Program-made: the position numbers and the translations under genes
Shown: positions 1 to 64,000 of the stretch, piece after piece
Layout: each line of letters starts with the position of its first letter
How positions within the stretch are numbered: the stretch's first letter is position 1
Assembly: GCA_012401045.1 (NCBI GenBank)
Contig: GCA_012401045.1_4704.2
Reading direction: 5' to 3' (one strand)
Origin: a phage
Length of the DNA stretch: 64,000 nt
Notes under the pieces: generated by a model
Database searches by the model: none
What the model was told of the DNA's origin: nothing
What the model saw: only the letters and a program-made list of their open reading frames with translations

Positions 1-1806
1 TGGTTTGATTGGGTCACTGTTGATTGTCTGGATAAAATGGATGGTGTAACTGCTCAATGTCTTAAGCAGCTGCAGCATTCCGTATTGAATATCCTTAAGA
101 CTGGTGACATCTTCCAAATCCTGGCCGGTGGCCTTTGTGAAGATATCGAGAGCCAGAATACCCGCCTCTTCTTGACTGATTGCGTCAAGCTCCCAATCCA
201 TCGATAAGAACCATTCCTTGTAAAGCTGTCCAATACCGAAGTCGACACCAACATCCATGTAGAAGTTTTCAACGATGGCTTCAGCCATGCCTCGAGCTTG
301 ATAATGTTCTTGGAGCTGATACATGAACTGATGACGACGCCAGCCCTGGTAGATCTCGGTAACGGCGCTCAGAAACTCTTCAGTACTGACGACAGCACGC
401 AGCGTCACTTGCTTATCCAAACACCACCAGATCAGTTTATCGGGAATGATAGCAGGATCGGTAATGCTACGGAGATGGTCGAATGTCGGTAGCGTTAACA
501 CCCTGACGTGGTTAGCATGGATCTTAGGTACTTCAATCAGCGTCATGCCCATCGAATAGTTCAGCAAATACAAGAACAGCTTGTAGGCATCTTTCATCGA
601 CATCGTCATGGTATCACCCGTCACCGGGTTGGTTGTCGTTAACCGTGACTGATACATGCCTATTGCGCTAAGATGAATCCATTCATTCAGCAGGAAATCA
701 TACTTAGGATACAATTCACTGTCTGTAAGGTCTTCGGCTTCACTTTCCAACACCTTGGTCGTTAAGGTATTGTTGTCATGCATCGACATTTTCTCTATCG
801 TGCGGTTAAGCTCGGTATAATACTCCGCTTCGTTATCCCGCGCTAGAGGGAACTGTTGCTGCATCACGGTGGTGACCTTACGTCTTACCGTGCCATTACC
901 GACGATCTCTTGAAGGTTAAGCGGTTTACGCTCCATGTAAACTGCGGGTTTTAACGTCTGGGGTATCTCGGAAGCGTCTTGTTTGATCGAGAACGCACCG
1001 ATTGGAATCCCACGATCGGTTAATACCTTTTGAATGAGCTTATCGTAGTTTTCCGTTCTGCCCATGTTTCTTTCAACGTAAGCGATGTTACGATAGAACC
1101 AGAGCATTTGGGATTCGGTCATGTACCGCTTGAATCGATCAAGGCCTTGATGGCTTGCCAGATAACTCCAGATATGGAAGCTATGGGCATAATGGGTATG
1201 ACAGTTTTCCCAACGAATACCTTTTATCATCTCAGGTATTTGTGTGAATAGGATGGCGTATAGCGCAGGCCAATGAAGCATATCGACGCTCTCGTATGCC
1301 GGATGTTCCCAGCGTCTGAAGTAATCGTCGATTTCTTGCTGTAAACGTGGAATAAGATTGGCCTCGCGTGACTCAACCTCTTGTCTATCGTACCAGAGAA
1401 TCTCATGATTGCGTGCCGCAATTGCTTTCTCGATATCGATGGGGTTAAGGATACCCAAGATCAACATACGTTGTTCCGGGTACCGCGCAATTAAACGATT
1501 GAAATAATCTCCGCCATACGCGTATTCCCTTGCCGTCATGCGATGCCGTAACATGTTTTCCTTGGTGAACTCGATCTCTTCGAGCGTATCCAGGGAATTT
1601 ACGGTCATCATTGTCTGACAAGGATGATACTCGCCAGCGAGATTCATGTAGTATAACCACGTGCGTGGGTCGTCCCCGACGGCCATCTGGTAGACTTCGG
1701 AAACCTTGAGGTTTAACCGTTCTGCCGTGATGTCGCTTTTAATAATCAGGGTGTCCGTTAGACGCTGCACGCTTTCCGAATAAAGCTGATAGTCAGTGTT
1801 GGACAC
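1..1806 (-). CDS. hypothetical protein, N-terminal ~600 aa; C-terminus lies left of the window
   Basis: Stop-free minus-strand frame across 1-1806, hand-translated, protein-like; GTG start near 1806 preceded by GGAGGA with 6-nt spacer; not in ORF track because it runs off the edge. Confidence 0.6.
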   Translation of the reverse strand, partial: MSNTDYQLYSESVQRLTDTLIIKSDITAERLNLKVSEVYQMAVGDDPRTWLYYMNLAGEYHPCQTMMTVNSLDTLEEIEFTKENMLRHRMTAREYAYGGDYFNRLIARYPEQRMLILGILNPIDIEKAIAARNHEILWYDRQEVESREANLIPRLQQEIDDYFRRWEHPAYESVDMLHWPALYAILFTQIPEMIKGIRWENCHTHYAHSFHIWSYLASHQGLDRFKRYMTESQMLWFYRNIAYVERNMGRTENYDKLIQKVLTDRGIPIGAFSIKQDASEIPQTLKPAVYMERKPLNLQEIVGNGTVRRKVTTVMQQQFPLARDNEAEYYTELNRTIEKMSMHDNNTLTTKVLESEAEDLTDSELYPKYDFLLNEWIHLSAIGMYQSRLTTTNPVTGDTMTMSMKDAYKLFLYLLNYSMGMTLIEVPKIHANHVRVLTLPTFDHLRSITDPAIIPDKLIWWCLDKQVTLRAVVSTEEFLSAVTEIYQGWRRHQFMYQLQEHYQARGMAEAIVENFYMDVGVDFGIGQLYKEWFLSMDWELDAISQEEAGILALDIFTKATGQDLEDVTSLKDIQYGMLQLLKTLSSYTIHFIQTINSDPIKP

Positions 1807-1833
1807 GATCGGTCCTCCAAGGAGCCAGTGTAA

Positions 1834-4743
1834 ATGAACGATATAAATAAAGGGCGCGTCGCCCTCGAACGTCAAATGAGTAATAATGACGTTGCGAAGG
1901 CACTCATGAACAAATTTGTCGCTCCTGCTCCGCAGTCACGTCTTTATAATACACGTGATGCGGAAGGAGCGAACGGTCGTTTCGGGTTAGTTGTTCCCGA
2001 CCAAATGACGATGAACACGGTTACGCGTGCGACCGCGACAAACATCGAGGATAATAAAAACATCCTCGAGTTGTTCCCTGAACTTAAACGTGTGATGCAG
2101 ATCTACGTTGCCGCGTTGACGAACCCTAACGATCTTAAGACGGTCGAGATGTTTATCGATAGCGAAGATTTCCCCGGCAGAGTCGCAGAAATCGTTCAGC
2201 CGATGATCGATACCATCGACACGCATTTTAAGAATATCTATAAAATAAAGACGCTTATCCCTCGTATCATCGAAGACGTCTTCTTTATCAAGGGCAGTTA
2301 TAACTTCGTTGTTCTGCCGGAAAGCACGCTCGACCGCGCCATTAATGGTAACGGTCAACTGAAACTTGAAGAATACGGATTTAAAGACAACCATTTTGCA
2401 AGTTGGGGGCTTCTAGGTAACGACAGTCGCAAACGCCACGAAAATCAATTACCTGCGACGGTTTCGATGGAAGATTATTTCTCGGGTGTTAATGAAACCA
2501 TACCGTACGATCCTGTTGTTCGCATAGACAGCATCAAGTTTACCAATACCCTGCTTCGCGATAAGGACGGTAAATTCATTGAAGCGAAGATCGATATTCC
2601 GGATATGGTTACGGTTGTCGATAACCCAGACATCCTCCGCATGCCTATTCTGCATCAACGTCGAGCAGCGACAGCAGTGCAGCGTGCGTTACGCGCAAAC
2701 ACGTTAGGAGGTAGTGGTTTGGTAACGCTGTCAGGCGATCCGACCCTAACCGCTAACCGACGTGAGCTGTCGCAAGAACAGGTTAACGAGATCTGGAATA
2801 AGCTCAACATCCAGCGCCACACCAAGGTATCGCCCGTTTACGCGCTGGCAACCCCAGATACGCTTGATCGTCAAAGCGTTGGCCATCCTGGCGTGATGCA
2901 TGTACCACCTGAGGCATTAGAACCCGTACATGCGCCCGGTGATCCTGAGAACCATATCGGGTATTTGGTTCAGTTGGATGAGTTTGGTTATCCAGTACGT
3001 TTGGTTGAAGATGCGGCGTATTACAAGCAGTTGGAAGGTCGGTTGTCGAAGATCACCGCAGATATCGCAGGTACGTCAAGCAACGGCATGGCGAGCGAGA
3101 TGATTGGTGCAGCCAAGAACATGATCCAGGGTACGTCATGTAATCAGGTAGACATGTCGGCCTTCGTATCATCGTACGAATCGCTGATGCAACGTTACAT
3201 TGTCGAACGTATCGTTAACGGTTATCTTGGCAGTGCGGTGGAGATCGGTGCGACATCATCGTTTTATCTGTCGATGCTTGCTCGTAGCCTCGCTCACAAG
3301 CAGACCCGTGTTTTGTTTATTCCTCGAGAGATGGTGACTTACATCGCTTATGAATACAACAAATACGGTATCGGTCGTTCGCTGCTTGAAAGTACGAAGA
3401 TGATCTCATCGCAACGAGCCATGCTCATGGTTCAAGAACTGATGGCGAAAATCAAAAGTTCGTTGAACTATACGACGCTAAGCGTAATGCTTGAAGACAC
3501 CGACAGAAACCCGGTCGATACCGTCGAACAAGCGCTGCATAGTTTCGCTCGTGTCTACCAGTCTGGTTTCCCTCTGGGTGAAACTAACCCGATGGATATC
3601 ATCAACGCGTACGAACGAAGCTCGATTCGATTGAAGGTTGAGGGGAATAACCCACGCTTCCCGAAATTGAATACAGACGTCAGTGTTGAGCAGCGTAACT
3701 ATCAGTCTCCTGATAATGAGCTGATGGATCGTTACCGTCGTGACCATTTCATGGGCTTGGGTGTGTCTCCGGAGATTATCGATACTTCCTACCAATCTGA
3801 ATTCGCAGCTTCTGTGATTACAGCTAACGCGATGCAAGAGAAACAGTTCACGGTTTGTCGTGAGGTGATCACGAATGGGTTATCGGACCACATCAAGAAA
3901 TATACGGCATACAGTCCCGTGTTGTTGACGTCGTTACGAAACACGGTTCGTGCGAACATGTCTAAGCTCTCCCAGGCACAATTGAAGCAGCTTTTTGGTA
4001 GCGATTTCGAAAACGGTGTTATCCGTAACGTTAACGCCTATCAGGAGATTGACGACCAATCAGCAACAATGGATCTGGATTACACTAAACCAGAAGTCCA
4101 GGAAGTTATTGCCGATGCTTATGTGTCCATGTTCTTAAACAGCCTGCGTGTGCGTTTACCGGATAGCAATGCCCGTCGCCTTGAAGATCAGGTACGTGAA
4201 TATAATCAGTACAAGGAAGCGATTACTGCGCAACTTGATGATTATTTAACGCCTGATTACGTCATGGGTCTGGGTGGGGTTGATGAAACAACGCTGCAGA
4301 TGATCCGCGCATGCATTATTGGTACCGCGATGCGTACGTGGGCAAAAGAGAACAACTTCAATCAGGAGCTGGCTGATCTCTTCAGTCTTGACGATAAGAA
4401 GAATGCCGTGCAAGATTGGAAACGTATGTCCATGGAACATATTGAAGTCATGGGTAAATGCATGGGTGATTTTGCATTGTATATTCAGAATCTGACGAAG
4501 AAGATTGAAGAGAAGATGGGAGCTCAAGCACAGGACGGTAGCGTTTCATCTGATGGTTCGTGGTCATCCGATTCAAGTAGCGATACCGGTTCTTCTGATG
4601 ACTTCGGTGGCGGTGACGATTTCGGAGATACCGATTTCGATACCGAAACGATGGAGGAAACCTCAACAGAAGAAACAACCACATCTGAGGATACGACGAC
4701 CGACACAACGTCAGAAGACGATACTTCAGGTGACATTGTCTAA
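1834..4743 (+). CDS. large protein (969 aa) with acidic Ser/Thr/Asp/Glu-rich C-terminal tail; possibly portal or other virion protein (unverified)
   Basis: ORF track; AGGAG about 10 nt upstream of ATG; last ~70 aa are SSDGSWSSDSSSDTGSSDDFGGGDDFGDTDFDTETMEETSTEETTTSEDTTTDTTSEDDTSGD. Confidence 0.85.
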   Translation: MNDINKGRVALERQMSNNDVAKALMNKFVAPAPQSRLYNTRDAEGANGRFGLVVPDQMTMNTVTRATATNIEDNKNILELFPELKRVMQIYVAALTNPNDLKTVEMFIDSEDFPGRVAEIVQPMIDTIDTHFKNIYKIKTLIPRIIEDVFFIKGSYNFVVLPESTLDRAINGNGQLKLEEYGFKDNHFASWGLLGNDSRKRHENQLPATVSMEDYFSGVNETIPYDPVVRIDSIKFTNTLLRDKDGKFIEAKIDIPDMVTVVDNPDILRMPILHQRRAATAVQRALRANTLGGSGLVTLSGDPTLTANRRELSQEQVNEIWNKLNIQRHTKVSPVYALATPDTLDRQSVGHPGVMHVPPEALEPVHAPGDPENHIGYLVQLDEFGYPVRLVEDAAYYKQLEGRLSKITADIAGTSSNGMASEMIGAAKNMIQGTSCNQVDMSAFVSSYESLMQRYIVERIVNGYLGSAVEIGATSSFYLSMLARSLAHKQTRVLFIPREMVTYIAYEYNKYGIGRSLLESTKMISSQRAMLMVQELMAKIKSSLNYTTLSVMLEDTDRNPVDTVEQALHSFARVYQSGFPLGETNPMDIINAYERSSIRLKVEGNNPRFPKLNTDVSVEQRNYQSPDNELMDRYRRDHFMGLGVSPEIIDTSYQSEFAASVITANAMQEKQFTVCREVITNGLSDHIKKYTAYSPVLLTSLRNTVRANMSKLSQAQLKQLFGSDFENGVIRNVNAYQEIDDQSATMDLDYTKPEVQEVIADAYVSMFLNSLRVRLPDSNARRLEDQVREYNQYKEAITAQLDDYLTPDYVMGLGGVDETTLQMIRACIIGTAMRTWAKENNFNQELADLFSLDDKKNAVQDWKRMSMEHIEVMGKCMGDFALYIQNLTKKIEEKMGAQAQDGSVSSDGSWSSDSSSDTGSSDDFGGGDDFGDTDFDTETMEETSTEETTTSEDTTTDTTSEDDTSGDIV

Positions 4744-4828
4744 ACGGATGTAAAAAAAATAACACATAGTTAACCTTCTCCCCAACCCGATGAGGGAAGG
4801 GGAGAAGGGCTATGCGCTATTTAATTTA

Positions 4829-5101
4829 TTACGAGGTTAACCACGATTCAATTGTGGTGAGTTTGCTTCTCAGTACGCGCCAACTAGGGTGTGGTGGGAT
4901 CACAGCGCCTTTGTCGATTACGGTTAGCTGAACCTGGTACTTCTGCTGCATACGCGCTACCGTGTCGCTTATCGAGAGGAAAAGCTGGTAACGTTCATAT
5001 GCCGTCAGTTCACTGTCCTGTTGAACTGCGTTGGCCGCTAACGTAATTTCGCGTAAGTCCTTTGCATCCACAGAGACGGTAATGAGTTTATATTGACTCA
5101 T
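4829..5101 (-). CDS. hypothetical small protein (90 aa)
   Basis: ORF track; AAGGAAA RBS 4 nt before ATG; bounded 3' by stem-loop element. Confidence 0.6.
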   Translation of the reverse strand: MSQYKLITVSVDAKDLREITLAANAVQQDSELTAYERYQLFLSISDTVARMQQKYQVQLTVIDKGAVIPPHPSWRVLRSKLTTIESWLTS

Positions 5102-5162
5102 ACGGTTTCCTTATCAACTAGGGTATTGCAAATACAATACCCACCGTCGGACGATAAGTTAA

Positions 5163-7721
5163 TTACTGCTCTTCACGTTCCAGCAGATACTCGGAAGCGG
5201 TAATACCGTTTACCGTACGTACTGCTTTCAGACGAGTATCATCGCTCAGAATTACAGTAACAGATTGCAGACCTTTTACTTTGGTTTCGAAGGTCTTGAA
5301 CACCTGATCCAGCATACGAGCAATGCTTGGGTTGGTTGCAGCCGATGCGTGGGTGTAACCGCTCTGATTCAGCTTCAGAATCTTGGCGTTGGTCGGTACG
5401 CGAACAACAACATGCGGGCGCATCGCGAATACGCTGTGATTGAACCAGTAAGCGTCGTTACTATCTTCGTCGGTAACGATGTCTGGATTAACACGCATAT
5501 CCTCGACAGCCGCATCCGCCAAACGACGTTCGATTTCATCGGCGTCCAGAGAGCCATCTTTCTCCAGTTCTGCACGATACTCACTCATGGCAACCAGATG
5601 ACGTTCACGATTCGCTGCGGATTTTTCGTGAGCTGCTTTCAGGTAGTCATGCATGTTGTACAGTTCTGCCATGGAAAGACGAATGTTCCACTGACCTTCG
5701 CCGTCACGATTGCAGTAGAGACACTTCAGCATGTTGACCCAGGTATAGTAGCAATTGGAGAATTCATCTTCAATGAACTTCTGGTCCATTTTAAGATCGT
5801 GAATCAGCCAACCGGACAGTTCTCCGATATCATCAACGAAGCTAGAGATGGTGGTTTCAGAGAAGTTCTTCGGTACGATACGTTTGATCAGCTTATTGAC
5901 GTCTTTGGTCATGCTATCGTTCAGGAAATGCCAAATACGCAGAGGAATAACATCTCGATACTGTTGCATGATCTGACGATAAGCTTTGATATCGTCGCTA
6001 CGACCTTTATCAATAGACAACGCATCCAGGAATTCATGGATTGCATCCAGCTCTTTGTCGGTATAGGTTCCCAGATAGGAATTGACGGTGGCAAGGAATG
6101 CTAATGCGTCGTTTTGGTTGACGTCGGTGTTGGTCTGCTGAATGATTGCCACTGAAGCTTTGGTTTCAGCATCCTCAACGCTTGACGCTGCGATTGCGTC
6201 GGTGACGGTAAACAGTTTCATTTCGCGCTGCTCACCGACAACGATTGGCTCACGTTGAACCGGTTTGTTAAGACTAACACGAACAACTTCTGCTTGCGCG
6301 ATGCGATCCAGTTTTGCCATTTCCTGCTCTGCCATACGACGAGCGGTTGGATCTGATTCAAGTTCGATGTATTCCACTTCTTCCTCCGTGAGGGATGTAA
6401 TGTCAACAATGGTTTCATGAAGAATTCCGTTTTCGTCGATACGTGCTCGACGAGCGAAGTGCCTGAAGTCATACAACGTCGGCCAACGACTATTAGGTGC
6501 AAAGTCTTTGGCTTTCAGACGCATCTGCATAAATTCTTCATGTTGAACAACACGACCGTAACGCTTAGCATCTTCGGTCGCATCAATTGGATTAACGGTC
6601 TTTGTTACCGTAGCAGAACGAGCCGTACGAACGGGTTCCGGTTTCACCTGCGCAGGTTCAGGTTGAACGGGTTTCTGCTGCCCAGCCTTAACATGCCATT
6701 CTGGCTCTTCGTACTGTTCAGCAAACTGTTCAGCCGCTGCAAAGATATCGTTGATACCACCAATATCTCCTTCAGGATTTGTCGAGTAAATCCGTGGTTG
6801 TGGTGCCTCGTAACGCGGCGCTGTGTTAACAGGTACCTCATCAACGATAGGATCGTCATCACCAACATCATACAAACGGTTGAACGCACAATCCTTCGAA
6901 TCGATGTATGATGGCGCTTGTGGTTGGACAACCGTAGGTCGAGGTTGTGTGCCGTATCCTGGTGTTGTTGGAGCCATACCACGCATAACTGCAGGACTAG
7001 GTTGGTATTGCGGTTGTGGGTAGGTTCCACCATACATGGCGTACGCAGGCTGTTGTGGTTGACCATACCCGTTGCTAACCATCGCGCTTGCTTGCGGCCC
7101 ACGATAAGTCATCCCCATCTGCATCACCTGCTGCTTCAAACCACGTGATTTCTGAGCGATTTGCGCCAGGCTTCCGCTTTTATTCAGCTGCGTGTACTTA
7201 TTCGCGGCTTCCGGGTTAATGCGTGATAATTCAATCGCGCGATAATATTCCGGGTACTGATTCGGTTCAAAGAGCCACGTTACAAGATGATACAGCGCAA
7301 CTGTACTCACGGCAGCAGAGACGATCTGGTCATCGGACGCGTTCTGTGGCATCGGGTTGATGTAAGAGAACACGTTCCAACAACAGTCTTCAACAAGCGA
7401 TTCCATCATCATATCGTTATTGGTATAACGTGCGACGAACTCGGTTTGTATTTTGTCTTGCTGAGCGAAGTCTTTCAGGACATTAAAGATGGCTTGACGG
7501 ATTTTGACGATCGTCGCTTCTTGGGTGATGAAGTTATAGTTCTGCTGATATGAGGGTTGTTGGTATTGTGGTGGTTGATAGGCGTTATTCGGGTATGCGC
7601 CGTACGGCGATTGCTGATACTGTTGCTGACTAACCTGTTCAGCCGCATAATTAACCGTGCTCGTATAAGGGTTTTCGCTATAGCCCATTTGTTGATACAT
7701 GTTGTTACTGCCATTATACAT
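5163..7721 (-). CDS. hypothetical protein (852 aa) with Gln/Tyr/Pro-rich low-complexity regions
   Basis: ORF track; AAAGGA RBS; N-terminal ~60 aa and an internal ~75 aa stretch are Q/Y/P/G-rich (QQPAYAMYGGTYPQPQYQPSP). Confidence 0.85.
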   Translation of the reverse strand: MYNGSNNMYQQMGYSENPYTSTVNYAAEQVSQQQYQQSPYGAYPNNAYQPPQYQQPSYQQNYNFITQEATIVKIRQAIFNVLKDFAQQDKIQTEFVARYTNNDMMMESLVEDCCWNVFSYINPMPQNASDDQIVSAAVSTVALYHLVTWLFEPNQYPEYYRAIELSRINPEAANKYTQLNKSGSLAQIAQKSRGLKQQVMQMGMTYRGPQASAMVSNGYGQPQQPAYAMYGGTYPQPQYQPSPAVMRGMAPTTPGYGTQPRPTVVQPQAPSYIDSKDCAFNRLYDVGDDDPIVDEVPVNTAPRYEAPQPRIYSTNPEGDIGGINDIFAAAEQFAEQYEEPEWHVKAGQQKPVQPEPAQVKPEPVRTARSATVTKTVNPIDATEDAKRYGRVVQHEEFMQMRLKAKDFAPNSRWPTLYDFRHFARRARIDENGILHETIVDITSLTEEEVEYIELESDPTARRMAEQEMAKLDRIAQAEVVRVSLNKPVQREPIVVGEQREMKLFTVTDAIAASSVEDAETKASVAIIQQTNTDVNQNDALAFLATVNSYLGTYTDKELDAIHEFLDALSIDKGRSDDIKAYRQIMQQYRDVIPLRIWHFLNDSMTKDVNKLIKRIVPKNFSETTISSFVDDIGELSGWLIHDLKMDQKFIEDEFSNCYYTWVNMLKCLYCNRDGEGQWNIRLSMAELYNMHDYLKAAHEKSAANRERHLVAMSEYRAELEKDGSLDADEIERRLADAAVEDMRVNPDIVTDEDSNDAYWFNHSVFAMRPHVVVRVPTNAKILKLNQSGYTHASAATNPSIARMLDQVFKTFETKVKGLQSVTVILSDDTRLKAVRTVNGITASEYLLEREEQ

Positions 7722-7755
7722 TTCTTACGATCCTTTTTATTTATTCGGTTATGTG

Positions 7756-9552
7756 TCAATCGATTATGTCACGATCGTTAATTTCTACAATTTCTTCATC
7801 GAATCGACCGACGTCTTTCTTCAAGCCTGCATTGGTTGCTGCAACGTCATTTGCAATTTGTGGGGTAATGATTAACCGACCGCGTTCGTCGATAGGTGCG
7901 TACATACTGAACTTCTGACGTCCGGTTGGTTCGGAGTGTGGAAGATTCAGATAGCTTGCGCAGAACGGGATGGAACCACTAACCAAACGACTCTCGTCAG
8001 CCAATGCAGCACCGCCTGCGTTTTGGCTCTGGAGAACAACATGCGTGCTCACTTTGAACAGCATGCAATCACCAGGTGACTGAATCGATGTTGCCACTTT
8101 CTCACGTTTGTCACGATTGCTCTGGATATTGAGAATCGCTTCCGTTGCAACTTGATTTCGCAACGCCTTCTGTACATCGCGATTGGTCATCTCTTTACGG
8201 TTGTTCTGTCGTTTACCACGCTCCGTGGTTTTAAGATGGAACCCCAGTTTAAAGATGCTCTTACGCACATCCTCCATGACATATTCCAACACCATCAATT
8301 CCTTACCGAACATCGTCGTGGTATCAACACGACTCATTTCGATAGTAACATTGTCAATCAGATAGGCCATAAATTCATAGAAGTCGTCGCAAGGAATATT
8401 TTCCTGTTTGAACTTCTTCTGCTGAATTTCGTCAACGTAAAGATCGAGACTGTCGATGTGGTGGTTTACATCACGCAACAAACGCGCATCCGCATTGTTG
8501 TTATTAAAGATAATCAAACCGAGTAATGTACGCCAATGGTCTGGCGCATTCGCGAACTCCTCAACCGGATAGTCTTCCGGAAAACGATCGTAATAACGGT
8601 CGATGAGATACAAGAATGCACCGACAAGGCCAAGAACAATACGTTCCGTGCCTCCACGTCTTACAGCAATTTGAATATCAGGATGTTTGTAACGTACAGC
8701 GCTAGCGCTACGACTTTTACCGCTTTTGCTGATACTAAAACCTTTAGGAATAACCCCCATGGTGCGATAGATTACCCATTGGTCACGCGGAAAATCGCGT
8801 TCAGCAAGGTTCCGTCCGGTTACGGCTTCGACACCTGCAAAACGTCGGAAACACTCACCCACCCCGTACTTCGCAAAGAGATAGTGACCCAGTGTGGTTA
8901 CGCTGGTGTGGTTGATGTTGTCACCGTTCACTTTACTTTGTTTGGTAAGATGATAGATTTGTGACCAGGGTAATGACAGGTAATGACGATAATCGATACC
9001 GGTCGGTGTATCATTGCTCAGGAACTGATACGGCGTACGTTTAACCGTGATTTTGTCACGCGGAAGCATGATGAACGCCATGTCTTTCGTGTAACTGATT
9101 ACCGGGTCAGCGAGCACTGCACTGAGAATGAAGTTCGCACCACGTAGACGCATTTTACCACCCTGACCTACCGCGGGTAATAGGAGAGGATGTCGGATAA
9201 TGCAGTAGTCCTTTCCGGGTTCACGACGGTCACCTGATTCCATCGCGCCGTACCAGCGGAATTCTAGCATCACCATAAACACATCGGATGGCGCAAGGTC
9301 GAAGGTCAGCTTACCGCTATCCTTCCCTTTGGTTTTCTTTCCTCCGCTTAAGTAGTGGAACTGTTCGCGGGCCATACAGCGACGCAGGCCATGATACACC
9401 AGATCCTTAGGTAAACTATCTTTGCTGTTCCGCCAAAGACGATCAACATAGGACTCAACATCTTGCATCTTATCGACGACGATGTTGCGTGCTATCTTCT
9501 CGTTCATCTTCGGTGCAAGCCCAGCGACAGCTTTGCAGAATCTAGGATCCAT
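7756..9552 (-). CDS. hypothetical protein (598 aa)
   Basis: ORF track; start moved to second Met (ATG) preceded by AAAGGAG. Confidence 0.85.
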   Translation of the reverse strand: MDPRFCKAVAGLAPKMNEKIARNIVVDKMQDVESYVDRLWRNSKDSLPKDLVYHGLRRCMAREQFHYLSGGKKTKGKDSGKLTFDLAPSDVFMVMLEFRWYGAMESGDRREPGKDYCIIRHPLLLPAVGQGGKMRLRGANFILSAVLADPVISYTKDMAFIMLPRDKITVKRTPYQFLSNDTPTGIDYRHYLSLPWSQIYHLTKQSKVNGDNINHTSVTTLGHYLFAKYGVGECFRRFAGVEAVTGRNLAERDFPRDQWVIYRTMGVIPKGFSISKSGKSRSASAVRYKHPDIQIAVRRGGTERIVLGLVGAFLYLIDRYYDRFPEDYPVEEFANAPDHWRTLLGLIIFNNNNADARLLRDVNHHIDSLDLYVDEIQQKKFKQENIPCDDFYEFMAYLIDNVTIEMSRVDTTTMFGKELMVLEYVMEDVRKSIFKLGFHLKTTERGKRQNNRKEMTNRDVQKALRNQVATEAILNIQSNRDKREKVATSIQSPGDCMLFKVSTHVVLQSQNAGGAALADESRLVSGSIPFCASYLNLPHSEPTGRQKFSMYAPIDERGRLIITPQIANDVAATNAGLKKDVGRFDEEIVEINDRDIID

Positions 9553-9591
9553 CACACACTCCTTTCAGAAAGTTGCTTAAGCAGATTAAAG

Positions 9592-11028
9592 TTACTTTTT
9601 CGATGACGCTTTCTCAAGAATCTTGAAAAAGGTCATACCTATACCGACAACGGCCGCGGTTATGCTCGCAGCGGCTTTCCAAACATCGACGTTACGTTGA
9701 CGTCGCGCTTCTTCCGCTTCACGTTGTCTTTTTGCCTCTTCATCACGTCGACGTATCTCAGCAGCAAACTCGTCGTGCTTACGTTTGGATTCTTCGTCTC
9801 GACGACGAAGTTCAGCGACGAATTCTTCATGTTTGCGTTTAGCCTCGTCGTCACGACGTTTTAAATCAGCTTGATAATCTTCGTGTATTTGTCTACGTAG
9901 ATCATCTTGACGCTTCATTTCGGCTTGGTGTTGTTCCATCCTACGTTTTTGTTCGTCTTTAAGCTGATCGAGTTCGGCTTTATGTTGTTCATCGCGCAGC
10001 TTTGCGTCGGCGCGATGCGCCTCATGCATCTGTGAGATAACTGCCTTGTGTTCATCCGCCATACGTCGCATTTCAGCCATCACCCCTTTAAGGGTTTCTT
10101 CTGATGCCTTACGTTCGTAGCTACGTTGGTCGAAATCATTTTTGTAGGCTTCTTTTTGGATGGGGTCGCGCCAATGCAATGCCGATTCACGTGTCGGAAA
10201 AACATTGTACTTCCACATCTCTTTTTCCAAATCTTCGACCGGTACGAAGATGGAGTCATTATTCCCGAAGGTAACCAACATGCCTGGCGCGCCTGCTCCA
10301 TTCGTTGGTTTTATTTCGAACGCTTTCCCCAACACGTTAACCCATAAGCTATACGGATTATGAAAGTCGGGCGGCGTCCAATGGATAGTGAGTTGCGTTC
10401 CGAGAATCCGGAAACCCTCTGTTTTTCCCGTCAAGCTCCGCGCGCACGTTGCGATGTAGGGGTGATCAATCCCTTTCGTAACGTGGTCTGCGCTTTTGTA
10501 TTCTCCTTTAACTTTTACGATTGCCACGTTGATTTGCGCGACATAAGCGGGTTGATTAAAGTTCAACGTGTTGAGGTCAATTTGACATATTTCATCCAGC
10601 GTATCGTACCAGTCTTGCTGGTCTAATAGACGCGGCATTTTCTCTGTGTTAACAATACGACGGATATGCGGTTTCCTTATCGCGTAACCTGTACCGTTTT
10701 TAACACGGAGTATATCCCGACGTCTACCCGCGTAGACGAAGTTTCTGAATGCACCATTCGCATTAGATACGTCATGGCTGTCAACTATTACAGGACTACG
10801 AAATTTTGAACGTCGTACGATCCTGAATGTATTGCCGTCCTCAACCCTACCAGGAATGTACTGGAACATATTGTCGGAGGTGATAACCAACACGGTATGG
10901 CCAGATTCATTAATACATGCCCATCCTAATTCCAGGTCATATAACGGTTCAGCATAACCGTCAATGCGATAAGCGTGCGTACCATCCCACGGTTCGAACG
11001 CGGTATCACATATTGGCATGGAGGGCAT
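9592..11028 (-). CDS. hypothetical protein with E-R/K-rich repeat helix and C-terminal transmembrane anchor
   Basis: ORF track; start moved to ATG after GGAGG; about 2.5 tandem 16-aa repeats (RRRDEExKRKHEEFxAEL); terminal hydrophobic AAASITAAVVGIGMTFFKIL followed by KK. Confidence 0.85.
   Translation of the reverse strand: MPSMPICDTAFEPWDGTHAYRIDGYAEPLYDLELGWACINESGHTVLVITSDNMFQYIPGRVEDGNTFRIVRRSKFRSPVIVDSHDVSNANGAFRNFVYAGRRRDILRVKNGTGYAIRKPHIRRIVNTEKMPRLLDQQDWYDTLDEICQIDLNTLNFNQPAYVAQINVAIVKVKGEYKSADHVTKGIDHPYIATCARSLTGKTEGFRILGTQLTIHWTPPDFHNPYSLWVNVLGKAFEIKPTNGAGAPGMLVTFGNNDSIFVPVEDLEKEMWKYNVFPTRESALHWRDPIQKEAYKNDFDQRSYERKASEETLKGVMAEMRRMADEHKAVISQMHEAHRADAKLRDEQHKAELDQLKDEQKRRMEQHQAEMKRQDDLRRQIHEDYQADLKRRDDEAKRKHEEFVAELRRRDEESKRKHDEFAAEIRRRDEEAKRQREAEEARRQRNVDVWKAAASITAAVVGIGMTFFKILEKASSKK
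9690..9860 (-). repeat. imperfect in-frame tandem repeats (~48 nt units) encoding the E-R/K-rich helix
   Basis: Repeated cgacg/cttcat-containing units visible in DNA; repeated KRKHEEF motifs in protein. Confidence 0.6.
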
Positions 11029-11177
11029 CGTCAACCTCCATCAGATTGAAAACTATCACGCATAATACATTTCCCTTTTCTTGTTCTTATCGAGCCGACA
11101 GCCGACGGTTTCAGCATCGTTCCTAGCGCGAGAACGACCTTACGTGTTGTCTATGCCTTATTCATCGCAGGCGTCTG

Positions 11178-11197
11178 TCACCTAGGTAATGTAAGCG
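11178..11197 (-). promoter_or_regulatory. conserved TCACCTAGGTAATGTA box (third, partial copy of the cassette at 19341 and 56566)
   Basis: Near-identical 15-20 nt block shared with 19361-19380 and 56586-56605; lies upstream (minus-strand sense) of CDS 9592-11028. Confidence 0.3.
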
Positions 11198-11228
11198 TCA
11201 AATTTTTTCTATTCGCAACGATAAACGG

Positions 11229-11276
11229 CATAGAAACCTCCCCCAACCCTTGCGGGCTGAGGGAGGCTGACTTATG
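11229..11276 (-). terminator. GC-rich extended stem-loop, family member b (CATA ... TATG flanks)
   Basis: CCTCCCCC / GAGGGAGG arms with inner CCC-TTGC-GGG; ~90 nt 3' of capsid gene stop. Confidence 0.45.
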
Positions 11277-11365
11277 TATCACGGTGCCGGATGAATGTCC
11301 GGTGCAATGAAACCATCCGCAACGTTGTCATCAAGAATATCATCCAACGAAGCAGCTACGGTAGT

Positions 11366-13588
11366 TCAGTTAGTCTGAACCGGCAGCTTGATGTTTTCAG
11401 TGTAGACCTTACGCAGGTTCACAACGTTAATCAGACCCAGCAGCGGGCAGTTGTTAACGAAGCGGCAGCGCGGCTGAACCATGGTTTCTTTAGAAACCTG
11501 ACCGTTACGGGTAACCTGAGCAACAGATACCAGTTCCGGTACGTACAGGAACATACCGAAGGTCAGCGGATCCGGAGAACCCTGGATACCACGAGACAGG
11601 GTCACGAAGATCTTATCGCGCAGCATGACGTTCGGGTTATCTACAACCACGAAGTTGAAGCTTACACCGACGGTACGGAAATCGCCATCGGTCTGCAGGA
11701 ACTGCGGGATGTAGTTGTCAGTTGCTACTACGCAACGCGGTTTCTCATCGGCGTTGGAAGACAGCAGCTGCAGAGCTGGCTGATAACCAGACTCGGAGTA
11801 CATGCGGTATGCCATCTCACGAATCACGTTCATGATCGCAGCAGACACTTCAGCACGACGTTCTGCAGTGGTGGTACCCTGAACAGATTTCTCCAGGTCC
11901 AGATTGATTTCTTCGAACCACGGACGGATCAGGTAACGACCGAAACCTTCGATCTGGATGTCACCGAACTGACGGAAGCGAGAGGTCGCAACCGCTTTCA
12001 GTGCGTCTTTGTAGCTGAACAGTTTCTCAACCATCAGGTTGTCGAAACGTGCGTTAGCAGCTTGGATCAGAACGTCCAGGTCAGCAGCGTTTTCTTCCCA
12101 ATCCAGCGGACGAGGAATGGAGAACGGAGCCAGCAGGCCGATTGCGTAACGTTCTTGCTTCATGTTGAAGTCAAGGTGCTTACCGCGTTCACGACGGTTG
12201 CTGTTGTTACGGCGGATACGCAGTTCGTAACCAACCAGTTTGAAGCTCAGGTCTTCAGCCAGTTGTTTGAACTCTTCGCTCTTACGCGGTTGTTCGATGT
12301 TGTCCTGATCAACCAGGCGATACAGTTCAGCGTTAGCGCCGTTAACACGCAGACCCGCTTTCTCTACGTTGGAAGAACCGTAAACTTCGATCGCCAGCTG
12401 AGCAGCAGATTTCGCATCGATGATGTCCTGCAGCGCTTCGGCTTTCGCACCTTTAACGTCTTTGGTGTTCTCATCAACGAAGATGGAGTGGGTGTCGAAC
12501 GCCAGGGTCATTTTGCGGAAGTCGCCTTCCAGGGATTTCTGGAAACCGTTGGTGATCAGACCAGATACGTCGAACGGTACGTAAGAGGTTTTGCTGTGCT
12601 TGGTAGATTTGATTTCCACCAGGATTTTGGTCAGCGTGATCTGGGCGTCCAGCGCGTCGGTGTTGTCGCTATAACCGTTAGCCAGGATGCTATCGTCTTC
12701 AGCGATACCGATCATGTCGATCAGTTTATCAACAGCCAGGTAAGACGTTTTATAAGTTACGCCTTTAATTTCGATGTCGCGCGGAGCAACGATAGCTTTG
12801 TCAACGAAGTACTGCGCGTTAGCATCGTCAGCACGATAGATCGGATGCAGATCGGTCACGTCGTTGGACAGAACGTCGTTGTACATGAACGCATCCAGCA
12901 GCGGACGACGTACCCAATCAGCCGGAGTACCGTCGGCGTTACGACGCAGGTGGTTGAACACCAGCGGACGACGGAAAGATACGTCGTAACCGATCTGGTT
13001 CGGAGCCAGAACGATGGTGTTGTACAGTTCGTTACCCATGCGGCTCAGACGAGAAGCCTTCACGTTGAACACAACGGAGTACGGCATCATGTCACGCAGT
13101 TCTTTCTGGTCGTAGGACAGCTGAACCAGTTCTTCAGATTCGCAACCGCAGGAATCAGCAGCCATCATGACGAAGTTAGAGCTGTCAACTTCACGGCCAG
13201 ACGGAGTGGTGCTGATGTTCATGGAACGTGCTTGTTTAGCATATTCCACCGGGTTACCATGAGCCAGCATGATCAGTGCTGCTGCACGAGCCTGCTGTGC
13301 GTTCATGGTGAACAGCTGTTCTTCAATACGCTGCTTCTCTTCCGGAGTGGTGGTTTCGAAGCCCAGCATGGACAGAACCGGTTCTTCTGCTTTACGGATG
13401 TCGCTGCTGAAGCTCTTAACATCCATTTCGTTAACCAGTTTGTCCATGGATTTGAAATCAACCTTAGAAGCAGATTCCATAGACAGGAAGGTGTTCTCCA
13501 GACCTTTGTCTGCTGGTTTGCTACCATTAGCGGTCAGGAACTGGCGAGTGGCCGCGACCTGTTGGCTAAGAAGGGTTTTATCATTCAT
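11366..13588 (-). CDS. major capsid protein candidate (740 aa, jumbo-phage size class)
   Basis: ORF track; size typical of phiKZ-like capsid proteins (~740-750 aa); very strong highly-expressed codon bias (ctg, cgt, ggt, aac); AAGGAT RBS; followed by stem-loop b. Confidence 0.7.
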   Translation of the reverse strand: MNDKTLLSQQVAATRQFLTANGSKPADKGLENTFLSMESASKVDFKSMDKLVNEMDVKSFSSDIRKAEEPVLSMLGFETTTPEEKQRIEEQLFTMNAQQARAAALIMLAHGNPVEYAKQARSMNISTTPSGREVDSSNFVMMAADSCGCESEELVQLSYDQKELRDMMPYSVVFNVKASRLSRMGNELYNTIVLAPNQIGYDVSFRRPLVFNHLRRNADGTPADWVRRPLLDAFMYNDVLSNDVTDLHPIYRADDANAQYFVDKAIVAPRDIEIKGVTYKTSYLAVDKLIDMIGIAEDDSILANGYSDNTDALDAQITLTKILVEIKSTKHSKTSYVPFDVSGLITNGFQKSLEGDFRKMTLAFDTHSIFVDENTKDVKGAKAEALQDIIDAKSAAQLAIEVYGSSNVEKAGLRVNGANAELYRLVDQDNIEQPRKSEEFKQLAEDLSFKLVGYELRIRRNNSNRRERGKHLDFNMKQERYAIGLLAPFSIPRPLDWEENAADLDVLIQAANARFDNLMVEKLFSYKDALKAVATSRFRQFGDIQIEGFGRYLIRPWFEEINLDLEKSVQGTTTAERRAEVSAAIMNVIREMAYRMYSESGYQPALQLLSSNADEKPRCVVATDNYIPQFLQTDGDFRTVGVSFNFVVVDNPNVMLRDKIFVTLSRGIQGSPDPLTFGMFLYVPELVSVAQVTRNGQVSKETMVQPRCRFVNNCPLLGLINVVNLRKVYTENIKLPVQTN

Positions 13589-13737
13589 TGAAAGTATCCT
13601 TTACAGAATTAACTTATATAAGTCGGTCGATAGACCATAGCGTACACGCGTGCATGCGCCACTATAGTATCAGTAAACACTTACCGTTATTGAGGTCGTG
13701 ATACAACACTAAAAATGCCGCATAACTTTTCCCTACG

Positions 13738-14358
13738 TCATAAACGACGCAGGCGATAATGGATGGAACGATTGGTGCAATATGAACGGAACAGCGGCAA
13801 TTGCGCAACTTCCGCAAGACTCATATTAATTCGCAGGTGTTCAATAACGGCGCTGTAGTTATCAGCAATACGATCGCTCAATAACTCTTCTGCCAATAAA
13901 GGAAGACAATCGACAACAATCGCGATCACATCCTCATTAACATAACGCACCCGAACACTCAACGGACGTTTGTCTGGGCTGTAAGTTGGATCCGCCAAAC
14001 GACGTTCAATATCACGCGGATAGCTCGTCAGTAAATGGTAATAACCATTGTCATAACGATTGATGTACTCACACAGCACATCAACATTCTTCTCTGGCGG
14101 CAAACCTGTTTCGTCATAGTGATACGCAAACATACCACCAAGCAGGTTGTTAAGATGAACCGCAGGGTTCGCTTGTTCGTGTTCTTTCGTGATGAAGAAA
14201 GGCACATTTTGAGCTGCGAAATAAAAACCTACATCATTGGGCGATAGTATGCCGAAAAGACTTTTAGGGTCTAATAACACCTGTAAGTCATCACGCGCAT
14301 TTCGAATAATCGCGTGTTCTACCCAATTCGGAACGACGAGATATCGGAGTTCCTTCAT
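13738..14358 (-). CDS. hypothetical protein (206 aa)
   Basis: ORF track; AAAGAGG RBS. Confidence 0.8.
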   Translation of the reverse strand: MKELRYLVVPNWVEHAIIRNARDDLQVLLDPKSLFGILSPNDVGFYFAAQNVPFFITKEHEQANPAVHLNNLLGGMFAYHYDETGLPPEKNVDVLCEYINRYDNGYYHLLTSYPRDIERRLADPTYSPDKRPLSVRVRYVNEDVIAIVVDCLPLLAEELLSDRIADNYSAVIEHLRINMSLAEVAQLPLFRSYCTNRSIHYRLRRL

Positions 14359-14397
14359 TATGATTACCTCTTTGCAAGTATCGAAAGGATTGAGTCG

Positions 14398-16008
14398 ATG
14401 GACCCAAAACAGATAGCCATTAAGATTATTACGTTACTGTTTCGTAATGCACAATTGAACCATCCCGATCCCAGTACGATCGAACATGTTAAATCCGTCT
14501 TAGATAAAGTCGAACCCCCGAAAAACCATCTCGCTACAGACGTAGATAGAGAGGTTTTCAACAACCTGATGAATACCATTCATTGGATGTTGGAACAACC
14601 ATTATCGGAACCTTTCGATAAACAACAGTTGTTACAAAGGATACGTTTGGATTGCCTTGAACAAAGCAATCTTTACGAGATTCTTGCCGACGGACTGTAC
14701 GATATCGAAGACGACGCTCATATCAGTAAGGTCTGTTCACTCTATTACAACGAATTACGTAATCTGATTACCCGTCGTCGTGTTTTCGAAACCTTTAGAA
14801 ACACGTACATGGATATCAGTAACGGGCGACTTGGGGATAAAGAATTTTTCGATGCAATGGCGAATCTGAAATTATCGCTAGACAGTATCGAAATGGATAC
14901 CGAAAATCCCGAAGAGATGTCGTGTATGATTGACGGCTTTATCGCTGACAGCGAAGACGATATCGAGAAAGTCGAACGTATGTTCGTCAAAGCGATGGAA
15001 CGTAACAGTCCTGAAGGTGGATTTGTAACCGGCTGGCAAGGCTTTAATAAAATGTTGGGGTCGGTCGGCGTTTTACGTCGCGGTACCTTAGGACTGATCG
15101 GTGCAATGCAGCACCGGAACAAGTCAGGCGTGTTGTTAAAACTGTTCACACATCTGGCATTGTACAACAAACCCCATTTCTTTTTCCCGGAGCGAGCAAA
15201 GAAAGCATTACTGATTCATTTGTCGACAGAAAACGAAGTGGAAGAAAACACGCTTCAGATATACAAGAACATGCGAGAACAGGAAACAGGCGAATATGTC
15301 GATATTCGTAAGATTGACCCTCGCGAGGCATCACGTTATGTGTTGAAGGTGTTCAACGATGCGGGTTTCTCTGTTTGTATGCGTCGTGTTGATGGGATGA
15401 GTTATAAACAACTCGCTAATCTCATCGACCATTTCGAACGCATGGGTTATGAAGTCATGGCGTTGTTCATTGACTATCTGAAAATGTTCTCATCGGAAGG
15501 GTTGGATAGAAATGGACCGACCGGCGCATGGCTCCAAGAACTCTTCAACAAAGTACGTAACCTCTGCAGCGTCAAACGTATTTTAGGTATGACTGTACAC
15601 CAGCTGTCATCCGATGCGAAGATGCGTGCGCGTGATGGTAACGATGAAGAGTTTGTTGACCAGGTCGCAGGTTTAAGTTACTGGGATGGTTGTAAAGGGA
15701 TCGACCGTGAGATTGACCTTGAAGTGATTGTTGATATCGTTAAGGAGCCGGGCAAACGTCAAAGCTGGCAGGTCTTTGCGTTAGGGAAAGACCGTCAACC
15801 GGATAACGGTTCAACGAAACCTGAAGACAAACATTTCGCGATGCCATTCCAAACCATCGGGATGCTTCCTGATGATTACGGTAAGAAAGCAGTATATTGC
15901 CGCAAGGTTGGCGGACAACCTGTCTCCGAGGGAGGTAAAGGTCCGTGGAACAAGTTCGATGAAAACGCAGCACCGAGTAATGAATTACAATTTGATTTAG
16001 AATTTTAA
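14398..16008 (+). CDS. DnaB-like replicative helicase (RecA-like domain) with atypical P-loop
   Basis: Start moved to ATG after AAGGA; motifs LIGAMQHRNKSG (Walker A-like, N in place of G), MALFIDYLKMF (DnaB H2 / Walker B, compare IDYLQLM), VHQLSSDAK (compare SQLNR). Confidence 0.6.
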   Translation: MDPKQIAIKIITLLFRNAQLNHPDPSTIEHVKSVLDKVEPPKNHLATDVDREVFNNLMNTIHWMLEQPLSEPFDKQQLLQRIRLDCLEQSNLYEILADGLYDIEDDAHISKVCSLYYNELRNLITRRRVFETFRNTYMDISNGRLGDKEFFDAMANLKLSLDSIEMDTENPEEMSCMIDGFIADSEDDIEKVERMFVKAMERNSPEGGFVTGWQGFNKMLGSVGVLRRGTLGLIGAMQHRNKSGVLLKLFTHLALYNKPHFFFPERAKKALLIHLSTENEVEENTLQIYKNMREQETGEYVDIRKIDPREASRYVLKVFNDAGFSVCMRRVDGMSYKQLANLIDHFERMGYEVMALFIDYLKMFSSEGLDRNGPTGAWLQELFNKVRNLCSVKRILGMTVHQLSSDAKMRARDGNDEEFVDQVAGLSYWDGCKGIDREIDLEVIVDIVKEPGKRQSWQVFALGKDRQPDNGSTKPEDKHFAMPFQTIGMLPDDYGKKAVYCRKVGGQPVSEGGKGPWNKFDENAAPSNELQFDLEF

Positions 16009-16012
16009 ACGC

Positions 16013-16025
16013 AAAAAAAAAAAAA
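16013..16025 (+). repeat. A13 homopolymer between helicase stop and stem-loop c
   Basis: 13 consecutive A; on the minus strand this is a U13 tract about 12 nt after the hairpin. Confidence 0.8.
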
Positions 16026-16037
16026 GATTGTACGGTT

Positions 16038-16075
16038 CCCTCCTCCAACCCGTAAGGGAAGGAGGAAGGTTTATG
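16038..16075 (-). terminator. GC-rich extended stem-loop, family member c
   Basis: CCCTCCTCC-AA-CCC-GTAA-GGG-AA-GGAGGAAGG then TTTATGACCGC; convergent gene ends on both sides. Confidence 0.5.
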
Positions 16076-16085
16076 ACCGCTTTGA

Positions 16086-16412
16086 TTAACTTATTGTCAT
16101 GAATTCATTAGGTGAAAATTTCCAGCCGTTCTCAGTGAGAAGCGTGTTGAGTTTTGCCGCAACGATAAGCCATGCATGCATGGCCGTTACATCGTATTGG
16201 CGATTCACTCGACGTTGGTTTTCGATATTGATTTGCTCCTGTTCAGTGATGTTTGGATAAAGTGCGATAGCGCTAGGTTTACCCAGCGCGCTAGTCATCA
16301 CCGCCGTACATTCACTGATAATGTTGTTTAAGTGGTAGTTATACACCGTTCCACGCATGACGCGATGACGGCATTCGATAATAGCGTCGTAAATGATTTC
16401 TCGAGTAATCAT
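16086..16412 (-). CDS. hypothetical protein (108 aa)
   Basis: ORF track. Confidence 0.7.
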   Translation of the reverse strand: MITREIIYDAIIECRHRVMRGTVYNYHLNNIISECTAVMTSALGKPSAIALYPNITEQEQINIENQRRVNRQYDVTAMHAWLIVAAKLNTLLTENGWKFSPNEFMTIS

Positions 16413-16418
16413 GATAAT

Positions 16419-16820
16419 TTAAAACATACGGTCGTTTTTAGCACGGGCGTCCATTACCAGATCGTAGATGCCTGCGGTTCGTAAGCACTCTTCGTAGTAA
16501 CGATGTGTGCCTTCCTCAGCCATCCACGATAACCCTCGGCTATCCGCAACGATAACCAGTTTGTTATTGTTGAACGCACACACCACACGGTAGGTCGCGT
16601 TGTTATTCGGATCGCGAGTGATAAGTTCGTAAACGCCGTTAACAGGTTTACTGAATTCGCCGTTTAACGGAACGAGTTCGGTAGTACCTTCAGCAAACGT
16701 TACGTTGATCGGTGATGGGTCTTTAGCGATAACAGTATATTCCACATTGTGTTCTTTACTGGTCATAATACCGAAGTAAGAACTCACAGGGGAACGCGGT
16801 ACACTAAGAATATTAAACAT
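16419..16820 (-). CDS. hypothetical protein (133 aa)
   Basis: ORF track. Confidence 0.7.
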   Translation of the reverse strand: MFNILSVPRSPVSSYFGIMTSKEHNVEYTVIAKDPSPINVTFAEGTTELVPLNGEFSKPVNGVYELITRDPNNNATYRVVCAFNNNKLVIVADSRGLSWMAEEGTHRYYEECLRTAGIYDLVMDARAKNDRMF

Positions 16821-16889
16821 AAATGTTGTCCTCTTAATTGGATTTAGATTGTTGGGTATGTGATTGGAAATGAAAACGTTGTTTCGGTT

Positions 16890-17459
16890 TTAGACGATGA
16901 GTGACCAGGTGGTAAGCACCCCACTTGCGAATTCGAGCTTAAGACGTTTACCGATAAGTTGTTGCTGGATCATCTTCTCGGTGATACGTCGATCATGCTG
17001 AACCGCTTTATCAAACGCTTCTTTCGCTTCAGCTTGGTAGAAGTTCGTTTCTTCGTTTTCGTCGATCTCTTCGAGAGCATCGTCGTCGATGTCAGCAAGT
17101 TTCACTCGACCGTTTTCATCAGGTTGTTCTGCAGGTTCATTGTCATACGGCGTGTCTTTTGTTGGTGCGACACGATGTTGCAACTCGACCTGCGTTAACA
17201 TGATCTCCATCTCACCATCGATAGGAATGATTTCATCGGCGCTGCCGTTTTCGGTCAGCTCGCGACTTTCCAGTAATGTCGTCGTAACAGAGAACACCTC
17301 TTCAACAGGAACCTCATCATCGTCGATGGTGTTAACCGTGTTGCTGGTAACTTCAGCAACAACCATCAAATCAAATGCGTGAGGGTCACCTGGCATTTTG
17401 ATTCCTGGAAGTTTGTTGAGGTACCAAGGATCAAGAATCATGATTTCTGGATTAAACAT
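16890..17459 (-). CDS. hypothetical acidic protein (189 aa)
   Basis: ORF track. Confidence 0.7.
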   Translation of the reverse strand: MFNPEIMILDPWYLNKLPGIKMPGDPHAFDLMVVAEVTSNTVNTIDDDEVPVEEVFSVTTTLLESRELTENGSADEIIPIDGEMEIMLTQVELQHRVAPTKDTPYDNEPAEQPDENGRVKLADIDDDALEEIDENEETNFYQAEAKEAFDKAVQHDRRITEKMIQQQLIGKRLKLEFASGVLTTWSLIV

Positions 17460-17535
17460 CGTATTTTACCTTTCTATGTTAGGTGGATTTCGGATAGAAG
17501 AATCAATGCATAAACTAATTTAAGTTTGTTAAGGT

Positions 17536-18438
17536 TTACTTAGCCTTTGAGTTATACGGACTAACATGTTGTTGTACTCGTTGGATTGTATCGTAGTACG
17601 GGTTAAGTTGATTGAACATGTTGTTGTGTGGGTGATAGCCATATGGCGCATTTTGCCTTGTTGGTGAGAAACCTTGTTGAGAAGGACGGTTTGAATTAAC
17701 CGCGAGTACGTAGTAAACCAAATTTTGGCGGTCGAACGTTCCTTCGTTTTTGAAGGTGTCGGCGTAGGCGCTTACCGCTGGAGCGAGCCTATCACCATCG
17801 GTTGTAATGATTGTGCCATCGGGATAAACTTCCCGAACGACGCACCATGTTCCGATGAGAACATCTTTGGGTGATGTATTACCGTATCCGGTTGTAACGG
17901 TAAGGTAAGTATCGAACCCTTCAGAACAACAAGGATGACGATAGATGGGTCCTGTCATTTCCAGTCTATCGGTGTCACCGCATTTCTCTATTGAGAGCGA
18001 TGATGTGTCGGTTTTGAAATTGTCAAATTCTTTCTTTAAGTCGATTACGGGTTCTTTCGTATAGTACTTCTTGATTGCTTTGACGTAAAGATCGGGAACG
18101 GTTGTCAGCAATCCGTTATACCTGATTCTCAGGTTTTCGAGTAATCCAAAGATGCTCGCGCATGCCTGTTCGCGAGGTTTTGTAAGATAAGAGATCCCCC
18201 CAGGAACGCTGGGATCTTTGAGAAAGAAGATTGCGTTATTGTCGTTGTGCGATGCGTTGAAGAAAACGATTGATTCGATATATACGGAGCATAGGCTGTC
18301 GTTGGCGTCGTCAGATAACACCCAGATGCACTCATCGGTCGTCTTGTTTAAAAGTTCTGTTTTGTCGACCAAACGTTGTTTCATTGCGAGGAAATGTGCC
18401 TGTTGTTCAGCGGATAATTCACGATAAATGGTGGTCAT
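17536..18438 (-). CDS. hypothetical protein (300 aa), paralog of 18524-19306
   Basis: ORF track; shared block PIYRHPCCSEGFDTYLTVTTGYG...REVYPDGTI versus PIYVHPECHTTYDRYLTITGGVA...REIYPDGRI. Confidence 0.8.
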   Translation of the reverse strand: MTTIYRELSAEQQAHFLAMKQRLVDKTELLNKTTDECIWVLSDDANDSLCSVYIESIVFFNASHNDNNAIFFLKDPSVPGGISYLTKPREQACASIFGLLENLRIRYNGLLTTVPDLYVKAIKKYYTKEPVIDLKKEFDNFKTDTSSLSIEKCGDTDRLEMTGPIYRHPCCSEGFDTYLTVTTGYGNTSPKDVLIGTWCVVREVYPDGTIITTDGDRLAPAVSAYADTFKNEGTFDRQNLVYYVLAVNSNRPSQQGFSPTRQNAPYGYHPHNNMFNQLNPYYDTIQRVQQHVSPYNSKAK

Positions 18439-18523
18439 GTTGAGCTCCTTGATTACGATAAGGATGATTGCGGTTTTGTGGTGTTGGTAGGGCCCTAAAC
18501 AAATGAACCCTACTAATATTAGG

Positions 18524-19306
18524 TTAATCGGGATCGGCGTAGAAATGGTGAGGATAGCCGGAGTACGATCCCGCGTTACCGGTTATGGATTCTTTCTGGG
18601 AATCGACGACGAGTGCATAGAACTGTCGGGAATTTGTTAGCGTTGAGAAATAAGAGGAAAGGACTTTTTCATTCAACGCATCGCAAGGTAGACAGGTGCG
18701 ACCGCAAAACGTCACGATACGGCCGTCAGGATAGATCTCACGAATCATTCTCCACTCGCCAATATCGACTGGTGATGGCGCTGCTACACCACCTGTTATC
18801 GTTAAGTAACGATCGTACGTGGTATGGCATTCAGGATGAACGTAAATCGGTTGGGCATCAATACTATCGTTTTCTGTTTGATCTTTATTCACGTATACCT
18901 CAAGGTAGATTGTTGGTAACCCGGTTAGAACGCCAGTGTCACGACGTTTTTTGGTAATCCGGGGACGGATATTATCGAGCACGCCTTCCAGTTTTTCTGC
19001 GACTTCGTCAGCCGGTAATATATACCCGTATGTTGGTTCTGGGTCATCACCGTGGCTAAATAAGATACGACAGTCGTTTTTATTAAATTCTATATCTTCA
19101 GGTGGGAAGATGATGACGCGAACCGTATGGCGTTCTGCGATATAAAATCCTTCAGGCCCCTCAGTTTTGGTAAGTGTAAAGGACCAGGATGAATGATCTT
19201 CAAGTGACGTGCCTGCCAGGAAAAAGTCCGCCCGAATTGGTGCGTTCCATTTCGCGATCATATTGGCGTGACCAATAACGCCTAATTTTTGATAAATATC
19301 TGTCAT
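18524..19306 (-). CDS. hypothetical protein (260 aa), paralog of 17536-18438
   Basis: ORF track; GAGGA RBS; promoter/operator-like cassette immediately upstream. Confidence 0.8.
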   Translation of the reverse strand: MTDIYQKLGVIGHANMIAKWNAPIRADFFLAGTSLEDHSSWSFTLTKTEGPEGFYIAERHTVRVIIFPPEDIEFNKNDCRILFSHGDDPEPTYGYILPADEVAEKLEGVLDNIRPRITKKRRDTGVLTGLPTIYLEVYVNKDQTENDSIDAQPIYVHPECHTTYDRYLTITGGVAAPSPVDIGEWRMIREIYPDGRIVTFCGRTCLPCDALNEKVLSSYFSTLTNSRQFYALVVDSQKESITGNAGSYSGYPHHFYADPD

Positions 19307-19340
19307 GATTGTATCCTCGGTTATTAAGAGAATTTACAAC

Positions 19341-19400
19341 GATAACAGTAACCGCTGTTATCACCTAGGTAATGTAGTCGCGAAATAAACTGGAGTAATG
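19341..19400 (-). promoter_or_regulatory. conserved promoter/operator-like cassette: 8-bp inverted repeat GATAACAG-N6-CTGTTATC followed by ACCTAGGTAATGTAGTCGCGAAATAAACTG
   Basis: About 60 nt block ~85% identical to 56566-56620; sits 35-95 nt upstream of CDS 18524-19306 start. Confidence 0.4.
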
Positions 19401-19413
19401 CGAAATAAGACAG

Positions 19414-19457
19414 CATAAGCCCTCTCCCAACCCGTAAGGGAAGGGAGAGGGAATATT
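19414..19457 (-). terminator. GC-rich extended stem-loop, family member d
   Basis: CATAAG-CCCTCTCCC-AA-CCC-GTAA-GGG-AA-GGGAGAGGG-AATATT; stop codon of upstream minus gene overlaps 3' flank. Confidence 0.5.
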
Positions 19458-20823
19458 AAACGGTTGGACGAACGGTGTTGTCTTTTTCTGGTGCAAGCCA
19501 TAACGTGACCGTACCATGGCATGTCCACTGTGGTTCACGTACAGAAGAACCTGCCATTGTAACAGCGCAATCGGTACGCATGATAACCCCGTATGCTTCG
19601 CAGAGATTGTTATCTTGCATCCACACAACTTTAGCAGGCATGCCGGGATACAACATATCCATGTTTGCGTATTCCCACACCAACTGCATTGTTCTACCGC
19701 GTAATCCAGCAGTATTACTTAATTCACGCCATCGGTTATCGGTTACGCGTCCCATCCCTTTCGCCACCTTCACGTTATCGCTACGTTCTTCAGTTACGTA
19801 CTCGCTAACGTTTACGGTACGACTGATTATCGTATCACCCCCTTTTGATAACGTCATTCCCTGACTCATCTGACTTGCCGAAACAAAACGCCCACCCGCA
19901 TTACCTAACAACGAAGCCGCGTTATTGATGTCGCTTACCGACGCCCCTCTCGTACATGCAATTTCCACGTATTTGTCACGATTGATCCAGGTCTTGTCCA
20001 TGCCCGGAAACATGTCGGCAGGATAGTTGTAAAAGATAGCCGTGCGCCGACCGTCAGAGAAACGGGTTTCGTCGTAGAGAGGATAAATATACAGATACGG
20101 AGATTGATAATAACAACCGACATCCGCTGAATAAATACCGACCTGGTTCTGGATTTTGTCTACGAGATCCATTGCGTTGGTGCCGTGCGGAAGAATAAGC
20201 AACTTGAACAGGTTGTCGTTATTCGGTGCAACAATATCCACGCCCTGCATTTTGAACCCGGTGTCGGCTTCAACCGCAGAAAGTATCTTGCTGAATTCGA
20301 GCCGTAACACATCCAGCACTTTCGACCCGGTATAGTTTTCACCGGTTTCTGATTGCATGAAGCTTTCAAGAACAGGATCGAACAGTTGAAATTGAAGATC
20401 GACCATTTGTTCGTAGTCTTTCTTCGAAGAATCGGTTGCGGTACGTTCGTCGTTAGCAGACATACGACTGTCTACGGTTGTTAAACAAACCGCTCGGTAG
20501 ACGTAAGCTTGTGCGGCATCGTCTACGGTTTGGCGTTGTCCGCGCATCAGGCTGTACGCCTGCACGATGATGCGCATTTTAAGTTGTTGTTGGTACGGTA
20601 GAATGTATTTTCCGTAACTGCCGGGCGGGAACTTTACAGAGATATAGAGTTCATCTCCAGCGTTACGTTCATAGTCTCGATACGTGTGGACTTGAGTCAC
20701 TAAAGGAACAGACACCGTCATTGACGGCGTGATTAATTCCGCGGTGACTTTATACGCAACAGCAACTGCTTCCTGCGCAAATGTACCGATATACCGTCCT
20801 AACGGCGTCTGTTTGTAATCCAT
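19456..20823 (-). CDS. hypothetical protein (455 aa), probable virion protein
   Basis: ORF track. Confidence 0.85.
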   Translation of the reverse strand: MDYKQTPLGRYIGTFAQEAVAVAYKVTAELITPSMTVSVPLVTQVHTYRDYERNAGDELYISVKFPPGSYGKYILPYQQQLKMRIIVQAYSLMRGQRQTVDDAAQAYVYRAVCLTTVDSRMSANDERTATDSSKKDYEQMVDLQFQLFDPVLESFMQSETGENYTGSKVLDVLRLEFSKILSAVEADTGFKMQGVDIVAPNNDNLFKLLILPHGTNAMDLVDKIQNQVGIYSADVGCYYQSPYLYIYPLYDETRFSDGRRTAIFYNYPADMFPGMDKTWINRDKYVEIACTRGASVSDINNAASLLGNAGGRFVSASQMSQGMTLSKGGDTIISRTVNVSEYVTEERSDNVKVAKGMGRVTDNRWRELSNTAGLRGRTMQLVWEYANMDMLYPGMPAKVVWMQDNNLCEAYGVIMRTDCAVTMAGSSVREPQWTCHGTVTLWLAPEKDNTVRPTV

Positions 20824-20825
20824 GT

Positions 20826-21431
20826 TTAACGACCCCGTTGCTGTTGTTGAATGATGAATTCTTCGATCTTCGTACCACGGAATTCGCTGTGACGAACCGC
20901 TTGCAGTTGCTCTTCAACGGTTGGGCCTGCATTGAGACCACCACGACGTGCGCGGTTGATGCCGATTTTACGGCGCTGACCGATTTCACGTAAACGTGAA
21001 GATAATCCGCTCATTTCGGTTGGGTCTTTAATGCGACCGCGTGCAACGTTCCACAGACCACCCATGAACTCTTCGAGAATACGACTGGCTTCGAGAGACG
21101 GTACGCGTGCGTTAGGATCGTTTTCGAGATTGTATTTAACGTATTCCGTGTGTTCCAGAAGAAGCATGAACATCTTCATGGCGTTCACGTCAGGATTTGC
21201 AATACGCATAGGAACACCACGAGAATGTTTTTCAGCAGCCTGCGGTACGGTAAGCTGTGCGGGCACCTCTTCGTTCATGGCCATATCGTCGATTTCTGCA
21301 ACCCCTGAAGAGTAGACGCCGCTGACCTCATTGGTGTAATTGTCCACCATGAATTTACGGGGAATCCAGAATTCGAATTTACGTTCAAATAGACGTTTGG
21401 TTGGGGTATCTTTAACGTGTTGTAGACTCAT
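20826..21431 (-). CDS. hypothetical protein (201 aa)
   Basis: ORF track; 3-nt gap to upstream gene. Confidence 0.8.
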   Translation of the reverse strand: MSLQHVKDTPTKRLFERKFEFWIPRKFMVDNYTNEVSGVYSSGVAEIDDMAMNEEVPAQLTVPQAAEKHSRGVPMRIANPDVNAMKMFMLLLEHTEYVKYNLENDPNARVPSLEASRILEEFMGGLWNVARGRIKDPTEMSGLSSRLREIGQRRKIGINRARRGGLNAGPTVEEQLQAVRHSEFRGTKIEEFIIQQQQRGR

Positions 21432-22744
21432 GGTTCAATAGCTCCTGCTCGTAACAGCATAATAACGAACGGTGTGAAATAATAACGATCCAGCGGAGAA
21501 AGCAACGGTATTGCGTCAACCATCTGTTTCAGTGCCGGATGGCTGATCGCTTTCTCATCGACCATATCACGTACCATACTCTCAATAATCGTCATTGGGG
21601 CTTGGTTGCGGTAGAAAGCCTCTGTGAAAACATAGTACGGATCGTCTGCTACCGATGGAAACAACGGAACGCCGTCATACTCCATCGATGTAAGGTTGGT
21701 CACCAACGGATTTGTCGGTGGTGTGTTTTCAGGTACAGCCAACTCTTTACCGACGTCTTCACCGAGCGACGTGGTCGCAGGCCACATACAGAATCGCGCC
21801 CCGCTAAAACGAATCCCACCTGCAGCCGGGTACTGATAGAAACGCTTTGTTGACAACAGTGTGAATTTCACCGTCAACCGCGCCTCGTCTTCCCGACGTC
21901 CGTCCATTACCCATTCAAAGACAGAAATCGCATTCGCTTCCTGGCTGTCGTCTACGTTAAGACGTCCGAAGTTCCATGAAGGTTTTCCTTCAAGCGACGA
22001 CCATAATTTCGTAAACGCGTTAACACACCAGGGATCGTAGGTTGCCGCATCCTGACCAGGAACAAGTAGTGTGTTTAATTCACGGCTGTAAAATTCGTGG
22101 TAATACGCATGACAAAGTCCCAGCGCACGACGGAGATAATCATACTTACGATTGTATTTCTCCGTTGCCATTACGGGATGTTTTCCGTGCTTCAACTGGT
22201 CTTGGTCGTACAGTGTATCCTCAACGATTTTCGCTTCCAGTTCGATAAGCTGTTTTTCGTCAAGAATACGCTGGAAGGAAATATCGCATTCGTAAGCCGG
22301 TGCTAAGCTAATGTTCTTCGGCGTGATTCGGGTGATCGTGTACACCGCGATACGATGATCGAGACCGGAGATTAACAGCATGTTACCTAAAAGAGGAACC
22401 GATACCGCCGGAAGTATACACGTACCCTCGGATTGAAAACGTGCGGTCCCGTTGTCGTACGATGGCGTCAATGACGACATTAACTTGATAGGGTAATGTC
22501 TGATGCGACGGTACTGCTGTTCAGCGATATCGCGGTTAGCTTGAAAACTGCTTTGTTCATCATCGCGACCGAGAATCTGTTCGTAATAATCACATTCTAC
22601 GGAATAACCGGATGCGTAATTCACTAACCCGATTTGACTATTGTATTGCTCATCCACCACCGCAGAACGATAAACATCGTCGCGAGCCTTCGCGGGTTGT
22701 TGGGGGTTGATGATGGGTTTCGCGGGCTTCTTAGCGAGCGCCAT
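21428..22744 (-). CDS. hypothetical protein (438 aa)
   Basis: ORF track; 4-nt overlap with downstream gene. Confidence 0.85.
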   Translation of the reverse strand: MALAKKPAKPIINPQQPAKARDDVYRSAVVDEQYNSQIGLVNYASGYSVECDYYEQILGRDDEQSSFQANRDIAEQQYRRIRHYPIKLMSSLTPSYDNGTARFQSEGTCILPAVSVPLLGNMLLISGLDHRIAVYTITRITPKNISLAPAYECDISFQRILDEKQLIELEAKIVEDTLYDQDQLKHGKHPVMATEKYNRKYDYLRRALGLCHAYYHEFYSRELNTLLVPGQDAATYDPWCVNAFTKLWSSLEGKPSWNFGRLNVDDSQEANAISVFEWVMDGRREDEARLTVKFTLLSTKRFYQYPAAGGIRFSGARFCMWPATTSLGEDVGKELAVPENTPPTNPLVTNLTSMEYDGVPLFPSVADDPYYVFTEAFYRNQAPMTIIESMVRDMVDEKAISHPALKQMVDAIPLLSPLDRYYFTPFVIMLLRAGAIEP

Positions 22745-24296
22745 AGCGTTTCACTCCTACGATGGTACCGACAAGAATTCTCGGTACGAATAAACTACGA
22801 TGTTTGAACCATGAAGCGGTTGTTGGGATACGTTTGATGGCTTCGATAAGCCCGATTAGCGTATAGCATCCCCGACTGTTCTTCTTAGGCCAGTACTTTT
22901 TATCTAGACCTAATACTGCAAACAGCTCATCCACCAGATTGGGATAACAACACAATGCTTCAAGTGTTTCAACCTGTAACTGACTTAAATCTAACAGTAT
23001 CGCTAGACGAACGTGGTAATCACTCCGTAAGTCTAACGGATCTTTCGCTTCAAGATCACCAACGTCGGTTAATGTCCACGCGTCTCTTGCGTAGCGGTAT
23101 TTACCCTTCCAAACCTCAAGGAAAAAAGGAGATTGGTAATGACATTTTGACCATTCTGGGTACTCACGGAACCACCGAACAAGATCGGGATGGAATTCAC
23201 CTTCTTCGGCTAACGAGTCCAACGTCACCAACAGGTTAGGTTGTTCAGGATCGATGGCAAGCAGCGCGGTGAAAAGCGTGCTTGATGGAAGTTCGGTTTC
23301 CACACTTGATGGCGGTAGCCATTCATCCAGATCAGGATACCGATACGCTTGAATCGACTCACCCTGCTCGGGCAAGAACGAATCACGAAGAATGTCCTGA
23401 TACTGCACCACCATACCACCACGACGCGCACGGGATTTATCGCGCACCGAGAGGCTCGGTTTGTAAAGGTACTCTTCGGGGAGTATCTGTTGGTGTACTT
23501 GAACAGGATACCGTGCTACGATATGTGTTGGCGTGTCGTACGTGTAACGGTAAGAGAAGGTTGCGTTGTACGAAGAACTGTTCTCATTCTTCTCTGGCTT
23601 CGGAGCGTCGGTGAAATCAAATTGACCAGAGATCTCTTCTTGCATTTCCCTGATAACCAATTTAACGCTCTTACCGTCACCGGCAACTGTCGTCATGGTG
23701 GTTGCGCGGTTGTCGAACCCGTCTCTAAGGTATTCGCTGAACTTATCCCCGTAACCCGCTATTGCTTCCCGGTGTGTATGAATAACTTTTAACAACATGA
23801 GAAACTGTGTTGGGATCGCATAGCTGTATTCGGCGCTAAGGAAGGCAGCGACATGCTGACTTGTGAGCAACCGTTTCATGTCGTACCACCAACGTTCGGC
23901 AGTGACCTGATCTTCGAACCGTTTGGTGATCTGCATGGTTGCAACCATCGTACTGTAAACAGGTACTAACGATACGCCAAGGTTACGGTCTTCAAATACG
24001 GGAAGACTGTTTCGTTTGTAAACGGTATCGTACATAGAGGCCTGTTCTTCAGGGACAATGTTAAGCTCAATTTGGATAAACCCGTCAGCAGGCCCCTTTA
24101 CATCCTGATCAACAACTTGCGGCGGTTGCTCGTTCGCAGCACTCATTTTAGCGTGAAGAGCTTCCCCTCGAAAAAGAATGTTCTCCCGACTATAATCCCA
24201 CCCGCAAAGCTCGCTGATCTGCCGTAACACCGCGATTGCAACCGGACGTGTTACCGTCGCGTATACGTCATTGATTTTTCGATCAAGTTTAGGCAT
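22731..24296 (-). CDS. hypothetical protein (~521 aa)
   Basis: ORF track; start moved to ATG (MPKLDRK) preceded by GAGGA; overlaps stop of upstream gene. Confidence 0.85.
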   Translation of the reverse strand: MPKLDRKINDVYATVTRPVAIAVLRQISELCGWDYSRENILFRGEALHAKMSAANEQPPQVVDQDVKGPADGFIQIELNIVPEEQASMYDTVYKRNSLPVFEDRNLGVSLVPVYSTMVATMQITKRFEDQVTAERWWYDMKRLLTSQHVAAFLSAEYSYAIPTQFLMLLKVIHTHREAIAGYGDKFSEYLRDGFDNRATTMTTVAGDGKSVKLVIREMQEEISGQFDFTDAPKPEKNENSSSYNATFSYRYTYDTPTHIVARYPVQVHQQILPEEYLYKPSLSVRDKSRARRGGMVVQYQDILRDSFLPEQGESIQAYRYPDLDEWLPPSSVETELPSSTLFTALLAIDPEQPNLLVTLDSLAEEGEFHPDLVRWFREYPEWSKCHYQSPFFLEVWKGKYRYARDAWTLTDVGDLEAKDPLDLRSDYHVRLAILLDLSQLQVETLEALCCYPNLVDELFAVLGLDKKYWPKKNSRGCYTLIGLIEAIKRIPTTASWFKHRSLFVPRILVGTIVGVKRYGAR

Positions 24297-24672
24297 CGAT
24301 GTCGTCCTCGCTAATTTCCTCACCTCCTTGTTGTCGATATCCGGTATAATGAATCAGACTGCTCTGTAGAAGCTCTTTAACGAGCCCTAGACGCGTTTTA
24401 TCTGTTTCATTGGACGTTTCCATTAATGTTTCTATTTCGTTGTTTAAAACAGCGTATAGCGCTTCTAACGGCAATCCTTGGATGATTGGTTTGATGGTAC
24501 CTTCCGGTAGTGCCGCAACAGGAATCTGCACGACGGTTTCGTGTGCGGTATGTGGGTTAATACGGCAAATATACATACCGGGTACTGAATGTCGCGGGCA
24601 CGCCGCTACCAAGCATGTCTGTTGCTGCGCACCGTTAAGTGCGAGTGAAAGAAATTTTGCTTCACGTGTCAT
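24289..24672 (-). CDS. hypothetical protein (127 aa)
   Basis: ORF track. Confidence 0.7.
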   Translation of the reverse strand: MTREAKFLSLALNGAQQQTCLVAACPRHSVPGMYICRINPHTAHETVVQIPVAALPEGTIKPIIQGLPLEALYAVLNNEIETLMETSNETDKTRLGLVKELLQSSLIHYTGYRQQGGEEISEDDIDA

Positions 24673-24718
24673 CGCAGATTCCTGTTTGAAAGATAAGATA
24701 TCACATGATGGTCGACAG

Positions 24719-24752
24719 CATAAAGCCCACCCCGAAGGGCGGGCTGTTTATG
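24719..24752 (-). terminator. GC-rich stem-loop, family member m (diverged: GCCC-A-CCC-CGAA-GGG-C-GGGC)
   Basis: CATAAA before and TGTTTATG after the stem; directly 3' of the 1125-aa gene. Confidence 0.45.
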
Positions 24753-24760
24753 CGTACGGA

Positions 24761-27700
24761 TTACTTGTAGGCACCGCAATGGGCTTTGATGAGGAAAAGC
24801 ACCGCTTGCATCGGTTTATTGAACTGTTGCCATAACGTCAATGCCGGATGGAACAACCAATCTTCCAGGCCGAGAACAATACCGTAGTTAACGACATTAT
24901 TAACATCGTTCTCAACGTTGAGTTCGCTATCCAGGAATTTATCGATTGAACGCAGGGTCTGCATGGCGTTGTCAGCAATAAGCCAAGCTTCATGTGCTTC
25001 ACGAGCCGCACGCAGCACTGCCTCCAGTTCGCTGATAGTAGCTACCGGTAATTCCTCACTGGTGAGGTCGTCAGAAACCGTAAACTGGCGATTGATACCG
25101 GTGTAGATCCACTGCATCAGTTTCGCTGCTTCCTCGTTCGGGTTGTTACGCGTTGTCGCATAAGTCGCGCTCACCTTCACGATGTGCGTTTCACCAAGAT
25201 ACGCTTTGGACCCAACACCTTTACGATCGCTGTCTTTCCACGGTTGTACGGTAGCGACCATGAGCTTATCCCATTTCTGAATAGGAATACGCTTCAGACC
25301 AACAACCGATCCAGCGGATGTTTCGGACTGGTTGCTCTTCCGCACGTCGCTGAGCTCACGATCGATCGCAACGATTAATTCACGCGTCATGTTACCAAGC
25401 ATTTTGATTTCACCCAACGCAGCGATGAGCTTCTTCACATCGGTAACAGGTTCACCACCGATGGTAAGATGACGGATGAAACGTTTCAGAATAATCCGTT
25501 CTGCTGCTGGGTTACCGCGCCGCGCTTTGGCCAACGCTTGCTGTGTTTCGGCGAACAGCTTATCCCATGGAGCCGTAGCGGCGGTATAGTAACGATGGTT
25601 GGTTTCAATCCAGTTACCGATACGGTTGACCGCGGTCTTAACGGTATCCATGAATCCTTCCATCGCAATTTCGGTAGCTTCGACGTTACCCTGGAAGTTA
25701 TCAGGACCGATCTCGCGTGCCGCTACCAGAATACCTTCCACCGCGCTCACCGCGTGGCGACCGATAGCCAGATTTCGCTGCGCTTCTTCAGCACGCTCAA
25801 CGAATTCCACCACCGCAGGATCGTCAACGATTTCCACCTCAGCAACAACACGAGTACCAGCATCGCCTTCCAGTGTTTCGATGGTGACAACAGGATCGTT
25901 TTCACCAGCAACATCCTGGTATTCTTCCTGTTTGAGATCGCCGTTATCAGCCGCTGCGACAGCGGTGAGTATACGAATGGTAACATCGCCGAGTTCTTTT
26001 GCAGCGAATCCGTAAACGGTGCATGCGGTCGTTGCAAAGTTCATCAGGGTACGTGTGCGCTGCGTGACGTAGCGTGCGCCCGATTCGTTTTCCACTTTGT
26101 CTAGATCGCGGAGTAACTGCTCAGCCGTCTCCTGAAGTTGAGTAGCTGCTTTCAGGAGGTCTTCGTCAAACAGTTTTGTTGATGCATCGATCAGCATTTC
26201 AACGCTAACGTTGGGCGGTACAGCATCATCCTGCTGTTTCATGGCGCTAAGTTCGTAACGGAACTCACGAATGCCGTTTAACGCGTCGTCGATAGAATAT
26301 CCGAACGCTTTCACGCCCGCCATTCCAAGAGCTGCTTTCATTTCAGCTGGATGCTGAACTTGCTCGCCTTCCTTGCTGTTCTTTAACTCATCGAAATATT
26401 TCTTCGACGCGTCCGCAATACGTTTACTGTCTTTAACCGCATTTACGATCTTATCGACAGATTTCGAGTCGTTTGCGAGCAGCGTATCCAGTTTATTCCA
26501 CTCAACGTCAACCTTCTTGGTGTCGCTCGGCGGAGGAAGCAGTTTCATCACTGGTGCTGTGCGTTGTTCTTTGGTCAGCTTGTTGGCCTTCTCTTCGATT
26601 TTTTTCTTATTAACACCAAAGAGATTTTTCAAACGCGCCACGAGGGCTTTTAAGAACTTCGCGACCGCTTCGTAAACCGATTTCAGAATCTGTTTAAAGC
26701 GACCCGGCTGCTTTTCCCCGTCTTCCAGATTGAGATCGCTGTTCAGTGCGACATCAAGCTGTTTGTACGATTCCATGATGTATTCGTCTTTGATTTCAGG
26801 ACGAATCTCGAAGCTTTCCATCGGACCTTCAGCCGGACGGAATTCCATTTTCAGTTCGCCTTGCAGGGTAGGGTCGACAATGGCGATCGCTTCACCCTGA
26901 CCATCAGCGTTAAAGCGTTCAGCGTAACGAGTACGGCGAACAATAACACTCTTACCCCCGTCAAGACGACGTACCACCATGGTGCCAGGAATGTACGGTT
27001 GTTCTGTTTCAATGACGGTTACATCTGTTTCACCCTCACCGAGAATAACAGATGCACGCTGTTCAACAACAGGAACATCTAATACACCACGGGCTTCCAG
27101 CTCTTGATGAATTTCGAACGACTCTTGTTTCAGATCTTCATCTTCTTCGTTTTCGTCGTCTTCATCATCGCCACCTTTGGTGTTTTCATCACCCTTGGTG
27201 GTTGTGTCGTCGGTGGCACCAGCGTCAGCGTCGGTGTTAGCAGGTTCTTCGGACGCAGGTTCGGTGGTGTTGTCCTCCGTGGACGACCCGTCAGTGTTAT
27301 CGACATCAACATCACCTTGCAGTTCTGTTTCCTGAGCAACTGCTTCGGCTTTCTGCTCGCCGGTATTGCCGTCATTAGCGTCAACGACAGGTTGTTCGTC
27401 AGCGACGGTATCTTCAACCTTTTCTACTTTCTCCACGACACGTTTAATCACGGTGACTTTGATGGGTTCTTCCGTCGTTTTGGTTTCTGGCGTCGCCTCG
27501 GCTACCTCAGCTGCTGTTTCAGCAACAGGTTCTGCTTTTTCCGGTTCGACGACATTGCCTTTAACACCTTCGGTGGTTTCTGCAGGTTGCGTCGCCTGTT
27601 CGATTTGTGCCGGATTGGTTGGATCGATGGCGTTAGCCGCATCCTGAATCTTGTTCTTCAGGTTGTCGCGGTCAGCGTTAACGGTCGGGTCGTTGGTCAC

Positions 27701-28138
27701 TTTCGGTGCCGGTGTTTCGGTCGGTGCGTTTGCCGGATACGGGTTCTTCGGCTCTTCGCCAGGTGCGGTCGGTACCGCGATCAGAACGAACGGTTGAACA
27801 TCGTTACCGTCTTCCATGGTTACGCCACCGTTGCTCGGTGTGAAACGAATTCGTAAACTACCATCAATAGGACGGGTCACAATAACAGCACGTACGACAT
27901 CCTCACCGTTCTCATCCGTGCTACGAATCACACGAACAGCGTCATCAACGGTAGCCCCTTCCTCGAGCGTATCTGATTCGATCGTCGCTTCGATGCTGTC
28001 TGGCCGTGCCGCTGTAGGTAATGCGATCACTTGCTCTTCTTTATCAGTAGAAAGCGTTGCTTTGACTTCGATAGGTGTATCGCCGCTTTCCAGGTTAAGA
28101 TGCGACTTACGCATCAGATCAGCTAACGATTTTTTCAT
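24761..28138 (-). CDS. large virion-type protein (1125 aa) with acidic Thr/Glu/Asp-rich low-complexity segment; member of EGF-helix paralog family
   Basis: ORF track; AAGAGGAA RBS; motif EATEIAMEGFMDTVKTAVNRIGNWI shared with paralogs. Confidence 0.9.
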   Translation of the reverse strand: MKKSLADLMRKSHLNLESGDTPIEVKATLSTDKEEQVIALPTAARPDSIEATIESDTLEEGATVDDAVRVIRSTDENGEDVVRAVIVTRPIDGSLRIRFTPSNGGVTMEDGNDVQPFVLIAVPTAPGEEPKNPYPANAPTETPAPKVTNDPTVNADRDNLKNKIQDAANAIDPTNPAQIEQATQPAETTEGVKGNVVEPEKAEPVAETAAEVAEATPETKTTEEPIKVTVIKRVVEKVEKVEDTVADEQPVVDANDGNTGEQKAEAVAQETELQGDVDVDNTDGSSTEDNTTEPASEEPANTDADAGATDDTTTKGDENTKGGDDEDDENEEDEDLKQESFEIHQELEARGVLDVPVVEQRASVILGEGETDVTVIETEQPYIPGTMVVRRLDGGKSVIVRRTRYAERFNADGQGEAIAIVDPTLQGELKMEFRPAEGPMESFEIRPEIKDEYIMESYKQLDVALNSDLNLEDGEKQPGRFKQILKSVYEAVAKFLKALVARLKNLFGVNKKKIEEKANKLTKEQRTAPVMKLLPPPSDTKKVDVEWNKLDTLLANDSKSVDKIVNAVKDSKRIADASKKYFDELKNSKEGEQVQHPAEMKAALGMAGVKAFGYSIDDALNGIREFRYELSAMKQQDDAVPPNVSVEMLIDASTKLFDEDLLKAATQLQETAEQLLRDLDKVENESGARYVTQRTRTLMNFATTACTVYGFAAKELGDVTIRILTAVAAADNGDLKQEEYQDVAGENDPVVTIETLEGDAGTRVVAEVEIVDDPAVVEFVERAEEAQRNLAIGRHAVSAVEGILVAAREIGPDNFQGNVEATEIAMEGFMDTVKTAVNRIGNWIETNHRYYTAATAPWDKLFAETQQALAKARRGNPAAERIILKRFIRHLTIGGEPVTDVKKLIAALGEIKMLGNMTRELIVAIDRELSDVRKSNQSETSAGSVVGLKRIPIQKWDKLMVATVQPWKDSDRKGVGSKAYLGETHIVKVSATYATTRNNPNEEAAKLMQWIYTGINRQFTVSDDLTSEELPVATISELEAVLRAAREAHEAWLIADNAMQTLRSIDKFLDSELNVENDVNNVVNYGIVLGLEDWLFHPALTLWQQFNKPMQAVLFLIKAHCGAYK

Positions 28139-28153
28139 AAAGCGTTATTCCTC

Positions 28154-29260
28154 TTAAAAGTAATATTTCAGCGCCTCGCGAGAGACATCAAGCATAGCCG
28201 CTGTTGAATTCGTAAAGAACTCGGCATAGCCCACAAGCGGCACCTTGATCCACGCGGTATACGCTGTAAGGTATCGAGAAAGGGCTACCATAGCATCATC
28301 AGAAGCAGTAGTAACTGACAACTGACCTTGTTGACGATAAACGTCGTTAAGTTTTGCTTGTAGATTCCCTGCGATTTCGAGTAACTCGTTGGCGTACTTT
28401 TTACGATGGTAACTAACCAGTAAATCAACACCCGTATTTACCGACTCGAGTAGCACACCAACTTGTTCTAATGTTGGCATTGTAACCACCATATCCCGTT
28501 CAACGGACGGTACATCCTGGACTTCAAACCGTGCGGATTGAATAGCGAGGGACTGTTGAATTGAACCAGAACCTGAGGTGGTAACCTGATCGAGTCGTAG
28601 CGTACGGTTACCCAGTAACGTTACATTGACGAGTCTCGATTCGTTCAGCGTACTGTAGACTTTATGCAATAACGTATACGCGTCACGGTTAATCACATCG
28701 ATTAATGCGGTATCCGTCTGTTTTAAGATAATGTCGAGCGCTCTATCTAACGTATTAGCGAACTGTTTGAAATCATCACGGAACGACGAAGACAAGAGAT
28801 ATTCAGCGATTGCCAAATTCTGTTTGTATAACGTATTCCCAGTTGTGAAGTCGAATCCAAAACTGTTCCCATACCGTAGGTGCGGTGCCAGCGTTGACGA
28901 AGCTTCGAAGCTTTGCGCGATGGGTTTACGACCAACGGCTTTTGTGTAGTGACGGCGGATGTTGCTGAGTTCGAGCTGTAGTGCGCGACTACGATCGATA
29001 AACCGGGCGATAAACGCAGTGATGTTCCGCAACGTTGTCCAGATTGCATCGATGATGGCTTTGATGATTTTCATCGCAAGCTGATTGTACGATTCCATCG
29101 TGAGGAGATCAGCACTTTCCGTGGTATAACTGGTTGTCGGAATACCGCCCGCTTGCTGATAAATGAGCTGGTGAATTTGTCGTTGCGTTGCTGTCTCTGG
29201 CACAGGTAATTTTTTTAACAAGCTTAACGCTTGAATCTGTCCATCATAGGTCTGCAGCAT
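28154..29260 (-). CDS. paralogous virion protein family member (~368 aa)
   Basis: ORF track; start moved to ATG (MLQTYDG) after GAGGAAA; weak family motif. Confidence 0.8.
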   Translation of the reverse strand: MLQTYDGQIQALSLLKKLPVPETATQRQIHQLIYQQAGGIPTTSYTTESADLLTMESYNQLAMKIIKAIIDAIWTTLRNITAFIARFIDRSRALQLELSNIRRHYTKAVGRKPIAQSFEASSTLAPHLRYGNSFGFDFTTGNTLYKQNLAIAEYLLSSSFRDDFKQFANTLDRALDIILKQTDTALIDVINRDAYTLLHKVYSTLNESRLVNVTLLGNRTLRLDQVTTSGSGSIQQSLAIQSARFEVQDVPSVERDMVVTMPTLEQVGVLLESVNTGVDLLVSYHRKKYANELLEIAGNLQAKLNDVYRQQGQLSVTTASDDAMVALSRYLTAYTAWIKVPLVGYAEFFTNSTAAMLDVSREALKYYF

Positions 29261-30545
29261 TGCTGGTTTCCTCAAGTTCGAGATGCGCGTCAAGATAATC
29301 ATTAAGACCGTCGATGACGTCGCAGACAGTTAACAGGAATCGGGCAAAAGCAACCGCCTGGAAGCCGACGACGTTACGCGCGATACCCACACGTTGAACG
29401 ATAGCGGATGCGGCGGTATCGTTGTTGTCCATCTGTTGTAGCAGGCGCTCGTAAGGTTGAATCCATTCGTCCTGATCGGCAAGGCTTGCTTCAAGACAAC
29501 GTTTAAATTCCAACTGTCGTAGCGTAGACCATAACGTACTTAATGCGTTGATGATCGCGTTGGTTCCGTCGATAACATCGTTTAACGGCAAGAAACGGAA
29601 TCCGTCTTTTGCTGATTGGAAAGGTACGGCTTCCCACACAACGCTGAATTGCGTTCCTGTTGCGTCTTCGATGTTGTGTAATTTAAGATAGGAAGCACCA
29701 ACAGGTACGTCAACGACTAGATCGTCTGTTCCGGTAGGCGTTAACGGCTTCTCGCATAACGCATCGTTGATGACTTCAAGGATATTCTCCCAACAGGCTT
29801 CGTTTTCTGCAGCGATACCTTCTTTGTTATCCGCTGATGGTGCTTTTAGTAGCCGCATTAATAACGGATCGAGTTGACGATGCCACGCTGCGAGGATTCC
29901 TGTGTTCGTTACGATGTTTTCTGCGGTTTGTCGTAAATCAGCAATACTGCTTACCGCACCGCCTTTCGGATGAAGATAACGCCAGTTGTAGGGAAAGTTC
30001 TCCCAGAACGCGTTATCTTCATCGACGTCGTATTCGGAAATATTTTTCAACGCAACCGCTTTCTTTAATAACGGCTTCACCTGACGAACGAATCGACGAT
30101 AACAACGATTACAGATATCGATCGCGTAACGGTATAACTCGTTCATGTAAAGCCATAACGCTCGGGTTGCTTCTTTTGCGGTCTTGTCAAAACTTTCCAT
30201 GTTCAAGCTCATCCCGCTGGAAGTTTCCTCTTCCAGACCCTCGATGATTTGGTTTGGGTCCATCCCCATCCCGGCTGCTGCGGTTGTTGCGATATGTTTG
30301 ATGGTGTTAATATCGCGTTCTTCAACTTCAGCCATGTTTGGGACAATATCCAGCCTGAGTTTATTTAATGTTTGAAGGTGTTGTTCACCTTCTTTCATCA
30401 CCGTGTTTGTTTCGTCGATTGAGTGAAACTGATTCTCAATATTACTGGCATCGAGAACGTTGCCAGCGATACCGAACGATTCTACAGGTTCATCATCAAT
30501 CCCTTGAAATAACGATGTCATGGGTTGTTGTAACACGTTTTCCAT
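29244..30545 (-). CDS. paralogous virion protein family member (433 aa)
   Basis: ORF track; AGGAG RBS; contains one copy of the 25-nt repeat. Confidence 0.85.
   Translation of the reverse strand: MENVLQQPMTSLFQGIDDEPVESFGIAGNVLDASNIENQFHSIDETNTVMKEGEQHLQTLNKLRLDIVPNMAEVEERDINTIKHIATTAAAGMGMDPNQIIEGLEEETSSGMSLNMESFDKTAKEATRALWLYMNELYRYAIDICNRCYRRFVRQVKPLLKKAVALKNISEYDVDEDNAFWENFPYNWRYLHPKGGAVSSIADLRQTAENIVTNTGILAAWHRQLDPLLMRLLKAPSADNKEGIAAENEACWENILEVINDALCEKPLTPTGTDDLVVDVPVGASYLKLHNIEDATGTQFSVVWEAVPFQSAKDGFRFLPLNDVIDGTNAIINALSTLWSTLRQLEFKRCLEASLADQDEWIQPYERLLQQMDNNDTAASAIVQRVGIARNVVGFQAVAFARFLLTVCDVIDGLNDYLDAHLELEETSNAADL
30368..30392 (+). repeat. 25-nt exact repeat copy 1 (ATGTTTGAAGGTGTTGTTCACCTTC), inside CDS 29244-30545
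   Basis: Identical 25-mer at 51691-51715; contains 7-bp inverted repeat GAAGGTG/CACCTTC. Confidence 0.8.
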
Positions 30546-30645
30546 TTGGGACTCCTACGTAGGAAAATCTTGGCGGGTGATCATGTCCGCCATTTACCTT
30601 CTGAACCGTTGATTCAGAAGTCAAAAGATAACCGGATACCAACGC

Positions 30646-30689
30646 CATAAACCTTCCTCCAACCCAACAGGGAAGGAGGAAGGGATATG
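30646..30689 (-). terminator. GC-rich extended stem-loop, family member e
   Basis: CATAAA-CCTTCCTCC-AA-CCC-AACA-GGG-AA-GGAGGAAGG-GATATG. Confidence 0.5.
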
Positions 30690-30693
30690 GTGA

Positions 30694-31983
30694 TTATGCT
30701 TTTTCGGTCGCTGCGTTGAAGTATTTCGCAGCAGCAAATACAGCATCCGCATATTGACGTATCGAAGCGCGAAGAATCTTGGTTGACAATACTGTACTTA
30801 AACGTGCCATTTCAGAAACCGCGCTTACATAAGGACGGATGGTTTCACGATCGGCTTCAGGCAGCTTGTCAAGCATATCACCCCACTTCGTTTTGATTTT
30901 CATGCCGTTGAGTTTAGCGGTACGCTCCACAGAACCAGCCAAAGCTTCAACCATGTGGAAATAAGAGGAGTCTATCGTACGGAACACGTTAAGATAGGAA
31001 GTCAATGCACCTTTCAGTTCGTTATCGTCTTTGAAAATGTTTGCGTTCTCTATCTCACCGGTCGCCGTCGTCTCGGTTTCAACCCGAATATTTTTCACCA
31101 ACGTGTAGGCTTTAATCGCATCACGTTCGTTTTCAACAGCATCGAGACCTTGAATAACGAAACGTTTCCCACCGCTCTCTGGAAAAACAACTTTATTCAG
31201 AGCCGATTTGATCGCAAGCAGGTATTTGTCTAAGATAGACGGAAGCAGTGTGAGGTCAGTGAGGTCTGCGACCTTTTTATTGATATCAGCCACTTGCTTA
31301 AACAATGAATCCACCCCGCTTGCGCTTGCAGCGAGTTGTTCGATATGCTTGCTTGCAAACACGGCATTCGCTGATTTCGCATTAGGGAACATATTGACCA
31401 TATTTCCAGTGGGCTTATCCAACTGTTTGATATGGCGCTCACCTTTATTCACAGCGGTTGCGATGTTGACAATTTTGTTGTATGCGACAACCAGGTTCTT
31501 GAACAACATCTGGAACAGTTTGAACAGCTGCTCAGCGATATTCGCAATGATTACCCAGACCGCATATAACGCTTGTGCTGCGCGTTCTTTAAAACCTTCC
31601 AGTACAATAGCTTGCCCTTCCACCAAACGATCGTCGGCTTGGAACATGTCTTCATCGGACATCCCCAGGTTAGCTGCTGACGTCGAAGCAATCTGACGGA
31701 TAAGTGCGATGTCGCTGGCGCGAGCTTCAGGGATCGTAGGTGCGATCATGTACGCGGTATCTTCCAGCGTTGCTGAGGTACGCACCGCAATTTCAGCCAG
31801 TTCGCTGGATTCATCGATCGTCTCGTCGGTACGTCGAATCACCAACTCAACTTCGTCCTCTTCGATTTCTGCGTTAGGATCGTGTTGCTCCGCTGGAATT
31901 GCTGCAAGAAGATCTTCGGCGCTGAGCAATGCGAGTTCGAATGCGTTTTTATTGACGTTATCAAAAAGAGAAATACGTGCCAT
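30694..31983 (-). CDS. paralogous virion protein family member (429 aa)
   Basis: ORF track; AAGGAA RBS; motif VLEGFKERAAQALYAVWVIIANIAEQLF. Confidence 0.85.
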   Translation of the reverse strand: MARISLFDNVNKNAFELALLSAEDLLAAIPAEQHDPNAEIEEDEVELVIRRTDETIDESSELAEIAVRTSATLEDTAYMIAPTIPEARASDIALIRQIASTSAANLGMSDEDMFQADDRLVEGQAIVLEGFKERAAQALYAVWVIIANIAEQLFKLFQMLFKNLVVAYNKIVNIATAVNKGERHIKQLDKPTGNMVNMFPNAKSANAVFASKHIEQLAASASGVDSLFKQVADINKKVADLTDLTLLPSILDKYLLAIKSALNKVVFPESGGKRFVIQGLDAVENERDAIKAYTLVKNIRVETETTATGEIENANIFKDDNELKGALTSYLNVFRTIDSSYFHMVEALAGSVERTAKLNGMKIKTKWGDMLDKLPEADRETIRPYVSAVSEMARLSTVLSTKILRASIRQYADAVFAAAKYFNAATEKA

Positions 31984-31992
31984 GTTAGTTCC

Positions 31993-33309
31993 TTAACCTT
32001 TGGTATAAGCTTTAACGAGAGTGTTGATAAATGAAGTCAGTGCGCGAAGATATTGGTAAGCGAACTGGTTTTCAATACGGTTCTCTTTACCGCAAAGCAG
32101 AATCGCACGCTTAACGAGCTTAGGGTAGATCTCAACGTACGGTTGGTAGCTTGCATCAAAATTCTGCTCGTTGAAGCGTTTCATGGTGATTTCCTGGATG
32201 CGCTCCATGGTGCGAATTTTATTGCGAGAGAACATCTCAGAGAAAGCGCGTCCGCGTTTTGTTACCATCAACAGATCTTTCGCGAACGTCAGTTGTCGAA
32301 CGTTACGCAAATCGTCCGGTGTCGGCAGGACGTACGTTTCCGGGTCACTATCCCATTCAACATCTTCAACGACAATATCCAAGTCGAGGTAACGTTTAAC
32401 CGCATCGATGATATTGTCTTTTGACGCATCGAATTCTTTCAAGAAGACCGCGCCGTTGATGTAGCGGATGCGTTTTCCGGAAACCGTTGGGGTGATAACG
32501 TCAGTACCTTCCACGGAACCGCGATTTTCCAGCGTCGATTTGACAGCGTTCAAGAAAGTCAGATAATCAACGGGAAGTTTTTCAACCTTATCTAAATGGA
32601 AGTCGACGATGCTTAATCCTAACCCATCAATAACTGAATAGCCGTCTGATTTAAGGAACATCTGATTGAAGGTATCGATGTTGCTTTTCAGCGCGTCTAC
32701 GCCACCAACGTTGTTACGGTTAGGGAAAAGTGTCCGCCACTCCGCTTTAAACGCAACTTCTTTATTTTCCTCGTATTTGCCTTTAGGCATTTGTTCGAGG
32801 TCTGCAACGGCTTTCTGAAAATTGCGCGTCTCGTCGTAAACAAGACGGGTAAGCTTCTCGAAGGCTGCTGCCAAGGTCAGGGCAATATCAACGATGATAT
32901 CCCAGATCTTTTTCATGGCTTTTACAACGGTGTCCTTAAACCCTTCAATAACCAAAGCTTCTCCAACCTCAACACGATCGGTTGGCGTCAGCAATGCTTC
33001 GGAGGGTAGACCCAGAGCAATCGATGCGGATTCTTGCACGTTACGAACTAATGCAACGTCACTGTAGTTAGCCGATTCGATAGTCGGAGCAACATCAAAA
33101 CTGATTTCCCGCAGTGCAGCAACAGCAGGGAAAGCACGATCAAGTGCGTCTTCATGTTCGTCGATTGTCGCCAAACGCAATTCAACACCATCGGCATCGA
33201 TGACATCGGCTGTAGGCTCCACGGCAAGCGCCTCAGCAACAATAGGATCTTTTTCAAACGCCTCAAGGCTGATATCGCCTTGGGTCGCAAATAGCGGTAT
33301 GTGTACCAT
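31993..33309 (-). CDS. paralogous virion protein family member (~438 aa)
   Basis: ORF track; start moved to ATG (MVHIP) after GGAGA; motif VIEGFKDTVVKAMKKIWDIIVDIALTL. Confidence 0.85.
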   Translation of the reverse strand: MVHIPLFATQGDISLEAFEKDPIVAEALAVEPTADVIDADGVELRLATIDEHEDALDRAFPAVAALREISFDVAPTIESANYSDVALVRNVQESASIALGLPSEALLTPTDRVEVGEALVIEGFKDTVVKAMKKIWDIIVDIALTLAAAFEKLTRLVYDETRNFQKAVADLEQMPKGKYEENKEVAFKAEWRTLFPNRNNVGGVDALKSNIDTFNQMFLKSDGYSVIDGLGLSIVDFHLDKVEKLPVDYLTFLNAVKSTLENRGSVEGTDVITPTVSGKRIRYINGAVFLKEFDASKDNIIDAVKRYLDLDIVVEDVEWDSDPETYVLPTPDDLRNVRQLTFAKDLLMVTKRGRAFSEMFSRNKIRTMERIQEITMKRFNEQNFDASYQPYVEIYPKLVKRAILLCGKENRIENQFAYQYLRALTSFINTLVKAYTKG

Positions 33310-33350
33310 GTGTTGTCTCCAGTAATGATTCAAAAGATAAACCTGAGCGG

Positions 33351-33395
33351 CATAGAACCCTCTCCCAACCCGTCAGGGAAGGGAGAGGGGATATG
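33351..33395 (-). terminator. GC-rich extended stem-loop, family member f
   Basis: CATAGAA-CCCTCTCCC-AA-CCC-GTCA-GGG-AA-GGGAGAGGG-GATATG; only ~45 nt upstream of the next start codon. Confidence 0.5.
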
Positions 33396-33411
33396 TCAGT
33401 TTATTAACTGA

Positions 33412-34734
33412 TTACTGCTGTGCTGCGTCAGCCGGTTTCTCAGCCGCCTGGCCGCCGTACTCTTTCAGCATTTTAGCAACGCCATCCAGGACAGCGTTAC
33501 CTGCCTGAACACCGTATTTCATCAGACCAGTCTGCGGGTTCACGTAGCAGGAACGTGCGTCTTTCAGTGCAGACAGTACAGCTTGAACACGCTGTTTTTC
33601 CTGAGCGGAAACTTCGCCTTTCTTAGACAGATCGGCTTCCATATCGTCACCGAATTTAACAGCGTCTTTGAAGCCCTGGGATTTCTTACCGATGTTGCCT
33701 TTCAGCGCCAGCAGTTTGTCAGCCAGTACTTCAACACCGCTAACCGCAGCAGCCAGCTGATTCAGGGACAGGACGGTAGCTTCAACTTCTTTTGCTTCGC
33801 CAGAGCGTTCCCAGGTTACTTTACCATCGTTGGCTTTGAAACCCCAGCCCGCAGGACCAGCAACGTCGGCAATCGCCGGAGCGTTCAGTTTATCAGCGTA
33901 CTCGGTGTGAGATTTAGCGACAACGGTACCAACGAATTTATCAGCACGATCGTCAGCAGCCTTCATTGCTTTCTCGAAGGTGTCAGCGATTTTGGTCGCG
34001 CCGGTAACCAGATCATCACCACCGATGTAACCAGAAACGCCGCTACCCAGCTTAACTTTGGTATTTTTAGCAACGCCTTTACGCTTGCCGATCATTTCTT
34101 TCAGTTTAGCAGCACGTGCTTTCAGTTTGGTCGCGCCGTCGAAGATGCGATCCATGAACTTCACGAAGGTTTCCCAGGAAGTTTTCAGGAAGTTCTTGAT
34201 GGTTGCCCACAGTTTCTGCCACCATTTTTGTTCTTCCAGGAAGATCATGTTGGTTGCATCGTAGCGGGAAGCGGAACCACCGAAGCTTTCGAAGGACGGC
34301 ATGGTTTCCGGCAGTTTGAAACCGATAGTACCACACAGACGTTTCAGATTACGCATGTGTTCCTGAGCGGTCTGTGCAGACATACCGCCGTCTTTCAGGT
34401 AGCTTTCGGTTGCAACAACGGTTTCCGTCAGTTCATCCATGGCTTCGTCCATGGCTTCTGCGGTTTCGTCGTCTTTTGCAATTTCGATAACAACAGCATC
34501 AACCTGCTCGATATCACCACGAACTTCGATAGCCAGTTCGGTTTCAGCTGCGGTATCTTCAGCGATTTCAGCACGTTCGGTCAGTTCAGCCACAACGGTT
34601 TCATCCGCTGGTGCAGCATCAGCTGCCGGTTCTGCTTCAACGGTTGCCGCTGCATCCGGGTCGATCTCAGCAGCCAGTTGAACCAGCTGTGCGTTAGATG
34701 GATTTGCGACAAGACGATCAAAAATAGAAGGCAT
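33412..34734 (-). CDS. abundant paralogous virion protein (440 aa) with acidic Ala/Glu-rich N-terminal region
   Basis: ORF track; AAAGGAAA RBS; strong highly-expressed codon bias. Confidence 0.9.
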   Translation of the reverse strand: MPSIFDRLVANPSNAQLVQLAAEIDPDAAATVEAEPAADAAPADETVVAELTERAEIAEDTAAETELAIEVRGDIEQVDAVVIEIAKDDETAEAMDEAMDELTETVVATESYLKDGGMSAQTAQEHMRNLKRLCGTIGFKLPETMPSFESFGGSASRYDATNMIFLEEQKWWQKLWATIKNFLKTSWETFVKFMDRIFDGATKLKARAAKLKEMIGKRKGVAKNTKVKLGSGVSGYIGGDDLVTGATKIADTFEKAMKAADDRADKFVGTVVAKSHTEYADKLNAPAIADVAGPAGWGFKANDGKVTWERSGEAKEVEATVLSLNQLAAAVSGVEVLADKLLALKGNIGKKSQGFKDAVKFGDDMEADLSKKGEVSAQEKQRVQAVLSALKDARSCYVNPQTGLMKYGVQAGNAVLDGVAKMLKEYGGQAAEKPADAAQQ

Positions 34735-34798
34735 AATTTGTTTCCTTTACAATAAATTGCACATTAGCTAATGCGGCTTAAGTGAACCGTCAGCTCAC

Positions 34799-35329
34799 TT
34801 AAAAGCCCTTAAAACCCGGTGCCATAGGTTGCCCAAACACCGCATTCAAAGTACATATGATGTCCTGGATGCCATTGTCCCAATGGAGCCAAGTACGCAC
34901 CATCTCTTCGTCTGACAACGTGATATAACTCATAAGTTTACCGCTGCTTTCCAGACGTTGGTGTGAACTTAACGACTGACGATCTGACCAGTTATCAATC
35001 AATTGACCAGCAATCTGAACGTTCGTGTCTCGTCTACCCGTGTGAATGAACCGTAGTGTATCACGGATAAACTCCAGACTGGTGAAGTTCAGATTTGGGT
35101 TATGGCTGTTCATTTCCACCCAATCGGTGATGGGGTACATCAAACGATAAAGGGTAGAAAGAACCTGACGTTCATATTTCCAGTCATCGAGAGGAGTACC
35201 GTCGACCAGACGCTGATACAAACTAACAACGTCACGATCGTAGTTCTCCTGACGTTTTACACCGTTAACCGGAAATCCAAAGAACCCGGTACCGTATAAC
35301 GTTAAAGGGACGTCACGAAGTGCATTCAT
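34799..35329 (-). CDS. hypothetical protein (176 aa)
   Basis: ORF track. Confidence 0.75.
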   Translation of the reverse strand: MNALRDVPLTLYGTGFFGFPVNGVKRQENYDRDVVSLYQRLVDGTPLDDWKYERQVLSTLYRLMYPITDWVEMNSHNPNLNFTSLEFIRDTLRFIHTGRRDTNVQIAGQLIDNWSDRQSLSSHQRLESSGKLMSYITLSDEEMVRTWLHWDNGIQDIICTLNAVFGQPMAPGFKGF

Positions 35330-36228
35330 ACAGCCGCCTCTTCTTTTCGTTTAATATCGTAACGAAGTTTCTTCAGTCGCTCTTCGTGATATTCGATCTG
35401 CTGCTGGATTTTTGGATCGTTGCCTGCATTCTGCTGTTTTTGCTTCAGTGACAAAATCCAATACTCCAACGCTTGGGCTTCTTCTTTGGCCGCTTGTAAT
35501 GATGCTTCTTCACGTTCGCTGCGCCAGATACGGAAACGGTAAACAAGCGTGTCGGTTACATCACCGTTAGCCCACGAACCCATGCGCATCGGGTCAGTAT
35601 TACCCGCGTTGTACAATCCGTTACCAACACCGTCTTCATCAGAAACCACAACATCCGGGATTTTATCCAACCCAGCAAGGATCTGTTGTTTCTGTCCACA
35701 CAGCACCTCGGTGGCGATGGCGAAGCCGTACATGTTGGCGGTCAGGTAAGCAATCTCGTTTTTGGTGAAGAACTCACCAAGTGCTTTATCACCACCCGGC
35801 ATGCTTTCGCAGATGACCGTTGCACGAAGCAGCGTACGGGCGTAGCTAACGTAGAAGCCCAGGGATTCAACAAGACGTACCAGAGCGGCTTCTTTGAAAC
35901 TTAGACCGTCAGCAGCAACATCGATTTCCAGGTTTTTGTTAACGCGTTTAACAATTTCTGGAATCAGGTCAACAGCATTGCGTAGCGCTAAGTGAACGTT
36001 TTCTACCCAGCTTCCAGAGCGAACGCGGGTTAAACGCTGGTGAAGATCCTTGTCAGCAAGTTTCCATAAGGCGCTTTCACCCTTTTGGAGAAGCGAAGCG
36101 GATGTCTCGTAGTAAGGAATCGCGGTGTTGTTGATTTCGTCACGGATTGATTCGAGTGCGTCAGCAACACCGGTGCGTTTAAAAAGCGGCTTCAAACCGC
36201 GAATGAATTCTTTAAAATCGATTGCCAT
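35326..36228 (-). CDS. hypothetical protein (300 aa)
   Basis: ORF track; AGGTG RBS. Confidence 0.8.
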   Translation of the reverse strand: MAIDFKEFIRGLKPLFKRTGVADALESIRDEINNTAIPYYETSASLLQKGESALWKLADKDLHQRLTRVRSGSWVENVHLALRNAVDLIPEIVKRVNKNLEIDVAADGLSFKEAALVRLVESLGFYVSYARTLLRATVICESMPGGDKALGEFFTKNEIAYLTANMYGFAIATEVLCGQKQQILAGLDKIPDVVVSDEDGVGNGLYNAGNTDPMRMGSWANGDVTDTLVYRFRIWRSEREEASLQAAKEEAQALEYWILSLKQKQQNAGNDPKIQQQIEYHEERLKKLRYDIKRKEEAAV

Positions 36229-36267
36229 GAGTGAGCACCTATGCTATTTCGAAACAGGTTACGTGTA

Positions 36268-37374
36268 TTAACGAATCTGTGGGACGTTTCCGGTACGGAG
36301 CGCCTGGAGGATCGTCAGAAGATCGGAACCCGAGGTTGACGAACTGTTGGATTTTTCCAGTTGCTTGAAGCTTACGGTGGTCCCTTGATCCAAGCTGTGG
36401 AAATAGAAGGTCACCATCTCTTCAGCTTCGTCGATGATGATCAACTGCATTGCGAGGGCTTCAGCCATGACTTTCTGACGTGTGGTATAGTCAGATAAAC
36501 GACGTCCGATCTTACGCTCGATGGCTTCCTGGTTAGCCTTAGAGATGATATAGGTGGAGGCGATGGCTCCAGAAGAAGGGATCTTTGTGCTCGCTGCAGC
36601 TTTTGCGGCATTGATGCGTGCAGCATTAACAGCCTTGCGGATACCCTCTTTATCCATACGTGAGATTCGTTTATGTTCACGAACCAGATCGCTAAGCAGG
36701 ATCATATCGCTCCAGAAAGACAGCTCACCTGCCATCATGCGATGCCAACGTGCTCGCCAGGTGTTCTGTGGGCCACCGATCGCTAAAATCGATGCAAGCA
36801 CTTCCGCTGGAGAGCTTGCAATACGCATGCTGATGTTCAACGGCATTTTCATCGTTGCTTGACCATCGGTCAGCGTCACGGTTAAGAACTTGCCGGTAAC
36901 CGCGTTCGCATCTTTGTTCAGCAATTCGATCGCAGCGTCGCTGGCTCCAACATCGAGGCTATTTTTTTGTTTCCCCTGCAGGTTGAATCCTTTGTCATCA
37001 AGGAAAACAAGGCTTTTGCTATCCGCACTTTCCAGCGCTAATTTAACAGCCTTATCCATCAGGTTAGCGTTACGATTTGGGTTCACACGACCCAGCGTTT
37101 TGTCTACACTGATATTACCCACCTGCATGATGGTATTCAACGCCAGTAAATAGAACCCGGTATACATGTTTTCAGCGGTGCGCATGCAGTTGCCTAACGC
37201 ATTGCGTGCGTCGCTATAATACAACTCACGTTCAAAGATCAACGGCGCGATAACGCGTGAAGGTTGTGAGAGTTCAACCAGCGAACCTGGCTGGATAAGT
37301 TTATTAACTTCGTAGACTTTAGCGATACCGGACGCAACAACGTTAACAGCGTCGGCAATTTCTGATGCTACCAT
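36268..37374 (-). CDS. hypothetical protein (368 aa)
   Basis: ORF track; AAGGA RBS. Confidence 0.85.
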   Translation of the reverse strand: MVASEIADAVNVVASGIAKVYEVNKLIQPGSLVELSQPSRVIAPLIFERELYYSDARNALGNCMRTAENMYTGFYLLALNTIMQVGNISVDKTLGRVNPNRNANLMDKAVKLALESADSKSLVFLDDKGFNLQGKQKNSLDVGASDAAIELLNKDANAVTGKFLTVTLTDGQATMKMPLNISMRIASSPAEVLASILAIGGPQNTWRARWHRMMAGELSFWSDMILLSDLVREHKRISRMDKEGIRKAVNAARINAAKAAASTKIPSSGAIASTYIISKANQEAIERKIGRRLSDYTTRQKVMAEALAMQLIIIDEAEEMVTFYFHSLDQGTTVSFKQLEKSNSSSTSGSDLLTILQALRTGNVPQIR

Positions 37375-37408
37375 ATTGAAATCCTTATTTACAAATAAAG
37401 GAAAGAAA

Positions 37409-38614
37409 ATGTCTAATTACTACGACCAAGCTATTCAAACCATTCAGGAGAATAATGCGTCGTTAACACCCGAAGCTGTGGAGGCAGCGGGCAATGCGGT
37501 GTTATTCACTGATTCGGATTGGGCAATAGCGCGGAAGAATATTCGTACCAGTGTCGGTCAAGGGACATACGAGGACAGTATCGCCAGACGGTATCGGAAT
37601 GTGTCACCTATTCCGGGTAACAGCCCGATCCCGATTAACCGCGATCATGCCGGTATTACCTTCTTCACACGACCTAATTTACATCTTACCGACGCGAACT
37701 TAAAACGAGATCGACGTTTGTGGTCGTTACGTACGGATAACCCTAACAGTATTCAGGCTGTTGTCCGTGATTACTTGGACCCTGTGGGTGCCAGAAAGCG
37801 GAACCATCGAGGACGTGCCATCGTCGATGAGCGCAATCCATTCATAAGTATACTGACGGACAACCTAACGGATATCAGTGGCTTCAACGACATGGAAATG
37901 CAGGTTTACCAGGGTAAACCGGGATTACGTCAAGAAACCGTTGTGATGGCTGACGGTTCGGTGGATATGTTCCAGCCCTATAACCTGAACGCGACGTTCA
38001 AGAACATCATGGGTAACCCCATCATGTTCCTTCATTATATTTGGTTGATTTACATCGCAGGTGTGCATAATGGCGAACTGACGCCAAGCCCTCAGGCCAT
38101 CATTGATAATGAAATGGATTACTGGACAAGATGTTATCGTATCATCTTGGATCCGACTGGGATGTATGTTCGTTATATCTTCGCACCGACCGCGATGTTT
38201 CCTGTCGGGTTACCGATTGGTAATATGGCTAACTACAGCATCGATAAACCCTTCACGCAAGATAACGAACGTATCACTATCCCATACCAAGCGGTTGGTA
38301 ACAACGCATTCGATGAAATTCTGAAGGATGAATTCAATCGCCTTGTCCTGATGTTCTATTACGGTGAGAACGATACCCGTACGTTCCTTGAAGATGAGGA
38401 GCTGGTACCTATCTCACCCTACGAGCGTCGAATCATGTCGTATCGTGTCGATATGTATCCATTTATTCATCCGTTGACCTCAGAGCTTCTTTGGTTCGTA
38501 CCCGCTGATGATTACAACGAATTCTATCTGGATCTTGAGCCGTCGGCGTTACCACCGGATACGTTCAGTCGCGATCTTGTCCGTACCACCATTCCGCAAA
38601 ATTACGAGGGATAA
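37409..38614 (+). CDS. hypothetical protein (401 aa)
   Basis: ORF track; start moved to ATG after AAGGAAAG. Confidence 0.8.
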   Translation: MSNYYDQAIQTIQENNASLTPEAVEAAGNAVLFTDSDWAIARKNIRTSVGQGTYEDSIARRYRNVSPIPGNSPIPINRDHAGITFFTRPNLHLTDANLKRDRRLWSLRTDNPNSIQAVVRDYLDPVGARKRNHRGRAIVDERNPFISILTDNLTDISGFNDMEMQVYQGKPGLRQETVVMADGSVDMFQPYNLNATFKNIMGNPIMFLHYIWLIYIAGVHNGELTPSPQAIIDNEMDYWTRCYRIILDPTGMYVRYIFAPTAMFPVGLPIGNMANYSIDKPFTQDNERITIPYQAVGNNAFDEILKDEFNRLVLMFYYGENDTRTFLEDEELVPISPYERRIMSYRVDMYPFIHPLTSELLWFVPADDYNEFYLDLEPSALPPDTFSRDLVRTTIPQNYEG

Positions 38615-38617
38615 TAA

Positions 38618-41611
38618 ATGAGCGTAACCAACAAAGATCTTGCTGAACAGCTCAATCGCTATATGCTTTCACCTATTGAAATGCAGGCTGTTGCAAGCGA
38701 TATGATCCGTTTGGCTTCTGATGGTGAATTAACCCTGGTTGACCCCAGCTGTCCGTTTGTTTATCTGCTGGAGGTTGCAACGGCGACGGCTGCGAACCAG
38801 AACGCACGAGATGAGTCCCGTGTTCGCGAACTGTATCCAAAACTTGCAACCAACTGGAGCCAGCTCTATCGTTGGATGTACGACGAGTCGTACGTCGGAC
38901 GTTTCGCAATGCCGGGTAAAACGGAAATCATTTATTCGTTAGGGTATCAGGAAATCCTCGATCGTGCGGTAGAAATTCCAAACAATGCCACCTCCGATGA
39001 TTTAAGCCGTTCTTACAGCCGTAAGTTAGTGATACCACGTACGACGGCGTTTACGGTAGCCGGAATGGATTTCGGGTTGCATTATCCCATCGAAATCCAA
39101 GTGCAAGCGCACGACCAGATCCGCGTCGTTTATAACACCGATAACATCAGCCCATTGCAAACCTTGGAGAGTAACCAAGTTGAGTATGGGGTTGTTCGTG
39201 TAAAAGCGGGTAAAGTGTTGGTGATGCGTATCCCGCTGTTCCAGTTTAAAACACTGGTAAAAGATGTGCCGTTTAACAGCGTTCACGGAATGAACAGCAG
39301 TATTACCTTCGAAGATCAGTTTTACCATTGTCGTGCGTACATGTCGTCGGATAACGATACCTGGACGGAGATAGCGACAACGCACAGTCAACAGATCTAC
39401 GATCCGTTAACACCAACCATCGCGTTACAAGTAGAAGGGAACAAACTTAACTGGCGTGTTCCTGAAATTTATTTGTCTCAAGGTACGATGGATAAAAGCA
39501 CCATTCGACTTGAGGTGTTGACGACGAAAGGGAAAATCAGCGTCGACCCGTCTGATTACGATGTGACCGACTGGAAAGATAACTACATCGATTTGTCGCC
39601 AAAAGCTGAACAGAAATACAGTGCACCGCTAAGTGCATTCAACATTAAAGGGATTTATAGCGAAGGGGCATTGTCGGGTGGGCGATCCGCGTTAACGTTC
39701 GAGGAACAACGTGAACGTGTTATGGCGGGTGTGAACAAAACCAAGGTGCCGATCACAGGAACGCAGGTAGAGCTGGTGCTTCAAGATGCGGGTTACGGGA
39801 TGGTGACCACCATCGACAACGTAACCAATCGTTCGTTCCTGGCAACCCGAGATTTACCGCAATTGAGCGACAGCGTACCGCAAGCCGGTTCGTTGATGGG
39901 GTCTTTCTATACTTCAGCCGCAGCATTGGTGAAAAGTAAGTTTGTCGCCGATAACGGCGATCGTATTACGATTAAACCCGATTGCTTGTATCGTGACAGT
40001 AACGGAAGTATCGCGCTGTTGTCAGACGATGAAATTGACCGTATTAATGCAGGCAACTCTGATGCAAAGTTGAACGCGGTAAACAACGCCATGTTGTTTT
40101 ACAGTCCGTTTCATTACGTATTAGACGCGACAAGCGATTTCGATATCCATGCTTATTACCTGGACGCCCCTAAGATCGGCACACAAGCATTCCTCGACGC
40201 GAACGAGACAATCCCGTTAACCGCTATGGTGACCGGATACCGTCTGGATCGTATCGCTGAAGGATATCGTCTAAGCCTCATTGTAGAAGGTAACGACGCA
40301 TGGAAGGCGCTCGACGATAAAAACGTGCATATCCAGCTGGGATTCAATCCGCGGGGTGAGGGTGATTATGCGACGATGTTGGCGTCACCGACAACCGATG
40401 AACAAGGTCGTCGTTTGTTCACCTTCGATATCACCACGAATTATGATTTTACACGAATCCTGGCTGATGATTCCACGGCGTATGAACCGTATATCGCATT
40501 GACCTCTTTCTCGATGTATGAATCAACACCGCGGGATTATTGGGCATCACTGCAGCAGTATTTGGAAATCTTCCATGTGGTGACGGATTACGCGCCGGAA
40601 GATGTCGACGGTATCTTACACAGTGCTTCCGATAATTACCTGGTTAAGAAACTCACGCTTCAAAATGGGTATTGTTTCTACCGTGAACGTCTCACCGCAA
40701 CCTTTGGTTATGATCTGGATGGCCTTTGGATGCGCTCACGTACGGTGGCCTCGGAGATTACGTATAAACGTTACACCGAGAACATTCCGTGGGTGTATGA
40801 TGAAGATATCCCAGCGACGGATGAGACCGGCTCGGTTATCATTGAACAAGGTGACGATGGTACGCTGTCGGTTAAATACCTGCATCGTAAAGGTGACCCG
40901 AAATTAAACAGTGATGGAAGCCAAGCCTATCGTTATCTGAAAGGCGACATCATGAAAGATAATTACGGTAATCCGATCCCTGTCGATGAACGTGAGGTTC
41001 TGCGTAACCTGGACATGTTCTTTATTGATGCGTCGTATCTGTTAGCGAACGATACAGACGTGATTGAGTATCGTAATGCGATTCCTACGCAGCTTATCGA
41101 ATGGATCCAGAACGATATCGACACGTTCAGGAATTTCTGTTATGAAGAAACAGAGATTTCATTGTATCCTAAGCAATCGCTGGGGTATGTGGATGTTATT
41201 GTGGAAAACGGATTGGAAACAACGCTTCCTGCTGCCCTCTCGTTCAACGTGACACTGTACTTACCGGCTAAGCAATACGCTGACCTGGATTTACGTCAAG
41301 TCCTTCAAGCGATGGTATCGAAAGTCATCAATGAATGCTTGACATCCCGTACAGTAGCTAAAGCAGAAATGATCGCGATGATTCGTGAGGAGGGCGGTGA
41401 CGACATCCTTAACGTTGAAATCGATGATTTTGGACCAGGTAAGAACCTCAGTGTTTATACCGCGAAGAACGACGGTGTTCGCTGCGCGGTGAAGAAAGAG
41501 CTTTATGTGAAAGCGGATGGTATCTTGTCCGTACGTGAAGCGATCGATGTGAGTTTTGTGAAACACGCACAAAGCAACAGTTCAGCGCTAGCGCAAGGCC
41601 TTCGTGTCTAA
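38618..41611 (+). CDS. hypothetical large protein (997 aa), probable virion component
   Basis: ORF track; GAGGGA RBS; 3 nt after upstream gene. Confidence 0.9.
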   Translation: MSVTNKDLAEQLNRYMLSPIEMQAVASDMIRLASDGELTLVDPSCPFVYLLEVATATAANQNARDESRVRELYPKLATNWSQLYRWMYDESYVGRFAMPGKTEIIYSLGYQEILDRAVEIPNNATSDDLSRSYSRKLVIPRTTAFTVAGMDFGLHYPIEIQVQAHDQIRVVYNTDNISPLQTLESNQVEYGVVRVKAGKVLVMRIPLFQFKTLVKDVPFNSVHGMNSSITFEDQFYHCRAYMSSDNDTWTEIATTHSQQIYDPLTPTIALQVEGNKLNWRVPEIYLSQGTMDKSTIRLEVLTTKGKISVDPSDYDVTDWKDNYIDLSPKAEQKYSAPLSAFNIKGIYSEGALSGGRSALTFEEQRERVMAGVNKTKVPITGTQVELVLQDAGYGMVTTIDNVTNRSFLATRDLPQLSDSVPQAGSLMGSFYTSAAALVKSKFVADNGDRITIKPDCLYRDSNGSIALLSDDEIDRINAGNSDAKLNAVNNAMLFYSPFHYVLDATSDFDIHAYYLDAPKIGTQAFLDANETIPLTAMVTGYRLDRIAEGYRLSLIVEGNDAWKALDDKNVHIQLGFNPRGEGDYATMLASPTTDEQGRRLFTFDITTNYDFTRILADDSTAYEPYIALTSFSMYESTPRDYWASLQQYLEIFHVVTDYAPEDVDGILHSASDNYLVKKLTLQNGYCFYRERLTATFGYDLDGLWMRSRTVASEITYKRYTENIPWVYDEDIPATDETGSVIIEQGDDGTLSVKYLHRKGDPKLNSDGSQAYRYLKGDIMKDNYGNPIPVDEREVLRNLDMFFIDASYLLANDTDVIEYRNAIPTQLIEWIQNDIDTFRNFCYEETEISLYPKQSLGYVDVIVENGLETTLPAALSFNVTLYLPAKQYADLDLRQVLQAMVSKVINECLTSRTVAKAEMIAMIREEGGDDILNVEIDDFGPGKNLSVYTAKNDGVRCAVKKELYVKADGILSVREAIDVSFVKHAQSNSSALAQGLRV

Positions 41612-41627
41612 AACAAAATAGCATGAG

Positions 41628-41670
41628 CATAACCCTCCTCCAACCCAACAGGGAAGGAGGAGGGAATATG
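41628..41670 (-). terminator. GC-rich extended stem-loop, family member g
   Basis: CATAA-CCCTCCTCC-AA-CCC-AACA-GGG-AA-GGAGGAGGG-AATATG between convergent genes. Confidence 0.5.
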
Positions 41671-41673
41671 CTG

Positions 41674-44466
41674 TTATCTTACGTTATTGCTGTTCTGCTG
41701 TTCGCTGAACCAACTGTACACCTTGAGATCGGTACCGTATTTCAATGCGATATACGCATTCAGCGCAGCACAGAACAAAGACGCGAATGCCCATATCAGC
41801 GAAGGATCAACATCTTCCGTTACCACCTGGAGAGTATTATCCGGTTCCCATGATGGAGAACTGTCCATGAACGTCGTGTACCATTCCCGCCGTTGTTCTT
41901 CGGTGGTAAAGTCGCTATGAGGTTCCAACGCTTCTTTTGCCAGACGTCGATATTCGAACATATGCGTTGCTAAAGCCGACGAGTTACCAGATTCGCCTTC
42001 ATAGTTCGGATCCACCGCATAACAGAGTTCTGTTGAATCCAACAAAGCAATCGCTTGTGTGATGCTGTCGGCAGTGCCTGCACCATAAAGCTCGATAGAC
42101 CGCGAAAGCTTTTCACAGAACGCATTTAACGCGGAAGGATTGGACACCTGAAGGTCAAGGCCTAATGTCCACGGATAGTTACTGAATACGCCCGTAAACC
42201 GCGGCATAACACCCAACAGATGTTGTCCGATTACAGCACGGTTATAAACAGCCCGGTTATAGACTTGAAACGCAGCCTCCAAAGCTTGGTTATAATGACG
42301 ACGAAGTTCGTCACGCGAGTTGCGGAATCTGTTTGCCGCAAGACTTGTGGCTGCGACGCTACAAACATCGTAATTGGTGGACGAGAGCACAGTTTCGTTA
42401 AGATCGAACGATTCCTGTTTCAACGATCCGCTAACCGCTGCTGCTTCGCTGTTTGCTTTATCGACAACAGTACTCAAAGCGTTGATGTAACGTTTAGCTC
42501 GGACTTCCAGCCATTGTGCGATACCGAGAATATCCACCGCGGCTTTAGCAAGATCGCGTGCATTCACGATTTCGTTCTTCAACGCCCCTAAACCTTTATT
42601 TTCAGGCAATGAGGCTTGTTGACGAATCATGCTGTTCAACATGGTAAGCAGATTATCCAACTCATGTCCACTGACCTTGTTACGTGCATCGGTAATAGGA
42701 CCTTGCAGGAATTTACGGCAACCATCGTTGTATCGAATCAGTTTATCCACATCGATAGATTCGTTCGTGGATTCCTTGAACTGATTCTTCAATTCTTCAC
42801 GGTAGTCATGGATTTCACTTGCGAGATTATCGATAGTGATACCATCATATCCAAGAAGAACTTTATTGAAGTTACCTTTCTCGAATGCAAGAGCAAGACC
42901 TTCACGAATCTTAGCGAGTTTGTCCTGATCAAGTTCACGACCGTTCGATAGCTCTTTCACTTCCGAGCTGATTAATGCCGAAACGTTACCCAGATTGTCG
43001 GTAACTCCTTTGAACGCTCCCGACCAGATCGTTCCTGCTTCAGCGTATTTCGCAATGGTCTGAATACCGACGGTATGCAACGACGCTAAACGTTTCTTCG
43101 TGCCTTCGGTAAGCAGTGCGTCTTTAGCTCGCGTAAGTTGACTGTTATTAGCTTCCGCTTGCTGGATTGCTGCTTTCGCACTTCCATTACGCCAGCTCTT
43201 AACTAACCAATCAACCAAACGTTTTAGGATGTTGACGGTGTATTCCATTGTCCGCCGTAACGTTTCCCACGCGCTTTCTGCGGTATAAATGCCGTACCCT
43301 TCCATCTTCGTTGGGTCAAAGAAACCTTCCTGCACGAGATCAGTACGTGTGTAGCCATCAGCAGCTTCTACTTCCGCCTGGGTTTTATCCCAGAAGTCGT
43401 CGCTCTTTGCAGCAATCGCTGTATCTTTAACGTCCAGGATGATCTGACCAACCGTTTGTGCAAACAGCAAGGCCGCACGTACCGATTGTGCGAACATCCG
43501 CTGATATTTGATTCGAACGCATTGCATCTGGGTTAGCAGATTCAGTTGTGCGATCCCATCCAAGGTGCTATCCTGAGCAAGCCCTTCGGCTTTAGTGATA
43601 ACCTGTTTTACACGTTCAGCGACATCACCGTACTGCTGGCAAACATCTCGCAGAATACGTGCCGCGAAGACCCCGGTACCGATATAGTTCAATAGGTCTT
43701 TTAACGACCATTCGGTCGGACAATCGGTCGGCGCAATAGGGAGTAAGCAACCATCACCGTCCATGAATCTCTCTAATGCGCTAATATCCTGATTTTCTAC
43801 GCTCATGGGGATATCGACATCAGCCGCTTGCAGATCCAGCATCTGTTGTAGGATGTTGGTATCGGCTTGTACAAGCGTCACAAGCGCTTGGCTGTGTGCG
43901 ATTATTGGTAACGCAGGTGACCATACTGCAGCAAGCTTGTCGGCGTGACGTTGAATGGCATACCCCATATCCTCGATCACATCGGGATGCTCGATAACCC
44001 CCTGAAGCGTTTGATGTAGCTCACCGAGTTGCTGAGACAGATCGACCATCATGGTGTTGAAGGTTTCACCATCCTCTTTGTGGTTGTCCAGACGCTCGAG
44101 TTCATGTCGAAGCAATGTAACGAGCTGTCCGTTGCCTTCTTGCTTCAGCTTGCTTTCCATTAACGTAATGGCTTTATCGACGATCTGACACGCTTCACGA
44201 AAACCGGTTGTGGAAGGAAGCTCTGTCCATAACGCCAACGGTTTACCGTCAAGGGCTTCCGGCATCGATAAAGAAAGCATAGACAGTTGTTGACGTGATA
44301 CTTGCTGTTCACGGTGTAATGTTTCTTTTAACGCCAGGAGATCGTCAAGAAACGCGCCGTTAAGGGTGGTCGTACGCGGTGTTGAATTAATACCGTCAGT
44401 TAACGATTCAAGCACCAGGAGACCGTTATCAGCTGAAGAGAGTCCCGCGGCAAGATATTTGTTCAT
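41674..44466 (-). CDS. large virion-type protein (~930 aa); family-like EGF helix motif
   Basis: ORF track; start moved to ATG (MNKYLAAG) after GGAG; motif DLVQEGFFD...WETLRRTMEYTVNILKRLVDWL. Confidence 0.9.
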   Translation of the reverse strand: MNKYLAAGLSSADNGLLVLESLTDGINSTPRTTTLNGAFLDDLLALKETLHREQQVSRQQLSMLSLSMPEALDGKPLALWTELPSTTGFREACQIVDKAITLMESKLKQEGNGQLVTLLRHELERLDNHKEDGETFNTMMVDLSQQLGELHQTLQGVIEHPDVIEDMGYAIQRHADKLAAVWSPALPIIAHSQALVTLVQADTNILQQMLDLQAADVDIPMSVENQDISALERFMDGDGCLLPIAPTDCPTEWSLKDLLNYIGTGVFAARILRDVCQQYGDVAERVKQVITKAEGLAQDSTLDGIAQLNLLTQMQCVRIKYQRMFAQSVRAALLFAQTVGQIILDVKDTAIAAKSDDFWDKTQAEVEAADGYTRTDLVQEGFFDPTKMEGYGIYTAESAWETLRRTMEYTVNILKRLVDWLVKSWRNGSAKAAIQQAEANNSQLTRAKDALLTEGTKKRLASLHTVGIQTIAKYAEAGTIWSGAFKGVTDNLGNVSALISSEVKELSNGRELDQDKLAKIREGLALAFEKGNFNKVLLGYDGITIDNLASEIHDYREELKNQFKESTNESIDVDKLIRYNDGCRKFLQGPITDARNKVSGHELDNLLTMLNSMIRQQASLPENKGLGALKNEIVNARDLAKAAVDILGIAQWLEVRAKRYINALSTVVDKANSEAAAVSGSLKQESFDLNETVLSSTNYDVCSVAATSLAANRFRNSRDELRRHYNQALEAAFQVYNRAVYNRAVIGQHLLGVMPRFTGVFSNYPWTLGLDLQVSNPSALNAFCEKLSRSIELYGAGTADSITQAIALLDSTELCYAVDPNYEGESGNSSALATHMFEYRRLAKEALEPHSDFTTEEQRREWYTTFMDSSPSWEPDNTLQVVTEDVDPSLIWAFASLFCAALNAYIALKYGTDLKVYSWFSEQQNSNNVR

Positions 44467-44481
44467 AAAACACTCCGTTGG

Positions 44482-44512
44482 CCTAGGGGAAGGCTGAAAA
44501 CCTTCCCCTAGG
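44482..44512 (-). terminator. perfect 12-bp inverted repeat hairpin (CCTAGGGGAAGG-CTGAAAA-CCTTCCCCTAGG), separate class
   Basis: Between stop of 44526-47321 and start of 41674-44466, about 15 nt upstream of the start codon. Confidence 0.45.
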
Positions 44513-44525
44513 GTTATAAACACAA

Positions 44526-47321
44526 TTAAGCTAATTTACCGAAACCGGCTTTCTGCAGTTTCTCGTTGATGATTTTCGCTTCAGCGAAGACGTAATCACG
44601 ATACGCAGTGACTAATCCGTCCACCCGTGAACGCAAGGCTTCTTCGAAGCTATACCACGCAGCGATTTCACGAATCTGTGCGTTGATATAATCAACGGTT
44701 GAGCGAAGCTCGGTTGCGTTTTCTTGCGGAATGGCTTTCACCTGGCGAGCAACGTCATTTAAACGACGGAACTGTGTTTCGATTTCTTTAAACTTACTGT
44801 CGGCAAGTTTGCTGAATTCGTCACCAGAACGGGTAAATAACAGATAGCTGTTGCCGTCAAGTGCGGTCGCTAACTGCTGAAGTACGTTGGTGTCCGGATA
44901 CACAGGAGTACCGCTTTGCAGTACTTTCTCACCGAATTCCGCGAAGTCCTTCGGTGGTAAGTGTGCAGACGTTGTCAATTCGTTGAAACGGAAAGTCAGC
45001 GAATTATCATACAGCATCCGGTACGCTTCCATACCCTGTTTCATGGTACCGGCCAGGTTAGCCAGACGCGGAGCAATCTCGCCTTCTTTAGCGCGTTTCT
45101 GGTCTTCTAACGCCCCTTCGAGTTCTTTACACTGGTCGTTCAGATACACGATACGATCAGGACGTAGACGACGCATCTCACGAAGAATAGTATCCAGCTT
45201 ACCTTCCTGGAAATAACCCAACGTTAAAGACGTACACGCTTGCTGAAGACGATCGAACACCGGTAAGGTTACCATCTCCTTACGGATACCATCAACAATC
45301 GCAGAAACAGCCGAAAGTTTCTGTTCTGTAGTCAATGGAACATCAGAGGCCGACTTGCTGGGTGCACCAACAACGTTACGCATTGCGTCGGTATCCTCGG
45401 TTTTATCAACCTCTTTACGAACATGCTCATCAGGAACATAAACGTTCGCGTTACGTTTCGCCTGCTTGATGGCGTCGTTGGCCGCTTTTTCGGTGGCTGC
45501 TACGCTATCAGCACGTTTCTTCAAGAGTTCAATAATCCAGAGCAACAGACGACGAATCGCAGTATAGGCCGTCGTGATGATGACACCGATAACAGCCATC
45601 TTCATGATACCGAACGATTCCATGGTCGGCTCTAACGCTTGGTCTGGCATATACCGTTCACGCAGCTCCAGATAGATCTGCTCATCTGGTTTGCTGACCT
45701 CACCACGATGCGAAGTACGATAGATGGCTTCGTCAATCTCAACAAGATCTTTGCGGGCCTGGCGATCGGATTCTGTTAAGTAAGCACAACCGGATACGTC
45801 GTCTTCGAAGCTTAAGAATTTGAAAAAGTCACTGACGTCGATCTTGATCTTCTTCGCTTCATTATCGACATCGATAACATCTTTTTTCTGTGCCTGATAT
45901 TCCGCTTTGATGTCGTTCACCGGCTTCAACGCACGTTCTTTTAATGCCTGCACGATCTGTTTCCAGTCGGCGTCACGCTCAAGAACAAGGAAGTAATTCT
46001 TGAGTTCAAAAGCACGGTAACGCGCAACGAGTTGTTCTACCTGAATATGAGCGAGTTGCACATCCATCAGCCAACGCGACATTGCTGAGATCAAACGGCT
46101 ATAAGCAAGCAATGTCTGATATGTTAGCTTCATGTGCTTTTCGTACAGCTCAATATCGCCGTCTTGAATATCAGCCGTTGGGTTCATTTCCTTCGTTGCT
46201 TTGAAGATCTGTTCGGCCTCATTTAACGTTTGTTCGAATTTGACTTCATTAAACGTGTCAAACGGTTCAGCCAACTCCATCATTCGATCGTGAAGCTCAC
46301 GAACCCAGGCTTCCTTATTGTTGCGAATAGCTGCGTCATCGTGAAGTTCAGTTTGATGTTTCTGTACCCATTCTTCGACGATATCAGCGGCGGCAACAAT
46401 TCCTGTACCATCGGAAACTAACGGAACAACTCCAGCAAGTACGCCTACACACGCCGGGGTTTTCCAATAATCGTTCAAAGCGTTTCTGAATTCAACGATG
46501 GATTGTACGTTTGGTACCGTATCCAAAAACGTACTGCCGTTACGGCTCATTGTCGTTACGATATCAGCGAATTCCTTCTGCTTAGCGGTAACAAAAGGAA
46601 CCAGGACCATAAGCCATTCAGCAACCGACTTCGCTTTCTCTTTCAGATTTTTGTCAGCGATTTCCTTAAGGTTTATCGCACCACCGTAACCTGCAAGCTC
46701 TTTATATACGTCGCTAAGGGTCATCTGTTTATCCAACATTTCTTTGAAACGTGGGTAATCAGCACCTAACGCATCGACAATATCGTTGATTACGTCATCA
46801 GTTGTTGCGATAAACTTCTTCGTATCAACGTTTGAATATTTCCAGACGTATCGTACTGCTTTCTTGATTCCTGCAAAGATAAACGCCCAGATACGCTTGA
46901 TGAGTTCCCAGACTTTCTTCGCGCCATCGACAAACAGTTTAGAGACCTTGGCAACGAATCCTTCCTGCACCAATTCAACGCCGTTACGTGATGGGATTTC
47001 CGTGAAGAAAGCATCCGGCAGTTGTTTCGGGAATGCGTCACCAAGACGCATACGCAGTTCCGGTACATCAGCACGAGAAATACCGCGTGTTACTAATTGT
47101 TCGTGAAGACGAACGTTTTCTTCACCAGAGGTCACGAATTCGTCAACATCGAAGGAGACCATTGTTTCCTGATCTTCGGTGGTAACGACGCTTGAACCAT
47201 CACTGGTTTGGATGTCTTCGTCAGGGAATGCCATGAGCATACCGTGACGCATTTCAACCACCCCGTAATCGGTTGCTAAACCGAATTCGTTGTGGTCTGG
47301 GGTAATAACTGGGATACTCAT
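44526..47321 (-). CDS. large virion-type protein (931 aa); N-terminal region homologous to paralog family
   Basis: ORF track; AAGGAG RBS; motif ELVQEGFVAKVSKLFVDGAKKVWELIKRIWAFIF. Confidence 0.9.
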   Translation of the reverse strand: MSIPVITPDHNEFGLATDYGVVEMRHGMLMAFPDEDIQTSDGSSVVTTEDQETMVSFDVDEFVTSGEENVRLHEQLVTRGISRADVPELRMRLGDAFPKQLPDAFFTEIPSRNGVELVQEGFVAKVSKLFVDGAKKVWELIKRIWAFIFAGIKKAVRYVWKYSNVDTKKFIATTDDVINDIVDALGADYPRFKEMLDKQMTLSDVYKELAGYGGAINLKEIADKNLKEKAKSVAEWLMVLVPFVTAKQKEFADIVTTMSRNGSTFLDTVPNVQSIVEFRNALNDYWKTPACVGVLAGVVPLVSDGTGIVAAADIVEEWVQKHQTELHDDAAIRNNKEAWVRELHDRMMELAEPFDTFNEVKFEQTLNEAEQIFKATKEMNPTADIQDGDIELYEKHMKLTYQTLLAYSRLISAMSRWLMDVQLAHIQVEQLVARYRAFELKNYFLVLERDADWKQIVQALKERALKPVNDIKAEYQAQKKDVIDVDNEAKKIKIDVSDFFKFLSFEDDVSGCAYLTESDRQARKDLVEIDEAIYRTSHRGEVSKPDEQIYLELRERYMPDQALEPTMESFGIMKMAVIGVIITTAYTAIRRLLLWIIELLKKRADSVAATEKAANDAIKQAKRNANVYVPDEHVRKEVDKTEDTDAMRNVVGAPSKSASDVPLTTEQKLSAVSAIVDGIRKEMVTLPVFDRLQQACTSLTLGYFQEGKLDTILREMRRLRPDRIVYLNDQCKELEGALEDQKRAKEGEIAPRLANLAGTMKQGMEAYRMLYDNSLTFRFNELTTSAHLPPKDFAEFGEKVLQSGTPVYPDTNVLQQLATALDGNSYLLFTRSGDEFSKLADSKFKEIETQFRRLNDVARQVKAIPQENATELRSTVDYINAQIREIAAWYSFEEALRSRVDGLVTAYRDYVFAEAKIINEKLQKAGFGKLA

Positions 47322-47758
47322 GCATTCTCTCCTTGCAGTGCGTTAGCGAAAGCCGTTGCGAGTTGCGCAACCAGCTTAGGATCAACACCTTCGATAACGT
47401 CGGGCAGCCCTGCGGTTTCTTGGTCACGAACGGCGGAGGCTAATAACAGCATGGTTTCAGGTGCGGTCGGCTCATGCACCATGCGGTAACGCAGGCACCA
47501 GAAGTAGCGGGCAACGTCTAACGCATCGGCCAGCCCAATAACCAGTACCTTGTTCAGCTTATCCAGCCCTTCACGGATTTTAGGGAGATGTTCGCGAACG
47601 AAAATGCTATCTGCGGTCAGATCTTCTTTTTCAGCGAATACGGGCATGCTGTAACCAGCGATATAACCTGCGGCAATACTTAGCGCACGGGTCTGTTGTT
47701 CGGCTGGGAAATCACGTACCAGGTCTTTCAGCTGAACGGCGAAATCAGAAATATTCAT
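47318..47758 (-). CDS. hypothetical protein (146 aa)
   Basis: ORF track; AAAGGAA RBS. Confidence 0.75.
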   Translation of the reverse strand: MNISDFAVQLKDLVRDFPAEQQTRALSIAAGYIAGYSMPVFAEKEDLTADSIFVREHLPKIREGLDKLNKVLVIGLADALDVARYFWCLRYRMVHEPTAPETMLLLASAVRDQETAGLPDVIEGVDPKLVAQLATAFANALQGENA

Positions 47759-47790
47759 GTTAAATTCCTTTATAGTAAAAATAGAAGAGA

Positions 47791-49101
47791 TTAGGCGATA
47801 ATGGAGTCAAGAGTCGCTGCGGTTTTGAACAGATCGTTGTTCATTGTAGAAGAAAGGACTTGCTGAATTTCTTCCTGTTTAACCGCTTTACGAACCCCAG
47901 GACGAAGGATAAGCGTAACCATCTGTGAAAAGGTACGATTATTGTTCATCGCACTCAGCGTTTCATCGATTGTTTTGATGGCATCCAGCGTCATGGAACG
48001 AACATCGCTTGGGATATCACGATCTTTCAAGCGTATAATTAAATCTTGTTTGATTTTACGGAATCGTTCCATGTCGTTATCGTAAATGCTGTATGTCGGA
48101 TCTAACCAAACAGAAAGCGCGGTTACAGCGACAACAACCAACACGCCGATAGCACCAACAGAAGCTAAACCTATCGCCATCATAGAAGCTATAGTAGCAT
48201 CCATGATGAAGGAGAGCCAGAACATCGTTTTGGACTTCACGGAGTCTTTGCTATAAAGCCGATACATTTTAGCAAGCCCGCTAACGAGATACTCCCCACC
48301 GCCATGACGCGTAGCGAACTGATCAGCCATGAATTCGGAAGCAACGTCGGTATATCGTCCAGCGTTGTTTACGTTTCTTAACTGCATCGCTCTGTTAGAC
48401 ACGTAAACCGTGTACCAGACACTACCGTCGTCTGAATCACTGATTTTGTCTACGTCGACGTTGGTATCCAACGTTTTGTTTAACGCTTTCGCCAGTTCGA
48501 TACGTTTTACCTTATCGGTTGTCCCCAACAGTTCACGCTGTACGGTCATGATTGAGGCTTCGACACGAACCGTTTCCGACAATGTTTCAAGGAAGGTAAA
48601 TGCGTGCCCGATTTCATGCAGCATTATGGCTGCTTTTTCTTCCGGAAGAAAGGGTTCTGTCGCCGTTAGCAGTTCATACGTGATGGCAGAACGAATCTTC
48701 AATTCTTCAAAAATACCGTAAACACGACCTTTTTCTAAATCGACGTAACCGACAGGTGTATCTTTAATCTTCTTAAGGAGCGTAACACCATCAGCACCGC
48801 GCATCCATAACCGATGATAGTCTGCCAGGATTGTGTTGTTTGTCGAAATATCCGGCGGGTACACGTAGGCATTCATCCGGCCCATTTTCACGTCGACCGA
48901 GAATTCGATGTTCAACCCCGTATAGCGTTTAACCATCTCGGTTAAACGACCGTCCTTGAAAACGTTTAAAACCTCTTTTTTATCCAGTCCCTGTTTGCTT
49001 CTGAAGAACTCGGTCATTTCCTTGAACAAGGAACCATCTTGAAACTTGATGGCCTCCATCGTTAATTCGTCATGACCATACACGCGTTGTAGTAATGACA
49101 T
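47791..49101 (-). CDS. putative membrane-anchored zinc metalloprotease (HExxH)
   Basis: ORF track; motif MLHEIGHAF; hydrophobic stretch FWLSFIMDATIASMMAIGLASVGAIGVLVVVAVTALSVWL. Confidence 0.6.
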   Translation of the reverse strand: MSLLQRVYGHDELTMEAIKFQDGSLFKEMTEFFRSKQGLDKKEVLNVFKDGRLTEMVKRYTGLNIEFSVDVKMGRMNAYVYPPDISTNNTILADYHRLWMRGADGVTLLKKIKDTPVGYVDLEKGRVYGIFEELKIRSAITYELLTATEPFLPEEKAAIMLHEIGHAFTFLETLSETVRVEASIMTVQRELLGTTDKVKRIELAKALNKTLDTNVDVDKISDSDDGSVWYTVYVSNRAMQLRNVNNAGRYTDVASEFMADQFATRHGGGEYLVSGLAKMYRLYSKDSVKSKTMFWLSFIMDATIASMMAIGLASVGAIGVLVVVAVTALSVWLDPTYSIYDNDMERFRKIKQDLIIRLKDRDIPSDVRSMTLDAIKTIDETLSAMNNNRTFSQMVTLILRPGVRKAVKQEEIQQVLSSTMNNDLFKTAATLDSIIA

Positions 49102-49322
49102 TGTACACTCTCTAAATTTACGTAAATTTAAGGGCTAATGGATCGGCTGGCCGCACCAATCACAATGTGTCCGCTGCTATGCAACGGCATTCATAGAAAT
49201 ACCTTTTGACGGTAACATCACCGTTCATACCCCAAGCAATAAGAGTGGTCGGTTAAAAACAACAGAACGTGGGGATGATATAGAAAATCACCTTTTAACA
49301 CTTATTACGAGTTTATCAAGCC

Positions 49323-51074
49323 ATGAGCGAACAAGAACGAAAACCTAAGAAGAAACTGCTCGGTATTCAATGTCGACACATCAGCTATAACGAAGCGAAC
49401 GATGGCAGCAAGAACGACCTCATGATCGCAAAAGAGATCATGTTCTTTGATGACAATACGCAAGCGACGAACCTTCGCTTCTTTGAGAATTACAAACGTC
49501 CGTTTTGGGTGACGGTAGAGAGTAAACGTAAGAACAAATATAAAAAGGAAAGCGAGAAGCTCTCGCATGTGCGTCGCTACGATGTCCGCCAAAGCGAACT
49601 GGTTGAAAAGATCAGCTCGGTACTTTATAAAAGACGTGCTGACGATAACACCCGTTTACAGCAGCTTGCACGGAGTCCATACCTCTATGGAACGGACGTT
49701 AGCGCCAGCTGTTATTTAAAAACCCAGTACAACACAAAATGGCCGGAATACGTCGATAAATTACCCGCTTCCATTGCCTGTTTCGATATCGAAACCGACG
49801 TTGTCCACGGACACGGTAAGATCGTTTGTATGTCTATTACAATGGGATACAATGCGATACTTTGCTATACCAAGGACTTCGTTGGTCATATTCCGAATGC
49901 CATTGAGAAAACCCATGAGAAGATTCGATATTACCTGGCCGAACGTCTGAATACCAAAGAAGATCCCCACGCATTCGAAAAATATCAGTACGATGTTCGA
50001 ATCGTAGAAAGCCCGGCACAAGCGGTCATCCAATGCATGCAGAAGGTTCACGAATGGCAGCCGGATTATCTCCTTGGCTGGAATATCGCGTTCGATATTC
50101 CGCGCATGCTCCAGGCACTGAACGAGGAAGGGTATCGTCCCGAGGATGTTTTCTCCGATCCCCGTATACCACCTAAATATCGTATTGCTCGCTGGGTACC
50201 ACCGAAGACCGACAAGGTATCTGCTTCAGGTCGTAAAACCAACCTTACCCTTGAGCAAACCTGGCCGATGTTTTATACGATGGCTACGTATCAGGTTATG
50301 GATGCGATGTGTGGCTATAAGTTCGTTCGTTTAGGAAGACCGGATGAAGGACGCTATTCACTCGATGCGGTGTTAGAGCGAAATAAATGCCATACGAAAT
50401 TAAAAGCTATTCCTGGTACAGAGGGGTTCACGGAGCTTGCCTGGCACGAAGAGATGCAAACGAACCATCAAATCGACTACGGCGTATATAACCTTTGGGA
50501 TAACCAGGGTATTGAGGCGTTGGACCAGAAAACAAAAGACTATTCGATGACCATCCCTATCCGTTTAGCGGCGTCGGATTTGAAAGATTTCAGTTCTAAC
50601 CCTAAACGTATCTGCGATAAACTTTTCTTCGTTTATCTTAACCGTGGGGAAGTCATGGGATGTACCGCTGACGACATGACCCAGGAAGAAGATAAGTGGG
50701 TTATCTCACGAGCTGGACATATCGTCACATTACCATGCGATCTCATGGCTGACAACGGCATTCATCTCTTCTGGGATATGCCGAACCTGAGAAGTTATAT
50801 CCGTCTATTCGTTGCAGACCTTGACATTAGCAGTTCATACCCGAATGGGCAGATCCTGTTGAATCTATCCAGAGCGTGTGTTTTTCGCGAGCTCTCACGC
50901 ATTGAGGGCGTCTCTGACTATCAATTCAGGAAGTTAGGTATCAACTTTATTACCGGAGGTAAAACGAACGCTGTAGACTTCTGTAGAATCGTTTATAAAG
51001 CACCATCGATGTTTGAACTTTTAGAACATTTCGATGCAACGCGTCCAAAAGAGGAAGCGCGGACCATCGAATGA
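49323..51074 (+). CDS. family B DNA polymerase, N-terminal part (3'-5' exonuclease domain plus motifs A and probable B; no motif C)
   Basis: ORF track; Exo I FDIETD, Exo II NIAFD, Exo III YNLWD, motif A DLDISSSYPNG, possible motif B KLGINFITGG; protein ends ~35 aa later. Confidence 0.7.
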   Translation: MSEQERKPKKKLLGIQCRHISYNEANDGSKNDLMIAKEIMFFDDNTQATNLRFFENYKRPFWVTVESKRKNKYKKESEKLSHVRRYDVRQSELVEKISSVLYKRRADDNTRLQQLARSPYLYGTDVSASCYLKTQYNTKWPEYVDKLPASIACFDIETDVVHGHGKIVCMSITMGYNAILCYTKDFVGHIPNAIEKTHEKIRYYLAERLNTKEDPHAFEKYQYDVRIVESPAQAVIQCMQKVHEWQPDYLLGWNIAFDIPRMLQALNEEGYRPEDVFSDPRIPPKYRIARWVPPKTDKVSASGRKTNLTLEQTWPMFYTMATYQVMDAMCGYKFVRLGRPDEGRYSLDAVLERNKCHTKLKAIPGTEGFTELAWHEEMQTNHQIDYGVYNLWDNQGIEALDQKTKDYSMTIPIRLAASDLKDFSSNPKRICDKLFFVYLNRGEVMGCTADDMTQEEDKWVISRAGHIVTLPCDLMADNGIHLFWDMPNLRSYIRLFVADLDISSSYPNGQILLNLSRACVFRELSRIEGVSDYQFRKLGINFITGGKTNAVDFCRIVYKAPSMFELLEHFDATRPKEEARTIE

Positions 51075-51112
51075 TTCAAGTAGGTTGATCCTCGCTTAAC
51101 AAAAAAGAAAAC

Positions 51113-51165
51113 ACATGCGAAGCCCCTCCCCCTGGCGGAAGCCGGAGGGAGGGGTGAGGTTTATG
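51113..51165 (-). terminator. GC-rich extended stem-loop, family member h (GGAA tetraloop)
   Basis: CATGCGAAG-CCCCTCCC...GGC-GGAA-GCC...GGGAGGGG-TGAGGTTTATG between convergent genes. Confidence 0.45.
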
Positions 51166-51646
51166 CGCGTTCGTTACCAACCGTTACTTTGTAGTCAGCG
51201 TCGGTTAAGAAAATAGACAGGAATCCATGTTCTTTGCAAATCTTACTAAGGATGTCAGCAATGATTTCGTTGATCATCGGCTTGTTTGCAAGGGCATAGA
51301 TGTACCCGGGTGTAAAAGAAAGTGCGTGATTGATCATAGGCTCATGAGAAGCCAAGATAAGGATCACGTGATGCTTCCCATCGTCGGTAACGACCGCTTG
51401 CGTAGACACGAAGAAATCAGTGAAGCAGCAGCGATCACAGGCTTTAGGTATATACAAGTCACCCAGAGCTTCGTCACGTGCTTTTACGTGTGTTTCAGGG
51501 GTGATGCTGCTAAGTTGATCTTCAGCGAGATCCAAGACATCCTCAATCGTTTTAAGAATAGCGTTGCGGAAATCCTCACGGTAGAATGGGATGATATCAC
51601 GATCGTTCATGTAATCGCCGGATTCGATAGTAAAGTTGATGTTCAT
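51161..51646 (-). CDS. hypothetical protein (161 aa)
   Basis: ORF track; AGGAG RBS. Confidence 0.75.
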   Translation of the reverse strand: MNINFTIESGDYMNDRDIIPFYREDFRNAILKTIEDVLDLAEDQLSSITPETHVKARDEALGDLYIPKACDRCCFTDFFVSTQAVVTDDGKHHVILILASHEPMINHALSFTPGYIYALANKPMINEIIADILSKICKEHGFLSIFLTDADYKVTVGNERA

Positions 51647-51690
51647 TGAATGCTCCTAGTGGTTATGTCGATTGATCGATGTATTGATTT

Positions 51691-51715
51691 ATGTTTGAAG
51701 GTGTTGTTCACCTTC
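51691..51715 (+). repeat. 25-nt exact repeat copy 2 (intergenic)
   Basis: Identical to 30368-30392; between stop of 51717-52181 and start of 51161-51646. Confidence 0.8.
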
Positions 51716-51716
51716 G

Positions 51717-52181
51717 TTAGATATCGTCATCCGTGGTGCCGTAGGACATATGCTGAATTAATTTTCTCGGCTCGATGAAAATACGACATGTGATAAACAC
51801 ATCGGGATCGTATTGCTCCACGCAACGTCCGAAGGTTTGTTTTGCGGCTTGGCGCATCGATGTTATTTCCTGATCGTTCATCGCATTATCGAATTCGATG
51901 TTGATCGTGATTTTATCGGGAAATAAATAGATAAAGTAATCGCCGCTGATACCACCATCATCAAAGTGACGTTCATTGTAGCACTGGACGAGCTTACCTT
52001 CACGTTCTTTCTGATACCATCCAAGGATACTATTAAGACCTCTGTCCACGCATTCGAATGCTTGAGTAATAACATCCTCAACGACGGATGCAGGCGTGGG
52101 ACCATTGAATAGACGATCTAAGCGCTTTTTCATCGATTTGGTTTTCTCGTTCATGATTTCTTTTCCTGTTATAATCGGCAT
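51717..52181 (-). CDS. hypothetical protein (154 aa)
   Basis: ORF track. Confidence 0.75.
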   Translation of the reverse strand: MPIITGKEIMNEKTKSMKKRLDRLFNGPTPASVVEDVITQAFECVDRGLNSILGWYQKEREGKLVQCYNERHFDDGGISGDYFIYLFPDKITINIEFDNAMNDQEITSMRQAAKQTFGRCVEQYDPDVFITCRIFIEPRKLIQHMSYGTTDDDI

Positions 52182-52221
52182 ACAACCCTTCCCCGGCCTG
52201 ATGGCTAGGGAAGGGGCTATG
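52179..52221 (-). terminator. GC-rich extended stem-loop, family member i (diverged)
   Basis: CATACAA-CCCTTCCCC...GGGAAGGGG-CTATG. Confidence 0.4.
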
Positions 52222-52229
52222 CTACGTTG

Positions 52230-52628
52230 TTATGCTTCGCAATCAGCTGAAGGCGTCGCGCCTTTCTTACCAGCGATACACCAAATCCGACACGCTGGGT
52301 AATGGTTAACCTCTAGAGAGCAAGGAATGTTATATTTCTCTTCCAGCGCATAAAGACATTTCGTTAGCTGCTCCAGCGCGTTCTCGTCGTGTCGTAACGC
52401 GTGGTGGCCTAATCGATGTTGGTCGTTCTTTATATACGCCTCGAAGAGAACATGTTGGCGATGTACGCTGACGTTTACAGCCTCGAGTATAGCTTGGTCG
52501 AGCATACGACTAAAGCACATCAACGAGTCAGATACGTTTTCTCGCTTAACCAGATCAATCATGGCGGGAATATACGAATGGTCGATGTTATCGATGACCG
52601 CTTTAGCGACGGAATCAGCAACGTTCAT
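52230..52628 (-). CDS. small protein, tandem paralog family A (copy 1)
   Basis: ORF track; start moved to internal Met to match paralog; MNVADSVAKAVIDNIDH versus MSIVESIVKAVNDNIDH. Confidence 0.7.
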   Translation of the reverse strand: MNVADSVAKAVIDNIDHSYIPAMIDLVKRENVSDSLMCFSRMLDQAILEAVNVSVHRQHVLFEAYIKNDQHRLGHHALRHDENALEQLTKCLYALEEKYNIPCSLEVNHYPACRIWCIAGKKGATPSADCEA

Positions 52629-52664
52629 CTTTTTAATCCCTAGTTTGTTATTGATCACGTATAT

Positions 52665-53060
52665 TTACTCTTTGACGTCAGTTGTCGTTTCGACATGCTT
52701 CTCACTACTGACGTACCAGAGCAGGTACGCTGGGAAAAGATTGACCTCTAAGCTAAATGGAATATTGTATTTCTCTTCCATTTTACAGAGATGTTCTTTA
52801 AGTAAATTTCTCGCGTCTCTGTCACCACGAACAGAGTGCCAGTCTAGTTCTTTGTTCTCCTTTACCAGGACCTCTACGATGATACGTTGCTCGTGAACCT
52901 CGGTTTTCACAGTGAAAAGTAAATCGCTGCTATCAAAACGGGTAAAACGAATGTATGAACCAGGTGTTTTTTCTTGTTTAATAATATCGATCATGGTAGA
53001 AATGCGCGGATGATCGATGTTGTCGTTAACAGCTTTAACGATGGATTCTACAATGCTCAT
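52665..53060 (-). CDS. small protein, tandem paralog family A (copy 2)
   Basis: ORF track; EEKYNIPFSLEVNLFPA versus EEKYNIPCSLEVNHYPA. Confidence 0.75.
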   Translation of the reverse strand: MSIVESIVKAVNDNIDHPRISTMIDIIKQEKTPGSYIRFTRFDSSDLLFTVKTEVHEQRIIVEVLVKENKELDWHSVRGDRDARNLLKEHLCKMEEKYNIPFSLEVNLFPAYLLWYVSSEKHVETTTDVKE

Positions 53061-53092
53061 TTTTTATCCTTAATGTTATCGATTTGGAAATA

Positions 53093-53860
53093 TTACTTAT
53101 TTTTGCTTTCTTTATAGACAGTTGTTACCCACGATGGGAAAGCCGGATGGAAACAGAGCGTGAACGTAACTGTCGTATCGTATTTAAACGCACAGTTCAC
53201 TAACCGGGTATCTAACGTTTTCCTTAATCCGTCATCATCGTTATCGATGATGGTCATATCTCTTAATATCCCAAGCACGTTAACGCCATCGGGTGTCTGG
53301 GTTACGACAAGTCGTCGTAATGGCCCGCATGTATAGTCACGTACAAATCCTTTCTTCGGGTCCGATACCCTGTTTAACGCATCGTGATTTTTGATGAATT
53401 CATCGGCGATACAATAGGTTTGTTCCCTTGCTTTATCGGGATCGTATTCTGCTAATAGTTCCTTCGTGTCGAACGTTATCATGTTATTATCATTCGATTC
53501 AGAAGGGAAGCATAAAACTAAACGAACAGGGTACTCGTATTGATCTGTTCTCGTTTCGAAAGCATTAGCTAAACACGGCTTGTATGCCTTTGCGTCGACA
53601 TTGTCCAAACATGGATGCAATAATGCATGAATAACGGCACCATCGTCAGTTAAACCGAATTCCAGAAATTGTACCCTATCAGTATCCGCTACGGTTTTCT
53701 GAAGGTACGCTTTACCGTTAACAATATCGGTATCCCACATATCGTCGTTTAACGATTCTTCAAACTTATCGAATATATGGTTTACGAGATTGACGAGTTC
53801 ATCAATACGGCACTGTTGGTTGAATTCGATTAATCGTTGAACTTTATCTTTGATAGACAT
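53093..53860 (-). CDS. hypothetical protein (255 aa)
   Basis: ORF track. Confidence 0.8.
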   Translation of the reverse strand: MSIKDKVQRLIEFNQQCRIDELVNLVNHIFDKFEESLNDDMWDTDIVNGKAYLQKTVADTDRVQFLEFGLTDDGAVIHALLHPCLDNVDAKAYKPCLANAFETRTDQYEYPVRLVLCFPSESNDNNMITFDTKELLAEYDPDKAREQTYCIADEFIKNHDALNRVSDPKKGFVRDYTCGPLRRLVVTQTPDGVNVLGILRDMTIIDNDDDGLRKTLDTRLVNCAFKYDTTVTFTLCFHPAFPSWVTTVYKESKNK

Positions 53861-53862
53861 GA

Positions 53863-54321
53863 TTACCCATTAGCTCCTTCTTCGTCTGGAGAGTATTCCA
53901 TCGTGTAGAATTCATAACCATCGGAAAACTTGAGTGTTAATGTAATAGGGAAATCGCACGGCATAGCTGATTTCGTAAATGCGTTATTAGCAACATCAGC
54001 CAACCGACGTATAGCATCAGTCCCGCTGACGCTGAACGGTAGTTGTATGTTGATAAGGATGCGGTGCTTGTAAACATGGAAAACAACGGTACTGTCAAGA
54101 TAAACGCTATGGAACGGTATTGTTGGGATGCGTTCCACAATGGAAAAATACGTCCCGTCATTATCGCTATGCCCCATCGACCAAATATCGGATTTGCGTA
54201 GATTTTGTTTGAGGGATTCGATACTTCGAGTGACGGTCTCATCAACAGGCGTGACGTAAGTGTCTTTATGCGAGTCGAAAAGTTCGTTGACGTTAGATTC
54301 GAATGAATACATTGTTGCCAT
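53863..54321 (-). CDS. small protein, tandem paralog family B (copy 1)
   Basis: ORF track; QLPFSVSGTDAIRRL...TLKFSDGYEFYTMEYSPDEEG. Confidence 0.75.
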   Translation of the reverse strand: MATMYSFESNVNELFDSHKDTYVTPVDETVTRSIESLKQNLRKSDIWSMGHSDNDGTYFSIVERIPTIPFHSVYLDSTVVFHVYKHRILINIQLPFSVSGTDAIRRLADVANNAFTKSAMPCDFPITLTLKFSDGYEFYTMEYSPDEEGANG

Positions 54322-54782
54322 TATTCTACCTCTTTCTTCATCTTCATCGGAACAGAGAGTGCTGTTATCTCTGTTCCATTATCCGGTTCATACTCCAATG
54401 TAACGAGATTGCAGCCATCCGATAATTCATAATCGATCGCTAGGGGGAACGAGATACCGTGCGACTTTATGCATTTACCAAATGTCTCGTTGGCTGTATA
54501 CATTAGAAGTTGCTTTGCGGCAAGCCCGTTTACGCTGAAAGGTAATTGTGCTGTCGCAGCGATACGATTATTGTAAACTCTGATATCGGTGATATCTACA
54601 ATCGTAGCATTGCCGTGTTGTGTTGTTGGAACGGATAGGTTGTAGAAGTAAGGTTCGGAGTCGGAATCGGGCTCGTTAAATAATTCCCAGCACCCGTCCT
54701 CCTGCAATCTTACTTCGAGTATTTCAAAGCTTTTAATTATCGATTCTACCAGCTGCTCACCGTAAGAATCCCATGTCGTCAT
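54321..54782 (-). CDS. small protein, tandem paralog family B (copy 2)
   Basis: ORF track; QLPFSVNGLAAKQLL...DYELSDGCNLVTLEYEPDNG. Confidence 0.75.
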   Translation of the reverse strand: MTTWDSYGEQLVESIIKSFEILEVRLQEDGCWELFNEPDSDSEPYFYNLSVPTTQHGNATIVDITDIRVYNNRIAATAQLPFSVNGLAAKQLLMYTANETFGKCIKSHGISFPLAIDYELSDGCNLVTLEYEPDNGTEITALSVPMKMKKEVE

Positions 54783-54853
54783 TTTTTAACACCTTCGACA
54801 CCTTTTAACCGATACGTGTCCCATCTAACAAGGGACACGATATCGTTGATTAA

Positions 54854-55354
54854 TTACTCTTCTGTGTTTTCATTGTCAGGATCGTAGTGGAATTCGAACA
54901 GCCCTGAACCGTCGTGTCCGTTGATTGTTAGTATAACGGGCATATCGAATCCTCGGACACGCGAATGAAAACATTGTGCTAATTTTAGTTTGGCGTATGC
55001 CGCTACTTCATTGACAGCAATACACGATTCACCTGTTATACTCAGTATAACGTCGATACTAACAACGTTGTCGTGCAACGCAAAACGCCAGCGATCGATA
55101 CGATTATTATCTTTATCGGTTGTCTCGTTTACGAGATAGACTTTATCGTCAACCGACAAAGCGGGACTCCAGCAACGATCGTTTATTAAATTCGCCTGGA
55201 GTTTTAGTATCGTCTGATCGATAATATCCCAACACGTAACCAGCGTGGTGTCAGGCACTGAGTAGAGAAGGGCGTGCACTTTATCCTTTATTTTAAGTGC
55301 TTCCGCAGGACGTCCGCAAATACCATGCATTTCAACTTTCTTATTCATATTCAC
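54854..55354 (-). CDS. small protein, tandem paralog family B (copy 3, diverged)
   Basis: ORF track; TINGHDGSGLFEFHYDPDNEN. Confidence 0.7.
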   Translation of the reverse strand: MNMNKKVEMHGICGRPAEALKIKDKVHALLYSVPDTTLVTCWDIIDQTILKLQANLINDRCWSPALSVDDKVYLVNETTDKDNNRIDRWRFALHDNVVSIDVILSITGESCIAVNEVAAYAKLKLAQCFHSRVRGFDMPVILTINGHDGSGLFEFHYDPDNENTEE

Positions 55355-55391
55355 TTCTTTCTTAATCTAAATGTTAGTTGGGGTGGGATGT

Positions 55392-55994
55392 TTACATGCT
55401 TTCTAGCATATTGACGATCATGGAACCCATACCGAAACTCGGTCTTTCACCGATGTACTCAGCAAGCTGGCGATGGACGTCTTTTGGATTTCCTTCTTCA
55501 CCATCGGCATCGATGTAAACCGAAAAAGAAACCGAATCGGAATCCACGCTGATAACCAGACGACGTTCATTGCGTTCCTTGAGCGTGTCGACGATAGATG
55601 CTTTCAGTACCGGGATCGCATTCATCGCGTGCAAGATATCTCCATCGGGTTTCGGCAGATCGATCTTTTCTTTCAGGTCGATATTGATGTTGGTTACAAT
55701 TGGATTGAGGTCGACCTTGACATAATCGTTAGGATACATGCGAATAATCGCACGATCGATATCTGAGCCGTAAAAGTCAACACGCGGCTTTAACACTTCT
55801 TTGTTTGGATCCATGTTTTCATCCATCCCAGCCTGCAAGAAACGTTCTACGTTATCCAGTTCACGATAAACTGACGCTTCGATTTCTTTCAGATAGTTGG
55901 CTGCGGTTTCATGTTCTTTACGCAGCTCGTCTTTAAGGAGCTGTACGGTGGTTTCACTGGAACGGATGCTGTTCGCGAATTGTGTAATTGACAT
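55392..55994 (-). CDS. hypothetical protein (~200 aa)
   Basis: ORF track; start moved to ATG (MSITQ) after AAGGA. Confidence 0.75.
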   Translation of the reverse strand: MSITQFANSIRSSETTVQLLKDELRKEHETAANYLKEIEASVYRELDNVERFLQAGMDENMDPNKEVLKPRVDFYGSDIDRAIIRMYPNDYVKVDLNPIVTNINIDLKEKIDLPKPDGDILHAMNAIPVLKASIVDTLKERNERRLVISVDSDSVSFSVYIDADGEEGNPKDVHRQLAEYIGERPSFGMGSMIVNMLESM

Positions 55995-56092
55995 ATCGAA
56001 TTCCTTAAATTCTCTTGAGTTCAATTAATGATGAAAAGCTGTAAAAAAAGGTGGGGCGAACCCCACCAAAACGTCAGACACACGCAGGAAAA

Positions 56093-56518
56093 TTAATTCA
56101 GTGATGCATATAAGGCATAACGACTGTAGATCTCAACCGCCGGTCCGTTATGTGTTAACAGACCATCCTGGTTGTAATACTGGAAAAATGAATAACGTTT
56201 GTCGAAGTGATAAACAAAAGCGATGTCTTTGCCGTCAAAACCTGTGATGCGTGGTCTGTTTTTATCTAGCAATGCTTTGACTTTTAACAGTGTTGCCGCA
56301 CGTGCTTTAACGTTAGGGATCAAGCCATCACAATCGATATAAACGGTGTAACCTGTTTCAGATGTTGCGACGGTTGTATTGCGATTGACGCGGAAGATTT
56401 TTGTTTCGTATGTACTATCTTCAAGAATTGGGTTTTGTTTTTCGTATTTTCGTTTACGTAGAAATTCTACAACGGTGATATAGTTAGCGGTAATATGCCC
56501 GGTTATTGCTTGTAACAT
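56093..56518 (-). CDS. hypothetical protein (141 aa)
   Basis: ORF track; AAAGGATG RBS; promoter/operator-like cassette upstream. Confidence 0.75.
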   Translation of the reverse strand: MLQAITGHITANYITVVEFLRKRKYEKQNPILEDSTYETKIFRVNRNTTVATSETGYTVYIDCDGLIPNVKARAATLLKVKALLDKNRPRITGFDGKDIAFVYHFDKRYSFFQYYNQDGLLTHNGPAVEIYSRYALYASLN

Positions 56519-56565
56519 CTCGACATCCTTTTATATTGGATTGATTGCAATTGTCTTAAATAGAT

Positions 56566-56620
56566 GATAAGATATTTTGCTCTTATCACTAAGGTAATGT
56601 AGTCGCGAAATAAACTGCGT
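56566..56620 (-). promoter_or_regulatory. conserved promoter/operator-like cassette: inverted repeat GATAAGA-N8-TCTTATC followed by ACTAAGGTAATGTAGTCGCGAAATAAACTG
   Basis: ~85% identical to 19341-19400; upstream of CDS 56093-56518. Confidence 0.4.
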
Positions 56621-56639
56621 TAACACGAAATAAAAACAG

Positions 56640-56698
56640 CATAGAACCCTCCTCCCCCATCCTTCAAGAGGACGGTGGGAAGAGGGAGAGATTAAATG
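56640..56698 (-). terminator. GC-rich stem-loop, family member j (enlarged and diverged)
   Basis: CATAGAA-CCCTCCTCCCCC...GGGAAGAGGGAGAG-ATTAAATG. Confidence 0.35.
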
Positions 56699-57093
56699 TC
56701 GTGGACGGCAATGCCGTTTAACCAGCAATACAGCTTAACGCGACACGGATACCGCTTCGTTGCGGCAACCATTTCATCGCGTAAACGCTGGTAGATTTCA
56801 TCCTGGTGTTCACGTTCAATGGGGTAATCAGCCCAACATTCGATCATGACATCACCATTCGTCAGAATCGTCGTACGCATCCTGTCCTGGATACGGCGGT
56901 CTTTCCCGGCATTAGGGAAATACATTCCTTCAGTACGAATAAGGTCGCCGCAGGGCATGACTAACCATTCGTTCGTTTTGCCGGTATTCTTATAATCCAT
57001 TACGGCTTGCATTGCGGTGTCAACGCTAAAAGAAACATAATTCCAAACGGATGTCCAACGATAGATTGCGGGTTGTTCGAGTGTTTCGTTCAT
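56692..57093 (-). CDS. hypothetical protein (133 aa)
   Basis: ORF track. Confidence 0.75.
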   Translation of the reverse strand: MNETLEQPAIYRWTSVWNYVSFSVDTAMQAVMDYKNTGKTNEWLVMPCGDLIRTEGMYFPNAGKDRRIQDRMRTTILTNGDVMIECWADYPIEREHQDEIYQRLRDEMVAATKRYPCRVKLYCWLNGIAVHDI

Positions 57094-57140
57094 GGAGTGC
57101 TTGTCCTATTTTTATTTTCTGCACAGGATAAATTCAACGG

Positions 57141-57185
57141 CATAAAGCCCTTCCCTGCCCTTATATGGGGCGGGAAGAGTTTATG
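57141..57185 (-). terminator. GC-rich extended stem-loop, family member k
   Basis: CATAAAG-CCCTTCCC-TGCCC-TTATAT-GGGGC-GGGAAGAG-TTTATGACCGC. Confidence 0.45.
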
Positions 57186-57306
57186 ACCGCAATGAGAATC
57201 TCTCACGACAAGCTCACGACGATTATCGCATCACCCCGCGAGTGAGGGAGATCAGGATCACCTCCTACGTCGTAACGACAGCAATCCCGTTACGTCGCTT
57301 TAGACG

Positions 57307-57933
57307 TTATGCGAAGCGACGCATGTAACCCGCCAGATAGTTACGCGTATCGAAGTAAGCAATTTCAGGAATTGCGATATTAAGGTCGATAGCGCGGATT
57401 TCAACTTGGCGACGGCTTTCATCATAGATCGCATCCATCAGACGCAGTACTGTCAGGAAAGCCATGCGGGTATGGTAGTCCAGCGGCATGTTATCGATAC
57501 CGCGATACAGATAACGGTTTGCATTAAATGCCCCTTCGCTGTTATCTTTCCAGATCTTCAGAATATCAGCAAAGGCGGTGCGGAAAACTTCAGGATTATC
57601 CACATCCAGTAACGCACGGAAAGCAGACATTAAAGACCGCTGATGACGGATCAACGACTGCGGCGTTTGCGGCATGGTCGGACCCATTTCTTCCGCATAT
57701 TTCTGGAACGGAGCAACCAGGGTTGCGGCACGAGAAGCCACGATAGAAACAGCAGGCGATTCTTTCACCGCCGGTTTCGCAGGCTTTTCTTCAACAACGG
57801 TTTCCTTCTTCTCAACAGCGACCGTTTCCGGCTGTGCTACAACATCACTAACCGGAGCATCTGCAACGGTGGTTTCTACCGCAGTAATCTCCTCGTCCAT
57901 TTTTGCAGAACGTTGGTCTTTATTCTTGCTCAT
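57307..57933 (-). CDS. hypothetical protein (208 aa) with acidic Val/Glu/Ala-rich N-terminus
   Basis: ORF track. Confidence 0.75.
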   Translation of the reverse strand: MSKNKDQRSAKMDEEITAVETTVADAPVSDVVAQPETVAVEKKETVVEEKPAKPAVKESPAVSIVASRAATLVAPFQKYAEEMGPTMPQTPQSLIRHQRSLMSAFRALLDVDNPEVFRTAFADILKIWKDNSEGAFNANRYLYRGIDNMPLDYHTRMAFLTVLRLMDAIYDESRRQVEIRAIDLNIAIPEIAYFDTRNYLAGYMRRFA

Positions 57934-57958
57934 GTTTATTTCCTTTCATTTAACAAGG

Positions 57959-59260
57959 TTAACTAATATAAAGTTCAGGATCGTAAGGCGCTAACGATAC
58001 ACTGGCGTTATGCATTGCTTTCATCATAGTGTTCATGAAAACGTTGTTTACACCGGTGATCTCTGCCCCGATCGCGTCTGGGGTTGGAGCCATCGCGTTA
58101 CCGCAACAGGTAGCACAGTATTCCAATGGGCCTGCTTTACAACGTTGAGGATCGCGTAACTTGATGGTTTGTCCTTCCAAGGAAGCAAGTAATTCAGCAT
58201 CAATAAGTTTAAGCGCCGCACCGTCGATCATGTAACGGCCGACAAGCAGCTTATCTTTGATATGATCGCGGTTTACCGTGAACAGAATATGTTCGTGGGT
58301 ACCGCAGTCGTCCATCGTGATTTTAAGGTTCTGTGTCGCACGTTGTGATTCTTTCGCCGTCTGTCCCGCTAAAGCGGTCAGTGCGCCACGTGAGAACGAA
58401 CCTGCACGTGCACTGTTGTTGTACTCCGCCCAATGGTCGACACGCATCCCTTCAGCCAGGCTGTGTGTGATAACGTTACGTTTACCAGGGTCAACGAAGT
58501 CGGCTTCAACCCCCATCATGATGTGTGTTTTCTTTCGAGTATTACCGAAACTCTTGCCTGGGTTAATATAGAACCCTTCCGATTCGTCGCCCTTAAAGGA
58601 TTCTTTATCCATTTTGGTTAGCGTGGCTTCGAGTTTGATCAGTTCTTCAGGCGTGAACTTACCTTCCTCTTGTAAGCGTGCTAACTCTTTATCGCGATAG
58701 GCAATAATATCATCATCGACCGTTAACGCTTTATCACTCATTGATGGAACAATTAAACGGTTGATAGCGGTTAATGCGCTGATATTGTTGGTGAATTTCT
58801 TCACTTCGCTTGCGTACAACGGACCAATTGGACGTTCGTTAGGATCGGGTATTCCCTCTTCAGGATCGTCCGCTACGCGTGGCGCAATCAGTGACTCCAG
58901 TGTACCGCTGGTCAACCGTCCTGCCTGGTATTCAATCTGAATACCGAAAGCATCATAAAGGACGTACATATTGAACAACGCTTCACCGAAGGTTGTGGTG
59001 GTTGTATTCTTAACCGACGGTAGATCACCAGGTGCAAGCTCCAATGACTCCCAGAAACTCAACAAGGGTTTTGTTGGCTCGGTTTCCCATTGGTGTTCTT
59101 CACCGTCGATGGTAACCGTAACGACGTTACCTTGACGACGTAATTTAGGCTGATACTTCTCAGCGCCGCCTTCCGTAAAAGCAAATGCGTCGTTAATCCA
59201 TTCAAGATAACGGTAGTGCCCTTCACGCATCGCGTAAAGGAAATATTCACGAGGTGTCAT
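57959..59260 (-). CDS. hypothetical protein (433 aa) with C-terminal Cys cluster
   Basis: ORF track; CKAGPLEYCATCCGNAMAP. Confidence 0.85.
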   Translation of the reverse strand: MTPREYFLYAMREGHYRYLEWINDAFAFTEGGAEKYQPKLRRQGNVVTVTIDGEEHQWETEPTKPLLSFWESLELAPGDLPSVKNTTTTTFGEALFNMYVLYDAFGIQIEYQAGRLTSGTLESLIAPRVADDPEEGIPDPNERPIGPLYASEVKKFTNNISALTAINRLIVPSMSDKALTVDDDIIAYRDKELARLQEEGKFTPEELIKLEATLTKMDKESFKGDESEGFYINPGKSFGNTRKKTHIMMGVEADFVDPGKRNVITHSLAEGMRVDHWAEYNNSARAGSFSRGALTALAGQTAKESQRATQNLKITMDDCGTHEHILFTVNRDHIKDKLLVGRYMIDGAALKLIDAELLASLEGQTIKLRDPQRCKAGPLEYCATCCGNAMAPTPDAIGAEITGVNNVFMNTMMKAMHNASVSLAPYDPELYIS

Positions 59261-59273
59261 GTAACAACTCCTT

Positions 59274-60152
59274 TTAAACCCGGGTCAGGTCACCGTGACG
59301 TGAAACGAACTCTGATAACGCTCGGGTTGCTTCTTTGGATTCTTCAGCCATCGGGAAGTTTGCGGTAATAAGTTCTCGTAAGACAGGGACGAGTTCATTA
59401 TCTTCGAGATCGGAAGCTAAGGCGAATGCAATCAGTTCTTGGGTGTATGCATACGGTTGCTGACGTAATGCAGTAAGCTGATCCCGACACTGCGACATTA
59501 GCAGGTCCAGTGGAACCGCTATCGTACCCCCTTCATCAATATACTGGCTGAACACCGGTGGGAACGCATCGCTGATGACACGAATACGTCGACGAATATG
59601 ATCCGGAATCTGGACGTTTTCTTCGTCGGCGACGTTTTCGCTATCTTTCTCCAGCTTCTTGGTCAGTACCTGCTGGATACGTGGGAGCAGGCTTGAATGC
59701 ACAAAACTGATTAATGATGCTACGTCCACAGCATCGACACCGTAAATATAATGCGCGCATTCCGCTAGCGCTTCAGCTGCGGTGTAGTCTTCATCTTCAA
59801 CGATAGCGAGTAGAAAAGCGGTATCGTCGTGTGTTTCCAGGTCTAATAACGTAGACGCTAGCGCATGAAGATATTTCAGGCTATCCAGAGTTAGCTGCCC
59901 TTCGTTAATTCGGATCCCGAAGGCAAGCAATTGTTGTTTATAAAGTTCGATACATCCGTTTGTTAAAATGATGTCTAATTCGTTTAAATCGTATTGTTCC
60001 CCAGCACCTGACAACATCGTACTGCAGAACGTTTCCAGTTGTTCACATTTAAAATCTTGGTATAAACGATGCATGCAGTGCTGTAACAGCGTACGCCTTG
60101 TTTCAGGGATCTTACCTTCTAACAAAGCCAAGACGGAATCAATCATATCCAC
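59274..60152 (-). CDS. hypothetical protein (292 aa)
   Basis: ORF track. Confidence 0.8.
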   Translation of the reverse strand: MDMIDSVLALLEGKIPETRRTLLQHCMHRLYQDFKCEQLETFCSTMLSGAGEQYDLNELDIILTNGCIELYKQQLLAFGIRINEGQLTLDSLKYLHALASTLLDLETHDDTAFLLAIVEDEDYTAAEALAECAHYIYGVDAVDVASLISFVHSSLLPRIQQVLTKKLEKDSENVADEENVQIPDHIRRRIRVISDAFPPVFSQYIDEGGTIAVPLDLLMSQCRDQLTALRQQPYAYTQELIAFALASDLEDNELVPVLRELITANFPMAEESKEATRALSEFVSRHGDLTRV

Positions 60153-60242
60153 TCCGATGCGGTAAATGTCTACTAGCTCTCATAATCTATTGAAGAAACT
60201 ACCAGCTTACGCCAACTTAGATTAATCAGGAGTAACCATCCC

Positions 60243-60716
60243 ATGCCAGTTTCATCCAAACCAAGAAAAAAATCCGTAGGAAACCCTAAAGCTCAGGAAA
60301 CAACAGCAATTCGTTGGGACGAGTTACGTGAACCTATCGAAAACTGCGAATTGTTATTGGGTACCCTGGGTGCGGCTATTTACCAAGCGACGCAACCCTG
60401 TCGTTTACGATTAACCCAAAACAAACGTGATGAGTTCGTTGCGTTATCAACAAGCACGAATAAAGATCTGACCGAACTTCAAACCGAGTTGACGACGATC
60501 AAGAACTCCATTACGCCGATGTACGGTAAAGAAGTTGATGAACAAAGTATTCTGTTACAGTACAACTACGGGATGTCGTTAATGAACATCCTGGAACGCG
60601 CATCCGATATTCTGCGTCCTGACGTTGCACGTCTAAGCCAACTGCGTGTCGAAGGGATGGAGAACCAGATCCGATTCGCTAACAGTGTTAAATCTCAAGG
60701 AGCCACCGAAGCATGA
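60243..60716 (+). CDS. hypothetical protein (157 aa)
   Basis: ORF track; GGAG RBS; 4-nt overlap with next gene. Confidence 0.7.
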   Translation: MPVSSKPRKKSVGNPKAQETTAIRWDELREPIENCELLLGTLGAAIYQATQPCRLRLTQNKRDEFVALSTSTNKDLTELQTELTTIKNSITPMYGKEVDEQSILLQYNYGMSLMNILERASDILRPDVARLSQLRVEGMENQIRFANSVKSQGATEA

Positions 60717-62398
60717 GCGAACAAGAAAAAGAAGTCGTGACGAATCAGGAAGCCGTTGAGCGTTCAGAGTCGTCCGTTGAAACTACGATTCCGGCAAGTT
60801 CCGAGCCGGTTGGTTCCGCACAGCAGGAAAGTAAAGACGAAGTCAGCACGACTAAAGAAGATGTAGTGGCTCCAGAAGCAACCCGTGAAGAAGAACCATC
60901 ACATCCACCACTAATCGATTTCTCGAAGGCGACGATACGTTTCCAATGCGAAGACATTCGTCCTAAGAGCCCGAAGAAAACAAAACGCCAGCCGTTGGTG
61001 TTACCGCTGTATTCTCCACGTGTGCAGACAACGTATTACCGGGAATACATCAACGAAGCAATGGATACCGTGCAAGCCATTGTCGCTCAACGCGGTAAAC
61101 CGACAGACGAACAATTTGATAAATTCAGTAAAGCGGTGGTGCAATCGGTTGCTGATGGACAATATCATCCGCGTGGCCCAGCTCACGATCGCGCCTTGGA
61201 ACGTAAGGGCAGTCAGTGGACTAACGTACCCGTAGACTCATCGGGTGTTGGTCGCGTTATTCCTGGCATTCCACAACCGAACCATATCCCTGATGATGTC
61301 GAAGCGCCGCTGACAGGAACCGATGCGATCTATTTTGCAATCCGCAATACGAAATCAGGTGCGCCTGCGGTAATGCCGTTATGGCATAGCGGTATTAAGC
61401 TGCAGTTCAATCCGCCGTCAAATGAACGTGTTGCAATTATGCACGAACGTATTGCACGCGATAAAATCCTGGGTGGACGTGATAGCACCGGTTTCCTGTT
61501 TTCGGCAACCTCGATTATCACCATGAAGCACGCAATCGAATTAGCGTTAGAATGCTGTTACATGGCCAACGTACCGAACCTGGATATCCAGCGTTTGAAA
61601 GACATTATCCCGGTTACCGATGTTCCGGCATTGTTGTTGAACGTGCTGGTAACCATGTATCCGTACGGATATCCTTACGTACAGACCTGCTATCAGAATC
61701 CAGAAACCTGCGACTATCGTGTTGAAGATACCGTAAGCTTTGCGAAACTCTATCAAGTTGACAACAGCGCAATAACCAAACGTATGCGACAGATCATGAC
61801 CGAAGGTCCGGTCATGACGGATGAACTTTTGCGTGAGTATGCAAACGAACTGGGTGAAACAAACTCCCGTACGCTGGATCTGTCCGACAACGGTTCTGTT
61901 ATCATTGAACTTGAAGTACCGAAGATCTCACGACAAATAGCCATGGGCGAACGCTGGTTAAGCGATACCCTGGAAGATCTGCGTGATATTCTATCGCGTC
62001 CGTCAATGACCGAAGAAGAGCGTGATCGTGTTATTCGTGAACGTCAGTTTTATAGCTGGATGCGTCAGTATGATGCGTGGATCAAATCGATGCACGTGTC
62101 AGTAAACGGTACCATGCGTCGTGTAAGCGATGCAGATACGGCAACGGTATTAGCACAGCTGTCACGAGACAGCGACCTTCGTGAACGTTATATTGACGGG
62201 TTGATGCAATTCATCGGTGATTCGACGATTGCGCTCGCAGCGATGCCTGCCTGGAAATGTCCGAAATGTAATGCCGATATTGCTGACAATCTGCGTGACC
62301 AGAAATACTACGATCTGATTGCTTTGGATGTACCCCAGCTTTTTTTTACCCTAAACTCCGTCCAATCTCTTCAGGAGGGGATGGACGCGGTATTCTAA
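60713..62398 (+). CDS. hypothetical protein (561 aa)
   Basis: ORF track; C-terminal CPKC pair. Confidence 0.85.
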   Translation: MSEQEKEVVTNQEAVERSESSVETTIPASSEPVGSAQQESKDEVSTTKEDVVAPEATREEEPSHPPLIDFSKATIRFQCEDIRPKSPKKTKRQPLVLPLYSPRVQTTYYREYINEAMDTVQAIVAQRGKPTDEQFDKFSKAVVQSVADGQYHPRGPAHDRALERKGSQWTNVPVDSSGVGRVIPGIPQPNHIPDDVEAPLTGTDAIYFAIRNTKSGAPAVMPLWHSGIKLQFNPPSNERVAIMHERIARDKILGGRDSTGFLFSATSIITMKHAIELALECCYMANVPNLDIQRLKDIIPVTDVPALLLNVLVTMYPYGYPYVQTCYQNPETCDYRVEDTVSFAKLYQVDNSAITKRMRQIMTEGPVMTDELLREYANELGETNSRTLDLSDNGSVIIELEVPKISRQIAMGERWLSDTLEDLRDILSRPSMTEEERDRVIRERQFYSWMRQYDAWIKSMHVSVNGTMRRVSDADTATVLAQLSRDSDLRERYIDGLMQFIGDSTIALAAMPAWKCPKCNADIADNLRDQKYYDLIALDVPQLFFTLNSVQSLQEGMDAVF

Positions 62399-62490
62399 TC
62401 GATCCGCGATACGGGTTACATGACGGACAACTTGTTCGTAATGATGAAAAAATCTGGGAACTGCTGTTAGCGCGTAAAGGCGACGGCGGC

Positions 62491-62820
62491 ATGAAGCTGA
62501 ACATCGAAATGGGTATTGCGTACGATACCATGTTTGGCTTGTACGATCGTGTTAACGAATGGACGCCGTTGAAATGGGTTGCTCAGCATCCCGCTGAAGA
62601 TCCCTGGGACAGATTGGGGATTAAACCCTTAATCGAAGATTATGTCCGATTCGGTATTAAAGAGTTCATGACGCTGGATGCGTTTTTAAAAGCACCGTAT
62701 CCTTACGCGCAAACGGTACTCAAAATCGCACAAGACGAACTGCGGAAACGTAGTGCGGTACTGGACGACGATGAGGACAAGTTACGACGAGAAGAAGAAC
62801 GTTTACGAAACGGAAAATAA
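62491..62820 (+). CDS. hypothetical protein (109 aa)
   Basis: ORF track; 2 nt before next gene. Confidence 0.6.
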   Translation: MKLNIEMGIAYDTMFGLYDRVNEWTPLKWVAQHPAEDPWDRLGIKPLIEDYVRFGIKEFMTLDAFLKAPYPYAQTVLKIAQDELRKRSAVLDDDEDKLRREEERLRNGK

Positions 62821-62822
62821 AA

Positions 62823-63331
62823 TGGCAAGATTTACCAGTTTGATTGGATTGGATATTTGGGAAACACCGGCTGACGTTCGGGTTATTCCTGTTAACACCG
62901 TCGGTGTGATGGGACGTGGTCTTGCCAAACAGGCAGCCGATCGTGTGCCCGGTCTTCTTGAAGCGTACCGTAAGCAATGTCAAGATGGGTTTAAGGTGGG
63001 CGAAGTCGTATCGTATCAGCAAGGCGAGAACGATCAGCTCACTTACGTGTTGTTTCCATCAAAATCGGATTGGCGTGAAAGAACACGACGCGAGTATATC
63101 GTTAACGGTTTACTGGCGTTAAAAGCATGGTTACTGGAGCTTCAGTTCGAAAGAGACGGCTTCTCATATCGGCGTCCGGCTGAACCGCTGATCGTTGCAA
63201 TTCCTCCGGTCGGTTCTGGTTGCGGTAATATCGGTTACGGACAATCCGAAACAATCCAGCCTCAATGGGTACGCGCACAAATCAAACAGTATCTTGCCAC
63301 CGTACCAAACGTTCATTTCTACTTGTTCTAA
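62823..63331 (+). CDS. macro-domain protein (ADP-ribose binding / hydrolase fold)
   Basis: Start at ATG (MARFTSL); motifs DVRVIPVNTVGVMGRGLAKQ (compare DAIVNAAN...GGGVAGAI) and VAIPPVGSGCGNIGY (compare hAFPxIGTGxxGxP). Confidence 0.55.
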
Positions 63332-63342
63332 TGCAAAGGTAA

Positions 63343-63385
63343 CATAACCCTCCTCCAACCCGTAAGGGAAGGAGGAGGGCTTATG
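63343..63385 (-). terminator. GC-rich extended stem-loop, family member l
   Basis: CATAA-CCCTCCTCC-AA-CCC-GTAA-GGG-AA-GGAGGAGGG-CTTATG between convergent genes. Confidence 0.5.
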
Positions 63386-63388
63386 CTG

Positions 63389-63763
63389 TTAATGTTCGTT
63401 CCAGATGGCATCTTCCGGTGGAACAATAGGATCTTTCTTCGGCATTGACGGTACTTCATGACGATGCTTACGGAATTGCCTATCGATAACCTCACGAAGC
63501 CGGTACGCATCAACCCATGTTGATTTATTGAACAGCTCCAATGTCACAGTTAATCGTGTTCTTGACATTGAATAGCTTTTCTTTGCAATCAAATTGGGAT
63601 AATTCAGTTGAGCGAACCACGCACGTATTTGTGCTTCGGTAAAAGCGATGCTGTAATAACTAAGTTTACCGTCATTAAAATCGTGCGCGTGGGTGTAACG
63701 TCCAGCGTAACGCCAGACAAGATGCACATTCAGATCGATCCATGGTGGGGTGGTATCAGCCAT
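63389..63763 (-). CDS. hypothetical protein (124 aa)
   Basis: ORF track. Confidence 0.7.
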   Translation of the reverse strand: MADTTPPWIDLNVHLVWRYAGRYTHAHDFNDGKLSYYSIAFTEAQIRAWFAQLNYPNLIAKKSYSMSRTRLTVTLELFNKSTWVDAYRLREVIDRQFRKHRHEVPSMPKKDPIVPPEDAIWNEH

Positions 63764-63858
63764 GTGTTACCCTCAACGATTCTTCATCACTTTACCCAGG
63801 CTTTCGATATTATCCCAAAAGCGATTTTTACTTGGCGCATCGCCGACGATAACCGACA

Positions 63859-64000
63859 TCAAATCACGACGTTCGCGACTGATGATGCCTTGTGATTTCC
63901 AGATCACCATCGTCCAGCAAGCGGCCAGAACGAACAGATGGTTAATGCTCGGTTTGGTTTGCGCGATGAACGCAAGCCATGCCCAGATACCGGTGTATAC
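63859..64000 (-). CDS. possible C-terminal fragment of a gene running off the right edge
   Basis: Hand translation of minus strand gives a stop-free frame from the edge to a TGA near 63859-63861; frame choice uncertain. Confidence 0.25.

Follow-up and report, generated by a model that had tools for sequence, protein, structure and literature searches.

In phiKZ-type phages, the early promoters read by the virion polymerase carry a conserved A/T-rich element of ~10 nt centred near position -10 (PMC7598289), and infection by these phages is independent of the host RNA polymerase (PMC7598289, PMC10914365). The phiKZ gene 054 (chmA), for example, has a primary start site with the early motif (PMC8244752), and terminators situated within phiKZ 5' leaders yield short RNAs (PMC10914365). 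For the Bacillus jumbo phage AR9, the early consensus has been reported as AAATATATATTAT-(6N)-G(+1) (PMC5312081). Early transcription in both phiKZ and AR9 takes place within minutes of infection and requires neither the host RNA polymerase nor newly made protein (PMC7598289, PMC5312081). A further type of unit, the so-called PeSLs (promoter-early stem-loops) of T4-type phages, is represented by composite terminator/promoter motifs of ~100 bp, which flank accessory genes without known relatives and which recombine (PMC2839356, PMC4122927).

The current analysis concerns a box of 55-60 bases that is repeated in the window, i.e., the whole 64,000-nucleotide stretch of phage DNA under study. Its three copies most probably represent the early-gene promoter of the phage itself, of the phiKZ type (probability roughly 0.8). 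On this reading, the box is a usual element of phages of this family rather than a new repressor-controlled switch.

Source phage and copies of the repeated box

The window exhibits 94-98% identity to the Escherichia coli jumbo phage Goslar (Chimalliviridae), and thus derives from a close relative; the same cassette is present in Goslar at all three places that it occupies in the window, designated sites A, B and C (Table 1). Sites A and B share an exact 26-mer, AGGTAATGTAGTCGCGAAATAAACTG, at positions 19367-19392 and 56592-56617, for which 100 shuffles returned 0 matches. The first-pass annotation had reported a duplication of ~60 nt at ~85% identity, a value which is indeed obtained without gaps across 55 nt (19354-19408 versus 56579-56633), whereas a gapped alignment over the segments which that annotation had delimited (19341-19400 and 56566-56620) gives 46/61 identities, or 75%. 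The similarity between the two sites extends through the GC-rich hairpin located upstream, with 69% identity across 19336-19456 versus 56561-56695. The third and shorter copy, site C, which had also been noticed near position 11178, spans 11178-11203. When read on the minus strand, all three copies consist of an A/T-rich stretch followed by TTTCGCGAC-TACATTAC-CTWGGTGA. The pattern TAYATTACYTNNNTG has three matches in the window against 0.03 expected, and the motif matrix assigns scores of +45 to +50 to the members while the best non-member position scores -9.8. Two further ATTAC-containing boxes that had been proposed upstream of the helicase (near 14365) and polymerase (near 49295) genes are present as short strings, but their matrix scores of -45 and -31, respectively, led to their rejection as members. 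Sites A and B are closer to each other than either is to the other members of the family; they belong to one promoter sub-type and have related terminator-like hairpins upstream, and cassettes of this kind appear to exchange sequence by recombination.

Table 1. Coordinates in the window of the features identified at sites A, B and C
Feature	Position	Strand	Basis
Site A GC-rich terminator-like hairpin and conserved tail CTTATGCTGTCTTAT	19405..19451 (hairpin 19420-19451)	-	fold -27 kcal/mol, z -5.3
Site A early-promoter-like motif GCATTACTCCAGTTTATTTCGCGAC-TACATTAC-CTAGGT	19363..19401; core box 19369-19376	-	matrix score 49.9
Site A palindrome GATAACAG-CGGTTA-CTGTTATC	19341..19362	-	RNA hairpin -7.8 kcal/mol, z -5.7
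Site A predicted transcription start	19362 (Goslar 49718)	-	G of conserved TGA, 7 nt after box
Rest of site A 5' leader	19304..19340; Shine-Dalgarno GAGGA 19314-19318; ATG 19304-19306	-	sequence
Two tandem paralogous genes downstream of site A	17536..19306: 260 aa 18524-19306; 300 aa 17536-18438	-	ORFs
Site B GC-rich terminator-like hairpin and tail TTCTATGCTGTTTTTAT	56630..56690 (hairpin 56647-56690)	-	fold -31.4 kcal/mol, z -4.9; alignable with site A
Site B early-promoter-like motif GTGTTAACGCAGTTTATTTCGCGAC-TACATTAC-CTTAGT	56588..56626; core box 56594-56601	-	matrix score 48.5; exact 26-mer
Site B palindrome GATAAGA-GCAAAATA-TCTTATC	56566..56587	-	RNA hairpin -5.9 kcal/mol, z -6.8
Site B predicted transcription start	56587 (Goslar 86691)	-	first palindrome base
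141-aa gene (Goslar gp075 homologue) downstream of site B	56093..56518	-	ORF list
Site C GC-rich terminator-like hairpin and tail TTTCTATGCCGT	11225..11266 (hairpin 11237-11266)	-	fold -30 kcal/mol, z -5.0
Site C third promoter copy TTGCGAATAGAAAAAATTTGACGCT-TACATTAC-CTAGGTG	11179..11218; box 11186-11193	-	matrix score 45.0; pattern match
Site C predicted transcription start	11179 (Goslar 43252)	-	

Genes adjoining the three sites

The hairpins upstream of sites A and B directly follow the stop codons of the spike-cap gene homologue (Goslar gp048; ORF 19456-20823) and of the Goslar gp076 homologue (ORF 56692-57093), respectively, and that of site C is found downstream of the gene for the major head protein (11366-13588; Goslar annotation). 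On the downstream side, the pair of genes encoding proteins of 260 and 300 aa is predicted from the sequence to be transcribed from site A. The two proteins are paralogues (25% identity, E 2e-19), and the pair is absent from Goslar, in which 89 nt stand in the place of window positions 17513-19301. Peptide-pattern searches of viral contigs for homologues of the 260-aa protein confirmed none; a relative was recovered through the DNA pattern instead. In the site A leader, the Shine-Dalgarno sequence is predicted to pair with UUCUC in a second hairpin, and the complete leader folds at -16 kcal/mol (z -4.35). The 141-aa gene, which is likewise predicted to be transcribed from site B, heads a variable run of small genes, with insertions/deletions further downstream at 52239-53876 and 54323-54875. 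At site C, the leader to the Goslar gp040 homologue comprises ~150 nt.

Neither the site A genes nor the 141-aa gene returned a match in Pfam, PHROG/PHROGs or NCBIfam, or by sequence among solved structures. The genes downstream of sites A and B had been described as unrelated, and BLASTP and profile comparison detected no kinship between them; the notion that they are distant paralogues which were duplicated together with the cassette was rejected, as BLASTP returned a 14-residue patch only and the profile comparison a probability of 0.9%.

The motif in the Goslar and phiKZ genomes

A genome-wide motif search, which had been named as a check of the proposed promoter function, identified 13 sites in Goslar in addition to the three in the window, all of which are located upstream of genes. 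The 13 Goslar matches to TAYATTACYTNNNTG, against ~0.2 expected by chance according to our own estimate, are all on the minus strand (13/13), and a check against the annotation placed each of them in an intergenic region, upstream of and pointing into the next minus-strand gene, including the nuclear-shell gene chmA. The three window sites are similarly intergenic and co-oriented with the downstream gene (3/3). Matrix scores are sharply bimodal, with members at 30 or above and everything else at 17 or below. The 13 Goslar sites possess the core TAYATTAC, which reads TATATTAC at eight of them and TACATTAC in the three window copies. Per-position information content furthermore revealed conserved flanks, i.e., YTNNNTGA downstream of the core and, upstream of it, TTTCACGRC together with either an A/T-rich block or TTAAT/ATTG. 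Matches to the degenerate pattern in two IMG/VR contigs (3300009285_007817 and 3300025073_000817) were taken as due to chance, since the A/T-rich upstream part is missing from them.

In phiKZ, of which 180 kb were scanned, the pattern TATATTA[CT]-N5-TG occurs 17 times, always on the gene strand and always with the core TATATTAC (17/17), and 16/17 occurrences are intergenic. These 17 matches have A/T-rich flanks in common, which are very similar to those of the Goslar-type motif. The site upstream of phiKZ chmA, TGAAAAAAATTTGAGATT TATATTAC TAAATTGAAT, is nearly identical to that upstream of Goslar chmA, TGAAAAAAATTTCAGGGT TATATTAC CTAGGTGAAT, and in both phages it is situated 80 nt before the ATG. 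The TATATTAC-N5-TG sites of phiKZ agree with what has been described for the early promoters of that phage, which its virion RNA polymerase uses. The first-pass annotation had likened the box to the AT-rich phiKZ early consensus, with one mismatch; the phiKZ core TATATTAC proved correct on direct inspection of phiKZ, and the interpretation of the box as a promoter is supported by a motif that is genome-wide, strand-specific and strictly intergenic, with a core and flanks matching the phiKZ sites. A text search of the literature for TATATTAC returned unrelated papers only.

The Goslar-type motif resembles the phiKZ early promoters in its A/T-rich upstream elements, in the conserved TG 6-7 nt after the core and in its identical position before the nuclear-shell gene, as well as in being strictly intergenic, co-oriented with the next gene and present in tens of copies per genome. 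As for differences, the third core position is a C in the window copies, and the TTTAAACAG of phiKZ is replaced there by TTTCGCGAC, a block that contains G/C.

Proposed organization of the transcription units

It is proposed that the box is the early promoter of this Goslar-like, nucleus-forming jumbo phage, corresponding to that of phiKZ, and that it would be read by a virion-carried RNA polymerase which is injected together with the DNA. Each copy would then constitute the boundary of two minus-strand transcription units. The upstream gene, a structural gene at two of the sites (encoding the spike cap and the major head protein), ends there and is followed by a strong, GC-rich hairpin which belongs to a repeated family and is probably a terminator; ~20-25 nt beyond this hairpin come the A/T-rich upstream element, then TTTC(G/A)CGAC and the core TACATTAC centred near -10, and lastly the conserved start region CTWGGTGA, of which the G of TGA is the predicted start at all three sites (Table 1). 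The first 22 bases of the transcripts predicted from sites A and B would form a perfect hairpin from +1. Most likely, this hairpin serves as an RNA stem-loop at the 5' terminus, which would protect the message or adjust its translation, rather than as a protein-binding operator.

The motif family, its placement, its agreement with phiKZ and the capacity to fold are demonstrated by the present data. For the window sites, we infer the terminator activity of the upstream hairpins and the function of the +1 hairpin, and, by analogy with phiKZ and AR9, the use of the virion polymerase, the early timing and the exact start base. The start base was derived from the AR9 arrangement ...TATATTAT-(6N)-G(+1) together with the conserved TG in Goslar and phiKZ. 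The A/T-rich core TATATTAT, the six intervening bases and the G start of AR9 early promoters reproduce the spacing from TAYATTAC to the conserved G observed here; AR9, which is not nucleus-forming, has uracil DNA and possesses unrelated flanks, is used solely for placing the start base. According to a preprint (bioRxiv 10.1101/2023.09.20.558163), Goslar chmA is transcribed by 5 min, and the legend of the start-site figure has the sequence shown begin 91 nt upstream of the ATG. As 91 nt corresponds to a position 11 nt upstream of the box, this legend neither confirms nor excludes a start 7 nt after the box.

The hairpin at the predicted start and alternative readings

The two inverted repeats at sites A and B are as the first-pass annotation had described them, and the first base of each coincides with the predicted transcription start; at site C, neither a stem at the predicted start nor an adjoining palindrome was found. 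Among the 13 Goslar promoters, a stem begins at +1 or +2 in six, against 2.8 expected for random GA-starting sites (P ~0.04), a modest enrichment which gives the same count when the assumed start is slid 3 nt upstream. The mean fold from +1 is -5.5 kcal/mol, compared to -2.75 +/- 0.5 for shuffles, and the sequences of the stems are unrelated among promoters. A clear +1 hairpin is present at only 2/17 phiKZ sites as opposed to approximately half of the Goslar sites, and the feature is therefore not general in the family. In one relative, a different downstream sequence again forms a hairpin from +1, GAUGC-CAU-GCAUC. A comparison of orthologues revealed one substitution that changes an A-U pair to G-U. 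The site A stem of the relative L008 is shifted in register with eight pairs kept, and at site B of the relative L013 the stem is retained while 8/8 loop bases have changed.

Bacterial mRNAs can be stabilised by 5'-terminal stem-loops, as exemplified by the ompA leader. The +1 palindromes are similar to such stem-loops in that they would form a stable hairpin without unpaired bases at the predicted 5' end; they differ in that the start base is here a predicted one and in that the hairpin occurs at only about half of the promoters.

The first-pass annotation had interpreted the palindromes (+1 to +22) as operators bound by a dimeric phage DNA-binding protein, which would switch both early units together. 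Perfect inverted repeats do adjoin the promoter, as is the case for the palindromic operators of dimeric repressors, and those of sites A and B both fit GATAA-N12-TTATC, a pattern which is somewhat over-represented (3 versus 0.26 expected in the window, 6 versus 1.4 in Goslar) and which leaves room for a common binding protein at these two sites; the conserved arms and freely changing loop of site B in relatives are, moreover, what would be expected of a spacer that is not contacted. However, co-regulated promoters with the same inverted-repeat sequence and spacing were not found: the arms differ at positions 6-8 and have only GATAA/TTATC in common, the spacing is N6 at one site and N8 at the other (and becomes N11 in L008, with the shift in stem register), and most of the left arm is the promoter's own conserved start region, TGA(T/A). 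Unlike with the operators of dimeric repressors, each promoter has its own palindrome, those of other family promoters at the same position being unrelated and site C having none. The remaining GATAA...TTATC matches sit inside genes, away from promoters, and a regulon based on GATAA-N10-13-TTATC was rejected, the only promoter-adjacent matches being sites A and B. Finally, the orthologous G-U change keeps the RNA stem but breaks the DNA palindrome. The proposed co-regulation by a dimeric protein is consequently not supported, and we consider an operator decidedly unlikely; a 5' stem-loop of the RNA fits the palindromes better than a shared operator, because the hairpins of this kind, present at approximately half of the Goslar promoters, differ in sequence from one promoter to the next. 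It is highly improbable that the hairpin region instead acts as an attenuator, i.e., as a premature terminator within the 5' leader that gives a short RNA, as in some phiKZ leaders. A simple scan does call a minus-strand terminator-like site at 19358-19336 (ACAGCGG...CGTTGT, then AAATTCTCTT), the alternative stem of which is strengthened by a T-to-C change in L009, but this stem is weak in the window, requires G-T pairs, is not conserved in L008 and is accompanied by a poor T-rich tail, and site B has no counterpart. Searches against Rfam gave no match at gathering thresholds anywhere in the window, and within 19200-19500 E values up to 1 likewise brought none.

That the boxes are host sigma-70 promoters, read by E. 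coli RNA polymerase in the manner of T4 early promoters, has a probability that we regard as close to negligible. TACATT and TATATT are similar to a -10 hexamer, and TTGAAA or TTGACG lies upstream in some members of the family, yet a sigma-70 scan finds no minus-strand site at box A or box B, neither the conserved bases (TTTCACGRC, ATTAC, YTNNNTGA) nor the distances between them fit the -35/-10 geometry, and the host RNA polymerase is not needed in a phiKZ-type infection. Of a different nature is the suggestion that the terminator-promoter unit also provides dispersed homology for the insertion, loss and exchange of accessory genes, which is compatible with the early-promoter reading and which we view as possible, if somewhat doubtful. 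Several observations point in this direction: dispersed copies share ~115-130 nt of similarity, sites A and B being alignable over ~120-135 nt; within its first 31 kb, the window differs from Goslar in only one large segment, which begins at the ATG next to site A; two metagenomic relatives have, at sites A and B, an extra gene without known relatives between the upstream stop codon and the terminator; the site B cassette of L013 is chimeric, with a site-A-type terminator, a mixed spacer and the site B hairpin; and a 50-nt insertion in L014 duplicates the CCTWRGTGA start region. Against this, the comparison covers only four related genomes, intergenic regions tolerate insertions anyway, and the difference from Goslar at site A is better explained by unequal recombination within the tandem paralogue array, the Goslar remnant retaining the first codon region and the C-terminal ...YNHNQFGNNF.

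Upstream hairpins and likeness to PeSLs

The GC-rich hairpins upstream of sites A, B and C (-27 to -31 kcal/mol) are members of a hairpin family that is repeated in the window, and they are probably terminators. Their tail is a conserved YTATGCTGT with no U-run, and a simple terminator scan calls neither of those at sites A and B, the site A hairpin being missed because it has no T-run. The cassette resembles the PeSLs of T4-type phages in combining a terminator stem-loop with an early promoter over ~100 bp of conserved sequence which ends at a Shine-Dalgarno sequence and start codon, in having dispersed copies beside accessory genes without known relatives, and in exhibiting insertions/deletions and chimeric cassettes at its junctions (across the four genomes compared, and with recombination as the presumed cause). 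It differs from PeSLs in that its promoter is not of the sigma-70 type, being attributed to the phage-encoded multisubunit polymerase, and in that its hairpin is without the poly-G/poly-C form. As PeSLs are defined in part by a sigma-70 match, which the cassette does not have, it is regarded as a PeSL analogue and not as a member.

Implications for Goslar-type jumbo phages

No new kind of regulatory system is revealed. It is conceivable, though in our view rather unlikely, that the +1 hairpin is a dedicated RNA signal for the messages of the virion polymerase and that the terminator-promoter units are a recombination substrate for early accessory genes. If so, the RNA signal might protect the triphosphate 5' end against decay or sensing by the host, or might tag the RNA for phage RNA-binding proteins or for export out of the early infection vesicle, and the turnover of accessory genes would represent a PeSL-like system built on a non-sigma-70 promoter.

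The early-promoter reading itself yields a concrete early-promoter map for Goslar-type E. coli jumbo phages, comprising the 13 Goslar sites and the three in the window, with a start base predicted for each. This map sets early units apart from structural-gene units on the same strand, and it corrects at least one Goslar gene call, i.e., gp047, which overlaps a promoter and is a deletion remnant; it may be of use for annotation, for engineering and for the reading of existing Goslar RNA-seq data. Furthermore, both the core of the phiKZ early promoter and its location ahead of the nuclear-shell gene have been conserved in Goslar and phiKZ, phages whose shell proteins are only ~24% identical.

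Layout of the repeated cassette

The first-pass annotation described a promoter/operator-like cassette of about 60 nt present twice on the minus strand, and this duplication is genuine, since the 26-mer AGGTAATGTAGTCGCGAAATAAACTG occurs exactly at both places (sites A and B) and in none of 100 shuffles. The reported identity of approximately 85% holds over 55 ungapped nucleotides, while a gapped alignment of the intervals originally given (19341-19400 and 56566-56620) yields 75%. Read in gene orientation, the resemblance does not stop there but also takes in a GC-rich hairpin further upstream, so that ~120-135 nt can be aligned in all. Both inverted repeats were recovered as described, as was the shorter third copy (site C). 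The additional 'ATTAC boxes' near the helicase gene and the polymerase gene amount to no more than short strings: their motif-matrix scores are -45 and -31, against +45 to +50 for the three real sites and -9.8 for the next best window position, and they were rejected as members of the motif.

A close relative by megablast (94-98% identity) is Escherichia phage vB_EcoM_Goslar, one of the nucleus-forming jumbo phages in the Chimalliviridae; its counterpart of window position 1 lies at ~32072, and it has the same cassette at all three orthologous places. The order of parts is identical at sites A, B and C, all on the minus strand: the preceding gene's stop codon (at site A this gene is homologous to gp048 of Goslar, which encodes the baseplate spike cap; at site C it encodes the major head protein), the GC-rich hairpin (folding energies between -27 and -31 kcal/mol, with z near -5), the conserved tail YTATGCTGT, an A/T-rich stretch, TTTCGCGAC (variant TTTGACGCT at site C), TACATTAC and CTWGGTGA. 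At sites A and B the latter is followed by a perfect palindrome, a Shine-Dalgarno sequence and ATG, with leaders of ~56 and ~69 nt; site C has a leader of ~150 nt without an abutting palindrome.

The hairpin belongs to a repeated family, CCCTCYYCCAACCC-N4-GGGAAGGRRGAGGG, with ...CATAR before and YTATGCTGT... after it, whose members are located after stop codons. As they have no U-run, we infer terminator activity from this position. Both phiKZ and 201phi2-1 are reported to have conserved terminator motifs, and the family is probably this phage's own terminator motif, possibly acting in both directions. Separately, a 31-nt repeat (94% identity) contains the hairpin GAAGGTG-TTGT-TCACCTTC, which may be another terminator type.

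Coordinates of the cassettes and associated features (window positions unless another genome or locus is named)
Feature	Location	Position
Site A	exact 26-mer	19367-19392
Site A	55-nt ungapped similarity	19354-19408
Site A	predicted start	19362
Site A	second predicted leader hairpin (minus)	19304-19340
Site B	exact 26-mer	56592-56617
Site B	55-nt ungapped similarity	56579-56633
Site B	predicted start	56587
Site C	shorter copy	11178-11203
Site C	predicted start	11179
GC-rich hairpin family, copies	window	4774-4808, 16038-16069, 19420-19451, 30652-30683, 33358-33389, 41633-41664, 63348-63379
GC-rich hairpin family, variants	window	11237-11266, 51123-51154, 52186-52215, 56647-56690
31-nt hairpin repeat	window	30365-30395, 51688-51718
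chmA promoter	Goslar (L006)	172964-172978
chmA promoter	phiKZ (L016)	45568-45582
Weak motif match (minus)	Goslar	151634
Paralogous genes	window	17513-19301
Paralogous genes	L008, IMG/VR 3300045988_173921	10391-12668
89 nt in place of paralogues	Goslar	49568-49656
gp047 annotation	Goslar	49584-49772
Extra gene, site A (210 aa)	L008	12823-13455
Extra gene, site A (210 aa)	L009	1623-2273
Extra gene, site B (151 aa)	L013	2374-2829
Extra gene, site B (151 aa)	L014	~2320-2790
50-nt insertion, site B	L014	2865-2960
Insertions in small-gene run	window	52239-53876 (1.6 kb), 54323-54875 (0.55 kb)
1.78-kb insertion	Goslar	81183-82966
Goslar-insertion point	window	50816-50837
Palindrome GATAAAC-N8-GTTTATC	window	50616-50637

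The box as a probable early promoter

The whole Goslar genome, put together from five pieces, was scanned by plain pattern search for TAYATTACYTNNNTG, which returned 13 matches against a chance expectation of ~0.2 per genome (our own estimate); the window has three against a computed 0.03. All 13 are on the minus strand and, when checked against the annotation, intergenic and upstream of a minus-strand gene. On a position matrix derived from the sites, members score 30 or more and everything else 17 or less; for the Goslar sites this matrix is circular, which the pattern search is not. The Goslar sites form sub-types with long common stretches (those at 2567 and 166069, for example, share ~33 nt), so that the likeness of A to B is nothing exceptional for this motif family.

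A direct search of 180 kb of phiKZ with TATATTA[CT]-N5-TG gave 17 matches, every one on the gene strand and carrying the core TATATTAC, so that the first-pass annotation was right about the phiKZ core; 16 are intergenic, and A/T-rich flanks are common to them. The nuclear-shell gene chmA is among the genes downstream of the motif in Goslar, where its upstream copy reads TGAAAAAAATTTCAGGGT-TATATTAC-CTAGGTGAAT, that of phiKZ being TGAAAAAAATTTGAGATT-TATATTAC-TAAATTGAAT; in both phages the box begins 80 nt before the ATG, for shell proteins only ~24% identical. The two chmA promoters are almost identical in sequence and position, and both transcripts have a predicted 5' hairpin beginning GAAU.

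Jumbo phages with their own multisubunit RNA polymerases all possess a conserved ~10-nt A/T-rich element ahead of their early operons, with its centre near -10, the reader of which is thought to be the virion polymerase (PMC7598289). Phage phiKZ has 28-32 such early promoters, including one at a primary start site of gene 054, chmA (PMC8244752; PMC10914365), while those of 201phi2-1 are conserved at -10, -20 and -30. A host sigma-70 promoter was also considered and rejected, a scan of the minus strand at the boxes having returned no site. Based on the phiKZ search and the early-promoter literature, we therefore consider the box most likely to be the phage's early promoter, and its three copies are further early promoters of phiKZ-type phages, a class already known. 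The original promoter interpretation, including its phiKZ link, is accordingly borne out by the genome-wide intergenic motif and the phiKZ core. A literature search of incomplete coverage found no description of a Goslar early-promoter motif. One further Goslar match, weak at score 17 (TACATAACCTAAGGGA), lies upstream of gp165, a gene for an RNA polymerase beta subunit, and might represent an early promoter that has degenerated.

Palindromes at the predicted start

In the AR9 early consensus, AAATATATATTAT-(6N)-G, the G is the start (PMC5312081), and this spacing, applied to Goslar and phiKZ, leads to the conserved TG(A), at its invariant G. By analogy, starts are predicted at the listed positions; at sites A and B the palindrome has the predicted start as its very first base, and a transcript from there would open with a hairpin paired throughout (-7.8 and -5.9 kcal/mol; z -5.7 and -6.8). 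The first-pass annotation had taken these palindromes as the operator of a dimeric DNA-binding protein, a reading to which GATAA-N12-TTATC, common to both sites and somewhat over-represented, lends some weight; other copies of this pattern, however, lie inside genes, and the stems at Goslar promoters are unrelated in sequence (GAAUGAGC, GAUGU, GAAGC, GAUAGAUACG, GAUAAGA, GAUAACAG). A stem from +1 or +2 at -3 kcal/mol or below is formed at six of the 13 Goslar promoters versus 2.8 for random GA-starting sites (P ~0.04), and the first 32 nt average -5.5 kcal/mol, compared to -2.75 +/- 0.5 for shuffles and -4.0 +/- 0.7 for random genomic sites. This enrichment is modest; the stem count is the same with the assumed start moved 3 nt upstream, and only 2 of the 17 phiKZ sites have a +1 hairpin.

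Related phages are represented by two IMG/VR contigs (3300045988_173921 and 3300011560_000001). At site A of L008 the repeat is GTGATAAC-N9-GTTATCAC, shifted in register with 8 pairs retained; site B has unchanged arms in L013, where all eight loop bases are different, and in L014 it contains 50 inserted nucleotides with two more palindromes. At the Goslar 15067 site, an A-to-G change in one relative converts an A-U pair to G-U, and in another relative the sequence downstream is unrelated, yet it too forms a hairpin starting at +1. These comparisons speak more for selection on pairing at the 5' end of the transcript than for a protein-binding sequence common to the sites and, weighed with the caveats on enrichment, start position and phiKZ and with the shared GATAA-N12-TTATC, leave the operator reading unsupported and quite improbable.

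In L014 the insertion separates the promoter from the old site-B hairpin; its palindromes are CCTTAGTGA...TCACTAAGG and GCGTTTTGTTAATAACAAAACGC, and the start region CCTWRGTGA is duplicated. The site-A leader (z -4.35 as a whole) has a second predicted hairpin, pairing UUCUC with the Shine-Dalgarno GAGGA, which could control translation.

Possible gene turnover at the cassettes

Gene-content differences coincide with the terminator-promoter junctions. At sites A and B alike, the two IMG/VR relatives have one additional gene, inserted after the stop codon of the upstream gene and ahead of the terminator; these genes are without known relatives and have none in the window or Goslar. The site-B cassette of L013 is chimeric, combining a site-A-type terminator, a mixed spacer and the site-B hairpin. 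In this the cassettes resemble the promoter-early stem-loops (PeSLs), the terminator-promoter cassettes of T4-type phages (PMC2839356, PMC4122927); as the promoter here is not of sigma-70 type, they are analogues rather than members. These adjoining insertions and the chimera suggest that the cassettes might mediate recombination and gene turnover, which is compatible with the early-promoter reading; since only four genomes were compared, this role is put forward tentatively, and the site-A difference is better explained otherwise. There, two paralogous genes (260 and 300 aa) without known relatives replace 89 nt of Goslar, the break beginning at the ATG. L008 has three paralogues and Goslar one fused remnant left by deletion, the 'gp047' region, which retains the start and the C-terminal ...YNHNQFGNNF; unequal recombination in the tandem array is therefore the best explanation of the difference. 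The gp047 annotation, overlapping the promoter, is probably wrong. The paralogues share the C-terminal motif HPxC..YDxYLTIT.G...G.W..REI..DG.

Elsewhere, the small-gene run downstream of site B has two insertions relative to Goslar, the larger beginning 24 nt from a terminator-like family hairpin (52186-52215). Goslar itself has an insertion, absent from the window, after the DNA-polymerase gene gp068, with the NUMOD1/HNH homing-endonuclease gene gp069 as cargo; the palindrome GATAAAC-N8-GTTTATC lies ~200 nt upstream of the corresponding point.

In practical terms, the analysis yields a map of promoters in Goslar-type phages, with a start base predicted for each, and existing RNA-seq data can serve to check both the +1 hairpins and the gene turnover associated with the cassettes.

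Follow-up and report, generated by a model that had tools for sequence, protein, structure and literature searches.

A Goslar-like jumbo phage operon of internal-head proteins that share a putative protease-processing junction

We analysed a window of 64,000 nucleotides of phage DNA from a relative of the E. coli jumbo phage Goslar, with 94% nucleotide identity to it over the gene array described here. The five tandem genes reported by a first-pass annotation (at 28154, 29244, 30694, 31993 and 33412) are all present as ORFs on the minus strand, and the three giant proteins that it listed are likewise represented by large ORFs. The tandem genes are orthologues of Goslar gp54–gp58, and the giants are orthologues of gp53, gp64 and gp65; the Goslar names are used below.

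24761..28138, minus strand: gp53 orthologue, ORF of 1125 aa; closes the array and is its largest gene, as with phiKZ gp97
28154..29260, minus strand: gp54 orthologue, 368 aa from the Goslar start; the ORF runs to 29302 (382 aa)
29244..30545, minus strand: gp55 orthologue, ORF of 433 aa; BLASTP match to gp56 and gp57
30694..31983, minus strand: gp56 orthologue, ORF of 429 aa; BLASTP match to gp57
31993..33309, minus strand: gp57 orthologue, 438 aa from the ATG; the ORF runs to 33333 (446 aa)
33412..34734, minus strand: gp58 orthologue, ORF of 440 aa; PF12699 above cutoff
41674..44466, minus strand: gp64 orthologue, 930 aa (ORF 949 aa); all-alpha virion protein
44526..47321, minus strand: gp65 orthologue, 931 aa; vertex-binding-complex protein, homologue of phiKZ gp86
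47791..49101, minus strand: gp67 orthologue, 436 aa; homologue of SPN3US gp45 and phiKZ gp84

The array is syntenic with phiKZ gp92–97 and SPN3US gp53/54 and lies downstream of the homologues of phiKZ gp89/90/91; its neighbours are homologues of phiKZ gp84/89/90/91 and SPN3US gp45/50/51/52. This gene order is kept in phiKZ, in SPN3US and in a distant clade.

The five tandem proteins had been described as paralogues, and all-vs-all BLASTP and HMM comparisons bore this out for three of them. With composition correction, gp55, gp56 and gp57 were mutually significant by BLASTP at E 1e-7 to 3e-20 (gp55 against gp56, 1e-7; gp55 against gp57, 5e-8; gp56 against gp57, 3.5e-20). Neither gp54 (28154) nor gp58 (33412) had significant pairwise BLASTP similarity to the other tandem proteins, and HMMs built from the triad missed both (best E 0.24). 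gp58 matched the full PF12699 (phiKZ_IP) profile at E 1.7e-21 and 77 bits, above the cutoff of 27 bits, and phrog_5750 at E 6e-10; judged by its profile score, it is a bona fide PF12699 member. gp54 (E 1.4e-4, profile positions 89–384) and gp57 (E 1.2e-4) reached 21–22 bits, below the cutoff, and gp54 also matched phrog_12254 (E 0.008); the sequence evidence for gp54 in the family is thus sub-threshold. PHROGs annotated as internal head protein were matched by gp58, gp54 and gp53, weakly in the last case (E 0.0012 for the whole protein, 0.0098 and 0.0055 for two segments), and gp53 aligned to phiKZ gp96 by BLASTP over the junction at aa 813–908 (E 0.004). gp53 probably comprises a long acidic N-terminal region followed by two internal-head-protein-like helical modules (aa 457–827 and 828–1125). 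We assign gp54 and gp58 to the array family because of their PF12699 scores, their position in the array, and a six-way alignment in which the single invariant column is the Glu of the junction described below.

The similarity among the five genes might also be an artefact of helical, low-complexity composition, the genes being unrelated or tail tape-measure-like. The non-significance of gp54 and gp58 by BLASTP and small local HMMs would fit this, as would weak tape-measure PHROG matches and the tape-measure-like helices returned by Foldseek for a poor gp54 model (our structure predictions, at pLDDT 37.5 and 49.5, were too poor for testing the fold). This explanation is very improbable, and effectively refuted by the composition-corrected E of 3e-20 within the triad, the 77 bits of gp58 over the full PF12699 profile, the array order conserved in phiKZ, SPN3US and the distant clade, and published Goslar work in which gp53–gp58 are PF12699 proteins packaged in the capsid and gp58 enters the host together with the DNA.

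In LC-MS/MS of Goslar virions (2026 preprint), gp53–gp58 were all present, at ~330, 70, 50, 60, 50 and 2150 copies, in line with the earlier designation of the tandem proteins as virion proteins; gp64 is present at ~110 copies per Goslar virion. AlphaFold 3 modelling of the Goslar orthologues (2026 preprint) gave a PF12699 fold common to gp53–gp58. gp58, which is injected (2026 preprint), is the dominant internal/ejected protein. Synteny, the PF12699 match of gp58 and the published virion data support the first-pass reading of paralogous, protease-processed inner-body or ejection proteins of a phiKZ-like phage. That membership holds for gp53–gp58 and does not extend to gp64, which has no detectable family, or to gp65, a vertex-binding-complex protein. 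The inner-body/ejection cluster (Pfam PF12699, phiKZ_IP) is an already known family; a minor addition here is the junction motif, which lacks the small residue usual at P3.

We then examined the conserved amphipathic block (xLVxEGFK...W...I) said to recur in the five tandem proteins and the three giants; it proved real and not a chance pattern. The eight proteins contain 17 copies of E[GS][FY], where 2.47 would be expected, and none of 20,000 shuffles reached 17; the window's other 44 ORFs have 11, approximately the composition-based expectation (summed per-ORF values). When an HMM was built from the five tandem proteins only, the next-ranked of 206 six-frame ORFs were exactly the three giants (E 3.4e-4, 4.3e-3 and 0.032; noise from E 0.65), and the best cross-family hhalign alignments all lay on the junction. 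The junction is kept across 120 Goslar-like variants and at orthologous positions in a clade with only 20–49% identity (~30%). Its signature, in place of the suggested AxE/SxE, is x-[M/Q/aliphatic]-E↓[G/S/A]-[F/Y] (the arrow marks the putative cut), directly followed by an amphipathic helix with a conserved Trp. In the giants the block is present as claimed, though not at the N-terminus; it is mostly internal (gp53 827; gp64 ORF 399/408/704; gp65 120 and 568).

25568..25672, minus strand: gp53 junction EIAME827↓GFMDTVKTAVNRIGNW (block HMM; hhalign)
26681..27136, minus strand: gp53 further E↓S[FY] sites E339, E441 and E456 (motif)
29003..29107, minus strand: gp54 junction LLTME↓SYNQLAMKIIKAIIDAIW (motif)
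30105..30209, minus strand: gp55 junction SLNME117↓SFDKTAKEATRALW (motif)
31507..31611, minus strand: gp56 junction AIVLE129↓GFKERAAQALYAVW (matches mapped SPN3US gp53 AQE125↓GWKE)
32854..32958, minus strand: gp57 junction ALVIE130↓GFKDTVVKAMKKIW (numbering from the 446-aa ORF)
34150..34419, minus strand: gp58 candidate sites ATE110↓SY, SFE149↓SF and FLE167/E168, the last just before the Trp helix (motif)
42322..42426, minus strand: gp64 junction KQE↓SF (semi-specific peptide in Goslar virions)
43210..43341, minus strand: gp64 junctions VQE↓GF and KME↓GY (motif)
45528..45632, minus strand: gp65 junction EPTME568↓SF, then a hydrophobic helix (conserved in the distant clade)
46872..46976, minus strand: gp65 junction ELVQE120↓GF...KKVWELIKRIW (alignment with phiKZ gp86 and SPN3US gp47 sites)
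48964..49068, minus strand: gp67 cut LTME16↓AIKFQDG, short propeptide (aligns with SPN3US ASE-20; semi-specific peptide)

An additional PVE22↓SF site occurs in gp55. The E↓GFKD of gp57 is invariant in 120 Goslar-like orthologues and reads VLE139↓GFKE in the ~30%-identity clade; both gp65 sites are kept in the distant clade; and hhalign placed gp53 814–897 on the SPN3US gp53/54 junction at 112–199. For gp58, E149 and E167/168 are the candidate maturation sites. The likely MCP site, GCE150↓S, lacks [FY].

An acidic N-terminal region, previously ascribed to all five tandem proteins, was found in four of them and in gp65 (net charge −16 to −26, with gp58 at −26); the exception is the 28154 protein, gp54, which has no acidic propeptide (net +1). 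The putative propeptides are acidic and the mature parts neutral to basic. The abundance of AxE/SxE sites reported for the acidic regions did not hold up: [ASG]xE is about as frequent as composition predicts in every protein. Only 3 of 16 junctions have A, S or G at P3, a position at which the phiKZ and SPN3US proteases require a small residue.

The proteins outside the array bear on whether the block is a shared module. gp65 is a homologue of phiKZ gp86 and SPN3US gp47, and its E120 junction, phiKZ gp86 SQE↓ and SPN3US gp47 ALE111↓ occupy one alignment column. It is the chain 'gp65' of PDB 11fg/11mk, and the gp65 chain of 36za starts 14 residues past E120; in the Goslar vertex binding complex it is the structural homologue of phiKZ gp86. 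gp64 is a near-orphan with only 4 representatives in 1.84e9 proteins, and the part that begins at its first junction shows the strongest homology to the distant clade. gp67 matched SPN3US gp45 and phiKZ gp84 by BLASTP (E 3e-23 and 9e-23); it lay outside the first-pass list, yet is processed likewise. With the PF12699 proteins, gp64 and gp65 share only the processing junction.

Rather than a homologous module, the block could be a short linear protease/processing motif that unrelated head proteins acquired or kept independently of one another; the tandem genes alone would then be true paralogues. We consider this possible, with the odds somewhat against it. No PF12699 or internal-head-protein signal came from segments of gp64 and gp65, and cross-family similarity is limited to ~45–85 residues around the junction (E 1e-3 to 1e-2). 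Junctions also shift within one family, an ALE↓SF site of gp64 having been lost and a 22-aa insert carrying two new ones, and their number varies among close relatives (P1' of the third gp64 site is Ser in the window versus Ala in Goslar; in gp65, Goslar has one more site, at 506). Against it, the post-site amphipathic helix and Trp are also common to the proteins, beyond a three-residue motif; the N-terminal ~100 aa of gp64 and gp65 are homologous (BLASTP 8e-4, hhalign 4.8e-4); and the phiKZ PF12699 protein gp162 is physically integrated in the vertex complex of gp86.

Evidence for cleavage came from mapped homologues and from peptides. The junctions align with cuts mapped in SPN3US gp53 (AQE125↓GWKE), gp54 (AQE124↓SY, ARE137↓SLW), gp47 (ALE111↓SW) and gp45 (ASE20↓SI, aligned with TME↓AI of gp67), the first four resembling VLE129↓GFKE, VIE130↓GFKD, TME↓SY and VQE120↓GF of the window. 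The first gp65 junction, VQE120, also aligns with the mapped SQE-122 of phiKZ gp86 and SQE-113 of 201phi2-1 gp148. Published Goslar virion data show two cleavages, in gp64 and gp67, as the semi-specific peptides ANSEAAAVSGTLKQE (ending ...KQE↓) and AIKFQDGSLFKEMTEFFR (the TME↓AIK... cut); both cuts were predicted before the peptide look-up, and non-tryptic C-termini are rare among the examined Goslar peptide rows (2/66). The peptide rows covered run up to those starting with 'EI', and the new N-termini expected at the gp53–gp58 and gp65 junctions start with G or S. Furthermore, in gp58, gp64 and gp65 peptides from before the junctions are much weaker than those from after them, the ones before gp58 E149 being 10–300 times weaker than one mature-region peptide. 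On the other hand, gp53 peptides spanning E456 (area 17,600) and E827 (area 541, a very low intensity) are present in Goslar virions. Since spanning peptides exist, these two gp53 sites are at best partly cut, and since peptides from the gp53 N-terminal part occur at fair abundance (79,000), that part is not simply discarded.

The spanning gp53 peptides would also be expected if the E-[GS]-[FY]...W block were a structural or targeting element (capping a helix, for example, serving as a signal for binding to capsid or scaffold, or mediating oligomerisation) and the real cuts fell within the acidic regions at canonical [ASG]xE sites. In favour of this, few junctions have A, S or G at P3, every acidic region does contain [ASG]xE sites, and order in gp65 begins with the Trp helix in the capsid structure, so that this helix clearly has a structural role. 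We nevertheless regard this as unlikely: [ASG]xE sites are not enriched, the junctions match mapped SPN3US and phiKZ homologue cuts column for column, cuts of the junction type were seen directly in two cases, with K and T at P3, and the turnover of gp64 sites fits the usual behaviour of a linear motif and not that of a packed structural element. The conserved block is most likely the site at which the head-maturation protease removes the acidic N-terminal part.

Overall, we assign a probability of about 0.85 to the reading of this region as a Goslar-like chimallivirus operon for internal-head ('inner body'/ejection) proteins, with six PF12699-type paralogues, gp53–gp58, whose block is a protease junction. 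Each protein would be made as a precursor, in which a mostly acidic N-terminal part is linked to a helix-rich domain by the short junction x-[M/Q/L/I/V]-Glu↓[Gly/Ser]-[Phe/Tyr] and its Trp-bearing amphipathic helix. Precursors would be incorporated into the prohead and cleaved after Glu by the prohead protease, presumably an S80-family enzyme homologous to phiKZ gp175 and SPN3US gp245, with its gene beyond the annotated part of the window. The helix-rich domains would remain in the capsid with the DNA, gp58 in thousands of copies and the others in tens to hundreds, and at least gp58 would be ejected into the host with the genome and stay with the early-infection vesicle. The same junction may serve other head proteins, namely gp65 and gp64, which is a partial paralogue of gp65, while gp67 would use a simpler form. 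With two to four junctions apiece, the giants are probably cut into several pieces. We infer cleavage at each individual junction of gp53–gp58 and gp65, the identity of the protease, and the roles of the propeptides and mature domains.

A close parallel is phiKZ gp92–gp97 (with gp162 and gp163; PF12699), likewise six genes in tandem, immediately downstream of the gp89/gp90/gp91 homologues and with the largest gene last. Its products are also high-copy capsid-internal proteins, several of them injected, with a helix-rich PF12699 domain after an N-terminal region split off by the prohead protease. However, sequence identity to the array is near zero, only gp58 of the window passes the Pfam cutoff, and phiKZ cuts follow S/A/G-x-E, mostly without E↓[GS][FY] (only gp97 has TSLE532↓SF). 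In Goslar-type phages a single member, gp58, dominates, whereas phiKZ has several members at 100–200 copies; an ordered inner body was not visible in Goslar capsids (Basu et al.). Relative to phiKZ gp86, gp65 is twice as long; its second junction, TME568↓SF, and hydrophobic helix precede an extra domain in the place of phiKZ gp28, to which sequence comparison found no similarity, and the partial paralogue gp64 is inserted alongside.

The SPN3US ejection (E) proteins gp53/gp54 and the gp245 substrates gp45, gp47 and gp50 are alike in synteny, and the propeptides are of 125 and 137 aa there versus 117–149 aa here. SPN3US has two paralogues versus six and lacks an equivalent of gp64. The SPN3US protease requires Ala at P3, whereas P3 here is usually not A/S/G and P2 is often Met or Gln; the P2' aromatic residue, near-invariant here, is only occasional in SPN3US.

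T4 IPI–III, which carry a capsid-targeting sequence, are also capsid-internal proteins injected with the DNA, and their precursors are cut after Glu by gp21; their propeptides, however, span 10–19 residues and are themselves the targeting signal. To our knowledge, they have unrelated folds, with no PF12699 domain and no tandem six-gene family. The T4 gp21 protease belongs to a family related to the prohead protease of these phages (PMC5694885).

The stretch 28154-34734, with the five tandem genes gp54-gp58 that together with the large gp53 form the array, matched Escherichia phage vB_EcoM_Goslar, a nucleus-forming jumbo phage (Chimalliviridae); the match covers 97% of the query, with a nucleotide identity of 94%. 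Window ORFs were assigned to Goslar genes by position, and all eight are labelled hypothetical in GenBank:
24761-28138, minus strand, gp53 orthologue
28154-29302, minus strand, gp54 orthologue
29244-30545, minus strand, gp55 orthologue
30694-31983, minus strand, gp56 orthologue
31993-33333, minus strand, gp57 orthologue
33412-34734, minus strand, gp58 orthologue
41674-44523, minus strand, gp64 orthologue
44526-47321, minus strand, gp65 orthologue

By BLASTP, phiKZ gp89/90/91 and SPN3US gp50/51/52 matched the genes at 36268, 35326 and 34799 (E 1e-31 to 8e-5), which lie directly upstream of the array, at the location of the inner-body operon; the array gene order is common to phiKZ, SPN3US and a distant clade (~27-30% identical). 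A promoter and terminator scan returned only a hairpin annotated as a terminator in Goslar. The hairpin is GC-rich and lies at 30571-30592, within the 148 bp that separate gp56 from gp55, where Goslar has its putative terminator; it would divide the array into two units of transcription.

In Goslar all six array products are virion proteins, as the first-pass annotation had proposed for the five tandem genes: LC-MS/MS of purified Goslar virions detected gp53-gp58 at ~330, 70, 50, 60, 50 and 2150 copies, respectively, and the same study reports PF12699 (Pfam phiKZ_IP, phiKZ-like internal head proteins) in gp53 and gp58, the same fold for gp54-57 by AlphaFold 3, and synteny of the region with phiKZ gp92-97 (Basu et al., bioRxiv 10.64898/2026.04.21.720040). 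A gp58-sfGFP fusion is injected and remains with the early-infection (EPI) vesicle (PMC10541120). In phiKZ, gp93 and gp162 are each cut by the protease gp175 between N-terminal region and helix-rich domain, gp86 being a further substrate (PMC11297242), and several PF12699 paralogues tolerate transposon insertions (PMC12676376). With the PF12699 match of gp58, the synteny and the Goslar literature, the earlier assignment to an inner-body/ejection family of phiKZ-like phages is correct in essentials, and the family, even these orthologues, is already described. Basu et al., PMC10541120, PMC11297242 and PMC12676376 contain no analysis of Goslar cleavage sites.

We then quantified the junction, E↓[GS][FY] followed by an amphipathic helix with Trp (↓, proposed cut after Glu). 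The eight proteins contain 17 copies of E-[GS]-[FY] where composition predicts 2.47, and 0 of 20,000 shuffles reached 17; the remaining 44 window ORFs hold 11, about the composition-based expectation (summed per-ORF values). Every one of the eight has one such site with a Trp no more than 30 residues on, in a strongly amphipathic helix, and gp65 has two. An HMM of the five tandem proteins, run over 206 six-frame ORFs, placed the giants gp65 (3.4e-4), gp64 (4.3e-3) and gp53 (0.032) next after its training set, with the following match at E 0.65, and the junction Glu is the sole invariant column of a six-way MAFFT alignment (gp54-58 and the gp53 C-terminus). These results bear out a block common to the five tandem proteins and the three giants, but the giants do not carry it at their N-termini, where the first-pass annotation had put it:
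gp53 junctions, residue 827 (plus 339/441/456)
gp64 junctions, residues 399/408/704 (949-aa window ORF numbering)
gp65 junctions, residues 120 and 568
The N-terminal parts are acidic as claimed (net charge -16 to -26), but that of gp54 is an exception. The supposed abundance of AxE/SxE sites in these regions fell away, [ASG]xE occurring there as often as composition predicts, without enrichment.

Cuts mapped by mass spectrometry in SPN3US lie at AQE125↓GWKETLKDLF in gp53, AQE124↓SY and ARE137↓SLWDDIKAFLQRIFDWL in gp54, ALE111↓SWANAGKVGLVVLIM…GW in gp47 and ASE20↓SIGFQD in gp45 (PMC10052503, Table 2). They are of the same kind as VLE129↓GFKE (gp56), VIE130↓GFKD (gp57), TME70↓SY (gp54) and VQE120↓GF (gp65) in the window. 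Cleavage is likewise reported at SQE-122 of phiKZ gp86 and SQE-113 of 201phi2-1 gp148 (PMC5694885); phiKZ SQE↓, SPN3US ALE111↓ and window VQE120↓ share one MAFFT column, and SPN3US ASE20↓ aligns with LTME↓AIKFQD of gp67. The best cross-family hhalign alignments all fell on the junction (gp53 and gp64, each with SPN3US gp53/54), as did those of gp54 with the second gp65 junction and of gp57 with gp65. The block is most likely a maturation junction, which is, together with its use beyond the PF12699 genes (gp65, gp64, gp67), a modest addition to the published picture.

Goslar virion peptides were compared with the predicted cuts in the table of Basu et al., over peptides beginning A to about EI. 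In this range direct semi-specific peptides support gp64 (…KQE↓) and gp67 (TME↓AIK…) only. The gp64 peptide ANSEAAAVSGTLKQE (-10lgP 108) was stronger than its tryptic form and ends exactly at the junction predicted from the window (KQE↓SF; KQE↓AF in Goslar), and the gp67 peptide AIKFQDGSLFKEMTEFFR begins exactly after TME; non-tryptic C-termini are rare, at 2/66 rows in one part of the table. The same range includes neither AFDLNEVVLSS…, the peptide expected on the other side of the gp64 cut, nor MCP N-terminal peptides or several sought from gp57, gp64 and gp65. Among the peptides covered, those upstream of the junction were much weaker than those downstream in gp58 (230-9,180 versus 78,900), gp64 (absent or 2,420-8,390 versus 224,000 and 41,000) and gp65 (451 versus 14,400). 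The gp65 chain in PDB 36za (55 copies) begins KKVWELIKRIW, 14 residues past E120. From the alignment with mapped sites, the weaker upstream peptides and the 36za start, gp53-58 and gp65 are probably also cleaved as precursors, but the same part of the table includes peptides across gp53 E456 and E827 and fairly strong gp53 N-terminal peptides, which count against complete processing. A further gp53 peptide there, EIRPEIKDEYIMESYK, starts after Phe443, two residues past PME441↓SF (window 26780-26830); its non-tryptic N-terminus fits neither trypsin nor a clean post-Glu cut, and either trimming or a second activity could account for it.

The P3-P1 consensus of the S80-type protease, S/A/G-x-E in phiKZ and A-x-E in SPN3US, does not describe these junctions: P3 is A or S in 3 of 16 E[GS][FY] junctions, and K or T where peptides support the cut directly (gp64 and gp67, respectively). 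Met or Gln is common at P2, and P1'-P2' reads [GSA]-[FY], a junction type that the phiKZ paralogues mostly lack. With [ASG]xE unenriched as well, this argues for a shifted protease specificity in the lineage rather than an absence of processing, and the signature is apparently shifted from the phiKZ/SPN3US rule, likewise a modest addition.

Large protein searches returned near-identical Goslar-like sequences and, from the seed P0242, a four-member clade at ~27-30% identity, from which the contig L007 and alignment A1 were taken; by tblastn against cultured phages, gp56, gp64 and gp65 were found in Goslar alone. Among 1.84 billion clustered proteins gp64 has 4 representatives, which makes it a near-orphan; one of the 4 belongs to this clade (~27-30% identical) and sits on L007, which has the same gene order. 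The distant clade keeps junctions at orthologous positions within surroundings 20-49% identical:
gp65-like, IAE119↓SF and SME568↓GF
gp58-like, TTE102↓SY and SFE141↓SF
gp57-like, VLE139↓GFKE
gp64-like, AME96↓GF, ALE429↓SF and KAE738↓SF
The first gp64 junction has turned over, the clade having ALE↓SFW where the window reads DDFW, and a 22-residue insertion in window gp64 relative to the clade bears VQE↓GF and KME↓GY. Across 120 Goslar-like variants the motifs were essentially invariant, except that the third gp64 site has either Ala or Ser at P1'.

Compared with Goslar, window gp56 is only 70.7% identical in its post-junction domain (30694-31600) but 99.2% in its propeptide, and the neighbouring genes are 95-99% identical; gp65 repeats the contrast more weakly (84% versus 96%). 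The pattern suggests either a mosaic produced by recombination or a fast-evolving mature domain. Relatives of gp57 and gp64 (P0001-P0240) comprised hundreds of near-identical sequences, carried by contigs of ~235-245 kb; the assemblies bear the labels Salmonella enterica, E. coli, Shigella flexneri and Enterobacter hormaechei, and an E. coli record matches window gp64 at 100%. This phage type thus often accompanies sequenced isolates, as a carrier state or contamination.

Paralogy was assessed by all-vs-all BLASTP with composition correction, in which gp55, gp56 and gp57 (the triad) were mutually significant (E 1e-7 to 3.5e-20) and no other pair was; gp54, gp58 and the giants reached best E values of ~0.02-1, their weak matches confined to one short stretch. 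Only gp58 passed the curated PF12699 cutoff of 27 bits (77.3 bits, E 1.7e-21, profile positions 6-385), with gp54 (21.6 bits) and gp57 (21.9 bits), both at E ~1e-4, under it and no match for gp53, gp55 or gp56 in the Pfam scan. PHROG 'internal head protein' families were matched by gp58 at 6e-10 and weakly by gp54 and gp53. gp55 and gp56 are tied to the family through BLASTP to gp57 (1e-7 to 3e-20), and gp53 through its weak PHROG matches. Full-length triad HMMs, with or without gp54/gp58, did not recover the remaining paralogues and giants beyond the junction, and cross-family pairs reached at most 32% probability in hhalign with thin alignments. An AF2 model of gp54 (pLDDT 49.5; 6-sequence alignment of window paralogues) gave all-alpha secondary structure only and no BFVD match by Foldseek at E<=0.001; a search for solved structures of gp53, gp58 and gp64 returned none. 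At the level of sequence, the triad is demonstrably paralogous, gp58 is a family member and gp54 a probable one, and gp53 appears to hold two internal-head-protein-like modules (457-827 and 828-1125). The proposal of five tandem paralogues thus stands for the triad and, through PF12699, for gp58, but neither gp54 nor gp58 is significant pairwise; of the suggested checks, all-vs-all alignment upheld the triad, and small HMMs do not bridge the gaps.

Window gp65 matches over its full length (phmmer) the chain 'gp65' of the capsid vertex complex in PDB 11fg/11mk, and is thus a vertex-binding-complex component; its junction aligns with those of phiKZ and SPN3US. Its similarity to phiKZ gp86 is not significant (E 0.33), the homology following from published structure, not sequence, and its C-terminal domain showed no similarity to phiKZ gp28. 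Neither gp64 nor gp65, whole or in segments, matched PF12699 or internal-head-protein PHROGs at E up to 1; their post-junction segments returned nothing relevant in Pfam/PHROG scans, and an AF2 model of gp64 was unusable (pLDDT 37.5; six sequences including the 27%-identity clade). Their N-terminal ~100 residues are homologous (BLASTP 8e-4; hhalign 4.8e-4), and judged by these alignments the two are partial paralogues, a further modest addition. phiKZ and SPN3US have no gp64 equivalent between their gp86 and gp87 homologues. Goslar gp64, at ~110 copies per virion, is not discussed by Basu et al., who describe an unassigned helical, PF12699-like density adjoining gp65 in the vertex complex (bioRxiv 10.64898/2026.04.21.720040; EMD-75663). 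On the speculative reading of a re-tuned protease code set out below, processed gp64 may be that density. The ~110 copies are of the same order as gp65, with 55 modelled copies (LFQ estimate ~76). Past the second gp65 junction (45528-45632, aa 564-598), the helix SFGIMKMAVIGVIITTAYTAIRRLLLW is hydrophobic enough to look transmembrane-like, resembling the SPN3US gp47 segment after ALE-111, where a TMH is noted in the literature.

In the mechanism we propose, precursors would enter the prohead and be cut by the prohead protease after the junction Glu; their helix-rich domains would stay with the DNA and then be ejected, the N-terminal pieces being degraded or kept on the capsid wall as with phiKZ gp93 and gp162, and the giants would likely be cut into several pieces. 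We give roughly one chance in five to the fuller reading that the Goslar lineage has re-tuned its protease code and that the cuts unmask membrane-active helices aiding the EPI vesicle. In such a code P1 would be Glu, P1' Gly, Ser or Ala and P2' an aromatic residue, Met/Gln being favoured at P2; nine head proteins or more would be cut, exposing N-termini that start with a helix of amphipathic or even plainly hydrophobic character. On the analogy of adenovirus protein VI or the nodavirus gamma peptide, these helices could act on membranes after ejection, and they might contribute to forming or anchoring the EPI vesicle, the lipid compartment into which the genome is delivered. Much of the protein packed with DNA in chimallivirus heads consists of PF12699 proteins, which are injected into the cell. 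The window adds no new family to them, but a sharp, testable map of probable precursor cuts, of use for virion proteomics and the interpretation of cryo-EM density, for the design of tagged or truncated versions of the injected proteins, and for work on protease specificity.

The major capsid protein orthologue (740 aa, 11366-13588, minus strand) corresponds to a Goslar MCP whose structure lacks residues 1-157 (Basu et al., 10.64898/2026.04.21.720040); its nearest Glu sites, GCE150↓S, E152 and E153, lack the P2' aromatic of the internal proteins, and SME38↓SA lies further upstream. Long stop-free ORFs opposite MCP (766 aa, 11291-13591, plus strand) and gp58 (390 aa, 33583-34755, plus strand) are almost certainly non-coding shadows. 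A divergent DnaB-like ATPase (14314-16008, plus strand; PF20307, E 1.6e-120) lies on the opposite strand amid the head genes; phiKZ, too, has a DnaB-like helicase, near gp119 and gp120.

Follow-up and report, generated by a model that had tools for sequence, protein, structure and literature searches.

A 25-nt repeat shared by an inner-body-like protein gene and a small-gene junction in a Goslar-like jumbo phage may evolve in concert

Stem-loops that sit between small genes are known from the T4-type phages, where the promoter-early stem-loop (PeSL) cassettes occur at ~50 per genome and combine a strong sigma-70-like promoter with a G/C-rich terminator stem (Arbiol et al., 2010, PMC2839356; Comeau et al., 2014, PMC4122927). 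Chimalliviruses rely on RNA polymerases of their own for transcription, and TATG at the start site is the core of phiKZ-type late promoters (PMC7598289). Other systems with which a short repeated hairpin may be compared are the antisense-RNA control by kissing loops of the CopA/CopT and RNA I/RNA II type, the small inversions flanked by inverted repeats (hairpin flip-flop) of organelle and phage DNA, and the concerted evolution of dispersed repeats through conversion. In this work, we compared with these systems a repeat in a 64-kb window (the whole stretch of 64,000 nt analyzed here). The window is ~92% identical to Escherichia phage vB_EcoM_Goslar and evidently belongs to a Goslar-like nucleus-forming jumbo phage.

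A sequence-only reading of this DNA had reported an exact 25-nt repeat, and a scan of the window upheld the report. The 25-mer ATGTTTGAAGGTGTTGTTCACCTTC has two exact matches (30368-30392 and 51691-51715), both on the + strand and 21 kb apart. The exact and fuzzy search that had been suggested as a check gave these two copies and no third one in the window with up to three mismatches allowed, and none of 100 dinucleotide-preserving shuffles gave a match. The remaining details of that description were also correct, namely, the coordinates, the encoded peptide EGEQHLQT, the distance of ~45 nt upstream of a gene, and the inverted repeat. Both host genes are on the minus strand, and in gene sense the repeat reads GAAGGTGAACAACACCTTCAAACAT. 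Each copy contains the inverted repeat (GAAGGTG/CACCTTC; 7 bp with a 5-nt loop), which the window has at no other place. A local gapped alignment of 30360-30395 with 51684-51718 has 33 of 36 columns alike, and its score of 55 compares with a null maximum of 27 in 500 shuffles. The left flank beyond the core, when tested alone, had no significant or robust homology in any allele. The 25-mer match is not a product of chance, and the two copies share evolutionary history. No further copies were found elsewhere in Goslar or in other phages, and Goslar itself has site 1 and a leader remnant only. The features of the two sites are as follows.

29244..30545, minus strand: gp55 homologue (Goslar_00055), 433 aa, which holds copy 1
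30360..30395, minus strand: full similarity to site 2, containing the 29-nt run 30364-30392
30368..30392, minus strand: copy 1 of the 25-mer, gp55 codons 52-59 and the first base of codon 60
30374..30380 and 30386..30392, minus strand: arms of the copy 1 hairpin, with the loop at 30381-30385
51161..51646, minus strand: gp70 homologue (Goslar_00070), an ORFan of 161 aa downstream of copy 2
51667..51690, minus strand: conserved gp70 leader AAATCAATACATCGATCAATCGAC, -44 to -21 from the ATG
51684..51718, minus strand: full similarity to site 1
51691..51715, minus strand: copy 2 of the 25-mer (S1 allele), the hairpin and the first 6 nt of the gp70 leader
51697..51715, minus strand: copy 2 hairpin, with arms at 51697-51703 and 51709-51715, then AAACAT (51691-51696) in gene sense
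51717..52154, minus strand: gp71 homologue (Goslar_00071), an ORFan of 145 aa as called in relatives

The genes at the two sites are of different kinds. Goslar gp53-gp58 share the PF12699 (phiKZ internal-protein) fold, and gp55 is an inner-body-like virion protein with ~50 copies per virion (2026 virion preprint, 10.64898/2026.04.21.720040). The gp70 homologue of the window is identical in protein sequence to Goslar_00070. For gp71, the mechanical ORF extends to 52181. Searches of gp70 and gp71 gave no matches in Pfam, PHROG, or PDB, no nucleic-acid-binding domain, and no informative fold match, and the idea of either protein as a regulator was dropped for want of such matches. The gp70 structure model was too poor for a fold search. 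The gp71 model is confident (pLDDT 77), and its sole resemblance is to another small Goslar ORFan (TM 0.64), which marks the gp70/gp71 region as an array of divergent small paralogues, the gene content of which differs among genomes.

Copy 1 is read in frame as GAA GGT GAA CAA CAC CTT CAA ACA and was found in every relative examined, through exact scans of IMG/VR and JGI metagenomes and in further lineages. A second clade is represented by contigs of ~245-248 kb from Salmonella, Shigella, and E. coli assemblies, in which gp55 has 86% amino acid and 80.3% nucleotide identity and the peptide DETNTVMKEGEQHLQTLNKLRLDIVPNM is invariant. Because the peptide of this segment is invariant at such divergence and the segment is present in all genomes examined, we conclude that copy 1 is native, old, and ordinary gp55 coding sequence. 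Within gp55, 17 of the 25 positions of copy 1 are non-synonymous, with eight synonymous sites. A comparison of gp55 between the window and the outgroup L027 (80% identical) has 257 differences in 1302 nt, and only five of 1278 25-nt segments are difference-free (starts at gene positions 153-157). The 25-mer starts at gene position 153, inside the 29-nt run that is the longest identical stretch of gp55 against L027. In a wider comparison of 4.3 kb, 116 of 4282 such segments are difference-free, nearly all in one conserved gp54/gp53 block, and the frozen-run statistic is weaker under this null, which counts against concerted evolution. The conservation of copy 1 is unusual for gp55 and overall only moderately significant (p ~0.004 to 0.03). 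The notion that the 25-mer is completely frozen in gp55 holds for the window against L027 and was abandoned on the CAG codon of L041, L042, and L043.

Copy 2 is located in the 70-nt spacer between the gp71 and gp70 homologues, starting 1 nt past the gp71 TAA (51717-51719) and ending 44 nt before the gp70 ATG. Its hairpin has a 7-bp stem and a 5-nt loop (-8.4 kcal/mol), and the stem is followed by AAACAUAAAU in place of a U-run. A scan for rho-independent terminators called neither copy; the evident terminator-like hairpins of the window have GC-rich stems of 10-14 bp with TATG directly after. No sigma-70-like promoter was found in 51000-52400, and the element had no match in Rfam. With nothing called by these scans, terminator, sigma-70 promoter, and Rfam family were rejected as the class of the element. 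In the stem, no pair changed on both sides among the alleles; six of the seven pairs are invariant and one is broken in S3 (see below). A TATG is found at 51690-51693 on the + strand only, opposite to the genes; copy 1 reads AATG at this point, and the TATG is lost at site 2 in L019, L040, and L038. Site 2 has no conserved TATG on the gene strand of the kind that marks phiKZ-type late promoters. The site-2 hairpin would be at most a weak intercistronic mRNA structure, and not a standard terminator. A mini-ORF reading M(T)ISNEGEQHLQT* was dropped, having no RBS and no support. ChmC eCLIP work has been done in PhiPA3, where it found no defined binding motif, and it offers nothing usable for Goslar.

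Diverse alleles are found at site 2 among the relatives. The S1 allele, identical at 25 of 25 nt, is present in eight of the 10 contigs that encode an identical gp70. In genomes with gp70 of 78-83% identity, the same position is occupied by S2 (L032-L035; GAAGGTG-AACAG-CACCTTC), by S3 (L029-L031; GATGGTG-TTGCT-CACCTTC), or by the degenerate hairpin M (L036-L038). S3 corresponds to a flip of the whole hairpin, with a reverse complement that is two mismatches from S1, compared with six when read directly. The L type, which has no hairpin, is found in Goslar, L019, and L040 as a 110-nt spacer with a promoter-like conserved block (CGCCRAGAGCCTTATTTRTRGTTTCAAGTATACCYCATC); L008 and L039 have this block too, there following another upstream gene. 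The L and M alleles retain only the right arm and the leader, with the left arm replaced.

All allele types (S, L, and M) match the leader at 19-21 of its 24 positions and have C(C/T)(A/T)TCAAACATAAAT.AATACRTCAATCAATCGACA in common, and the RBS region (51647-51666) is much less conserved (10-15 of 20 positions in S2, S3, M, and L039). The 25-mer at site 2 is accordingly made up of a hairpin specific to the S type and the first six bases of a leader that is conserved independently of the upstream context, and these comparisons support a conserved gp70 leader that may or may not be headed by a stem-loop. By BLASTP, the gene upstream of S1 is not homologous to those upstream of S2/S3, and their last codons, GGATGA(CGA)TATCTAA, are all that they share. 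The window agrees with S2 at 18/19 positions of the hairpin, 6/6 of AAACAT, and 21/24 of the leader (together 45/49); outside this core, the agreement drops to 10/20 for the RBS region and 13/20 for the end of the upstream gene, and gp70 is ~80% identical. These patterns indicate that the hairpin, the leader, and gp70 recombine as one module within a variable array of small ORFans, and the last codons of gp71 (GGATGACGATATCTAA) are part of the recombining hairpin module. A tie to the neighboring HNH/NUMOD1 homing endonuclease was rejected because genomes with and without this gene do not divide along the S and L alleles. We also considered an ancestral duplication of ~60 nt into the gp71 C-terminus (Goslar IDESNKG* against gp55 IDETNTV; score 28, 0 of 500 shuffles). 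This was ruled out as not robust without the 25-mer and absent from the other alleles, and with it fell a related proposal, a fossil C-terminal extension of gp71.

The two copies share a polymorphism. Among nine gp55 lineages, the sole variable base in the 25-mer is a synonymous CAA/CAG difference, with GAA CAG CAC at site 1 in L041 and L042. It has the same position and the same base as the difference between the S1 and S2 loops (AACAA/AACAG) at site 2, and the window has AACAA at both copies. All five contigs with the gp55 variant P0025 read GAAGGTGAACAGCACCTTCAAACAT, identical to the S2 intergenic 25-mer. The association between the sites was built on locus tags, contig sizes, and protein similarity, and the sites were read on separate contigs. 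gp55 P0025 and gp70 P0056 have the same longest contig size (247,732 nt) and the same sources, and gp55 P0020 (OOS50_004020) and gp70 P0054 (OOS50_004035) come from one E. coli O157 assembly (89,464-nt contig). gp70 P0054 and P0056 are one and five residues, respectively, from P0036, which was read as S2 on four contigs, and each differs from the S3 type by at least 30 residues. gp55 P0025 and P0020 are one and five residues from P0013, which was read as CAG, and 15-17 residues from P0024, which was read as CAA. By this evidence, the CAG lineage of gp55 appears to be linked to gp70 modules of the AACAG type, with copies that are identical within a genome and differ between lineages. Likeness within genomes and shared polymorphism, which characterize concerted evolution, are seen here via indirect lineage linkage.

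The chance of an independent single change at the same position and to the same base is 0.013-0.10, depending on the positions taken as free. The co-variation is a single shared substitution, and a parallel mutation with p up to 0.1 counts against concerted evolution. Genomes of the S3 type, with the flipped hairpin, are linked to CAA-type gp55 and their two copies are not identical, so identity of the copies is not universal. Complete E. coli genomes, plasmids, and GTDB genomes were searched for both sites and gave no matches; the matches in IMG/VR belong to the AACAA clade only. Another repeat in gp55, D11 (22 nt; 30155-30176 and 59315-59336), encodes KEATRAL at both places. It was rejected as a second example because synonymous sites of its gp55 copy differ freely from one lineage to another (20/22 positions kept in Goslar and in the outgroup) and its two proteins are unrelated, and it was used as a control.

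We consider short-patch recombination the most likely source of the repeat, in preference to a dedicated signal. More specifically, we see about an even chance that the 25-mer is a short dispersed repeat of two copies that evolve in concert via ectopic short-tract gene conversion or templated re-copying. The identity of the copies would be kept or repeatedly restored by exchange across ~25-36 nt of homology in the highly recombinogenic pool of replicating phage genomes. Against this reading, tracts of 25-36 nt come close to the shortest homology that permits such exchange. Variants of copy 1 would be filtered by protein-coding selection and those of copy 2 by constraint on the stem-loop and leader, such that neutral changes, at a synonymous site that is also a loop base, could spread to both copies. 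The simplest reading of the direction of transfer may be that copy 1 acts as the selected master. A crossover between these direct repeats would remove 21.3 kb of DNA and with it the DNA polymerase gene (49323-51074); such a loss is presumably lethal, so only non-crossover outcomes would be seen. Concerted evolution would account for the exact identity despite 20% background divergence, for synonymous sites that are unusually well conserved at copy 1, for the shared polymorphism, and for the absence of signs of a dispersed motif family.

Three alternatives were weighed against this reading. The first is an old duplication after which each site was under its own purifying selection and the copies no longer exchanged sequence; coding constraint would act on copy 1 and structural or leader constraint on copy 2, and the A/G difference would be a parallel transition or a linkage artefact. 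This is consistent with the large share of non-synonymous positions in gp55 (17/25), with stems and AAACAT that are invariant among the S alleles except for one S3 stem mismatch, with a parallel-hit chance that reaches 0.1 if the loop positions alone are free, and with a frozen-run p of only ~0.03 against the broader null. However, this model leaves eight synonymous sites of copy 1 and five loop bases of copy 2 free to vary, yet the copies are identical at 25 of 25 positions in the lineage of the window, and apparently also in the CAG/AACAG lineage, at ~20% background divergence. Without exchange, all 13 of these free positions would have had to remain as they were, with a parallel hit in addition, and the control repeat D11 in the same gene does vary freely at synonymous sites. 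We regard such a history as unlikely. The sequence-only reading had offered a recombination footprint as one of three possible roles, and this came closest, with the amendment that the evidence describes an old and recurrent relationship instead of a one-off scar, namely, a hairpin in lineages with gp70 78-83% identical and an A/G polymorphism common to both copies. A single recent recombination or template-switch scar, confined to the lineage of the window and with no further history, was suggested by the absence of copy 2 from Goslar, an absence shared with six other genomes in exact scans, and by the position at a recombination junction where the gp71 3′ end differs from that of Goslar. It was rejected on the divergent S2, S3, and M alleles, which are variants of the hairpin's own at the same position, with gp70 at 78-83% identity and behind a different upstream gene family, and we consider it very improbable.

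The other two roles that had been proposed, a protein-binding site and a short antisense-pairing region, bear on the possibility that both copies are one functional cis-element for a common trans factor, such as an RNA- or DNA-binding protein or an antisense RNA acting through loop-loop kissing. Selection for matching sequence, and not gene conversion, would then yield the co-varying loop base, as a pairing interaction also predicts co-variation at a loop position. Copy 1 does lie in the gp55 DNA stretch most conserved between the clades, synonymous sites included, the hairpin and leader form an island of conservation at site 2, and an antisense RNA started at the + strand TATG (51690-51693) would have the repeat at its beginning. 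Against this stand the restriction to two copies in the window with none in the rest of Goslar or in other phages, the stem pairs without covariation (six of seven invariant, one broken), the loss of the + strand TATG in three relatives, and the L and M genomes that lack the site-2 hairpin; a flip as in S3 would also swap the complementary strand. The genes at the two sites are co-directional and the repeat reads alike on the sense strand of both. The two mRNAs are therefore same-sense and identical over the repeat, without the complementarity of an antisense RNA and its target, and pairing would need an antisense transcript, which leaves the antisense-pairing proposal unsupported in its original form. 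For a protein-binding site, or a shared regulatory site in general, we found no positive support, given two copies only, the lack of stem covariation and of a terminator or promoter consensus, the empty Rfam search, the lack of a nucleic-acid-binding domain or informative fold match in gp70/gp71, and a gp70 model too poor for such a search. A common cis-element is in our judgment improbable. Its more specific form, in which the hairpin is a regulatory link between the accessory cassette and gp55 and a factor or TATG-started antisense RNA recognizes the 25-29-nt element both in the gp70 leader and in the gp55 mRNA, with a loop base under selection for matching, e.g., by kissing, seems quite doubtful.

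If concerted evolution of the two copies is correct, ~25-36 nt of homology would be enough for exchange between distant sites in a nucleus-forming jumbo phage, and short-tract exchange could freeze synonymous sites in a structural gene. A frozen patch in phage coding sequence would then not need to be a functional element when conservation is interpreted. It would also bear on the shuffling of ORFan cassettes and junction elements in chimalliviruses, and for phage engineering, it would mean that short repeats may be unstable or serve as conversion donors. If the regulatory reading were true instead, the repeat would be the first cis-regulatory link from an accessory cassette to an inner-body protein gene in this phage family (chimalliviruses).

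Among the known systems, the PeSL cassettes resemble site 2 in several ways. Copy 2 places a stem-loop between genes, directly before an ORFan, in a small-gene array of variable content; in different genomes, the site-2 element adjoins unrelated upstream genes, and the junctions fall within the stem-loop or beside it; and the alleles include L and M, which keep the right arm and replace the left, and S3, in which the hairpin is flipped. Unlike PeSL, the element here has two copies (one of them coding), no recognizable promoter, and a stem that is weak (-8.4 kcal/mol) and lacks a U-run. As the defining copy number, promoter, and terminator strength are lacking, it is not filed as a PeSL, and the units of a GC-rich hairpin and TATG are the closer PeSL analogues in the window. 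The control systems of the CopA/CopT and RNA I/RNA II type are similar in having a short hairpin with a loop base that co-varies between two sites, but here both transcripts are of the same sense, an antisense RNA is not known, and related genomes can do without the hairpin or have it flipped. Hairpin flip-flop predicts exactly the change seen in S3, and it explains this variant only, not the identity of the two copies. Compared with the conversion of dispersed repeats, the tract is unusually short (25-36 nt), the pair consists of a coding and a non-coding copy 21 kb apart, and conversion itself is inferred. The likeness to concerted evolution lies in copies that are apparently identical within a genome, in lineages that differ at the same base, and in one copy that is under coding selection and can act as the master.

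The DNA polymerase open reading frame (ORF) is intact in the window (49323-51074; 583 aa, phrog_3011), whereas in Goslar and many relatives the ORF at this place is 499 aa long and precedes a free-standing HNH_3/NUMOD1 homing endonuclease gene that occurs in variants of 368, 378, 396, and 403 aa. Based on comparison of the window with loci L014, L016, L019-L023, and L029-L040 of related phages, this difference is a presence/absence polymorphism of a homing endonuclease gene adjoining the gp70 homolog. Within this same set, presence or absence of the endonuclease did not track the hairpin (S) and promoter-like (L) alleles of site 2, the intergenic copy of the 25-nt repeat.

The small ORFans near site 2 (51161-53060; Goslar gp70-gp74) appear to be divergent paralogs. 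The gp71 model matched a 163-aa Goslar protein with a TM score of 0.64 at 15% identity, and the secondary-structure elements of gp70 follow the same order. Additionally, the gene upstream of site 2 belongs to family A in some genomes and to family B in others. In one Logan contig (L033:1143-1454), the upstream gene is frameshifted and the called ORF crosses the hairpin in the gp55 frame, ending in NEGEQHLQT with a TAA stop that arises from ACA TAA AT. The corresponding stretch of the window is:

ca. 51688-51729, counterpart of the L033 read-through

All S-type alleles contain a mini-ORF of 12-13 codons in the gp55 frame, M(T)ISNEGEQHLQT plus stop, and in these alleles it has no ribosome-binding site.

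A second exact repeat also involves gp55. The 22-nt sequence ATAACGCTCGGGTTGCTTCTTT occurs at 30155-30176, in the gp55 gene, and at 59315-59336, in the 3' part of an unrelated gene (292 aa, phrog_5038); both copies encode KEATRAL in the same reading frame. The phrog_5038 copy is invariant among four genomes. The gp55 copy matches at 20 of 22 positions in Goslar, the related locus L011, and the outgroup, and the differences are synonymous.

In the neighboring gp54 homolog (28154-29302), 92 nt (28215-28306, minus strand) show no difference from the outgroup L027, which is 80% identical. This is by far the longest identity between the two in 4.3 kb, and gp54 and gp53 contain further identical runs close by, each 24-41 nt long. 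The 92-nt run could reflect either local recombination or strong constraint on this segment.

Near-complete Goslar-like genomes (contigs of 208-248 kb) were found in many NCBI assemblies labeled E. coli, Shigella, or Salmonella (loci L016-L018, L020, L023, and L042; protein variants P0006, P0015, P0020, P0026, and P0039-P0042), which suggests that these lytic jumbo phages are carried by, or co-cultured with, isolates of clinical or food origin.

Strong GC-rich hairpins, e.g., CCCTCCTCCAACCCGTAAGGGAAGGAGGAGGG, form a family in the window, and the motif (T)TATGC(Y)G follows each member on the gene strand. In three spacers, a conserved intergenic element of 26-55 nt, containing TTTATTTCGCGACTACATTACCTAGGTGATAA in gene sense, lies immediately downstream of such a unit.

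Hairpin + TATG units (positions approximate) and intergenic elements.
4760-4810, hairpin + TATG
11178-11203, TTTATTTCGCGACTACATTACCTAGGTGATAA element
11220-11260, hairpin + TATG
16038-16075, hairpin + TATG
19354-19408, TTTATTTCGCGACTACATTACCTAGGTGATAA element
19410-19451, hairpin + TATG
24700-24740, hairpin + TATG
30646-30689, hairpin + TATG
33353-33395, hairpin + TATG
41628-41670, hairpin + TATG
56579-56633, TTTATTTCGCGACTACATTACCTAGGTGATAA element
56620-56680, hairpin + TATG
57120-57170, hairpin + TATG
63343-63389, hairpin + TATG

The intergenic element may be a phage-specific promoter motif, perhaps an early one. The hairpin + TATG units look like composites of a terminator and a phiKZ-type TATG start site, and they are the nearest analog in the window to the promoter-early stem-loop (PeSL) cassettes of T4-type phages.
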